Assembly: GCA_013115125.1 (NCBI GenBank)
Contig: JABANN010000158.1
Span: 1-59,185 of the forward strand
Source: Perkinsus olseni
Lineage: Eukaryota
Length of the DNA stretch: 59,185 nt
Direction of reading: 5' to 3'
Below, piece after piece: positions 1 through 59,185 of the stretch (within the stretch, counting starts at the first letter, position 1; every line of letters starts with the position of its first letter). A program made the translations under genes and the position numbers. Under the pieces are notes generated by a model. That model saw only the letters and a list, made by a program, of their open reading frames with translations. It did not search any database and was not told the DNA's origin.

Positions 1-705
1 GCTCCCACTACTACGCCAACGGCTCCTACTACCACGCCTGCGACTCCCACGACCACGCCTACAGCTCCTACTATCACGCCTACGGCTCCTACTACCACGC
101 CTACGGCTCCTACTACCACGCCCACGGCTCCCACTACAACGCCTACGGCTCCGACCACGACGTCTACGGCTCCCACTACAACGCCTACGGCTCCGACCAC
201 GACGCCCAGTACAACGCCCTCGGCGCCCACCACAACGCCCTCGGCTCCCACTACCACGCCCACGGCTCTCACTACTACGCCAACGGCTCCTAGTACAACG
301 CAGGCGGCTCCCACCACAACGCCTGCGGCTCCCACAACAACGCCTGCGGCTCCCACAACAACGCCTTCAAGTCCCTTATTCGGGGGCGATGGGGAAACCA
401 CTACCCCTGCGGCTCGTACTACCACGCGTGCGGCTCCCACTACTACCCCAGTGGCCTCTACAACAACGGTGGCTGCAACTACAACGGTGGCTGCAACTAC
501 GACTGCGGGTCAGACCAGGCCTACGACTCCGACCAGGCCTACGACTCCGACCAGGCCTACGACTCCGACCAGGCCTACGACTCCGACCAGGCCTGTGACT
601 CCGACCAGGCCTACGACTCCGACCAGGCCTACGACTCCGACCAGGCCGACGACTCCGACCAGGCCGACGACTCCGACCAGGCCTGTGACTCAAGGCCCGC
701 CCTGA
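1..705 (+). CDS. 3' end of a mucin-like Thr/Pro repeat protein (paralogue 1 of the six-Cys/mucin family; 5' end outside window)
   Basis: Frame 1 reads as APTTTP(T/A) repeats, then [11 protein letters not shown], a Thr-rich linker and (PTRPTT)x10, stopping at TGA 703-705. The repeat-exit sequence at 361-405 matches paralogue 2 at about 4747-4791. Confidence 0.8.
511..690 (+). repeat. 18-bp coding tandem repeat, 10 units (CCGACCAGGCCTACGACT, encoding PTRPTT)
   Basis: Directly visible: 180 bp of near-identical 18-mers. Confidence 0.95.
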
Positions 706-832
706 TGTCCAGTGCGAACGTTGCTGTATCCTAGTCAATAAGGATATATCCTATCTCAACTGCTGGTTGACATCTCCTGTTCGTCGATGAGGGAATCAAT
801 TGTATGATTGCCTTGCTACTAGACTTCGTTGA
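701..832 (+). pseudogene. Decayed terminal six-Cys module, now out of frame behind the stop of paralogue 1
   Basis: The shifted frame reads [42 protein letters not shown], colinear with the paralogue 2 C-terminus PDAECDRNCILVNDDTSSYCKYWLTPPVCQGGNQLCDCDAARSR*. Confidence 0.85.
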
Positions 833-2788
833 ATTCAATACTGTGGAACTCGGTCATTGTTATCATTTTTCGTATATCTCTAGATGGGTACCTCACCTCT
901 CATTCATCATCGTTTCTATCCTCATAGGACCATGCTTGTAACCATGGGATCGTCAAGCGACCCACATTCACACGCACTCTGAGGGACGATGTGTTGAGAG
1001 TAGTATTTAGGGGAAGGCATATAGACTTGCACGCGTAGGTAGTGGATTTCCTTCTTCGCTCCGTACACCGGAATGAAGCCTCTAGGCCTTAAGAAGTGTC
1101 TTTCGATATTCTGCTAGCTGTGTTGAAAGTTTTCATTGAAAGCGCATGGGATTTTGTGCTCAGTCGCACAGCTGGGCCAATTAATGAAACGAAGAGGTGT
1201 GACACCCCGAAATTACTGCCTCTCCCTCGGCAGGATCCACTCTCTCCCGTGAGGTTGTGTACAATGAAGAAACAGTAGCTCTGCCACGGCATATATCGAC
1301 AGGAATTTGAAGCTCTGGATAGTCTCGTCTGCTAATCTGAGCAGCCACTCCTTGGTTCTTCTCTGTAGATCTCTTCGTCTCAAAATTCATCGTGAGTTTT
1401 CGTCGAGGGTTACTGTGGCCCCACTCCAACTTCTACCTGCTGTCATTTGCACTGGAGTACCATCAGCAAGCCCCTCAAGCGGTCATAGATGAGACCCAGC
1501 TTATCTCGGACATGTTAGCATGAGGTGTATCAGTTAGCACTCTCTTTCTAGTTTTCCCTTGTTTCTTTTGCCGACGTGTAAGCAAACCCTCTCAGAGTTT
1601 AGTACTCGCTCATCAGACGCGTTCATATCATATACAGTTCATCATCAGTTTCAAAAGAAGTAGGTGCATGGACGGCTGAGACTTGTCCATTCTGTCGAAG
1701 CTGGGAGCTCGAAGTTACGGAGTTCGCAAGAAGAACGCTCGACGGGTCGAAGGAGATCTTTTCACACGGTGCTGGGGCTCTTCTCAAACCCTTTTAGACA
1801 TGCCGACTTGATCTCGTGAGAATTTGGTGGTCGCTGCGCGCAGCGATACCCTCACCCAAAAACATGCTACAATTCGTTGATTTTCTGCTTGAGACTGGGT
1901 TTTCTAGTCGCATTCCAGACCCAGTGTACGTATCCTAACTCAGCTAGACCCTGTCGCGCAAGAACCTCTTTGGCCAATCAGTTCGAAGAGGCGCCAGAGA
2001 TCGGGCTTCAACTTCGAAAGATTCGCACTTCGTCTCGGATACTCTACCAATGCTCGAGTAAAGGTGCACTCCCACTGAAGGTGAGAAATCGTTCATGTGG
2101 ATATACTTCAGCGTATCAGATCGCTGTCTTCGGGCACATCTTTTCCCTCCGATACGACGCGAGATATCTGCCTTCATCAAAAATGAATAATTTCATCGGT
2201 ACGTCAAGATTCATAACTCAAGCGGGAGGAAGGTCTTCTTTGCTGTGTCCTATCAATGAAGTTCGAAAGTGAACCTCGGCCCGTTAAAGTCAGTTTCGCA
2301 GGAAATGGCCAGATTTTTGCCTCTCACTGCTCGTGGGTAGTGCCGTTGAGCTGTTGCCATTCAGCGAAGGACCTTCGCCGAAGGTACAGTGGCATTCTTG
2401 CGTAGTCATCAGATGCAAGAGTCTCACAAGGAGCACCTGCAAAGTTCCTACCACATGGGGTATACGAACTCGCACGTTATCGTCGAGGTTTCGGCCTTGG
2501 TCGCAGAGAAATGTGTGCACACGTCCATAGCTGAGTGTGCGAGTCGGAGGAGATTCAGGTACTCGGTGACCGACCGGAAAGTTACGAGAGATGCGACATC
2601 TTCACACAAGTGCCATCATTTTGGGAATCTTTGAGCACGTTAGAGGATACGTCTAACCTTCGCTCGCCCGCATCTGACACGGTTAGATTCGCCGTGTTCT
2701 ATCTCCCTCACAAGCATTATCAGGGTAATATCATAGTTCAAGCTACAGCCTCTCTTCCTGAAGTTCTAGGTTCCTGTCTCTCCTGTCA

Positions 2789-5289
2789 ATGTTCACTCGT
2801 TCGACTTGTGTACTTCTGGGTGTCTTTGCTAGTGGTTCAGCAAAGCTGAGGAAGCTTCAAGTGTCCACAACCACACCTCCGACCTTCGGCCCAGGCGACC
2901 GCGAGCGCTGTGACCTCTTCTGTCAAGGTAACGTTCTGTCTGACTCGTCCGTCGTACTCCTCATGCTTCTCTGTTGCAGTTCAGAACGGCTCACCAAGCT
3001 ACTGCAAGTATTGGCTATCACCTCCGGTCTGCCAGATAGGAGATCAACCATGCTCGCCTGATGTTTGCGACGGTAGGCATTTTGGTTATGCTCCATCTCA
3101 CCATGTCATATGTATGGAGCTGCCAAGCCTTTTTCCCCTCAGTTCCACCGGGAGCCACGGTTCCGCCCTTGTCTACACCTTCACCCGAAGTCTCTGATAA
3201 GTGTGATCGGTACTGTCAAGGTCTCAATGGTTTGGCAAGCTATTGTAAGTGGTGGCAGTCGCCGGCTGTTTGTCAATTTGGTAACCAACCTTGTGGAGAT
3301 ATAGCGGTGTGTGATCCCGTATCGTCATCGTCTACAACAGTCCCTTCAACCTCCGCGTCAACAACGTCGACCGTCTCTCCTACAACAGGCGTAAGTTCTA
3401 CAACTACAACTCCTGCGGCTCCCTCTACTACGCCCACGGCTCCCACTACCACGCCCACGGCTCCCACTACTACGCCCACGGTTCCCACTACTACGCCAAC
3501 GGCTCCTCCTACCACGCCTGCGGCTCCTACGACCACGCCTGCGGCTCCTACTACCACGCCTGCGGCTCCCACTACCACGCCTGCGGCTCCTACTACCACG
3601 CCTGCGGCTCCCTCTACAACGCCCACGGCTCCTACTACCACGCCTGCGGCTCCCTCTACAACGCCCACGGCTCCTACTACCACGCCTACGGCTCCTACTA
3701 CCTCGCCTACGGCTCCTACTACCACGCCTGCGGCTCCGACCACGACGCCTACGGCTCCCACTACTACGCCAACGGCTCCTACTACCACGCCTGCGACTCC
3801 CACGACCACGCCTACAGCTCCTACTACCACGCCTACGGCTCCTACTACCACGCCTACGGCTCCTACTACCACGCCTACGGCTCCTACTACCACGCCTGTG
3901 GCTCCGACCACGACGCCTACGGCTCCCACTACCACGCCCTTGGCTCCTACTACCACTTCTGCGGCTCCTACTACCACCCCTGCGACTCCTACTACCGCCC
4001 CTGCGGCTCCCACTACCACGCCCACGGCTCCCACTACTACGCCAACGGCTCCTACTACCACGCCTGCGGCTCCCACGACCACGCCTACTGCTCCTACTAC
4101 CACGCCTGCGGCCCCCACTACCACGCCTGCGGCCCCCACTACCACGCCTTTGGCTCCTACTACGATGCCCTCGGCTCCTACTACGATGCCCTCGGCTCCT
4201 ACTACGACGCCTACAGCTCCTACCACCACGCCTACGGCTCCCACTACCACGCCTGCGGCTCCTACTACCACGCCTGCGGCTGCTACTACCACGCCTGCGG
4301 CTCCTACTACCACGCCTGCGGCCCCCACTACCACGCCTTTGGCTCCTACTACGACGCCCTCGGCTCCTACTACGACGCCTACGGCTCCAACTACCACGCC
4401 TGCGGCCCCCACTACCACGCCTACAGCTCCTACCACCACGCCTACGGCTCCTACTACCACGCCTGCGGCTCCTACTACCACGCCTGCGGCTCCTACTACC
4501 ACGCCTGCGGCTCCTACTACCACGCCTGCGGCCCCTACGACGACGCCTACGGCTCCCACTACCGCGCCTACAGCTACTACCACGCCTACAGCTCCTACTA
4601 CCACGCCTGTAGCTCCGACCACGACGCCTACGGCTCCGACCACGACACCCTCGGCTCCCACTACAACGCCTACGGGTCCGACCACGACGCCCACAGTTCC
4701 CACTACTACGCCAACGGCTCCTACGACGCCTGTGGCTCCTACTACCACGCCTTCGGGTCCCTTATTCGGGAGCGATGGGGATACTACTACCGAAGCTGTG
4801 GATTGCGACTCGTACTGCTTTTCACTCAACGGTGCAGGAAGCTACTGCAAGTCTTGGTTGAGCCCTCCCGTGTGCCAAATTGGCAATCAACCCTGCACTG
4901 CATCCGATTGTTTGAGGTCGGTGGCGTCGACTTCAAACCCCATAACAACAACTGATGGTCTGCTATTTGGGGGAGACAGTGATACCACGACTACCAATGC
5001 CGGCGGCGATACACTAACAACAACTAGAGCCTCGGGTACGGCGACTGCTGTCACTTCGACAACCGTTCCTGCCTCGACAACGGTCGGCTCGACGATTAGC
5101 TCGACTGCCTCGTCGACTACAACTGTCTCTACCAGTTGGTCCCCAATGACAGGTCCTGATGCCGAGTGCGACCGTAACTGTATTCTAGTCAATGACGATA
5201 CATCCTCCTATTGCAAATACTGGTTGACGCCGCCTGTTTGCCAGGGAGGCAACCAATTGTGCGATTGTGACGCTGCTAGAAGTCGTTGA
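2789..5289 (+). CDS. Secreted mucin-like protein with four six-Cys modules and a ~450-aa APTTTP stalk (paralogue 2); exons 2789-2927, 2980-3072, 3143-5289
   Basis: ATG 2789 gives the signal-peptide-like MFTRSTCVLLGVFASGSA. Two phase-1 GT-AG introns (2928-2979, 3073-3142) restore an intact module CDLFCQVQNGSPSYCKYWLSPPVCQIGDQPCSPDVC and join the long ORF in frame. Confidence 0.85.
3415..4755 (+). repeat. 21-bp coding tandem repeat (APTTTPx), about 60+ units
   Basis: GCTCCTACTACCACGCCT(G/A)CG-type units are directly visible. Confidence 0.95.
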
Positions 5290-7656
5290 TTTCACTAGGG
5301 TATAACCCAGTTCCCATTCTCATTCTTCGTATATCTCTAGGTGGGTACCTCACCGTCCATTCATCATAGTTTGAATTCTCTAGGAGCTATGCTCCCGACC
5401 ACGGGCTCGTAAATCGACCCACATTCACATGCACTCTCAGGAATGCTAAGTGTTGAGTGTAGTACCTAGGGGAAGGAATCTAAAGTCACATTCGTGGGGT
5501 GGGTTTCCTGCTTGGTAGCCTCTTTCGTTCCCTACACCAGATTGATCTTGAAGCACTGCAAGAGCCTTACAACTGATTGAGTGCTACGCCCCGTATAATT
5601 GATTGATACTCAATTGTTCTTCACATCCAAGAGCCGTTTTTCACTCCTGTACGGAGTGTGGTTAGACACCTTTCATCTGACGCTTAGACTCTAAGCCTAT
5701 GGCGGCGTCGAACTTTGAGCTGAAATAGATTAGTTCAGGCCGTCGCGCGCTGCTTACTGGTGGTGCAAGTAAGTAACAATCGGCGGAGACTAGCTTGGCC
5801 GGCACCGGCCTTGACGCAATCTTGGGCTCGAAGTTGACGAGCGGGCGGCTCACCATGAGGTGGTAAAACAGACCGGAAGCATGTCATTTCCTCCCGGCTA
5901 GATCCACTCTCTACTGCGGGGCAGTGTCGAATACAGAAACACTAGTTCCGTCGCGGCACACCACACGGGTTTCCCCTTCAAGATCCGAGAATTCAAGGTT
6001 CTACATAGTCTCATTCGCGCACCCGAGCAGCCACTCCTTTGTGCGCAGTCCTGTTCGTGGAGCATTTGGAAGACGAAACATCATTCCCAGCGGTCCGATG
6101 ACGCTGACTGTCGAAAGCTGGACTATATGTCGGGGAAAGGATTCTCACTATTCGCGGAACCCCAGCTAGACCTACTCGCTAGCGGTTTACGGCGAGATAA
6201 TACAGTAATTGTAACAAATGTTGCCAAAATGGCTTCGGATTCGAGGGAATCCTGGTGAGTACCTGTAAAGGTTACTATTGAGAGTGTTAGCCTCGGTATG
6301 AGGGAGGTCAAGTTCTAGCATATGGACTTTCCGAGTCTCGGAGGTGAAGCTTGTGGTCGACACACTGCGGGAAGAGCTCGTGTCCGTGTTAGTACACAGC
6401 CACCCCAGTTGTGGAAGTGGATCCTCCCGGGAGGAAAAAAAGTATCTCAAGTTTGCCCTACCCTCTGCCTGAGCGCTACTTTCTGTGCTCAAAAAAACCC
6501 ATCCCTCTTGAAGGGAGATATATCGGTGCTAGTATGACTGGGCCGGCTCTCGGCGTCGGACTTGAAACTCACACACACAATTGCTCAGGTTCAAGTTCGG
6601 GACCCCGAACGCTATGGAAAGAGGCGGATCGATCTCCGGTTTTACATTTAGTCCGTCAAAAATGCCATCATTTTCTTCGAGCTCTGCTCAATGGATCCAA
6701 ATATGGGCGTCACACGTCCAACTCTCGTCAAGGAAATAGCCAAGATCGTTAACCGTTGATAAAGCTTGTGCAGAACCTAATAAGGGAAGTAACTCTTAAG
6801 GAATTCCTGAAGCCTAATAGTGTGATGTTCATAGTATTCATAGTCCAACATCGCTTTCTCCAGGAGCAGGTACATGGGCGGTTGAGACTTTTCGATTCTC
6901 GCGAAATGGCGAACTCGACGTTACCTAGTTCGCAGAAAATGCTCGATGGGTCGAAGAAGATACGCCCGCACGGTGCTTTGACTAAGGTTGTACGCTATGA
7001 GGCACGCCAACTTGAACCCATGATAATTTATTTGTCGCAACGATACGCTGGCCCAAGAAGATGTTGCAATTCCGTTGATTTTCTGGCCGAGATTGGGAAG
7101 GTTTGCTGGTCGAACCCATGACTCGGGAAATGGTGTATCCTAACTCGGCTGCAGCCTCCCGCGAATTGTGATCATCTCAGTCATTGGGCCGGCATCACCT
7201 CGATCGTAGATGAGTCCACATATTGGAGCTGGTATTTCGGCGGGTTCGCTGGTAGAGGTAGTCAAGTTACCGAAATTGGCAATACCAACTGACGAGCATC
7301 TTGACTATACTGCGGGATGTATTCTGCCCTCGGTAGGCAAGATCACAGCCGCTCAGATATCCGCAGCAGATATGTAGAACTGGCTTGACAAGCAGGTCCC
7401 TTTGAGCTGAGAGACGCGGCGATTGATCGTGTACAGCACGATGGATAAGGAAAGCTTCCAACGGTAAATCGGATCTCCGCAGCCTGAAGATTGATGAGCC
7501 TCGCTCGCCCAGCTTCTTGACACGGTAAGATACTCGGAAGCGTATCCAAGCCGCAGCGAAGAAAGTGGAAAGCATCTACTTCTGTAGCCGTAAGGGAGGA
7601 TTCAAGCCCGCTTCGCTTGATTTCTGTGTATAGGCTTTCTATCTCTTTCGTGTGCC

Positions 7657-10535
7657 ATGTTGCATTCTGCGGTGATCCTCATTTATATCTCCTGGTTCTC
7701 GCGTGGTTCTGGCGAGTTGAGAAGGGCTCAGGTTGCCACCTCTACTACCGCGCCAACATCAAGTGCCAGTCCTGAGGATCAGCAAGTTTGCGATTATTAC
7801 TGTCAATGTAAGTAACGACACATTATTGAAGTCGTTAGGTTTCGGTGAATGAATGATCTTCTAGTCGCGCGTGACTGTTCCTCGTTTGTTAGATCTCAAC
7901 GGGCCTTCCAGCTACTGTAAATACTGGCAGTTTCCTCGTGTGTGCCAAGGTGGAGACCAACCGTGCTCTGTCGATGACTGTGATGGTGAGACACACTAGC
8001 CTATGCATCGTTGCTCCATTCCGCCAACCCAATCATGATTTGTGGTCTGCCGACCAGGTCGGTTCGGTACGCAATGTCGCTTTTTCTCAGTTCCCGACGG
8101 TGCGACGATCCCGCCTCTCCCAACTCCTTCTGCGGCAGACGCCGAGGTCTGCGATCGTTACTGTATGCTCCTCAACGGTCCCTCTAGCTACTGTAAATGG
8201 TGGCAGTCTCCCCCAGTGTGTCTCTACGGTGATCAACCTTGTGGTGATGTCAACACTTGTGAGGCCCCCATCGTTGGGTCCACGACGTTTGATTTGGACG
8301 ATGATCAGCATGGTGGTGCTTCTGCTGCTTGCGACTCGTATTGCCAAGAGTTGAACGGTGAAGAGAGCTACTGCAAGCACTGGCAGAATCCGGCAGTATG
8401 TCATTCTGGCGATCAGCCCTGTGGTCCTGCCGTATGCGATCCGATCAGTACCACTGCGACCACACCTATCACAACCAGTATAGGCTCTACTACCTTCACC
8501 TCGACGAGCTCCACAGGTAGCGCCGCCACAACAGCTGCTCAATCGAGTACTCCTACAACGGTCATTGTGTCTACCACTAGTGCCTCTGTCTCCGCCGGTC
8601 CTTCAGCTAGCTCGACGACTGGTTCGCTCGTCTTCGGTGGGGACTCTGACGCAACTACTTCCGAGTCGACCGAGTGCGATTCTTATTGCAAGTTCCTCAA
8701 CGGCGACGATAGCTACTGCAAATCTTGGTTGAGCCCTGCAGTGTGCCAGGGAGGTGACCAGCCTTGTGGCTCATCTCAGTGCGCTTTCACCTCCACCGAA
8801 CCTGCCTTCGGAGGCGATGCTGACGCTACCACCGCTCCCCCGTCTGAGGACACTGCGGCGTGCGATCATTACTGTCGGCTTCTCAATGGTGAGTTGAGCT
8901 TCTGCAAGTATTGGCAAATTCCCGCTGTTTGTCAAATTGGTGATCAGCCGTGTGGCGATGTGGACATATGCCGAGCACCTATTGTTGGCACCACCACTAT
9001 CGACTTGGATGGCGACCAGCACGCCGACCCTTCTCCTGCTTGTGATGCGTACTGCCAAGGTCTCAACGGTGTCGACAGTTACTGCAAGTACTGGCAGAAT
9101 CCTGCGGNNNNNNNNNNNNNNNNNNNNNNNNNNNNNNNNNNNNNNNNNNNNNNNNNNNNNNNNNNNNNNNNNNNNNNNNNNNNNNNNNNNNNNNNNNNNN
9201 NNNNNGGTCTGTCTCAGCGGTGACCAACCATGTGGTCCTTCAGTCTGTGACCCTTCGACCACAACTTCGGGTGTGACATCAGAATCCGTTTCATCTACGG
9301 TTTCATCGGAGGCAACTACTGTTGTAACTACCACCCTTGGAACAACTACGAGCACAACAGCCACGACACCGAGTCCAACTGTAGGCGGCGACTCTGATAC
9401 AACTACCACAGAAGGCCCGATATTCGGTGGTGATGCTGATACAACGACCTCTCCAAGTGATGACCTGGCATGCGATCAATACTGCAAGCTTCTGAATGGT
9501 CCGGTGAGCTACTGCAAATCTTGGCAGACTCCTGCGGTCTGCCACTCTGGTGACCAGCCGTGTGGTGACGCTGAGATATGCAGAGCACCTATCGTCGGCA
9601 CCACCACTATCGACTTGGATGGTGACCAGCACGCCGGCCCCTCTCCTGCTTGTGATGCGTACTGCCAAGGTCTGAACGGTGTCGACAGTTACTGCAAGTA
9701 CTGGCAGAATCCTGCGGTCTGTCTCAGCGGTGACCAACCATGTGGTCCTTCAGTCTGTGACCCTTCGACCACAACTTCGGGTGTGACATCAGAATCCGTT
9801 TCATCTACGGTTTCATCGGAGGCAACTACTGTTGTAACTACCACCCTTGGAACAACTATGAGCACAACAGCCACGACACCGAGTCCAACTGTAGGCGGCG
9901 ACTCCGAGACCACTACTACAGAAGGCCCAATATTCGGTGGTGATGCTGATACAACGACTTCTCCGAGTGATGATCAGGCATGCAACCATTATTGCAAGCT
10001 CTTGAATGGTCCCGAGAGCTACTGCAAATCCTGGCAGTTTCCTGCTGTTTGCCAGTTCGGGGACCAACCTTGCGGCGACATTGATGTATGCCAAGCTCCA
10101 ATCATCGGCTCGACTTTTGACCTTGTCGGAGACCAACACAGTGGACATTCGTCGGCATGCGACTCTTACTGCCAAGATCTCAACGGCGCAACAAGCTACT
10201 GCAAGCACTGGCAGAACCCTGCTGTCTGTCTCAGCGGTGATCAGCCTTGCGGCCCCTCGGTATGTGATCCTATCACTTCTACTGCCTCCTCGACATCCGC
10301 GCCTACTTCGACATCGACAGTGACGCCATTAACCACGACCGCGTCGTCAAGTGCTTCTACATCGTTGACTACGTCTACTCCGGTATTCGGAGGAGATTCA
10401 GACTCCACTACTGCCACCAGCGGTTGCGACTCCTACTGTAAGTCTATGAACGACGAGTCCAGCTATTGCAAGTTTTGGTTGAATCCTCCAGTTTGCCAGG
10501 GCGGGGACCAGCCATGCGGTCCCTCGGTATGCTGA
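7657..10535 (+). CDS. Secreted protein with at least 11 six-Cys modules separated by Ser/Thr-rich and acidic linkers (paralogue 3); exons 7657-7807, 7893-7985, 8091-10535 (spans an assembly gap)
   Basis: ATG 7657 gives MLHSAVILIYISWFSRGSG. Two phase-1 introns (7808-7892, 7986-8090) fall at the same protein positions as in paralogue 2. The motif CDxYCxxLNGxxSYCKxWxxPxVCxxGDQPCGxxxC repeats throughout; stop TGA 10533-10535. Confidence 0.85.
9108..9205. other. Assembly gap (98 N) inside a 510-bp internal tandem repeat
   Basis: The gap flanks CCTGCGG | GGTCTGTCTCAGC overlap the contiguous CCTGCGGTCTGTCTCAGC at about 9711-9728. Confidence 0.95.
9208..10260 (+). repeat. ~510-bp (170-aa, two-module) internal tandem duplication in paralogue 3
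   Basis: 9208-~9450 is nearly identical to 9718-~9960, and 8975-9107 is nearly identical to 9585-9717. Confidence 0.9.
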
Positions 10536-11380
10536 GCGTGAGATGGATTCTTTCCGAGGCAGATTCTATCTATCGATATCGAGAGGGAGGTCATCCTTGT
10601 ATTCGATTCTCTAGAAGGAGCATGTTAGCACTATCTCAAGCCCTTATTATGCAGTAAAGGTGCTGTTATTCGTTCGACAAGTTCGACTTTATTCGCCCTG
10701 CCTCAATAGTTTTTCTAAGCTGGCCCCGCAATCCATTCATATACATATTATCACATATATCATCTCATATATCGTTTCCCACCACTCGTGATTCATGGAG
10801 TCATGTGATCATATCGAATTGTTCTTTTGTGTTTGTAGTGGATATCGGTACGGTCATGGTGACATGGCCCGGATATGGGGCGCCAAACCATGAAAACATT
10901 CAGGAGGCTGAATGTGCTCTTGCAGTGAACCACCCTCGATTCGATCGCCGCTCGATCCTCGATCGGATCGAACCAGGTTTTCGGGGTTTAGCCAAAAATG
11001 CAGTGTTCAGATGTGGTAACACACTTTGTAAGAACTAGTTTGAGGTATTCTTGTGGAAGTGAGAGCGCATCATAGACTTGAGCGACTGGCTTATATAGAC
11101 TCTGGATGTTTCAGTGAAAAGAATGTTGGTTGAATGCAGCTATTCCATTCGCAGGTTAGCATCTCTTATGAACAATGTCGCAACTTCCATTTGAATTGAT
11201 ATCTATAACGCAGCAGCTTCATGCGATAGAAAAATTCTTTTCATTTCGACTGCCAATGAATAGACCATTCAGAAATTGATGATTCTTGGTGATAGATAAT
11301 GAGGTTGTCGAAAATGTAATCTATGATGATCTTTAACAAAGTCTGGCCCCGTAGCGTTCACGATCCCTGAGGAAGAACGA

Positions 11381-12039
11381 TCAATCGTGGTGAATGACGG
11401 AATTGAGTGAATTTCGACATGAACTTACTTCGCTTCTTCTAAGCCGAGTCTTACTGGGCTTCTTCGGCGGGGACCTGCCAGCTTTCCTCTGTTGCCAAGC
11501 TACTGCCTGGAATAAACGTAAACCGTGATTACCACATAAAGTGGGTGCTGTTATCCATCTAGAGACGGCCCTACCTCCGTCCTTGGTATCGGCTTCGGTG
11601 GGGATGTCCTTTGATCCAACAGCGAACTTGACATTAGTCGAGTCCTCGATAAGTTTCTTGACCTTCTCGCAGTCGCAGAGCAACACCGTAATATGGCGCT
11701 TCGAGTTATCTCCGTCAGCCCTGTTGCCGTCGGCGACATCAATAAGCTTGCCTGTGACTGCCTCTTCGTCATCTTCGCGAAGCTTGACGTACAGCTTCAG
11801 TCTGTTGTTCCGCTCCTTAGAGGGGTTGGCTTCCACTCCCAATTCGACGGCATCGGACCACGACTCCTCTATGAGGGGGCAGATAGATTCTTCGTCGTCG
11901 TAATACATCAATCTGATGTCCTTGTCCACAAGATCCGGCCACGCAGTTCCTCGATACGGTTTTTTTCAATACGGTGTTCAATATCCATGCGGCAGCGAAA
12001 GGCTGCTTTTCTATAATGGAGCTTGATGGCATACCACAT
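11381..12039 (-). pseudogene. PB1-domain protein paralogue with an early frameshift
   Basis: ATG 12039 gives MWYAIKLHYRKAAFRCRMD...RIEE. Homology then continues in another frame (TAWPDLVDKDIRLMYYDDEESICPLIEESWSDAV). About 19 nt present in the 13277-13927 copy are missing at ~11948. The 3' end is uncertain. Confidence 0.7.
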
Positions 12040-12273
12040 CCTGGTTGCTCCCAGATTGGTTCTAGTTGGGTCAACAAGTAGTGCGCTAGCAAGGTGTTAA
12101 GTAACCCTTGCGCACTTGCGTGCTCTGATCGATTGCCGTTGCGGTCAAAAAATAGCTACAGCCGATGCTTTGTTTCTCGTTGGTGTGTGTGAATGTGTGT
12201 GAATTTATATTCCAACCTCGGTTCCGGCTTAGTTAGACTCTCCCTGATGTGCTTAGTTGGGGACTCTCTGTAG

Positions 12274-12682
12274 TCGAGCTGGGCAAGCGTACTGGGATCG
12301 AGGAAAGTACGGTACGGAGTACGTTCCAAACTGAACACGTAGTACGGGTTCGGAGGACTAGTACGGAATTGTATTAAATCTTCCAACTTTTTGTGCTAAA
12401 TGGGCGTAGAGATTGAAGGTTTTAGGAAATACAACGTAAAAGCAACGTAACCTATAGTCGTGCGAGAAGGGCTGGGTTCTACTGAATGGGTAGCATCAGA
12501 ACTCATGTAGTCCATTCATTACACGGCACCGTTGCACATGAGAAAGGCATTAGATTGTGGCTAGAGAACTATACAGACGTAGTACGCCGTACTAGGGAAC
12601 GGCTGCGACGGGTAGTACGGGTACGGAGCCGTACTCGTACCCGTACCGTACCAAAACGTACCCGTACTGCCGCCCACCTCTA
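12274..12682. mobile_element. Non-autonomous hAT-superfamily DNA transposon (MITE), 409 bp
   Basis: Perfect 8-bp TSD CTCTGTAG (12266-12273 and 12683-12690). The 11-bp imperfect TIRs are TCGAGCTGGGC and TAGAGGTGGGC (reverse complement of the right end). GTACG(G) subterminal repeats cluster at both ends. Confidence 0.85.
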
Positions 12683-13276
12683 CTCTGTAGCCCTGGCATC
12701 CAGTGCAATCTGACAGCTCGTCAGGAAGCTTTCCTCAGAAGTACATTCAAACAATTAGCTTCCTTTCGTCCTTGCAGGATCCGCTCATACATCCATGGGT
12801 CTGTGCCTGCCACCGTCACATAGGTTTCCGGGACTGAAAAAGTCCGCCAATCAAGTAGATTTCCCCCCTTCGATTAGCTATCTTCAGCCGGTGCTTTTTT
12901 CTCATTGATAGTCTCTGCCTCCCTACAGGTGAGTCATACTTTGAGGTACCTTCTGAGCCCGAGTATTCACTAGACTTCATCACTTCACCCATGTTGACTC
13001 ACCAGCCAGAGACTGTCAAGAAAGGATTTCTCTTCGAGACTCTCGAAGAGCTGGTTCGTGGGCCTTCGCTGCTAATTCTGGTCCACGAGCGGCAGTCAAC
13101 CATCCTACTAGAAAACTCAACTTTAGTGTGACGGGATGTGAAATGATGGATCATTGCTAATTCATGCATGCCGGTCATATACGTTATCGACTCAGTCGTC
13201 ACCTTCCTCGGAACATTCGTGGTCAGTCAGTCCGTCACCTTCTGAGTCGGTGGTATGTTTGACTACCCAGCTCGTC

Positions 13277-13927
13277 TCAGTTTGGCAGCTTGAACCTAGG
13301 AAGCGCAAAAGCTTGACGTCCCTCGAAGTAGTCTCTGCACGCACAACAGATGATGGATCCCCTGCGCCTACCAGCGGGGCAGCTCGGGTCCCTATCACCA
13401 TGGCTCTCCTCGCCCTCACAGCAAGAACCTCCCTCTTCACACTTCTTGTCACGCATGCGCTTCATTAGAGAGCACGGGCATAACATCACAGTGACTGGAG
13501 CTTGACCCGCGCTTATGTTGCGGACTGTGATGACTCCATCTTCAATAGAACAACCAGTAGGCTCCCCTGACTCCACGTTGCTTGTGTCGACCTTGACAAC
13601 CGACGCCGCCGTCCCTTCTCTCTTCGACGACTCGTCACAGCGGAGCTTGAGGTAGAGCTTCAATCGACGGTCAACTTCTTTTTCTTCCTCGGCTTGTGGC
13701 CGTTCACAACTCAGCGTCACCACATCGGCCCATGATTCCTCGATCAATGGACAACTGTCCCCGTCGTCGTCAACATAGAAGATTCTGAAGTCTTGATGGA
13801 CCAACTCAGGCCACGCAGTTCTAGCAAGTCGGCGGAGATCCTCGACCCGAGGCTCCTCACAGGAAGCGTCCATGCGAGATCTGAAGACCTCCTCCTTGAA
13901 GTGTAGTTTGATGGCGAATGCAACCAT
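13277..13927 (-). CDS. PB1-domain protein (N-terminal PB1 with acidic OPCA motif, Cys-rich C-terminal part)
   Basis: MVAFAIKLHFKEEVFR...FRIFYVDDDGDSCPL matches the PB1 pattern: conserved N-terminal Lys plus YxDxDGD. Confidence 0.75.
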   Translation of the reverse strand: MVAFAIKLHFKEEVFRSRMDASCEEPRVEDLRRLARTAWPELVHQDFRIFYVDDDGDSCPLIEESWADVVTLSCERPQAEEEKEVDRRLKLYLKLRCDESSKREGTAASVVKVDTSNVESGEPTGCSIEDGVITVRNISAGQAPVTVMLCPCSLMKRMRDKKCEEGGSCCEGEESHGDRDPSCPAGRRRGSIICCACRDYFEGRQAFALPRFKLPN

Positions 13928-14680
13928 TTATAAGGCCCGAGTTTGAAGCTTAGAATGCAGGCTCTCAAAGGTCGGACAATCGGACGCTGACTGCGCCATT
14001 TTCGAAGTTCGATATTTCCCGAACAGACCTGCCTGGCGCGTCGTGATTACTCGAGCATGGCATGCTGCAGTAGTCGTTCGAATATGACTCCTTCCTGGGG
14101 GCATCATCCGAGGAGCACCCGGCGCCTCGCTGCACGTCCTATGCTAAGGCGCACCCGAGGTTCCGTGCTGGCAGTTTCAGGTTCGAAAAACTGAAACGGC
14201 TGGCGCGGTTCGTTGCGCGCCCCATGGAGGCTCGCCACCCTCCCATATACCACGCGGCGGAAGAGCACTGCTAGAGTACGATCGTGGAACGGTTATTGAT
14301 GATACACTTCCTTCAACAACTGAGATGATCGGGGTCATGCAAGCCGCGTGTCGTATTTGCGACGTGCAGCCTGCATGACGCGCTTCTGCGGTCATCGCAA
14401 GCGTCTAGTACTACTATAGGACACAACAATACGATCAAGACAGATGAGAAAATATTTGGGTCCAGCAGGACGCTGCAGCAAACTATCATCAATTAAAGGG
14501 AAACAAGAGAGGCATCATGGCGTTCTGGTGGACGGACTGCACGTCACGGGTACATCCAAGACGGTGCCGTTCAGAATTCATTACTCGAGCGCGGGCCGAA
14601 GTGGCCGCCAGTTCCAAAGAAAGAGGTTATATAGAGAAATGACAAGCTAGACGAAACTATCCACTTCAATCAACAATAAT

Positions 14681-16210
14681 TCACCACGATGCAAAAGGAT
14701 CTTCCGCGGCGGTGACGATAGGGGCAAGGTCGGCTGAGTCCGGGTAGTCCTCGAAGTTGGAAGTATCAATACTCGACTTCACCGTCGGTTTGTAAGGCGA
14801 CGCGATCTCTTTCCTGTAGAGAGCCTCCCAGGAGATGCCTGCTCACAGACACACATAACACCCACGGAAAGCACGGGATCAACTGTCAATAGGACTGGTC
14901 CAGTCACGTGTTTCTGATAAGCGGCGATCGCGTAGAGGACTACTGATAGGGCAACTCACTTGAGAACCACTTGCACTTCTTGATGTCATCTACGCCGCCC
15001 CTCAGCGTGCCATAGCGTTTAGCTGCAGAACAATCAATCGACCTACAACAGCATCCTTCGACCAGGCCCTACTCAAGTCCGCGGTCAGGATCTTTTTCAC
15101 CAGTGACTTGGCGTGTTTGTCGAAAGATCGAGGAAAGACTATCTTGCCCGCGAGAATCTTCTGGTAGATACCTACTCAGCCAAATCAGCAGCCATACCAC
15201 AGCGCGAGCCTTACCCATCGGGTCCTCATCAACGAAAGGCGGATATCCAACCATCATCTCATAAGTCAAGATTCCTAGCGTCCACCAGTCCACAGCCTTC
15301 CCATGGCCCTGAGCAACGCTGTCCTCCCGTCGCTGAGGAAGGGGTTTCGATCACTTTATTCAACAGCACTTCGGGAGCAATGTACTCGGGCGTCCCACAG
15401 AGCGTATACGTGCGCTGCTCCACGATCTGACGACAACGGACAAGGACAACATCCGTACGGTCATTCTCACTTTGGCGAATCCAAAATCGGTGAGCTTGAG
15501 ATAGCCGTCCGCGCCGAGGAGAATGTTCTCCGGTTTCAGGTCTCGGTAGACGATGTTTCTAGAGTGCAGGTACTCGAAGATGCTCACAATTTGAGCCGCG
15601 TAAAACCGGGTAGCGTCGTTCCCGAACCGCCCGACTTTGCGTAGATGGGTGAAGAACTCGCCACCTACGACGTATCTGAGGACGCAGGCTAGAGCTAAGG
15701 ATAACTGATCAAGATATGCCGTCCTCACTCGAGGGCGAGGTAAAGGTGTCGTTCATCGTGGAACGAACCGTAAAGGTTGACTATCATCGGATGATGAATC
15801 GCCTTGAGGATAGTCTTCTCCGAGTTGATATGATCCACCTGACAGACATTCTCCGTTAACTCATCATAAAGCGGAACGAACCGAGCTGCTTCGTCTCAGA
15901 TTCCCGAGAACATATCGGCCGCGTCCGAGTCTCATGCCAAGGCCAGGCAGCTCCCTACTTGTTTGAGCTTAATTATCGCGGCCTTTTTAAGTATCTTCAA
16001 TGCGTAGTGCTTCCCAGTCGCTCTGTGCGTCACGAAGCGGACCCTCCCAAAGGACCCTGTGCCCAACGTTTTGCCCAGATCGAAGCTCTCCGGTATGCAG
16101 GAATCCAATACACAGCACTCCGCAGCTGGGGGACCAAGCGGCTGTTGGACCGACCCCACGGCCATGCTCGACAAGCTCATCACCGATACCGGGCCTTCGG
16201 CGTTGGGCAT
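14681..16210 (-). CDS. PKAC: cAMP-dependent protein kinase catalytic subunit (about 8 exons)
   Basis: Motifs [74 protein letters not shown] and C-terminal DPFASW* (TGA 14683-14681), joined by GT-AG introns. Confidence 0.95.
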
Positions 16211-16616
16211 CCGTCAGAGAAGATGTCACGCAAAGCTGAAGACCGTAGGGCTGGGTAGACCTCACAAAGAAGTAATGAAAGTCGACCTTTCTCTGGGACA
16301 GCGGAGGAATACGCGCGCAACAAGATGCGATCCCCCAATTGCCACCAATAGCGGAATCGCAAGCGAGCACTACCGATGGAACCACCAGCATCATCACCGG
16401 TTTCGAATGATACTCCTCGCTACCACCTTCTAGAGCCCATCTGGATGCTAACCCGACTTGCGCACAGCGGCGGTACGACAATCCCCTGAGTGCCGCGCCC
16501 ATAAGTTCTCTTTTCGCACACTCTGACGTGATTCAGCAAAAAAACCATTGATCGATGACAAACGCAACAGTGCCGGCTCTTCACTCAAGGCTTCACCGCA
16601 TGACATGGCCGGAATA

Positions 16617-19600
16617 TCATCTCTGACTAGGGCAACAATTATACACACACCCAGCGCTGGACGGGTCGCACTCCAATAACGAGGCGGCGCCGTAACCGCA
16701 GGCGTTCTCGGCCTGCGCAGTGAATGTTACATTCGCCGACACCGAGGGTCGCGGCCATTGGTGGTACGCGGTCGTGCCTGAGACCGGTAGCTCCTTTCGT
16801 GTCGGCAAGAAGACGCTTACTGTTGGTGCTGGTGCATTGAGCCACGCTGGTGCTGCAAATCTTATAGCCGCTTATGAAGGACCCACCCGCACTGGCTGGC
16901 GGAGACCAGCTCACGGCGATGAACGTACCCGTCTGAGGAGAATCATGACCGAATTGCAGTGGAGCAGGCCGGCCCGGGAGACTACCGTAATGTTGAAATT
17001 GGTGGGCGCTGAAGGCAGATCGCAACTGGTGGCCGAGAAGGCGGTGCTGAACTCCGACCAATCCTGTCGTCTGTTCCGTGCCCTCGCTCTGAACTGCCAC
17101 GTTACTCCGCTGGTCAAGTTAACCTGCAATACACCCAGCTTAACACACAGCAGTGGCCACAATCACCGCTCTACCTCAACCCACGGGTCTGTACCATTAT
17201 ACAGAATCTGGTAAGACGTGTCATTGACCCCACCCTGTAGCTGATACCTGCACCCACAACGGCCTCACGGAGATGAGGAAAACCTGGCTGGCACTACTCG
17301 ATGTTCGCCTGGTCGTCTCCGCCAGTATCAAACACTTCGCTCCACCGAAGCTTGATGGTGCCGGCACGCGGCCAGTCCGTGTCATTGCGCCAGATGGTAG
17401 CGGCAACTCCTACGCGGTACACTTTCACTCAGCAGCAGAGGGGCGGATACGCCCACCGTATGAAGGTCGATCCAGCGTCCATCCAGAGAGGTCAAGGTGA
17501 TTATCGTAGTCACTAATCAAGGCCTTGGACGGCTCACTGCAGTCGGATACCCACCTAAAGACATCAACACCTGACCGCACAGGGATCGATACCAGCAGCA
17601 TCACCCGAGAGAGTTTTCCGCCATCACGCACAGTTGGTACTGCTTCTTAGGCGCTAGGCTCGGCACCTCAACTGTGGTGATGTTGATCTGAGACGTGAAC
17701 ACCATGCCCGAAGGGGACGAGGCAATTTCCCAGGACAAGGTCACAACCCTGCGGGCTACACGAACTACGGCACGCCCGGGCTGTAAGTGATAAAAGCTGC
17801 GCCTGGGTGAAAGGGACCCGGACCATTGAAGTAAGCATCTTACATCAGAGGGGGGCGGGCTGCCGATGCTGCCCATCCATGTATTAGCCATACCCACTCC
17901 CACTTCCCACAGCTTGAACCGATACCTTCTCAGTGGTATACCTGACCAAGCTCGGTCAGCAGCAGCAGCAGCAGAATTACCCCCGGACGCCCACCATTAG
18001 AGACCGCGGCCGTCCACTGATACCGCAGCGTACTGCTGTTGCTTGCAAGAGTGTTAATGGGCTGTGTGGGGACCCCGGGAGAGCTGCCAGCCGTGAAGGT
18101 AACGATGTCACTGAGGGGCCCTTCCCCAATAGTGTTCACAGCCGATATACGGATCTGATAGTCCGTACCGCTGACGAGCCCAGTGAGGGTACAAGAGGTC
18201 GGATCTGTCAGCATCGAAAAGATGATATCAGCATCATCGCCTAGCCCAGACCGAGATCATCACATGGAATGAGGTCCCTTCCACAAGTCAAGTCTGGCGT
18301 GGCAACGTCGATGGCTGTGGTCGGGCCAGTGTTGCGATACACTCGGTAGCCCACAACTGTGCCGTTGTTCATGGCTGGCTGAGTCCAGTTGAGGCCAATC
18401 GTCGTATTCGAGGACGACAAACCGGCAATCTGCCATAACGCAAACCCTCAAGAGTCGACTACTGCTGTCCCTCCTACCTGACTGGGTACTGCCATCTTCT
18501 CGGGCACGCTGGCACAGCTCAGCGTGACTGAGGCGGAATCTCGGTAACCCTTCGTACTGTACACTCGCAGGTAGTAGGATATCTGATCAAACCAGACAAG
18601 TCCAAATCTGTGGACTCAACCGAAATTCCGGTAAGCTTCGAAAGAATAAAAAGAAGCGCTTGGAGACACCCATCACGAGCTGAAAGCGGGCAGACCACCG
18701 AGTACTGCATACTGCTGCGCAGCCGTACGTTTAAGTTTACGCCGTAGGTTCCCTCAGAAATGCATACAATCAACATAACCCTAGTCAAGTTAAGAGCCTC
18801 GGAAGAGGTAGTAGCCAGGCACCCACGGCTGGATAGAAACTCAATCGCCCTTAGTCTCAGCATCACCATCGCTATAGCCCTGGGTGTGGCCTACCTGCAG
18901 AGTAGCGCTCTGCCGACAGTCCATGTAGTGCTGCATCGCCCAGGACGCTGTTAGACTCGAATCGAAGGGGCTTGTGAGGTTGAGTCCAGGTGGATCCAAG
19001 TAGGGATAGACACTTTGCCAGGTGAGACCCGAGTGTTGGGCGAAGAGGCGGAAGCCTGTGATGGGACAGCCGTAGCTGACCGGTGCCAACCACCCGATCA
19101 GGTTGTGTGTGGCATTGCCATCAGCACGGAATGGAGGATCGGGCTGCTCCATCTGCTTGCAAGCACGCACCTGTCACGAAGATGTAGGAGCCAGGGATCG
19201 AACCCGCGACCTCCCTCTACCTCAACAATCTCGCTCCTGTTCCCTTCTGCAGCTGCGCTCTTCACAGCAACTTGGAAGTAGTAAGCCCGGCCAGCCACTA
19301 TACCGGTGGTAACCCTGTACGTCCTGGCTGCAGTGTTCAACACTTCGTCGTAGAGGCTCAGGCTCAGGTTGCTCGAACCCATGTAGATCAGAGTCGACTT
19401 CAACGGGGCGCCGTAAGTCAAACTGTTGTTCGGCACGGTCCACTTGATACCGACAGAGGTATCGCCTGATAGACAATGATGCTATCAACATTATAGTCAA
19501 TATAGACATAAATAAATAGTCATTATACGACACTGACCACCATCTACCGCACGCACTAGCAGTAAAGGGGAACTCACTCGTCGCGTCCTCGTCCTCCTCC

Positions 19601-22600
19601 ACCACTGGTGGCTGTGGTCTCTCAGAGCACCAGACTCGACTGACTGGGGAGTAGAAGCCTGGACCTCCCCCATTCAGTGCGGCAACCTGAAAGCCTCCCG
19701 CTTCGCCCCGGCGAGGGCGGGCAGGCCTACCTTGACATAGGTGTAATTGTTGTGGAGGTTATAAGTAGTGTTAGCCGCATCTCTGACGAACATACAGTCG
19801 AAGGAGAAGTATCGCGAGTATGCCGGGACGGCCAGGGGGTAACCCATGTTGTCTGGGGTAATGCCGGTGGAGACCTGTACACAGTGGCAGCTAACCCGAT
19901 AGCAGGAGGGAAGTAGGATCTCACATGCCAGCCTATAATCGAGCTGCCGCCATTGTCACCCGACCAGGTCCAAGTGACGGTCATGGTGGTACCAGCAACG
20001 GTGTAGTTGTAGTAGGTCGGGGCACTGGGAGCAGAGGGCATCGCTGCCGCCAAGTGGCTGGCTATTGGTGAGCTCAAACTGGTGCCCGTCTCACTCACAA
20101 CTCTGTAACGGGTCCGATACGTTCGACCTGATCAGAGACCAACCACCTTCATTCCCACTAACGGCCCTTTTCACGCGGATGGCAGCACAGCGGGCCGAAC
20201 CGGTATAGCCCCACTCTACCCGTAGTGAGACCTTCTATCGTGTAAGACCGCTGCGTAGCAGACCCTATCTTGACGGTGGTGTACAGACCATTGAGACCAT
20301 CATCATAGTCCACCTCGAAGCCTCTGACGGAGGCGCCATGAAGGCCCCCAGGCGATGGCCACTCGAGTCTCATCGAGGTCTTCGAAGAATACAACCGATC
20401 CACGGACAGGCCGGTCGTCGGGGTATCGGGCTTGTCCGAGCATCTGACAACGCAGGTAGACTTATTAGTATCAAATACTGAGTGTACCGATCTGAAGTTA
20501 CTGCAGTGTATCTATCAACACATAGGCTACTGCTAGTTCTAGGTAGTTTACCAGTCTGGTAAGCACCAGTAGCCTAGTAGTGCTATTGCTATATCGATGA
20601 TGGGTCTAAATACGCGCCCTACTGATATGATAGAAGACGACCCAGAGCCCACACAGTTCCAGATCTCAAATCTCACCTCCACTTGATATGATCGCTCCTA
20701 GCCGAGGTTCCTGCAATGTTGGCAGCCGACACCGCCAGGCAAAGATACCCCTGACTGAAGGAGCCAACCAGGCCACTGATTGTTGTGCAGTCCAGGGTGT
20801 GATTGAGCACTCCGCCAGAAGCGAAGACCGTCGCCTGGGCAATGCCGGGCCAGCTGTTGCAGTACACGTCCCCCGTGGCGTGGATGTAATAATAGTTCAC
20901 CTTCGCTCCGCCGTCCGAGACACCGTTCATGTCCCACGACAGGCTGATAGAAGCATCGGTGGAGTTGATGACAGTGAGGCCGATCGGAGCCCCCGGGGGG
21001 TCGGCCGCAGAGATGTTGACGACATTAGACTCGGCGCCCACTCCCGACTCAGAAATCGCCTGGACTTTGAAGAGGTAGAAAGCACCGGCAGTAAGGCCGC
21101 TGGCTGTGAACTCGAGCTGGCTGCCGTCGTTAATGTGATGCTGCGTGAAGGGACCTCCAACGCCGTTGTCAACATAAACGATCCAGCCGACCAGACTGCA
21201 GGAGTGAAGACCGGCAGTTGAGATGGAATAGCTGACTGTGATAGAGTCGGCGCTGCGACTAACCCTATGTGGTGGTGACGGTTGATCCGGCGTGTCACAG
21301 CACCGCGTTGTGACCACATCACTTCGGGCGGACTCACCTGAAAAGAAAGATACTCATCATCGCTGATCGCAGGATACCACGATTGAGCAGCCCAAATACG
21401 ACGAGGCCTCTGAGACTTCACGCATGTGAAGGGTCTAGTATTGATTGCATGTAAAGGGGCCTACCTGCTAAGTTGGTAGCTGTTACGTAGAAGTAAACAT
21501 ACTGTGCTTGCGTGCAGCTGGTAGCGAGGACCAGGATATTGGGAGCGATCGAGGAGGACGCCGTCGACCAAGTGACGCCGAAGTCAGTAGACTTGTAAAC
21601 AGCGTTTGAAGTAACCGGCGACCCGCCGTTGTAACCCGTGTTATTCCACCCGATCGTCACCGATGTATCGCCAACGCTCATAACCCTGACGTTTCTAGGA
21701 GCCTCCGGCACAGCAGCCGCCACAACAGAAACCGTGGGAGACCAGCCGCTACTGCCAGATTCCGTCCGAAGTTGGTACGAAACCAAGTACGTGAGACCGG
21801 CTTGCAGCGAGGTGAACTGATGCGTGGTCTGCACAGTACTATCGATATCGACACAGGACTTGTCCGCAGTGTTGCTGTCATCATCGTCGATACAAACTGC
21901 GATGCCAAGGTACTTGGCGCCGTAGAGGTCCGCAGTGGCGTGAGGGAGACTCCAACCCACAGTGATAGCAGTGGCTGAGGTAGAGACTAAAGTGGGCGCA
22001 GTCGACGGCGTACGAGGAGGTCCACTGCAGTGGACAGCAACCTAAAACGATGACCATACATCACGACAGGCAACAACTCTACGCGCTGTGAACTCACCGG
22101 TGGACTCTGGGCGCTGACCCCCGCCATGTTCTGTGCCGCTACTGCGAACCAAACGTATAGCATGGAGCTTGCCACCCCACCTACAACAGCGCAGGACTGC
22201 ACGTGCGTCCGACCCGAAAAGTTAGTCGCCGCGCCGTCGATGGTGGTAGAATGGTTGAAGCTGCTGCCATCAGTGCTCGTGTAGACCAACCAGGCCGTGA
22301 TGGGACTGCCACCGTCCACACCATCATGGTCCCACTCGACGGTGATGGCGTCATTGGTAGTGTCCGTAGCATGAAGGTTAGTCGGGGCCGTTGGAGCATC
22401 AGCTGCAGTCGCCGCCTCGGACACTGGGCTGCCACTAGAGCATCCCACCACGCTGCAAATCTCCACATATGCTCGGTAGCTGTGACCACGGACCACTCCC
22501 GTGGGGGTCCGCAACCACGCTGTGCTTGTGTCGTACACTCTGAAGACTGTATACTCAGCATCATCATCGTCAAGGTCGTCAATAGAAACCGTCCAGCCTG

Positions 22601-25600
22601 TATGAGCCACACTGTGCAGCTCCGCCACCGACGGGGACGGCAGGTTCACCGTCAAGAGACTGCCAGTCGCGGTGATGTTCGGAGCAGTAGCCGGTGTGTC
22701 AGGCTCAGCCGCACAGTAGGTCCCCAAGGCCCCCGAGTAAGGGCCCATGGGGTCCGAGCCATACGCCCCGCCAACCCCATTGCTGGCAGCGACCTTGACC
22801 ATTATGTAGCTAGCAGCAGTGCAGCTTATCGTCTGTGTTAACGTACTCGCTGCGACCGTCGAGTCGAGGCTGTAAGAGCCACCGCTGTCGACCGAAGTGT
22901 ACACGAAGAACTTTTGTATCGGCACTCCCCCGTTGCTTCCCGGGAACGTCCAGGCTACAGTCACGCTACCGTCAGTCGAAGTGCTCAGCACGGGCGCCGA
23001 GGGAGCGTCAGGCACGCCACCACACGCTAAGTCAAGGTGGCTGCTGTAGCCACCACAGCCATTCAGGCTGCATGCCCGGACCTTTACTCGGTATACATTG
23101 GCCGACGTCAGTCCACTGAGGACAGCTGACTGGCCGCTGCCGCTGATGATTAGCTTGTGCTCGACGGAAGGGTCCGAGGTGAGATCGATGTACACGACCT
23201 CAAAAGACACGACCGGGGCCGAGTTGGCCGCTGGCACCGCTGAACTCCACTCAATCTCAAGAGTCGTAGCGGTACCTCCGGCGAACTGCAATGACGATGG
23301 TGCAGTGGGAAGGTCCGAGACCATCAGCCTAGCAGTCGGGCTGGGAGCGCTCCAACCATTGACGTTAAAAGCGCGCGCCCTGATGCAGTAGACGACGCCT
23401 GCGGATAGTTGAGGGTAGTTGGTAGTAGTGAGCGCTAAGCTTCCGGCCAAACGAGCTGATATGAAGGTGTCGTTGCCGGCTACATTGCACGGGCGAATCA
23501 AGATTTGGTACTCGAGAACAGGCAGGCTGGAGGACTCTGCCGTGCCGTGGGCTACTGAGAGGCTGAGCGATGGTGTGACCTGGCCACTGATGAAGGTAGG
23601 GGCGGTTGGTATTGCACCAGGCGGCGAGCCCGCAGTGAAGGTGACGTTGGCCTCGGGGGCAAAGCTGGCATATGCGCCGTTGTACGCAACGACCTTGAAG
23701 GTGTAGCTGTGGCCGGGTCCAAGGCCTGTATGGACGTAGGAGATTACGCTTGGGCCGACCGTCTTGACGACGGTGAAGGGACCGCCGGAACCCTCGCGAA
23801 GCGACACTTCATACCTGCCGAACAGGGATTGAACAAGACGTGGGAGACGAGTAACACTAGACGGCAAGTGGCTGCTGCTCCTGGAAGGCACGCAGCGAGA
23901 CGGAACCCAGGAGGCCACTGAGTGGGCCAGTAATACTACCACAACTAATCTTCGATCACACGGGAGTTCTACCGATCACGAGTATCCAGCAGGCAAATTT
24001 GCGTCGAGTACGGCTAAGAGCTTCTCACCTGTCTAGCAGACAACCACTGCCCCCTGTTGAGCCGCTGGGTGTCCACGATATCCTCGCCGTGGTATCAGTC
24101 CGTTCGCTCGCAGTGACGCTATCGGGAGGGGATGGAGGCCCGCAGACTTGATAGTTCAACACAGGAGAGCTAGCGCCAGCACCAACTGCGTTCACGGCTT
24201 CGACGACGAACCTGACAATATACATCCGCATTGAAAGCCTCCAGTGATGCAAGCCCACCTGTAGTGCTTGCCTACGGTAAGGCCACTGCCGACCACCGTA
24301 GTGAGATCCGTCCCTCCGCTGTAAACACTGGTGGTGATATCGCCGAGGTTACCGTCATCCCTATACACTCGGTACTCCGTCAAAGCCATGCCTCCAGTAC
24401 TGTCAGGGGCAGTCCAGTGTAACTCTACAGCGCTGTCGGCTCCCGTCGGGGGTCCCACACTAGGCCGGGCCATCCTACCCGGAGCTACGCAGCAAGTCAC
24501 CGTGATGTACTGGTCCTTACTACTCTCCCCTACAGCATTGACAGCAGTGGCTCCGAATCTGTACGTCTCCGATGGCGTCAGGCCGGTGACCACAAAATCA
24601 GCAGCCGATGGATCCGAGCCGTCATATACCAGCACGTCCAAAGCCGTCGCCAAACCGCCTGCCGATCGATACAACTTGAAACCGGTCACGGGCAGGCCAG
24701 CGCTCGGCGCCATGACCGCTATAGTAGCGTTATAGACCCATCGAACCCTGACCGCCGAATCACCGAGGCGATCACTACTGTCGGCGTAGATGTCCAGCGT
24801 GTAGGGCTGCTGTGGCGCTGAGGCAGCGTGGATGTAGGACACAGGTGACCAACAACAGTCCACTACGTCGGCCAAGGCATTAGTCAGGGTTATATTATTG
24901 ACGCCTCGAACCCGGAAGCCATAGCGCAACCCCGGGGTGAGACCAGCCACGGGGGAGGTCAGCGTGGTCGGGCTCGCTACGGTGGTCCACTGGGAGCCTC
25001 CAAGTCCATCGTCCCGTTGAAGTTGGTAGTTCAAAATCGGCGACCCTCCAGTGGAGTTACTCGCCGTCCACTGTACCTCCATATACGTATCATTGCTGCT
25101 TACCCATTGGACAGGCCCAGGAGCACTGGGAACGCCAGCCGCGCGCGCCCAGATGATCGATGATGGAAGGCCCACTATAGAGGTATTCGCCGTCTGCTGT
25201 GTCTGGAAGTTGGCGCTCCTCACCTTAAGACAGTAGCCACCGGTGTCCCCTGCGTTGTAGTGGTAGCTTCTCACGTCCCCAACGACCTCCCCTACGACAT
25301 AGTAGGTCACCGAGTCGCACCAGTAAGATGCCTCCGACGCAGCGGCAAGGATTTGATAGCCGAGAATCGGACAAGCACTAGTCACCATCGTAGGAGGACT
25401 CCACGCCAGGGTGATTTGTCCAGATTCCCGCTGGCTCGGAGCAACATCGACCGGCGGTGGCGGCAGCTCGCATGCTCTGTACGTGGCTGTAGAGCCCCGG
25501 GCGCTCTCACCTACCACATTAACCACACCCATCTGGAAGCGATACTCGAATCCACCGCTGAGCCCGGCAGCGATGCACAGCGTAGGCGTTAGCGAGTCAC

Positions 25601-28600
25601 AGACCATCTGCGTAACTGCTCCTCCTCGACCGTCGTCCCGGTAGACACGGTAGCTAGTCAGGGGACTACCGCCATCATCAGACCCAGAGGCCCACTGGAG
25701 TGTGACAGAGCTCGCACTGGTACTGACCAACTCCAAGGCTGGCACCACTGGAGGGACCGTCGCGACATACTCGGCCTTCACCGAGGACCGTGTGCAGCTG
25801 CCCGACGGATATGCGCTGACTACATTGCAAGCCCCGACCTGGAAGTAGTACAGGGAGCCTGCGCTGAGGTAGAGCATCCCAGACACAGTGCCTCCGCCAA
25901 GCCACGCACGGGTCGTGATGGCCCCGGCAGTGGTACCATGGTAGACTTCATAGTGCGTGATAGAGCTTCCACCGTCATCAGAAGGTGCGTCCCAGGCGAA
26001 CGATATGTTCGTGCGAGATCTCGAGGCCACCCGAAGATTCGTCGGAGTGCCGGGCAACCCAGCAGCGATAACAGTAACGGTACCAGACTGCGCACCCTCG
26101 CCTGCCTCGTTCGACGCTGTCACCCAGTACGTGTACTCAGCGCCGGTAACTATACCGGTCCTATGCTCGGCGTAGCGCTGCGTTGCTGCTGCGTCATGGA
26201 CCACGAAAGGTGCCGCATTCCCAAGACTAGACCGCGCGTACACCTTGTAGCTGACCAGGGAGGCGCCATTGATCTGGGCCGGAGGGTTCCACGTAAGACC
26301 GACATAAGATCTGCTCGAGTTCGATCTGTCCAGGCCCGTCGGGGCGCTGGGTGGGAGCGCACAGTAGCCGGTAGCAACCGTGCTGTAATCCGACCATTGA
26401 ACGAGGTTCTCAGCCCGCACTCGGAAGGAATAAAGATTCCCTGTGGTGCAGCTGTCAAACACAGTGCTGACAGTTGTGGCACTTGTGGTAGCGATGAGCA
26501 CCCAATAGCCCAGGGCGTGGTCCTGGACCTCCACTTGATAGTGCAGCACCGCCAGCCCACCATCATCGGCCGGAACTGACCACCGGACCTCTATCTGTGT
26601 AGCAATGCTTCGGAGCAGCTGAACATTCTGCGGCGGCGAGGGTGCCTCAGCAGCGTACGCGCACACGTCGCTGCTTCTCGTACTGCTCTCCACCAACATA
26701 GCCCCTCCACCACCATCACCAACAGTCCCTTCATTATCAGCCGACACGACGAAGCAGTAGCGCTGACCAGCCACCAGACCGTCACTCAAGTCAACGTTAG
26801 CACTCGTGACCGTAGGAACCGTACTGGCTACCACACGGTCAACAGCCCCACCGTGGCCGTCGTCCATGAAGACAGTGTAGCTCTTGACGCTGCCACCACC
26901 AGATGAAGATGCCCAGCTCAGACCAATGGCCGTGCGGTTGCTAAAGGACACGATGGGAACTGACACGGCCGAAGGAGGGACTTGAGCCCACACAGCGGTC
27001 TCCTGCGTCCAGGTGGACAGGCCTCCGTTGCTGACCGACCGAACCTGCACGGTGTGACGAGACTCGGCCGTCAGGCTGGCGGCGGTGTAGGCCAATGAAG
27101 AGTCAACAGTGTGTTCAACACCATCCCAACGGACGATGTACCTGACACAACACCGCCCTTCACCGCCACAGGACAGTCGTCAACTCACGAAGCAATGGCG
27201 CAGCCTCCGTCGTCCAAAGGGCTCAGCCAAGCCACAGTTATCGAAGAGAGGCTCCTCGCCGAGATGTAGAGGCCCCTCGGGGCCTGCGGCGGTGCGCACG
27301 CCCACAGCGTCGTCGCTTCCGAGTGATTACCTACATAAGAGATAACAGTCCCGACAGACAACTGTTCACGTCCGGCTATTCACAAACGTACCAGTCCCTG
27401 CATCGTTCTTGGCAGCAACTCTGAAGCTATACTGCGCTCCCGCCGTCAGCATGGAAGCGACATAGCTCGTAATAGTGCCGGAATATACCTCCTCCCAAGT
27501 GCCGTTGTCACGCTGCAGCTCTAAACTGTAGCTGCGTACCTGCCAGGGCATTGGGAACCTCTAGGGAAGGGTAACCTGCCTCCTACCGTAGCTCCCTGAT
27601 CATCAGGCTCAGCCCACTGCAAGAAGGCAGACGTCCGCGTAGTGCTGGTACACAGCGGGGACGAGGGCGTACTCGGAGACCCTGCCGCCAGCAGAGGTGG
27701 TGAGGTCTGTGACGGGTGCCCAACACCAACAGCGTTCTCAGCTCGGATGGTGTACGTATAAGCAGCGCCTGCCATAGGAAAAATCGCAAATCATCAACAT
27801 TTGCCTTGAACAACCTCACCCGCAGTGACATCCCCATCCCTATACCGCAGCTGCATCGTGTCCTGTACCGCAGCCGAGGCGTCCAAGGGGACCATGACCA
27901 TCAACGGTGGGTGCAGCGACCCATCCGGCATCGTCGGGGCCGAGTTGTAGTAGTAGCCCTCCACGTAAACCCAGACGTAGAAGCTCTCGTTGTGGTGTAG
28001 CCCGCAGCCGGAAAGGCCAACGTTCTGCTGTACGTTGGTGACTAGCAGGCCGGATCTCTTGCAGTCCGTACCACCCAGGGCACCCTTGCCCATCCGGGCA
28101 TGGGACTCGGTCATAGCCGGAGAGCCCCCGTCAGCCTCAGACCTAACCACGAACACCCAAAGCCTTCCTCGCGCCATCTCTGGGACAAACGACACCGTGA
28201 AGCCATCAGTGGTAACCGCACCGGTGAGGTAAGGGTTAGTAGCAAACCTATTGGAAACGACGTTCGGTACGGCCACATCCAGGCGACTGAACTCTCCATC
28301 GGTCGCTCCGGTTGTCCCATCGTCAAGGTAAACATGGACAGTGTACAGCCCACCAGCCTGGTACGTTCCCAAGAACTGCCACGCTACCTGCACTCCCCCA
28401 GTGACGCCCACACCCTGGAAGACAGCAGTAGTGGCTCCTGGCGCCGTCGGCGGCGACACCGATTTCATCTGAGCGGCCGAGACCACTGCTCCCCGGAGGG
28501 ACACGATGCCCCAGGCCATGCCGCTGGACGATGGGGTGAAGGACATCGTTATAGCGGTAGTAGTAGGGGTACTCGTCAGCAGCGGGGCCTTGGAGAAGTC

Positions 28601-31600
28601 ATTGGACTTGCCGATGAAGACGGGTACGGCCTCGCTCAGCTGGCCACTGCCGCCAGCTAGCTCATCGTCAACATACACGAAGAGGGCGTACTTGGTGTTC
28701 CTGGTGAAGCCACAGCCAGTGAAGTTAACAGAAGTTACATGATTTGGCCAATGGCCCGTGCTGGCGATGGCTCCTCCAGTGATCTCGCACGTTGCTGCCA
28801 CAGTAGCCGCATAGATCTTCGGAGAGTCCCGGATGGCTCGAGCGTCGACCCGACTGGAGTTTGCCTCCTGGACCACATACGCCCAGAACTTGCCCACGGC
28901 CGCTGGGGTGAATTCGAAGTTAAAGCCATCGGGCGACGCAACGCTCGTCACCCGCGGGCCCAAGATGAAGCTGTTGGCAACCTCTACCGAGAAGTCAAGT
29001 TGGTCCAGCTCGCCGTCGAAGTCCAAGGTGCCCTCCTCAACGTAGGTGAGCAAGGTGTACTCCGTTCCATTGTGAAGGTCACAACCGGACAGCTCAACCA
29101 TCACGGACGTCAGCGACGGGCAGGCCTGGTCGAACTTCATGCAGCTGCCAACATGGCCTGTGGCCAAGTCCGATGAGCGCATCTCCCGTGGGCCGATTCG
29201 ACTGGCGTTGACCCGGGAAGCTATCTGCATCCAGTAGCGTCCCGCCTCTACACAAGCGAGCTCAACGTAAACACCGTCCGAGGAGGCCGGCCGTACCATC
29301 CTAGGCCGAACGTGGAAGGTATTGGATCGGCGTACAGTGAAGTCATTGGACCACCCAATTGTGCCGGCTGTCCCTCTGGCCTCTCCTGACAAGTAGACAA
29401 CCACGCTGTATCTACCATTGAACTCAGCCGTGCAGTTGTGAAGCTCCCATACAGTGTAGCTCGAGTTCGCCACCACCTCCGGGCCCCGAGTGCAGTTGTT
29501 GTCCGACTGGACCCCCGCCAAAGGGTTACTCCTTTCACTGAAGGCCATGGTACCAGACGCCGTTAGGCCCGATAACTTGTGGGCCTCGACGACCATGGCC
29601 CAGGCGTAGCCCGACCGAGCTGCCCAAAAACGTACTGTGGTGGAATTGAACCCGGCATCAGTTGAGGCATTGACCTGTGGCAGTCGGAGGAAGTGATTAT
29701 TAGTCCCCGGCGCCACAGTGAAGTCCAATGGCTCAGCGACCTCACCCAGAGTGTCACCAAAGGTACCAGAGGCGTAGACCAACAGCCTGTACTGCCTTCC
29801 ATGGACCAACCGGCAGTCCCTCATGGTGAAAATCTCTTCCACCTCGCCGAAGATACCAGCCCTCTCGAGTCTGCACTGCGTCCCGGCAGCAACTCCTGCT
29901 GAGCCGTTCATGATGGTCTCCTTAGTAACGGCCGTGTAACCGTCCCACACCACCGCCCAGATGTAGCCGGACCGGACGACCGTCACACCGAAGGTGACAA
30001 CATCACCGTCGGGCGTGGCGGCAATAAACGGCGTTCCCTGATAAAAGGAGTTCGCGGTCGTGTTGGTAAGGTTGAAGACACTAACCCCACTCTGATCAGT
30101 CACATTGACAATCGCCAGCTGGCCGTCCAAGTTGGCGCTGCTGGTCGCGTCAGACACATAGACCACCAGGTGATAGCTCCCGGTCACATTCAGTGAGCAG
30201 TTGGTGAGACTCCTAATAGTTTGGCTCGGAGCAATCGACGCTCCGTCGTAGTAGCAGCCCTCAGCCCCCACGCGACAGGTCAAGGCCTTGGCCGAGGCGG
30301 CGGTCTGGTTGTAGCGGCAGCCCTCCGGCACGATGAACATCCACAGCTTGCCAACTGTACCGACTCTCGTATCAACATCACAGCCAGCAGCAGTAACGTT
30401 GTAGACCTCCGGACCCGACCCCAGGAAATAATTGGAGCCCTTGGTCACGAAATCGATCTGCTCCAGAGTTCCATCGTCACCACCAAGAGTATCTTCTACA
30501 TACAGGTTAAGCGTGTACCTAGCCCTCTCACCAGACCACAGGCCACACCCACTGAAGACGTTGAGGCCCCCACTAAGGTTAGTAGCTGCAGTCACGCTGA
30601 TGCTCTGTCTATAGCATACCGTCGAGTAAAGCGGTGGCACGGCCTTCATCGTGGCTGGGGTGATGCGCTCCCGATCCTCTCTGAGGCTCACCACCATCCA
30701 CAGCATACCCGACCGGGCCGGGGCGACACCCTCAACTGTCACTGTGGTATTAGACGGTGGATTCGGCCAGATGTATGGTCCAGGTGGTCTGATGAAGCTG
30801 TTCGACTTGGGCGTTCGGAGGTGTACTCCTGGCAACCACAAAGAGCCATCGCCGTAACCGGACATGCTGGTCACGTAAACATAGAGGGCGTAGTCTCGGT
30901 CGTGTTGCATCTGGCAACCGGTAAGGTAGGCAGTCTCGTTCCCGACTGTCACCAATGCTCCAGCGATTCGACAGCCGACCCCTCCAGTGGCCCCGACGCC
31001 GGACATGACATCAGCGATGGTCGGCACAGCGGCGGTGTATCCACGGACCATCGCCCAATACAGTCCCGCCTCCTCGGCCGAGAAGCTGAACCCGAATCCA
31101 TCCGAGGTGACTGGTGTCACCACTCTCGGATGCGCCACAAATTTGTTAGAAGTACCGGCCACGACCATGAAAGACTGAGTGAAGGCCAGGCGGCCGTCGT
31201 GCAAGGCGTCCTGGGACTCCACGTAGACGGCAGCGACGTACTCGCCCGAGTGCTCCAACGAACAGTTGGTCAGCGTGATCTCAGTCAAATTGGTGACGAG
31301 AACTCCGCTCCGCCTACAATCCGTCGTATGGCCCACCCCATAAGTAGCATTCTTGACATTAGATATATCCACCAGGCCAACCGCGCTCGCCCGAACGATC
31401 GATATCCAGGCCTTACCAGTCCATGCATCGAGATCAGGCCCGCCTCCTCTCAACCACACCGGGTCAGTCGGCGCAGCCGTGAATTTGACCGTGACGCCAT
31501 CACGCGTGGCTGAGCTCGAAACCAGCGGGCCCACGACGAAGTCGAACGATGCTCCCGGCACGGCCACCTCAACAGCTGGCGACAGGCTGCCGTCCGACAG

Positions 31601-34600
31601 GCCATAGGAGTCCTCAACATACATGTAGAGATCGTAGCTCTTACCCTTCTCAAGGCTGCAGTTAAAAATGACGTACACGGGGTCCGCGCCGATGCTCATG
31701 TTATCATAGCGACAGCCCGGCCCACCTACCGCATAGGTGCCCGCCTTGACAGCCTGGGCGTCAACTGCGGGGCTGTCTATTTTGCTGACCACAGAAGCGT
31801 ACATGTAGCCAGCCGAGGTGTTAGCTTGGAAGCTGACTCTGAGCTCTCGCTCAGTGGGAGGGTTGTGGAGGTACGGTAGGGAGACGAAGGTGTTGGACGG
31901 TCCGAGGCCGAAGGTGACAGGTGGTGACACGGTACCGTCACCGAGACCAAGGGAGTCCTCCACGTAGACGAAGGCCGCATACCGATCACTTCGAGCCAAC
32001 GAACAACCCGTGATCGAGAGAACACTGGCCGTGGCACCAGTGACAGCCTGACCAGCTACCCCGCATTCTACCGGCTCCTGTGGACTGAGCTCTTGCCTCT
32101 TCAGCTGCTCCAGAGACACGCACGCCGAAGATTCCTCGGGGACCACTGCAGCCCACAATCGACCACTACCTACCACCGTGTAATTGAGCTCCACCCGACC
32201 GACCGTAGGGAAGTCAATAATGTTGGGATTGGCCAGGAAGAAGTTGGACGTGTTGTGAGGGGCGGTACGAAGAGCCAGCGGCTCGGACAAAGTCCCGTCA
32301 CCGTAGCCTCGGCCGTCCTCAACGTACACTACCGCCCAGTAGGCCACCCCAGGCGACAGGCCGCAGGTCCTCAGCGTTACAATCACATCCTCATCTGCGT
32401 TGACAGGTCGGTCGGAGAATCCACAAAGGGACCCTTGCGACAGCTTTACCCCATCTACCCTCCTGATGGTACTAACAGCTCCACCCTCTACAACCGAGAC
32501 CCAATATCTTCCCGTAAAGACCGGCGTAAAGGCCAGCTGGACCAAGTTCCATTGCGGGGTTGAGTACACCCTCGGACCGCGGTATCGGCTACTCTGGAAG
32601 ACGTTACTGGGCGGCACTGTGAACTTGAGCGGTGCACTCAGACTACCATCATTGCGGCCCAAGGCGTCCTCGATGTAGACGAAAAGCACGTAAGTTGCGG
32701 AGCCGTTGAAGTTGCAGTCGGTGAGGTTCCTGGTGGTCACATTCTGGACGACCCACAGGCCCTCCGTAGTAGTCCCACACTGGCCATGGCGCCTGTACCC
32801 GACCTTCACCGCAGTAGCGTTGACCTCAGCCATATGAGTCTCCGACACCACCTGAGGTCCGATATCAACAACCGTCTACGGACCACGTTGGCTACTTTCC
32901 TCAACCCCCAGCGAACGATATTGTCATAGCAATAACACCGATGAAAACTTGAAAGATTTTTCCGAAGTCACCCTGGCTGCTAGAAGAGTGTTATACTGGT
33001 TTGAACGCGCGCGGCATTCCAGCATTCCCCCACGATGACCCACCTGCAACCAAGCCTTGCCATTCCCAGCACTGGCGCCGAATCGAACCTCCACGCTGTC
33101 CGTGGTCACCCCAACCACTCTTGGGTCCTCCCAGAAGTAGCTCGATGTCCTCGTCAGAGGCACTGGACTGCCGGACCACAGAGCTCCATCGCCATCACCA
33201 CCATTTAGACCCTCCAGGTAGACATGGGCGAAGTACTGCTGTCCCGGCCTCATCTCGCACTGGTGGACCGCGACCCGAGTAACTTGCCCGCCGGACACCT
33301 GCCTCTTGGCTTCCCGACAGGCTTCCTGAGAATAGTCGCTTCCTCCAACGACGAAGGCAGCGGCGAAGGGACCCCCACCTGCGGCCAAGCTGGGTGCTTG
33401 TTCCGTCCATAGACAACATCGAAGGCCGTCTGTGTGCCGTGGGCTGCTGTAGTCAGCTGCAACCACACGTAGCCGTCCTCGGCTGGGGTAAGTTCCACAG
33501 TGAAGGTATGAGAGCTCGTCAAGCCTACAGCGATGCGCCCAGGTTCGATCCCCAGCGACGACATCATCGGACCACTTACCCACAAATACTGGAGAAGCCT
33601 GGAAGGCGTTGCTGATAGGATAGACCAGCTGACCATCTCGATAGACCCTGTAGCCGAGCACAGCAGACCCACAGTCATCACTGGCCGACGGCCAGCTTAT
33701 CTGAAACATTACACGCAAATTGTTTAAATCAGGACAGTCGAAAATCGCCAAGGGCCAGCGGTAGGGCACACAAATGCATCACCAGCTCGTATAACCAACC
33801 GTCACCTACATCTAGTGTCCACGGGCTGCCAGCAGTCTTGGTCGGTGCCGTCGATGGGCTGGCCGGCACACACCTCATCAGCGCTGTGAAGGCACTCGAG
33901 TTGGTTCCCTGTCCTCCGCCATTGTCCGCCCCAACCTTCCACCTGTAGTAGTTGCCGTCCAGCAGGCCGGTCGCGGTGTAGCTCAGCCCCGAGCCCTGGT
34001 AGGCCAGTGCGAACTCCCCACCCCTGCTGCCGTCGTCAATGTACAGTCTATAGGAGCTGGCACCAGCAGCCTCGTCCCAGCTCAGGCTCATCCTCCCACG
34101 ACTGCGGAGGTCCCTCACGTCCAGTGCGCTCGTCTCCACGTTATACTTGAGATCGAGGCCCGTCGGGGCCGCAGGTGGCTGGACGCAGACGAAAGCGGCA
34201 GCCGAGGAGTTGGCGCCCCATCCAGCCTGCGTGAAGGCCCCCGCAGTGAGCGAATATGCGACGCCCGTCTGACAGGGCAAAGTAGCCACTGTGGTGCCAG
34301 CTTCCACTATGCTACTGTACACCGTACAAGTGTCGTTCACGATTACCCTATAACCCAGTAAATACGACCCGCCATCGTCGGCCGGCTCGTCCCACTCAAC
34401 CACCGTCATCCCTTCACCGCCACTGGATGCTCTCACATTCCTCGGAGGGCTTGCCGTATCAGCCGCCATGCAGGACACAGGTATCGTGAAATTGCCCGTC
34501 CCCACAGCGTTCACAGCGGCAACCTTGATACGGTAGCTCCAGCCCTGGGTCAGCCCCGTTAGAGTAGCGGACAGGCCGGACTCGAACCTCGCTCGGCCGA

Positions 34601-37600
34601 AGCTGCCACCTCGACCATCATCAATATAAACGTCGTAATTGATGACGGCGGCACCCCCGTCAGTAACAGGCACGGACCATCTGAGACTGCAGGTTGACCT
34701 GCTGGTCGCGAAGACCTCCAGGCCCGTCGGCGCACCAGCCACGGTAGCCGTATATCCGCTGACGTAGGCACCGTAGGGACTCCACTCAGCCAGGGCCCGA
34801 TTCCGAGCCGCTACACGGTAGACACACTGTGAGCCCGACGTAGTCGGCACGGCAGTGTCGTTATACGACAAGAGGGGCCAGGAGGAGTTAAGGACGGCAA
34901 AGCCGCTGCCGCAGTCCCTTTCGACCTTATATTGCTCCACTACAGAGCAGCCAGTGTCCGCAGGGACCTCCCAAGCCACTACGATTTCCTCAGCGGAGCT
35001 GCTGACCACTACCATCCTCTGCGGAGGGCTTGGCGGTACGGCCAGCTGCACGGATACGATGGCGCTTCTAGGGCCGAGGCCGATCGTGCTCTGAGCTGCC
35101 ACTTGGGCGTCGTACACTTGACCACACAACAAGCCTGTGGTGTTGAAGGTCCTGACATTGGGGACGGATGAGCCATCGAAGACCAGGGTAGGTACATCAT
35201 TGTAGCCATTGTTGACAAAAAGTTGGTATGACACAGTACTTGCACCACCATAGTACAAACCCGACAAGGCGTCCCATTCCCACACGAGGCTGTCCACAGT
35301 CGAGGACCTCCTTCGTAAATTTTGTGGCGCAGCGGTCGGAGGCTTGCCCACAACCTGTGACACCAGAGCACTCCACTGGCCAGTAATATTAACAAAATTG
35401 ACCGCCCTGACGCGGAACTGGTAAGTGACCCCTTCGGACAGGCCACAGACGGTCGTGTTGAGCCAGTTGGCGCCATAGCCCATCGAGGCGTCCGTCCAGG
35501 AAATGTACAGCGGCTCCGGAGCGTAGTGGAGTTGGTAGTAATTTATCGGACTACCGCCATCATCGCTGCTCGGGTCCCACGTCACAGCGACGCAGGTATC
35601 GCTGTAGTAGACAGCACTGACATTCACTGGCGGCGAAGGCTGATAGGCCATCAGCGTGTAGAGGACCGTCCTGTTGCCCACCTCCGCTGAGGACTTGCCG
35701 ATGATGTTGACCCCCAGCACGTAGGCCCTGTAAGTCCTCCCGAGCGCGAGCCCAGTCCTCACGTAGTACCTCGTATTAGGCTTATTGAGGCCATCGTAGA
35801 CCAAGGCGAAGGGCCCTCCCAAACCATCATCGCCCCACAGCTCGTAACCGCGGAAGACAACAGTGGCCTCACTGCCGATGCCAGCGACGGTCGAGTTGAG
35901 TGCATCCCAAGTGTAGCGAATGCTGCTGTTGTCCACAGTCTCCCCACCGAGGCCATCCACGCGACCAGGCAGATCGGCATTACGAGTATACAAAGCGTGG
36001 CTGTCGCTCGACCACCCCTCGCAATTCTTAGCTCGAACCGTGAACAGCCATGGACCTCCGGCGGCAGTGCAGTTCTTCCCGGTAATGGTATACGACGAGG
36101 CCAAGGCCGTGTTGACCGAGCCCGTGAGCTCCACCAGCTCAGTAGAATACTCGTACACCGCGTACTTCTCAATCTCGCACCCGCCGTCATCATCGGGAGG
36201 AGCCCATCCGATCTCGATTGTTTCCGCGTCGCAGTCCGTAGACACGACGAACGGCTTGCCAGGGGGGCCAGGGTCAGCAACAGTCCGAAACGTGGCCATG
36301 TCGCTGAGCGCGCTCTCTCCAGCCATGTTAGTGGCGCTGACTTGGAACGTATACCTCAGGCCCGGCTCAAGACCGTCGAACTCCCTGTGGGTGGCCGGGC
36401 CTTCGAAAACAGGCAGCCTACTGCCCCCTCGTCCGCTGTCCATATACAGGGTAAATTTGAATAGGTCGTTACCACCATTATCTTGAGGTTGCTCCCATAC
36501 GACGTGTAAGGCGGTACGGCTCCGATACACCACCCTGACTGATGCCGGCTGGCTCGGCGGGCTGGCGGCCACCAAAGTGGCGACAGGCGACCGGGGCGAT
36601 TCCACCCCTTCGCTGTTGACCGCGATCGTCTGGTAGCGATAGAGCCTGCCAGTGGACACAGAAAGGTCCTGGAAGTCGAACAGGTAGGGACTGCTGAGCT
36701 CAGCCATGAGCACAGAGATGGAGGAGGTAGTTGGAGGGTCATCCCGGTACACTCGAAGGTAGCGGATCGACGCACCACCGTTGTCAAGGGGAACGAACGT
36801 GTTCAGGTGGATGAAGCTCATTGAGGTATTTCCTGAAGGAAGGCAATGCACGAGACCCGGCGCTCACCTCCCCTACTTCTAGTTGGCGCAGGCGGAGCGG
36901 CGGGTGGGCCGACGATGGTTCGATGGATAGTGTTGGTACTGAGCTTGCCCCCTCGACTGTTGTTGGCGGCGATTCGAAAGCCACACCTGAACCCGAGCTT
37001 TGCAGCGCATTATTGGTCAAGACCCCCACTAGTACCTGGCACCCGTTGGCAGGCCAGTAAATGCGTAGCTGGTCGCCGTAGACGCTACTGCCGTGTTGAC
37101 GGGCGTGGTGACATCACCGCCGTTGCAATCATCCCTGAACGCTGTGAACCCTATCAGAGGTAGCTCGGCCGAAGATACGCATGTCGCGGTACTCGCCGTA
37201 GTACCTGACCAAAGGATCGCTCCCACCACCCGCGACCAGTAAACCGAGCGTCAGTACCGAGTAACATACAGCATACAGTAGATAATAGAGACTCTAGCTA
37301 CGGAGGGGAATACAAATTTTTATATTCCTGAAAGAATTTCTAACTCCATTGTTGATCGGGGTGCAAGCCCCCCACCGGCGGTGGCGCTATATACCAGGAA
37401 CTGCAAGGTACTCGATGCATCAATTGGAAGATTCCAGGAGCATTCCATTCGGGATTGTGAATCAACTAATCTGTAGATATCATTATGACATACCAGTTTA
37501 CGTATCATATTGATGAAAGATTACAAAGGTTGATCGAAACCCCATTCCCTTCACTTCCTCGACGATATTGTCACTTACAGAGGCTCCAGACTATGGTCAC

Positions 37601-40600
37601 ACTAGTAGGCGTCCTGAGGTGGTCCTCAGCCTGAATCGTGAAATCTCCAGGGAGGCTGCCCGTGACGAAGGTCTCAATATCGGACCATTGGCCGGGGGTA
37701 GTGCAGGCCAGTGGACAAGGGTAGCTGGCCAGGGTGGTGTTCTGTGGGCAGGGACCGTGCGCTCGGACTCGGACGCGGTAGTATTTACTAGGCGTGAGGC
37801 TGTGAATGACGTAAGATGGATCTAACACGATAACAGGACTGGCAACCTCGGTGACAGCAACGAACGTCCCCCTATGGACCACTGGAACAGTGGCGTCCTC
37901 GGGCTCTCCCCAACGCACGATCCGAGCCCGACTCACCAAGGACGCTGCAGGACTTGATGCTGACTGAGAGGCTACTGGCCGTCGCGTCACCGTTGTCATG
38001 CTCCAGCTCCCACATCACAATTGGGCCCGAGTCTGCCGTAGTCGGCGGGGTCCACTTCAAGGCTATCTCGATGTACGGGCTGCCGCTGTCGTACTTGTAC
38101 TCGGGCCGACCTGATGACCATTCAACAGTAAGGACGATCGAGGGAATATCTTAGGTCGGTACCGGCCCGAGACAAGTCATGGGCCGAGCGGTCGCGTACG
38201 ATGCATCCACGACTTGGTATCCGTCCCTAGCAGCCTACCGGGCTTTCCATGGGGGACTCCTGCATAGAGGGCCACTCGAGAGGTCTTCGCCCCCTCCCCC
38301 GCCACTGTTATCGCAGCTACGGCTATCCAGTAGTAGCGTCCGGGAGTGAGACCTGAATGAACACACGCTCCAGATGCACGAGACTTAGGTTCAACAGAAG
38401 AGAACTCCATGACACCAGCCGACTTCTGCCCGTCTCACCTGTCAGATTATACTCGAGGACGTTGGCTCTGGTTCTCCCATCATACACCATCTGCAGCGGC
38501 AGGCCGTCCAAGCCGTCATTAGCGTAAACCCGATACCCGGTGATAACGCATCCACCACTATCCACCAGGTTGAGTATAGGGAACCAGCTGATGCCGATCA
38601 CCGTCGGACTCCAGGCTGACGAGACTCTTGAGATGTTACTAGGGGGGCTAGGCACCGCACACGCGTACAGAGTGCGATGGCCCGAGGCGTCTCCGTCGCA
38701 ATCAGTATACTCGTCCGTGTCGCAGGTCGTGAGATCATTCACCGCGTTCCTCGCATACACCCGATAACGATATCCAGTGCTAGCCACCACCCCCGCCGCG
38801 TCGGTGTATTCCAGAATATTCGCGAACATAGCCGCGATGGTCGTGAGCACCGACGAGCCGGCCGGCGCCCGCTGCACCACGTAACCCGTTAGAGGCAGTC
38901 CGCCCGAGTCTGCCGGTGGTGACCATCTCAGGGTGATGGCCGTCAAGTTGCTGCTAGCGAGCTCAGGAGGGTCGGGCCTGTAAGGTCGTCTCCCACAAGG
39001 CTTCACGCAGCACGTTGAAGACTGGTCGCTCTCGCCAGCAGCAGACAGCGCGGTGACGCGCAGGTCGTACCACTCGCCCAGCGTACAGTCGGTCAGCGTG
39101 TACCAGAGCGTGGCGGGATTACCGGTGCCATCGTAGGCAAGCCTGAAGTTAACATAAACCTTATAGCCGGTCACAGTCGGTGGAGAGCTCGGCGTCGCCC
39201 ACGAAATCGAGATAGAGTTCTCGCTACTGCCCACAAACGACGCAATCGGTGCCGCATTGGGCGGGCTGGCCATTAGGTCGTTCTCCTGACTGTAGAGGAC
39301 CGCCCCCACAGTCACGTCGTTATCCGCGAAAAGACGGTATCGGTACACTTCGTAAGGCCTTATGTTCACCACATCAGTATACGTCAGATTGGTGATACCA
39401 GTCATCACAGTACTCCACGCGCCTCCCATTTGCGATCGCTCCAGCGTGTAGCGCAAGTTGCTGGACTTCCCGCCATCATCAGCAGCGTCCCACTCCACCG
39501 TAATGAAGTTCACAGTGGTGTTGCCAGTGCCTTGCCGAGGACGTCCCGGCCTCCCTGGCCTGCTCGCAGCGTAGGCGAAAATATCTTCGGACATAACTCC
39601 ATCGCCAGCCTGATTGACCGCTTGAACGTGGAACGTGTACAGATCACCCGAGGTCAAGGCCGAGGTCCGCCCATCCGCCAGAGTCGGAGCGTACTCGAAG
39701 CTGAGCACCGAGCTCCTGTTCCGACCATCGGAGACCAGCTTGTCCACAGGCGTATTGTTACCGCTATTGACCCACACCTTATACCCAGATACAATGCTAT
39801 CAACAGGAGCCCGCCACTTCAGAACTATGCTCGTGTTAGAGCTGCTCAACACCCAGCCATGCTCCGCCGGCACAGGAGCGTTCGGCGGGTCCGCAGCCAG
39901 CAGTGTGATACGGGTACTTCTAGGCCCCTCACCAGCCGCATTCATAGCCACCACTTGGAACCGCCAGATGTCGTTAGGAGAATCGACCTCAACGAACGGT
40001 CCGAATAACGTCAGTGTTGTGATGCCCGCGTTAGCAGTGTCCGCGTAGCTCTCGTAGCTGCCGGGAGAATAATAGACCCTGTAGCGCACCAGCGAGGTGC
40101 TGCCGACCTCAGTAGGAGGGTCCCATTTTATAGCGATCTTGTCTCGAGCTTGAGTGACCGAAAAATCTCGGTGGACGTTCGACACCGGGCCCGGTTTGAC
40201 CCAATCGCAGCAGCGGAACTCTGAGACGTTCGAGAGCGCCGAGTGGCCTACCCGAGTGTACCAACTTTGAGAGATCTTATAGACCCTCCCGTAGGTCAAG
40301 TTGCTGATGTGCACGATAGACGGATTAACGCTGGTGGCTTGAGTAACGGAGTTCCTCAGGACACCACTCCCCATGCCATCATTCCAGGCCAGCGTGTACC
40401 CTAGAGTCGGCGGCAACGTAGTCGAGCCGCAAGCAGTGGTTATCGGTGGCACCAGTGAGAAGGTGAAGCTTCCAGTTGGATCCACGCTCGAGGCCGCGGT
40501 GAGCACTGGCGGCTGTGGCGTATCAGGCAACGTGCAAGGAAATACCGTGATTTCGCGCGGCAAGCCCACCACAGTACTGGATGCCGTGAGCCGGTAGTAG

Positions 40601-43600
40601 TACGGCACGTCATTGTCCAGAGATGTCTGCACATAGGTGTAGGTACTGGCTGACAAAGACGAGCTCAGCGTCGTCCAGGTACCACCAACGTCCTTCTTCC
40701 GCTCCAGCTTGTAGCTCACTATCGCATCATTGCCGTCATCGTACGGCGGCTCCCAAACAAGCGTGGCGGCACTGGTGCTGAACGGACTGGCTCTGTAGAA
40801 GACGCTGACCGGGTCTGGCGGTTTATAGACCGTGACCACCCCACTAGGATTGAGAGTGTCCAGTTCCAAGCCGGAGTGGAAGAGATTATTCCTGGGTATC
40901 ACGTGCTTCGACACACCGCGAGCCGGGCAGCTCCACAAGAGGCAAAACCTGGCAATCCCATCGCCATCCCAATACGTAATCTGGATCGGAGTCATCCTCC
41001 CCGGTATCATGGCTATCTGGGAGACCTCGTACTCACCCGCACTGTCTGCCTGTAGAACGAGACGGTCTCCCAGCCAGATGTAGGCTGCTTCGTCGACCTC
41101 AGCGTGCAGCGTATAATTACACGCGTAGTCCGCTCGCAGGTAGCCATCCCACTGCATGCTCACATTATCAGCTCTCTGTGAGGGGCCCACCGTGCCTTGG
41201 CCCCAGTCAAGACACATCAACGGCTCCACGAACTCCCCCGTAGGATGCCCGGCCCAACCTCGAGTCGGCCAGTACTTAGCGTTCAAGCCTCCCTGCTTGG
41301 CCACGTGACACCGGACTTGCCAGCTGCCACTCTCCGGGTACTTGGACTCCAATTGCCAAACGTTGTCTCCAGCATGATGGACGAACAGCTGCTCTCGCCT
41401 CGGGATCAGCCCGTGGACGTCCACTCTCGACGTCACGTTCAAGCTCAGCCTCTGCGGCCCTTCAGCAAAGCAAGCGACATGGATGGTCGGGTCACCGGTA
41501 ACGATGTTGGTGTACTCGTCCCGGGCCGTCAAAGTGATATTATACGACACATTCGCTTGCACTTCAGTCAAGCTGTTGGATGACGTACCGTGCAAAAATA
41601 AGTTCTTGTTGAAGTCATAGCTGAGCTTCGATCCTGGCTCGATCGGGGCAGCCCTCACTGTGATGCTCAAGGGGATATTAGTCCCTCTCACTCGCACTGT
41701 CAGCCCCGTCCACACCTGTGCCGTGGTCTGGACGTAGCAGTACTGCCACTTGCCCAGCCCCCAGTACTTGGTCATGGAACCCAGATTGGTCGTCGGTGGG
41801 TCGTCCTCGATATCCTGAGCACCCTCCGCTAGGATACCGTACACATTATTAAGGACGTTGTCTCGCATGGTGACGTTGAAGCATGCTTGTCGTCCAGCAA
41901 AAGATTCGTTCTGAGCTGAACCCTCAATGAGCGTGTTGGAGCCCACCACGCTGTTAGGAGACACGACCACAGTGAACGGCGAGTCGACTACATCTTGCCA
42001 GCTCCGTCTGTCGACCCAAACCTGTACTCGCAAGTTCCATCGACCAGCTTTCCTCGGATAAATCGCAACCATGTACCGCCCTCCAGCCGTGTACGAGAAG
42101 TTGCCGTACACGAAATTCTCACTGGTTCCTGTCTCCTCCAGAAAAGCTCGGAGGCGGCAGGTGTCCAGTCCACCACCAACAGTAGCATTCCAGCAGTCCC
42201 CCTGCACTGGGTTGTCTGCGGCGGACCTAGTGTTACCGAACTTGTCAACAGTCTGCACAGTGAAAGTGTTGACCGTCCCCGCGCTCATTTGTGACAGAGC
42301 GACGCCACTGGCAGTACTGTTGGACCATGTCAGACCGGTGGAGACATCAACCGTACGTCGGTCCGAGGCCAGGGCGTTGAGGGGCGCCAGAAGGTACTTG
42401 CCAGGTATGGGATGCTTCGGAAAGTCCACCCCGGACCACGACAGCGTAACGAACGCGCTGCTCGTCGTATGACGATACAGCAGCTCCACCGGGACGGGCT
42501 CGTTCTGTGTGAGAAAAATATTTCCTGAAGCATAGATTGCTCGGCCGTCGATATCCCGCAGCTCCCACTTCTCTACTAGAGTCTCGTGGTTGACCGTGAG
42601 CCTCACAGCGTGGTCGGCATCAACATAGATCTTGTACGTGCCAGTCGCGTTAGGCAGTATCCACCCAGTCCACCGAGCGCTCCAGAAGTCCCGATGCATT
42701 TCCTCGAACGGCGCAACAGCATCCCAGGACAAGTCAACGACCTCCTGTCTCGTATAGGAGAACACCGGGGCGTTGCTGTGCCGACGGTCGCTGGTGAGAG
42801 CGACCAATGACTGCAGCCCGGGCGTGCGGAAATACTCGCCGACCAGTCCCCCAGGCTGCCCGACGTACACCACAGTGCTGTATGAGCCTACCACCTGTAA
42901 GCTCGTATTGAAGACGTAGTCTCCTGACTTCGTACTTTCATAGGTGCCATTGAAGCGAAGAGCAGCAGTCGTGTTGGCGAAGACGGGAGAGTACTCCGCG
43001 ATGAGATGCACATCAGTCTCGTTAATAGGGTTGTTCCAGTAGTCCCTCGGGTAGCACTTCCAGGACACCCACTCCCCAGCTACGTATGAACTCGGAATGT
43101 CACAGCGTGTCCCGTTCTGATTGACAGTCGCAGCGACGACGTCCACTCCCTCCACCGTCAAGTTTGCCGAATTCTTTATCGCATGACCATTCACAGTAAC
43201 CGTGAGCAGAACTCTACGACCAGCCGTGGGTGACCCCAGCATGACCGTATAGGTACCGTTATGATTCGAGCTGGAGTTGAGGCTTTGACCATTGAGCGTG
43301 GCTACCACATTCGCGGTTCCGTTGAGCAGATTATTAGTGTAGTTATCCCTCAGGACCAGCAGTGCTGGCTCGTACGTCCCAGCAACGTACGTCTCCTCCA
43401 CGTTGAACAGCTCGCAGTTCTTAGGATCTACGCTGCCAGGAAGCACGTCGATCTGGAACGACCCTTGGACAAGCTCAGCGCTCGTGTTGAGCGCTTGGTG
43501 TCGAGAAATGTCGATTTTATCGACCCGAACAGAAAGGAATCTGCCGCTACCGGCCTTCCGAGGGGTGAAGATGCAGTGGTATGCACCCGAGAGCTCGTGG

Positions 43601-46600
43601 AGACAAAGACCAGTGTCGTAGGGCTCGGGGCCGATGGAGACGGACACCTCCACCTGAACATGAATACGATGCAAAGCTAGAGGTGTCAGAAAATGGGTAC
43701 AGTGGACGAACAGGGCGATCTACTCAACTTCGACAAAATTCGAAAAAGTCGTAAACTCCGCAGATTTTTACGCGAAGAAAACACAACGGAACTGTTCCCT
43801 TTCCACTCACCCCTGCCCTGGGCTGTGTTATGATGTTCCCGTAGGCATCCCTGAGCTGCATCCTCACGCTGCTAGACACCCCCGCCCGGACCGTACTCGG
43901 CGGGTCCACTGACTGCAGCACACTAGCCGGGCCGAACGGGGATGCCGAGTTGGCTTCTCCCACGATGTCGAAAGGGGACCCGAGTATGTGTTCGCCGTTC
44001 AATCTGATGTAAAGCCTGTTGTTGCCAGCCCGCAACCCGGTGAAGGTGAGATCATAGATGCCCGATATCTCGGTTGGCTGGGCTGGTAGCGTGAGCTCAA
44101 AGTAGCGACCAAAATCAGCTGTGAGTTGTGCTGAGTCGTCAAGCAGGGTGAGGGAGCTCGTGAGGGAGTAATTTCTCCACTCGAGGTTCAAACTCAAATT
44201 GAAGGACCCTTCCTGAGATCGCTCCACGACGTTGCCGTAGACGTCCTTCACCGTCACCCGCAGAACCTTGGGTACCCCAGCCATGAAGTCAATCGCACCG
44301 GCCAGGCCATCTGTGACGACCGTTGCGGACGCTGCTGGTGGCCCCGGCGATACGTCGAGGGAAGCTCCCGAGTTAGAAATCTCCACGTTACTCGACTTGA
44401 TAGTGACTGTGTAAGTGCCGGCTTTGGTGAGCAAGTAGTGGACAGCATACAGCCCGATGGACTCATTGAGTGGGGTTGAAACCACCGAAACGGTACTCCC
44501 ACTGGTAGCAAACTGTACGACGAAGACAGCACCATTAGAATCGGTCATGTTGTTTCCCTCAGTGTCTTTAGCTTGGATATAAAAGACGCTAGGCAGCCCC
44601 GCAGAGCTTTGAGTGAGCTGGTGACCATAGGCAAGGCAGTTCTGGGGGAGAAGATTGCCGACCGTGACGTCGATGAACAGAGGCATTCCGCTGATGGCCG
44701 GCGCTCGATACATCCTAGAGGCCGGGATGGGCTCCTTGACTTGAGAGAAGGAGCTCCAGTAGAGCTTGAGATGGGCTTGGCCGGTGAGCTCGCGGTACTC
44801 CAGTTTAATGTAATGGTAGACTCCGGCGGAGAGGACAGCCCTGCCCCAGAAGCCTCCACAGCAGATGTCCCACTTGTCGAAGAGAAGCACATCATCGATC
44901 CATAACCTGACAAACAGTGATGCTGTTCTGGCAACGGCGTACCGATACGACAGGACCACAAGCCGAACGTGGCGGCCTCCGCAGCTAGCCCTCTTTCAGA
45001 GACGTGAAGGTCTTTCGATTCGTACACACTAGGACGCTGTTCTCGCCCCTTACTATCAGCCGGTAAGCGCAACTTCGATAACCCGATGAGCGACGCGCGA
45101 GCCGCTTGTTTTAAGAGTATTTCTCGGCTGCATCTCACCTTGCGTGGTCATCCGCATCGACATAAAAGGTGTACTCTTCAGAGAACTCCGCTCGGATGAA
45201 GCCCGTCCATCGAGCCGTGACAAAATCGGCTGCATTACCGGTGATATCGCCCCTCTCCCAATCTAGTATCTAAGGTCGACCCTGGCATTCGGCGAGTGAC
45301 CTCGCCCTACCATGTCCGGTTGCTGCTTCGTCTCATGCGGCAGACCATAGAACCACTGATTGTCCCAATACTGTGCTTGAAGCCCACCTTGCTCTAGAGT
45401 CCTGATGACCATAGTGTACCTGAAACAACGCTGAGATCAATAGGAGACGGGCCCCGCGGCAGGCGTAGTACTGTCCAGCGACTGTCGGCCTGTAGTAAAC
45501 GCTGTATTGACCGTTACCACTGTCGGCACTCGACGCGGTGATTGGGGCCGTACCAACAGGAATGGGATTGGACGCCGTGGTGTAATGGGTATCGCCAGGG
45601 ACCAACGGCACCTGATGAGCGACAGGTCGCCGGTTCGACCCCAGCACCCCACATCAACCTACCTCGATAGTACTGGTAATCTCATCCAGCTTGCTTGGAT
45701 TCAACAACCTCAGCACAAAAATTCGGCTCCCGTACTGCGTGCCCGAGAAGCCGCTGAGCTCGTTGACACCGGACAGCGGATCGACCGCTTGTACGATCAC
45801 CTGCACAGCGAGTCGCTAGATCACCTTCCCTCATGCCTCGAACCCATCCGAGGCTCACAAAAACAACGTCAGTAGCAACACCGCCGACTAGTACATTTCG
45901 AAGCGGCACGAGTACAACGACGCTCTCCTCGAGCGACCCAGCGGGGGAGCTTACCTGATGACTGATTCCAGCCTGCACTGCACTTGCATAGGAGGCGACG
46001 ACACTTCCGGGCACGGCGAACATGTTCTTCAGCATGACCGTGACCTCAGAAGGAGTATTGCTAGTGCCAACTCTATTGGTGGCGTACACTCTGAAGCGAT
46101 GCGATATTGGGCTAGATAGACCACAGAATACTTGAGAGTAAAGGTTCGGGTTCGGCACGCAGGGCTGTACGGTGACGAAGTTGCCATCAGCGTTCATGTC
46201 CCTGGTCACCGAATAGCATGTAATTGGCGACCCTTGAGGGTCCGGTGCCGACCAGGACAGCTTCACGCAGTCATAATCGTACTTGGTGAACACCGTATTC
46301 TGAACCGTCCAAACCGGCGAGCCAGCGGCCGCGTAGGTCACAATATCAGACGCATCACCGGTGACACTGCCGCTAGAGGCAGTGCCCTGGCAGTAGTAAC
46401 GGCAGTTAGCATCAGCAGCGAGACCGGAGGAGGTAACAGTATCTCCACACGTCGCGTCTAGAATCATCGTAAAAGTGCCTCCTCCGGCGCAGTCGTCTCG
46501 ATATATTCGGCAAGCCGTTGGTGAGCCCGTCGGGATTGGGTCGACTCGGACCTGAAGCCGCTTCAAGTCAGAAATCGAGCCAGTTGTCGCGTCGTCCAGT

Positions 46601-46850
46601 TAACGACAATAGCTAGCCAAAACTGCGGTTGCTCGCACGAGAGCCTGGAAGCCCGCTGGGGCAGCGAAAGGAGCACCATCAGGGATGCATGCCGAGGTCG
46701 AGCATCGGACTTCGAATCGCCTACCTCTATGTTGCCACTAGTTGAGCTGACAAGTACTGGCGGGCTGCACTTCCCAATGCTCTGAGCCTCTACGGCTGTT
46801 AGCGCGTTAGCAATGATGAATAGCCCAACTCGCTTGGCCACCGACTCCAT
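16617..46850 (-). CDS. Giant multi-exon secreted protein: signal peptide, FN3 repeats, filamin-type Ig repeats with 3 PA14 domains, long FN3 arrays and ~15 novel ~125-aa repeats
   Basis: Start MESVAKRVGLFIIANALTAVEA. Co-oriented ORFs (45682-46566, 43724-44959, 38323-43674, 33729-36851, 27794-32851, 24192-27095, 21987-23942, 20673-21317 and others) encode FN3 motifs (W..P.DDGG.PI..Y; L.PG..Y.F.V.A.N..G) or filamin, PA14 and novel repeats. Several junctions were examined and continue the protein across GT-AG introns (e.g. ~37577/37203, ~33048/32854, ~27822/27770). Not every junction was checked. Confidence 0.7.
27887..33613 (-). repeat. ~15 tandem ~120-130-aa protein repeats of unrecognised family, consensus SNxF..xP.....V.F.....G..W..VV....C...C.L....Y..YVYVED..G..DG.LS.P
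   Basis: Thirteen full units and the end of a fourteenth are readable in ORF 27794-32851; the rest lie in exons at ~33050-33613. Confidence 0.85.
40830..45650 (-). other. Filamin/ABP280-like repeat region with three PA14 domains (~45395-44700, ~42855-42390, ~41295-40880)
   Basis: Filamin-like motifs AG....F.I...D.YGN...G.Y.V.Y....AG.Y.....GSPF. PA14 motifs GGL.G/A.Y(W/F), (F)SARW.G.I....TG.Y.F.V.AD..RL.(I/V)....L, and L.WS......IP...L. Confidence 0.8.
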
Positions 46851-47822
46851 GATTCTTCGGTTGGGTGAGTGCGAATATCGAGAGATGTGGTAACAAATGG
46901 ATGGACGGTAAGGGAGGATGGAACTGCTTCAATTAGCAATAAATGATGATGACGCATGAACCGACGTAGGTCAGGTTTTCAGTTCGGAATGTCAGCCTGC
47001 CACTACCTGTTCGCAGACGCCCATTGCGAGCAGCTTCTGCATCCGTGTAGCGAGGCTGTAATAAGTGCGTACGTGATGACGAATCAATCGACGTAGAATC
47101 CACCCCAAAGCTCGTACGAAGCTGCCGAGTGCTCGTTCGGGGTTGCTAGTCGGCGAGTGCTGCAGCGTACGGCTACCGAGAACATTCGACGTCCCATCAC
47201 TCTTGCTTGGGGAGGGTTGTGTTGCTACAACCTCCCGTCATCGACACAAAAAAATTTTTGAACTACTGACGAGCTGTCGAACGTTGGGACTGGTGGTAGT
47301 GCTGTAGATTCCATTTCTTAAGACTGTTCGGCTCCATAGATACATAGTTCGCATCTTGCTCTTCGCAATGCAACATCACAGCGGACAGGATGGGTAACAT
47401 ACAACGCGTACGTTGCCAATCCTGTCCGTCGACGCTCGAAGTCGATTGTTCGGTCCACACGCAGGTTCGTTAGAAAGCCAGACGTATATCTACAAGAGCC
47501 TCGTTAGCCCTACTGACGGTTACTATCATGCGCACTACGATATTTCGGGCGCGCGCTAAACCGAAAGCGCGTTCTTGTGTCGTAATCTCCATTGGATCGG
47601 GCCGGTCCGATCGGCTAACATTATACTGTTTGCAGTATTATTAATAACAAATCGAATCAAGTGAATTGAACCCTGAATTCCCAGGGTCCTGCGCATTCCC
47701 CCGTGTGTCGATGACGTTCGCTGCGTGAGGCAGTATCGGCCGACGCCCTGCACTCACAAACGAACGTCCGATGTCGGAGCTAGTTACCATGCAGTTGCTA
47801 CCCTCATATCATCTCCGCGGTG

Positions 47823-48553
47823 ATGCTCTCTCTTCACCTCGCCGTCATCGTCGGAAGCCTCACTAGCCCACTTACAGGGCTATTGGCTAAAACCCCCAAG
47901 TTCAAAGTCGGTTGCTCACGAACTTCTTCCTGTTCTCCGTTGATCCAGTCAGCGATGGCTTCCATCACCACTCTTACCGTTAGCCTAGCAGTCAACATCG
48001 CTGTGTGCATCTCTGACTCCTCAGGCTCTCAACATAAATGCTTTTGGCCCTAACTACTTGGCCTGGTGTGAAGTTAAGAAGTCCAGGAGTGGCCGGGTCG
48101 TTATCGGTGTGGGAGTTGACAGGACTGTTACCGTGTCGGCATTCTGCCCTTACAAAGACGATCTTCGCACCTTCCAAGAGTAAGTCTCTACCGTCGGTGT
48201 GACGCTCGCGATTGGCTTTTTATTTTTTCCATTGTAGTGGTGAGACTGGGCAAGGCAGTCTTAATGGCGCGCTGGGAAAAGCCCTTGCTCCTGCGGAAGG
48301 GTGGGACGCTCTCATCGGCGACACCTGGGTCACAATACCGGTGTGCAAGAAGGTTGTCAAGGCGATCTCTAACAAGCTGTGTAGCGGCGGCGACACTGAA
48401 CTCGAGTCGAACCGCGCTGGTCTCGCCTGTGCTGGCCGCGGGAAGAAGGAGGATCATTTCGTTGACGGCATCTGCGACATCGCCTATGCCATATCCTGGA
48501 ACCAAGATAGACCCTCCAGCCGCCCGCGGAGAGAGCGAGAGATCACCGTGTGA
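47823..48553 (+). CDS. Small putative secreted Cys-containing protein, family A copy 1; exons 47823-47906, 48025-48179, 48238-48553
   Basis: Hydrophobic N-terminus MLSLHLAVIVGSLTSPLTG and in-frame GT-AG splicing. Colinear with 52439-53154 (Y.AWCEV.K, SAFCP, SL.GALGKAL.P..GW, RAG..CAG). Confidence 0.7.
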
Positions 48554-48924
48554 ACATTCCACGATGAACTTTCGTGCCTGCAAACGAAGGCAATTTAAGG
48601 TCGCCGTGAGAATAATCTGATTGTGTTGTGACCGATGTTTTGCTTCATGTTGCGCGTTGTTCCGTTCATGCTCTGCTGGCTCAGCGTTGACCTCGGGTGA
48701 AACTTTCACCGTGAAAGGCGGTAACGAATCAGGCTTCATGGTAGCGTAACGATGCCACCTTCCCTCCTTGGGAATTGATAACTCCAATTGTCTCAGTAAC
48801 CACTCACCGAGTGCATGTATTTTGCGCAAATTCCATTGCTTTCATCGGTTTGATGCCCAGACCTACTTTTCCCCCACCCTCTTTTATTCTCGCGGTCCAC
48901 TTCAGTCCCGGACGAATTATCGAT

Positions 48925-49450
48925 TTTTACTCCTGGGCACACCTCCTCGTGATTGCTCAGGCCTCTTCCTCCGTGGTGGGAAATCTGAGGGTGCGCGACG
49001 ACCTCCACCACCTAAGCTGCCCCTCTGCTTGAGCCTCGAAAGCCTTGAGGTCAAGATTATAAAACGTCTTGATGTCGACGCTCACTGCGGAGTGTTTATA
49101 ACGCTGTGTTTTGCGCGAACTTTCAACGAACAATCTTTTCACTTGTCCTCGTCCGCTGATGGCTTGTCGTTCTCGAAACAACGTCATTGGTGTGCAACGA
49201 AATACCCTTTCAACTTCGTTGCCGAAAGACTATGATCAAGTGTCAGCAACATGACGAAAACGGCTAGGTTCTGTAGGTGAGAGGGAACTTAGACTTCCGG
49301 AGATTGTGCGTGGAAGACAAGCTTGATGCTCACCCAGGGGTGAGAGTAAAAGGACAGACACTGTCCTGGGTTTCATTCCACAAGAAGCACCTTACCCTAA
49401 GGTGACCTTATGAAGGCTACCTTCCCACGGCTAATAAGCAAAATATAACC
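48925..49450 (+). pseudogene. Family B copy 1, degenerate
   Basis: Homologous to 53590-54100 (VVGNLR|VKII...DAHCGVF, LVCN, K.A.F.R|gt). ATT stands where the paralogue has ATG, a frameshift lies near 49170, and homology is lost after ~49450. Confidence 0.65.
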
Positions 49451-49522
49451 GTGAAGACACGCAGCTTCGAAAGTTACTTTCGATACACTGTAGTAACTGT
49501 AGTGTAGTTTCATTATACAGGA

Positions 49523-49577
49523 TGGCGCAACATAAAGCAGATGATTTAATTTAAATCATGTGCTTTATGTTGCACCA
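49523..49577. repeat. Near-perfect 55-bp palindrome (27-bp arms, 2 mismatches), possible Tc1/mariner-type MITE remnant
   Basis: TGGCGCAACATAAAGCAGATGATTTAA-T-TTAAATCATGTGCTTTATGTTGCACCA, preceded by TA|CAGGA. Confidence 0.7.
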
Positions 49578-50639
49578 CTTATGTTGCACACAGCTTTAAA
49601 GGCTGTTGAGCAACTGCGGCTGAGACTTTGCCTCGGGGCGGAAACATAGACTCAGACTGCCTCGTGATCTTCGACGGGCTTCACGAGACAGGCAGAGTCA
49701 CCCAGTAACAAGGAAAGAGAAAAAAACCTTAAGTCCGGCCTTGAGAAAGGCCAGATGTCGGATGTCCTTGAGGGCCACACCTCCACTCAAGGATCACCAA
49801 AAACTGTGGCTGGAATCCAGTGCGCTGCAGCTCCACGCTGCAGCTCGCCGGTGACACACAACATTCGTCCCTCGGAGGGACTCCCTCCTGCGCGGGCGGT
49901 TGTCCCTTGTCGTGCGTTGGGATTCCACATCAGATAACGACATGTCTTTATCTTGCAGTGAATGAGCCAACTTCTCCAAATCCCGAGAAATGCCCGAGAA
50001 GGGCCTCGGAGCGAGATTTGAACTTGCCCAGGGAATATCCGTGCGGGGTATGCATTGCATACTATGCAATGAGTGGACCGAAATTAGCTGAAATCCCTTC
50101 TTACGGACTCCGAATCACGAGTCCGGGTAAGGAGCCTCCGTGAAGAAGGCATGCCAAAAGGCCCTTTGAGGAGAAGCCTCACGTAAGGAGTGCTTCCTCA
50201 CTCCTTGTGTAAGGAGCCTCATCGTAAGGAACGTTATGGCAAGGAGCCTTATAGCTCCCTACCCTTCCGACGTAAATCGTAAAGACATAAGAGCGACTTA
50301 CGAAGAAACCGTAGGGTTCCTCACGGTTTTCGTGATGTATCGCACCGCCTGACGCCAGAGTGCGATCCTGTGGAAAAAAGAGAATGGTTAATGCGAGGGG
50401 CGATGCTCAAGTCGTTTCCGTCGATGTTGCCGAGCGGCCTACTTTCAAACCTTCATAGACAGTTTGGCCTGAAGCACTTGGACTGAAGGGCGCGAAATCG
50501 AATCTCGCAGCTGTTACACAAGTTCTATATCGACGTCTGAGCCAATCCAGACGTAGTGAAACCTCTGATCTGTGAGTTTGGGAGGGGGCAGTAGCCGCTG
50601 GCCGCAGGACGAAGCCCGAAACATGAACCCGCGACCTGT

Positions 50640-51160
50640 GGCCGGCGGCGACGTGTGAGCCAAACCAGATGTAGTGATAATCGCTACCCGGGTCTGAACG
50701 GGGATGTCATGGACATATTGTGACGCCCTAGCCATTAGACGATAGCGACACAAAATACCGGATACGGCTGTAGCTTTCCTCTCTTCATATACAATTGGAT
50801 ACCTCTCCTGCAGTATCGCTAAAAAGTTTGTTGCACGGGGTCCCCTCACTGCTGAGGAAAGATGAGTTCCTTTGAAGACCTTTCATTGCTTGAAAATTCT
50901 GCTTGGAGCTCGGAAACTTTTCATGAAGAATGCCTTATCCCTTTAGGAGGGCGGCCGAAACGAGACGCTCCTGAACAACGAGACCATTCCAAGGCGGGAA
51001 AAAGCGGTTTAGCTTGTTTGCAGTGCTTTTTATATATCGAGTCAACAACCGTAACGCACCCGAGCCGTGAGCGTTTTCGGATCCGCGGTTGTTTCTGTGA
51101 CTCCGCCTCAGAGCTTCTCTATCTGACGAACTACACACACGGAGCCCGCGCAGTATAGAG
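50640..51160 (+). mobile_element. Possible heavily degraded LTR-retrotransposon (Ty3/gypsy-like) integrase fragment
   Basis: Weak motif echoes in the expected order: RYPGLNGDV (cf. YWPGMxxDV), LIPLGGRPKR (cf. FGxPxxIxSD) and TTVTHPSRERF (cf. TTxYHPxxNGxxER). Multiple stops and frameshifts. Confidence 0.3.
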
Positions 51161-52438
51161 TAGTGCAAATATGGTGACGAAGCATGCGCTCGCTTCCGGC
51201 GCTAGTGTTGAGGTTTACAATGTAAACTTTACATATGCTCATAGTGCGCCGGAGGATGCGGTTGATGATGATTCTAATGATGTCGGCATTGTTGATCGTA
51301 GTTTGACTCCCTGCTGGTTGAGCGTGTATGGGAGGCATGTTTGCCACACTAACGCCATGTTTGCCAGCGCCCAAATTGCTAGCAATGAGCAAAGGTGGCA
51401 TTTTGGGAGAACATGCACTGCTGTCGCCAGCTTGTCGCCCAGAAGTCAACACTAGAGTCAAACCCGTAGCTTGTTATTGTTATTCAACTTGTAATAGCGA
51501 CGGTTCCACAGTGGATCTTACCGTCGCACTCGAAGATGAGCCCAGATTCAAGATGCGTTCGAGATTCAACTGCTCGATGCGCTTCATGATGAACACGGAA
51601 TGATCATTAGGTGTCTCATCTGCATCTACAACACAGATTGCGGTACACGCTATTGAACCCTGCAAGTGGCCAATGAGTGCAGGACAAAACCTGCGGCGGG
51701 TCACCTACCGTGCTGTACTAACGAAGATAACTCGATGCCGATTGTTGAATGCTGGGATGCGAGCGGTGCTTCACTGAAGCAGCTTCAGCGCAGCCTTACT
51801 GGGATATGTCACATAGTTCGCGTGTGCAACCGCAGATCTACGTTCGCGCACGCGTCCAAGATACTCGTTCGGTTTCCAGTGTGAACTCGGCAATGCCGAA
51901 TCGGCTCAGAGCCTCCCGTGAGATGTATGCGATATTCGTCGGCTCATTCCTCCTCACCTGGCACGAGCATCCTGTCTCATCGCGCGGCCTCCATTGTTAC
52001 CGCTAACAATCGTGGGACACTGTGCGCGCCGCGCCCACAACACCTTTACGCCGGGAGAGATTGTGACAGAAGAAATTTTTGTGACAGGCGCATTACTTTT
52101 TGTGGAGGCACGAGTAACAGTACTTCGCGGCGAGCGAAAATTTTTGCCCCTTATACTCTGCACTAACTCGCACAAAGTGTTTCCCGCCGGGAAATTCCCA
52201 AATTGTTCAGGCGCTCGGTTCAGGCCGAAACTCGGGCTTTCACTCATGTAAAGTCTAGGAGCCTCTACAGCGCCCTGCAAGACCAACTCGGGAGCCTAGT
52301 ATGCCTCCGCCCGCTCCGGACAGCGTCCTATGTACATATTTGATTCAACGGATACTCTACAGTCACAAGGGGAATCCCACGTCTGAGCGTGTATCAAGCA
52401 GCTTGCCTCTTCTGATCACAACAATCGCTGAGTCAGCA

Positions 52439-53154
52439 ATGTCCTCTCTTCGCTTCGCCATCACCGCCTGTCTTGTGGTCCCGCTGACCGGGCCACGGGT
52501 CCCAAAGGTCAAGGTCGGTCTCTCATTACAACCTTGCTGTTGCCTCCCGTTTCGATACAGGCCGACCTCCGTTAAGCTTCATACGCTACTGAATTTGCCC
52601 TCTTTTCCCCTTTCGGCATCACCGGCCGACGGCAGACTGTTTTGTAGTTCTGCCATTTTCTAACCTTACAGGTGCTCGGATCGGATGCGCTCGGAGATCG
52701 CTACTGGGCATGGTGTGAAGTGCAGAAGCTCGCGGAAGAGCGCGTCGTATTGGTCTTCGCAGATGGAGAACAAGGACTCGATCTCACAGCATCGGCATTT
52801 TGCCCCCATAGAAATGGCCATCGCAGATTCCACGAGTAAGTCTCAGCATGTACCGCTCCGGCGTTAATCGGGTTTTTTCTGCAATATTGTAGTAGCGTGG
52901 ATGGTGAGGATAGCCTCAAGGGCGCTCTCGGCAAAGCTTTGACTCCGGTGAGTGGATGGGGTGCTGGTATGGGCGAAATCTCTTCCCGGAAACTCAAGTG
53001 CAAGAAGGCCATCGAAGAAATCACTGAGAAGCTGCGTAAAGGCGACCCTGAGCTTAACCTCCGCGCTGGTCCCGTCTGTGCGGGCTGTGTCAAACCGGAA
53101 GAGTATTTCGTGGAGCGCGTCTGTGACACAGACGTGCCTATTCCCTATCCTTGA
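52439..53154 (+). CDS. Small putative secreted protein, family A copy 2; exons 52439-52513, 52672-52835, 52896-53154
   Basis: MSSLRFAITACLVVPLTG; same intron positions and phases as copy 1; open reading frame after splicing. Confidence 0.7.
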
Positions 53155-53284
53155 AGCAAGAAGATCCCTCAAGTACAACCCAACAGCCGGAAGTCCCCGA
53201 CGCGGAAACTATCGAGGTTGCGGAGGAAGAGGCTGAAAGGTCGACTCAAGAAGAGTGCAACGATTCCGTTTGTTGACGCGGTGC

Positions 53285-53337
53285 TTCATGTTACACGTTG
53301 TGCTGTTCATGTTACACGTTGTGCTGTTCATGTTACT
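53285..53337. repeat. 21-bp intergenic minisatellite (TTCATGTTACACGTTGTGCTG) x~2.5
   Basis: Directly visible. Confidence 0.9.
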
Positions 53338-53589
53338 GTTGTTGGTTCGGCGTTGATCTCTGATGCAAGGCGGAACGGAAGGACCGGTCCAGGACGGTCA
53401 AGCGAGGCTAGCGTTGGTTCTTGATGGGTCGAAGGTTGAGAAGTGTTTGACACTATTTGCTCGAGTAATCACTGGCCGAGATGTCTATCTTCCCTCAGAT
53501 TCAATTCCTCCGCTGGGTGCTCTCATTGCGCTTTCGTCATACTCAGCGTATTCTCAGTCCATCTCGGTTTTCATCGTTCGACTTCCACT

Positions 53590-54741
53590 GATGGTCTCCT
53601 CTCTTGTTCTCCTCGTCGCCGCTGTCCAGATCTCTCCCCGCGTTGTGGGAGATCTCAGGGTATGTGTTGTTACCTCCTTCGGGAACGTAGTAGTAGTGCC
53701 GTCTCATTTCTCAGGTGAAAGTACTAAGACATCATGAAAGTGACGCTCATTGTGGGGTATTCTCGGAGAACAACCAAAAAGCTCTCTTTCATTTGACCTA
53801 TACTGTCACCGGTTCGCCGCTTTTCGAGACGGCTTCACTGGTGTGCAACGACCCTCGTCACTTTGCTGCCAAGAGCATCAGCGATATGAAGAAAGCTGCC
53901 AAGTTCTCTAGGTAAGAGTTTGTTTCATTTTCGGAGGTTTCCAATGGGAGACTGACTTTGACGCTCTTAGGGGGGAAAGTGAGATGGCGGACGCTGTGCT
54001 GAACACCCTTGAAGCGCGAACTATCAAGAAATTGCCAAGCAATGCGAACAAGGGAAAGACCTGTAAACAGAGATTACTTGATTTCTACAAGTACAACGAA
54101 AACGCCATCAAAAAAACAACTACCGGCCTTTGCGGACCTATCGAGGACGCTGGTTGTATGTTCACCTATTACATGTGTGGAGAAGCTCTCACTATATACA
54201 ACAAGATGGAATCTGAACCGAAACCTCCTACGTTCAAGGTAACCAAGACATGCTCCGTAGGAATCATAGCAGAGTCTCCAGCGGCTCCCCTAGCTAATTC
54301 TAATCTTGCCATGCGCGGAGTCCGCTTGGATGAACCGCCCCCGTGAATGCTCAACTGTCTCAGGGCGCGCATGGGAACTGCGAGTTCCGTAACGGTGATG
54401 ACTCGGAATTCGTTCACCTCGTTTTCAGGCGAGACGTTCCCCGAACTTCCATTATCAAAATGCCCGAGGTGTGGAGTTCCGGATTCGTAGATGCCCTAAA
54501 TAAGTGCACTGATGGAACTACATGTTGCAAGATGGTCGTTCGAGAGGCACTTGGTGAAAGAATTTTCTGGGGTCCGTGGATCCCCCAGGAATTCTATAAC
54601 GACGCTAGAAACGACATTGATATTGCTGAGCGCGTCTGCGGCTCTGCAATTAAAGAAATGAGGGCAAAGCGAGCGGTTCCTCCTCCCCAGCTGTACGTTA
54701 CAAGACGGACACGAAATGGTGGTCTCGAAACGAAGATATGA
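53590..54741 (+). CDS. Putative secreted protein, family B copy 2 (4 exons; introns ~53660-53714, ~53912-53969, 54239-54363)
   Basis: Signal-like MVSSLVLLVAAVQISPRVVG. A phase-0 intron at 54239-54363 links ORF 53984 to ORF 54343 in frame. Confidence 0.6.
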
Positions 54742-55022
54742 GCGAAACTCGCTGCTGTGCTGTTGCCAACCGTCATTATCATGTTGCCTTTGGTGTGAGA
54801 GCCCATGTTGTTGTCGGTGAGTGCTGTATGGGATAGTTTTTGTTTGGTTTACATAACGGTTGAGAAAGGGTTGATACAGATCGAAGACAGTCGACTGAAA
54901 CCGATCGGGCATGTTCGTGTAGCATGAAAGATCTCGTAGGTCGTGAAAACCACGCGGTACCGTTCCTGAACAATGCCAGTTCTAAATAAGAGCCACAACC
55001 ACATTTCTACTATTTCCTACTA

Positions 55023-56669
55023 ATGGATGGTTTGCCGCCTCCGCCGCCGACGCGGAGTCAGTCAGCCGGATGTAGACGACCGGAGCCTGAGGATACTCGT
55101 CAGGTAAACCGCACACTCTGCCGGTTCATATCGACTCATCCGCAAGATCAGTTCGGCTCGCATTGGTCGTAGTCCTTCACCCGGCCTTCCATCGCGTACA
55201 GGCCCCTCTCTGGTGGTGGTGTCTCTCAGAAGGGCGACGGTTATGGCGAGTTCGAACTCGAGATCGTGTGCCCCACTGAAGTCCTCTGTCAACACTTGCT
55301 GAACCTGTTCGATAATGAGAAGTACGCCGACGTTGTATTGAAACCAACGGCCAACGATGGTGCGACGAAGCATCACAAAGACTCAGTTTTATTGGTAACC
55401 GTTGATTATACTCAGAGGAAGGAGAATACAGGCCGATACACGCCAATCGTGCCATTCTTGCACAGTGGTCTCCGGTGGGCCACGACTTGGGACTTGCCGT
55501 GCTTCACAACGGCTGTCTCAGGTTTTGGAACAAATGCTCTTCCCTTCTGACGAGTTGAATACGTTGTTGTTGGCTAATGATCGGCAAACCGAAGGCGGAC
55601 TGCCAGAGTTACCACTCCATTGTAGGAGGGGCCCTTTTGCTCGAGGGCAGAGTCTCGGCCTCCTCGTCAGGCGGATATCGTACGCTCTATCAAGCAGTGT
55701 CGTACATCTACGGTCATCCCCTTACCCTCGACGTCAAAGATCTGTGGCCTCTCTACTGTTTCCTCAGTACTTACCAGTTCAAGAAGGACTTCTTGGAAAC
55801 GATCCAGCGAGTCCTTGAAGAGTCCGTTGGGGAAAACGGAGTTGTTCTCGTCTGCTGATCAACGACACCAAAGTTCATGCTTGCTTTGAGCGGCTTTCAT
55901 TCCCCGAACTTAGTTTAAGCGATGCTCTCCACGCTTCAGATCGATATCAGTGGAAACCTGTTGTGAACTGCTCAACTCAGCTGTCCAGCAGGACGGCGGC
56001 GGGACGGGTGGTGATCATTACCCCCTCAGAAAGGTCGCATTTGAAACCTCTCTCGATACCACACTCAAGGATGTTACCCCTGGAAGGCTGATCGCCTCTG
56101 CTGATCTCAGGCTCGTCGACTCCTCCTCATGGAGTTCAACGATGTTTCCAAAACCACGGGATACTCTTCCCTCCACTGGAAGATCCTCAAGGACGTTGTG
56201 AGTGGCCGCTGCTAACCTGACCAGTTACAGCGGTCCTGATACTGGCAGCGCCCAACTGGCGCCGCCGAACTTCATTGATTCCTGTGATACTGAACTTCTC
56301 TACACGTTTCAGCTGGGAAGCGATGACCTAACCTGCGCTGAAGATGAGGTTTTCAACAACGCCATGAGATGGATCGAAGTAGACGACGCTCGGCTCGATG
56401 CTCACCTTGACGAAGTGCTTCAAGTGACGTTGTCTGTTTTCGCCCAGAGGGTGCTGCACTTTACTCCTTTCTCAGCTCATTCGGTTCCCGCTGATGGACT
56501 CAAAACTTGTCGCCACGCTAGACTCCCATCCAGTCGCCGGCAAAAGTCGAGAATTGCCCAGATTACAACTAGCCGCATTGAAGTGGGGATAGCTGAGACC
56601 TCCGAATCGGGTCAGGAGCTGAACAGATTCCATCGGCAGGTATCACTTCAATCCTGCGGGAGCTACTGA
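55023..56669 (+). CDS. BTB/POZ-BACK domain protein (multi-exon; 3' end uncertain)
   Basis: BTB motifs LLNLFDNEKYADVVL, IHANRAILAQWSP and SYIYGHPLTL. BACK motifs LGSDDLTCAEDEVFNNAMRWI, LDEVLQ and IRFPLM. Exon 1 (55023-55103) splices in frame to 55230. Confidence 0.8.
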
Positions 56670-58345
56670 ACTGAACTCCCGTCTCAGAAGGGGTGGGTAG
56701 CCATCCATTATTTCTTCTTCCTTTTTGAATAAGAATCGGACTTATTCGGCGCTATTTTTGCCGCGAGTCAATTAGTCACTGCGGCAGTCAGGTGCTGTGT
56801 ACTGGAGGCTCACTAAATCCAAGAGCTGCTCTAGTACGGACAACTCGGTCATGCAAACCTTCGTCCTAGCCGTGCCGGCTGACCTGATGGTAGGACTCCC
56901 TCCCGAATTGAAGCGACCTAGAACCTTCAAGAGCATTGTGTTAACGTGTAGATCGATCGAAGTTGGAGATTGGTCGTGGAAAAGTTCTCCGCCGACTCGT
57001 TGGTCGTAGCTGGCGTCCTCGCCGTGCGTGGGGAGCTCGCGCAAGAAGATTCTCCGGAAGTTCGCGGAGCCTACATAGGGAGGTGACCCTCTTCCTCTTC
57101 AGCGGTCGGGGAATTTTCGTGTAACAGATACTCCAACGGTTGGGGCCTTGCTTGCTTTGGCAATCTCTATAATGGCGGCTGCAAATGTTCGGCGGCCATG
57201 CAAGATCTCTGCACTCCCGTGTGCCAGACGCATTTGCCCTTCCTTCGATGCTCTGCTGGTACCGAGACGATCGATATGCAAATAACTAGTAAGGAGACAA
57301 CGATGCTGTCGAACGAGTGACTTCGGCAAGTTGAATTCGTTGTCTCTGTGTATAATTCTTTTATTTTTCCGCATGCTCGGAGCAGGGACTGTGCTCCTCT
57401 AGTGAGATCATTCACCAAATGACTTAGTCTTAGTGAGAGCTTCCTTCTCAGTCGCGTCGTCCTTGTTTCAGGGGACTATGACCTCGTTGCCCGCGTGGGG
57501 ACAAGGACGTTCACCAGGCGAATACAAATGGTAGCGGATTCCCGTTTGTTTCCAGCTGTCACTCTCTATAATGCGAAGGCGCGGATCATGAGCAGAGACG
57601 AGATCACTTCGGAATCGTGAGCCGCGCTAAGCGAATGATACCGGTGGCTGTAGCCATACAGTACCCTCCCTTCTTGAGGCCGTGAAGGAGGGATCGCTGC
57701 TCCAGACAGAAGGGAGTGTCGAGTGAACGGTGGACTACCGGGCAGTCGGCATGGCAACCCTTCAGTGGAGGGAACGAGGCGTTGTGCTCATCAGCGAGAT
57801 TGCCGACTCGGAGACGTCGCATGTTTGCCGCCGACAGGACACACGGTCGTGTTGCTAGTTCCATTATAGCGTATATATCATAATCAACCAGAATGTTGGA
57901 GTTTTTTCAAACCCTATGCTGGTACTGTCCCATTCCACATTTCCCGATGTAGATGACGCTGCTTCATGGTGTACATACAGCACCATAGAGGAAATCTTCT
58001 GGCTGTTATAGTCGAGTACGAGTGAGGATGCTTGTTCACCCCTAATTCTCATATTGGGCTAGATGCAGTGACTACATAGTAGTCATATAGGCCGCCGTAG
58101 CGGGGCATATTTGAGTGTCATTCACTAGCGACGGAAACATACGATCTCATATTGGGCGAGCGATGATACACGTCCACACGAGACTAGGTCTATCATGAGG
58201 GCTAGCGCAAAGGGAACGCTCGAGAGTGGAAAGAACGTGCGTTTCCGATCTCATACCGAGCATCTCTATGCAATTCAGCCATTCCTAGTTTACTGCAGGG
58301 TCGGTTTTACCTCAGTTCTCTTCCAATCTCGCTGACGCCTCAATA

Positions 58346-58969
58346 ATGCCTCCCACTTACTCCTTCGTTGGCCTATCGCGAGTCCTGATCATTCTTCTTC
58401 TGGCTGTAAACCCAGTAGTGCCCGACAAAGCAGTGGTAATCATAGAAGATTTCAAGGAAGAACAAGTTAATATACAAAATGCCTTTCGCCAATACCGTGA
58501 CGTCATCGAGAAGAGGGGATATTCGAAGGAAAAATTGAATAGGCTGTCACGATGCTTCGAAGGAAGGAATGTACCGAACGTGATAGAGAAATTGGACACT
58601 TGCGGCACACAGATTGTCAGCGGTGGCAGCAAGGATTGCCCAGCTTCTAACGAGGGCATTTGTGACTTCGTCGGGGCTATCAAACCTTTCTTTGGAGGAG
58701 GGAAAGCCTTATGTATCGTGGAAGGCTTGGCGCATACTAGCTCCTCGCCCCTGTTGGGCCAAGCTGGAGATGCTGTCGTAGAAGCGGCTGCCGCAAGTCC
58801 GAGTTTACCTGCAAATGTTTTACAATATCCCCCGAATGATAAAGAGTTCCCTAGACAGGAAACTTTCTTCAAAGCATTAAGGATCGAGGAGACTTGGAAG
58901 GCGGTGACGGAGTCGGGTCTTCGACGAGAAGATGTGGTGGTGGCCATCGTACAGTGTGTGCCATTTTGA
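58346..58969 (+). CDS. Subtilisin-like (S8) precursor N-terminus: signal peptide, prodomain and start of the mature domain; appears truncated
   Basis: Hydrophobic leader VLIILLLAV. The C-terminal PPNDKEFPRQ..F.AL.IEETW......RREDVVVAIV matches the S8 mature N-terminus (PNDP....QW......AW.....V.VAVID), but the catalytic Asp is absent. Confidence 0.5.
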   Translation: MPPTYSFVGLSRVLIILLLAVNPVVPDKAVVIIEDFKEEQVNIQNAFRQYRDVIEKRGYSKEKLNRLSRCFEGRNVPNVIEKLDTCGTQIVSGGSKDCPASNEGICDFVGAIKPFFGGGKALCIVEGLAHTSSSPLLGQAGDAVVEAAAASPSLPANVLQYPPNDKEFPRQETFFKALRIEETWKAVTESGLRREDVVVAIVQCVPF

Positions 58970-59185
58970 TATGCAAATCGCTAAAATTGAGATAACTCTG
59001 TTGGTACGAAGCTTTGACATGTCAAAGTTGGTCAGCTTATGAATTTTGACGAGAGGAATTCATAGATATATCGATCAACCGTTTCATCGACCGTTTCGTC
59101 GTTGTAGAGAGTGCGAAGTGAATTTCGCGCGCGCCAAGTGTACCATTTCGATATGCAACTGCGCCGTTATGGGGTGATATTACAC

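What the first reader, a model, noticed from the sequence alone, without database searches (positions are those of the whole stretch)
27770..33870. A ~1,900-aa cassette of ~15 novel repeats inserted inside one FN3 domain
Seen: the FN3 domain beginning RCVPASPSTAP...ISWPSASDDCGSAVLGYRVYRDGQLVYP breaks off after its N-terminal strands. About 15 repeats of a different ~125-aa unit follow (SNxF...P...G..W..VV...two Cys...YxxYVYVED..G..DG.LS.P). The missing FN3 half then resumes as QDTMQLRYRDGDVT|AGAAYTYTIRAENAVGVG. Inference: a whole tandem array was inserted into an FN3 loop and could form a looped-out side branch on a titin-sized extracellular rod. I cannot assign the repeat to a named family; its pattern suggests a disulfide-stabilised beta-sandwich with an acidic VED..G..DG loop that might bind Ca2+.
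Basis: partly seen in the sequence, partly recalled or inferred. Interest (0 to 1): 0.8.

Follow-up and report, generated by a model that had tools for sequence, protein, structure and literature searches.

The report
Repeat array looped through split FN3
In a giant, probably secreted protein of a shellfish-parasite protist and its relatives, one small fibronectin-type domain is cut in two by a chain of 15 further domains about twenty times its size, so the chain probably forms a closed side loop on a long protein fibre, an extreme version of a design known from bacterial adhesins.

Summary
Confirmed. On the minus strand, 15 diverged repeats (115-132 aa, 1,809 aa) sit in frame between two complementary halves of one FN3 domain of a roughly 8,500-aa PA14/filamin/FN3 protein. 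An NCBI Perkinsus olseni fragment is 96% identical. Put together in silico, the halves score like an intact FN3 and are as conserved as intact neighbours. The same junctions occur in homologues; five hold both halves, with inserts of 531-1,300 aa. No orthologue with this FN3 intact was found. The repeat has no Pfam name, but it is not a new fold. AlphaFold2 (pLDDT 91) gives an FN3-type sandwich with a helical insert and a cysteine pair, and it is homologous to Cys-poor units of bacterial surface proteins. Calcium binding is unsupported. Some homologues carry a second 2,100-2,240-aa array in another FN3 that is whole here, plus other nested domains, so split FN3 sockets recur in this family. 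Best reading: the halves refold in cis and the array is a closed side loop on a secreted fibre. Refolding was not modelled, because the folding jobs were unavailable. New variant of the split-domain design of RTX adhesins.

The parts
16620..46850 (-). Host gene: giant PA14 / filamin / FN3 protein, about 8,500 aa (estimate); both ends approximate
   Evidence: Pfam fn3, PA14, GLEYA and Filamin above cut-off in its ORFs; collinear tblastn chains of P0028, P0155 and P0192 from 46527 to 17993; signal-peptide-like hydrophobic stretch near 46850, start codon unverified
34203..34463 (-). FN3 n-2 ('site A'): intact here, but carries a 2,100-2,240-aa repeat array after strand A in homologues P0002, P0003, P0005
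33897..34181 (-). FN3 n-1, intact
33810..33872 (-). Split FN3, N-part, first exon piece (strand A)
33701..33809 (-). Intron, 109 nt, GT..AG, phase 0; predicted, backed by unbroken homologues P0111 and P0155
   Evidence: not among the joints
33614..33700 (-). Split FN3, N-part, second exon piece (strands B, C, C'); runs into repeat 1 inside the exon
27887..33613 (-). Array of 15 FN3-type repeats, 1,809 aa. Starts: 33613, 33145, 32608, 32251, 31897, 31546, 31150, 30805, 30436, 30067, 29713, 29326, 28978, 28606, 28255
33525..33579 (-). Intron, 55 nt, in repeat 1
   Evidence: joint in X1 contig, short side 28 letters
33326..33378 (-). Intron, 53 nt, in repeat 1
   Evidence: joint in X1 contig
32852..33043 (-). 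Intron, 192 nt, in repeat 2
   Evidence: joint in X1 contig, side 255 letters
27820..27886 (-). Split FN3, C-part, first piece (strand E), in the same exon as repeat 15
27769..27819 (-). Intron, 51 nt, GT..AG, phase 1; predicted, backed by unbroken homologues
   Evidence: not among the joints
27695..27768 (-). Split FN3, C-part, second piece (strands F, G)
   Evidence: Pfam fn3 positions 61-81, E 0.0013, below cut-off
27387..27685 (-). FN3 n+1, intact, with a 47-nt intron (27586-27540)

Best explanation
The gene encodes a secreted, probably unanchored fibre of about 50 FN3 domains with N-terminal filamin-type and PA14 domains. One FN3 serves as a socket. Its strands A-B-C-C' and E-F-G fold together in the same molecule, and the 15 repeats between them leave and re-enter at the C'-E loop as a closed side loop or hairpin of about 55-60 nm contour (15 x ~4 nm, from general FN3 dimensions). 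The repeats are FN3-type domains with a short helical insert, probably disulfide-bonded and N-glycosylated. They act as a structural side branch whose length lineages change by gaining or losing inner units. If force unzipped the socket, the loop would be released as extra length. Shown: sequence anatomy, complementarity and conservation of the halves, predicted fold of the repeat, variable copy number. Inferred: secretion, refolding in cis, loop shape, structural role.
For: The halves are complementary and non-overlapping on an FN3 profile. Joined halves beat the best of 100 shuffled partners in 6 of 6 proteins (56.6 vs 32.8, 53.5 vs 37.3, 36.5 vs 30.5, 39.2 vs 32.6, 24.0 vs 14.4, and marginally 26.8 vs 26.6). 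Against P0155 the N- and C-parts are 40% and 32% identical, and four intact neighbours 33-47%, so the halves are still under fold-like constraint. The N-part/repeat junction is seen in 9 homologues and the C-part after the array in 13 (most of these seeded the profiles, while P0155, P0102, P0192, P0183 and P0024 were found independently; P0034 is a near copy of P0155). Insert lengths are 531-1,809 aa. The first and last repeats tend to match the first and last repeats of orthologues, and inner ones do not keep register. Site A gives a filled-versus-empty comparison in the same family. There are 31 N-glycosylation sequons in 1,809 aa, both Cys are 82% conserved in 435 units, and 7 of 7 homologues checked lack a hydrophobic C-terminal segment. 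Precedent for split Ig-like or FN3 hosts: PMC10865825 and PMC2577065 (passages).
Against: No orthologue with this FN3 uninterrupted turned up among the 270 proteins fetched, so insertion is inferred from the fold, not from an empty site. Sequence cannot tell pairing in cis from pairing in trans. Closing a loop over 15 domains with almost no linkers is entropically costly (inference). In a survey of 48,263 paired measurements, inserts were smaller than their host in 77% of events (PMC13114784, section 2.3). At site A the joined score beat shuffled A-strands in only 1 of 3 proteins. The start codon and signal peptide are unverified, and no location or function data exist.
Confidence: 0.6

Rival explanations
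1. The halves pair in trans. The N-part of one molecule completes the C-part of another (strand complementation), the array stays roughly straight as a spacer, and the giant protein polymerises or cross-links into a mesh.
For: It removes the ring-closure problem, tolerates any repeat number (inserts of 531-1,809 aa at site B and 2,098-2,237 aa at site A), and predicts the same conservation of both halves.
Against: No direct evidence. The same family holds single compact domains (YHYH, a Cys-rich unit) inside other FN3s, which reads more simply as in-cis sockets, as described for RTX adhesins.
Confidence: 0.15
2. The array is mainly a multivalent binding or decoy surface (glycan, host lectin or partner protein) displayed off-axis, as split domains display ligand-binding domains in bacterial adhesins; the loop geometry is incidental.
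For: The host carries PA14 domains. Split domains in RTX adhesins project ligand-binding domains. The units are highly diverged (25% identity) and have an exposed helical insert.
Against: The conserved positions are core, Gly/Pro and Cys residues, with no invariant polar patch; the acidic motif is incomplete. Homologous bacterial units occur as long arrays beside other, named domains, which fits a spacer role. The 44 differences from the P. olseni fragment are spread over all 10 repeats covered.
Confidence: 0.17
3. The halves no longer form one domain. Each is a remnant or caps the neighbouring repeat, and the protein is a simple linear string.
For: The C-part alone scores only 4-12 bits in four divergent homologues.
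Against: Each repeat is a complete seven-stranded sandwich. N-part plus repeat start scores far below N-part plus C-part here (33.5 vs 56.6). The halves are as conserved as intact domains.
Confidence: 0.06
4. Assembly or gene-model artefact, or two genes.
For: Two of the six introns were not seen as joints, and no listed contig spans the array.
Against: Both junctions lie inside exons. Five homologues hold both halves and the insert in one chain. Two array-bearing orthologues are EukProt transcript assemblies (P0009, P0192).
Confidence: 0.02

Closest known systems
Split Ig-like domains of Gram-negative RTX adhesins (MpIBP, FrhA); PMC10865825, passages read
   Same: A beta-sandwich of a long extracellular rod is interrupted by a folded insert whose two ends return to the host, so the insert projects off the axis; PA14 domains occur in both kinds of protein.
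   Different: There the insert is one ligand-binding domain. Here it is a head-to-tail array of up to 15 (site B) or about 18 (site A) domains, about 20 times the host's size, in a eukaryote, and with no recognised ligand-binding domain in this window's insert.
Insulin receptor FnIII-2 with its insert domain; PMC2577065, passages read
   Same: An FN3 domain that carries an insert within its sequence.
   Different: That insert is small (about 120 aa, recalled), presumed disordered and cleaved. Here it is 1,809 aa of folded domains, with no R-x-K/R-R site in 5 of 5 inserts checked.
Cyanobacterial RNA polymerase SI3 insertion; PMC13114784, section 2.3 read
   Same: A multi-domain repeat insertion (630+ aa, 8-10 domains) with lineage-variable size.
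   Different: SI3 is recursively nested, so its chain goes out and back by design. Here each unit is complete and sequential, so the array itself must bend back. The insert is also about three times longer.
Fibronectin type III fold (PF00041; for example 5n48_B, 5kf4_A, 2ee2)
   Different: 7-16% identity, no Pfam hit, no strand-B Trp, two helices between strands C and C', and a Cys pair; some glycoside-hydrolase beta-sandwich domains tie in Z (8.9-9.0).
Unnamed Cys-poor FN3-like units of bacterial-type surface proteins (with T9SS tail, SLH or PARCEL/DUF285 domains)
   Same: Profile-profile probability 97.5%, E 5e-12, 109 columns; same length and tandem use.
   Different: 97 of 137 units lack Cys; they form a separate group on the tree (support 98); I saw no split-FN3 host around them in the architecture scans.

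Membership tests
Repeat as FN3 fold | Seven-stranded 3+4 beta-sandwich that superposes on FN3 domains | tested here: met
Repeat as FN3 fold | E-F loop Leu and strand-F Tyr (tyrosine corner; recalled feature) | tested here: met
   Leu 80% and Tyr 92% conserved in 435 units
Repeat as Pfam fn3 (PF00041) | Score at or above the 25-bit cut-off | tested here: not met
   No fn3 hit for ORF 27797-32875 or for any of 14 units; profile-profile probability to canonical FN3 0.5-1.5%. 12 of 13 Cys-poor homologues scanned pass as whole proteins.
Repeat as Pfam fn3 (PF00041) | Conserved Trp in strand B (recalled feature) | tested here: not met
   The conserved Trp (71%) is in strand C; strand B has Phe
Split-domain (A1-B-A2) architecture | Two complementary, non-overlapping host segments in order around a folded insert | tested here: met
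   Profile positions 2-45 and 57-91; joined 56.6 bits, reversed order 26.1
Split-domain (A1-B-A2) architecture | Host segments pack into one domain in three dimensions | not tested
Split-domain (A1-B-A2) architecture | Orthologue with the same host domain uninterrupted | tested here: inconclusive
   None for site B among 270 proteins fetched. For site A, three proteins are intact (window, P0155, P0028) and others are filled.
RTX-adhesin split domain with ligand-binding insert | Insert is a ligand-binding domain (PA14, sugar- or peptide-binding, vWA) | tested here: not met
   The insert consists only of the 15 repeats, with no Pfam or NCBIfam family at cut-off; binding itself was not assayed
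RTX-adhesin split domain with ligand-binding insert | Bacterial type I-secreted protein with RTX repeats | tested here: not met
   Spliced eukaryotic gene; no RTX family among the Pfam hits of its eight ORFs scanned
Calcium-binding beta-sandwich repeats (cadherin or BIg type) | Invariant acidic ligands in every repeat | tested here: not met
   Full acidic motif in 7 of 15 and 132 of 435 units; single positions 57-60% conserved. Metal binding itself is not testable here.
Titin or twitchin | Ig I-set domains and a kinase domain in an intracellular muscle protein (recalled) | tested here: not met
   fn3, PA14/GLEYA, filamin and other Ig-like models hit the eight ORFs scanned, with no I-set or kinase model; signal-like N-terminus

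The most novel reading that the evidence does not exclude
The split FN3 is a fastener rather than a passive socket. Its halves, held 5-18 rigid domains apart, either pair between molecules and build a self-assembling extracellular mesh or fibre, or act as a force-released latch that stores tens of nanometres of hidden length as folded domains. Either would be a way of building extracellular material that my ten literature searches did not find described for these protists.
Probability: 0.2. Interest if true: 0.85.

Novelty: new variant of a known kind. Interest (0 to 1): 0.62.

Why it matters
[quoted passage not shown] Here a host of about 95 aa holds 1,809 aa, and relatives hold up to about 2,240 aa at a second site. 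If the halves close in cis, this is a natural protein lariat tens of nanometres long and a direct test of how far apart two halves of a domain can be and still fold. It also defines an unnamed FN3-like repeat family (294 library hits) shared with bacterial surface proteins, and a conserved giant extracellular protein of a shellfish parasite and its relatives for which I found no paper. Annotation splits the gene into 'hypothetical' fragments.

Full report
Observation. The region lies on the minus strand inside a gene of about 30 kb. Six GT..AG introns placed by coordinates give 1,988 codons without a stop from 33872 to 27402. Between 33613 and 27887 lie 15 repeats of 115-132 aa, 1,809 aa in all and 25% identical on average. 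Each scores 54.7-85.6 bits against a profile of the other 14, and shuffles score at most 9.0. Contigs of one run (RNA by guess) show 7 joints, 4 of which are 4 of my 6 introns; the two introns inside the host halves are not listed. Both host/array junctions are inside exons. An NCBI fragment named Perkinsus olseni FOZ62_019372 is 96.2% identical over 1,146 aa, so the window comes from that species or a close relative.

The host. Pfam finds fn3, PA14/GLEYA and filamin domains in the flanking ORFs. Homologues P0028, P0155 and P0192 tile the gene collinearly from 46527 to 17993. An FN3 profile gives 21 pieces upstream and 30 downstream of the array and none inside it. I estimate about 8,500 aa by adding P0028's upstream part, the insert and P0192's downstream part. 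There is a signal-like hydrophobic stretch near 46850 (start unverified), and 7 of 7 homologues checked have no hydrophobic C-terminal segment. Secretion without an anchor is therefore inferred.

Is one FN3 really split? On a 92-position profile of intact domains, the N-part covers positions 2-45 and the C-part 57-91. Joined they score 56.6 bits; intact window domains score 35.7-92.2, though these are in the profile. In reverse order the halves score 26.1, and with a shuffled partner at most 32.8. The same test passes in 5 of 5 homologues that hold both halves, one only marginally. The halves are as conserved against P0155 (40%, 32%) as four intact neighbours (33-47%). A profile search of 1.84 billion proteins gave 294 hits, of which 150 were listed; a flank search added P0155, P0183 and P0192. 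The N-part runs into a repeat in 9 homologues and the C-part follows the array in 13. Most of these seeded the junction profiles, and P0034 is a near copy of P0155. Insert lengths are 531, 660, 980, 1,020, 1,300 and 1,809 aa. No homologue had this FN3 whole, so the insertion event is inferred from the fold. Whether the halves pack in three dimensions was not modelled.

P0002, P0003 and P0005 carry a second array of 2,098-2,237 aa (17-18 units detected) after strand A of the FN3 two domains upstream. That domain is whole in the window, P0155 and P0028. The join test there is weak (1 of 3 above shuffles), so the evidence is positional. Other FN3s of these homologues hold a YHYH domain or a Cys-rich unit. 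Terminal repeats tend to match terminal repeats of orthologues: first to first in P0155, last to last in P0155, P0192 and P0183 but not P0009. Inner repeats of this window keep no register, whereas P0002 and P0003 match 18 of 18. The family uses FN3 loops as sockets repeatedly, and array length changes between lineages.

Mechanism. Most likely (0.6) the halves fold together in one chain and the array forms a glycosylated, disulfide-stabilised side loop of about 55-60 nm contour on a secreted fibre, with a structural role. Rivals are a multivalent binding surface (0.17), pairing between molecules (0.15), remnant halves (0.06) and artefact (0.02). Location and function are untested.

Comparison with what is known. 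Split Ig-like domains that project one ligand-binding domain are described for RTX adhesins (PMC10865825, passages); earlier unchecked notes of this scan pointed me there. The insulin receptor's FnIII-2 carries an insert domain (PMC2577065, passages). A survey of 48,551 insertion events reports inserts smaller than hosts in 77% of cases and discusses the 630+-aa nested SI3 region of cyanobacterial RNA polymerase; the word 'fibronectin' does not occur in its main text (PMC13114784; abstract, passages and section 2.3; supplements not seen). Ten searches of open-licence papers (listings only) showed nothing on this protein or repeat. It works like a split-domain display but is not an RTX adhesin. 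The new element is a sequential array about 20 times the host's size.

Verdict. Real and conserved; a new variant of a known architecture. Interest 0.62, held down by the known precedent, the FN3 nature of the repeat, and the lack of a structural test of closure.

Noticed in passing
window 33579 (donor) and 27769 (acceptor), minus strand: Both introns are phase 1, so a splice between them would drop almost the whole array in frame, along with host strand E. No such joint is listed, and the chance of equal phase is about 1 in 3.
   Followed up: partly
P0002 3839-4265, P0089 713-1128, P0006 1996-2399: A YHYH domain of about 350 aa lies inside another FN3 of these homologues (Pfam hits for P0089 and P0006; sequences).
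   Followed up: partly
P0003 2183-2560, P0005 1352-1680: A Cys-rich insert of 200-270 aa splits a further FN3 that is whole in P0028 and, by tblastn position, in the window near 39420.
   Followed up: partly
P0002 ~3400-3590, P0006 ~1590-1750, P0089 ~320-470: The site-B insert ends in an extra domain of about 190 aa that looks CUB-like to me (recalled motif; no Pfam hit).
   Followed up: no
P0063, P0097, P0140, P0141, P0130, P0138, P0149, P0014: One to a few two-Cys repeats also occur outside split FN3 hosts, in unrelated architectures.
   Followed up: no
G000 contig C2642, about 20000-32000 (L012, L013): A second large FN3 gene with filamin- and PA14-like segments (by eye), with no repeat array in the part fetched.
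   Followed up: partly
window 28256-28606 (-): Repeat 14 has lost both cysteines together, as expected of a disulfide pair.
   Followed up: no
window about 15070-16210 (-): Protein kinase gene right after the giant gene (Pkinase E 3e-22); looks PKA-like to me.
   Followed up: no
window 13280-13927 (-), 56202-56666 (+), 3040-5289 (+): PB1 domain, BACK domain, and a 749-codon frame with strong negative GC skew and no Pfam hit.
   Followed up: no
P0270 residues 1-183: The NCBI P. olseni model begins with about 180 residues unrelated to the spliced model before it joins repeat 3, which suggests a mis-joined annotation.
   Followed up: no
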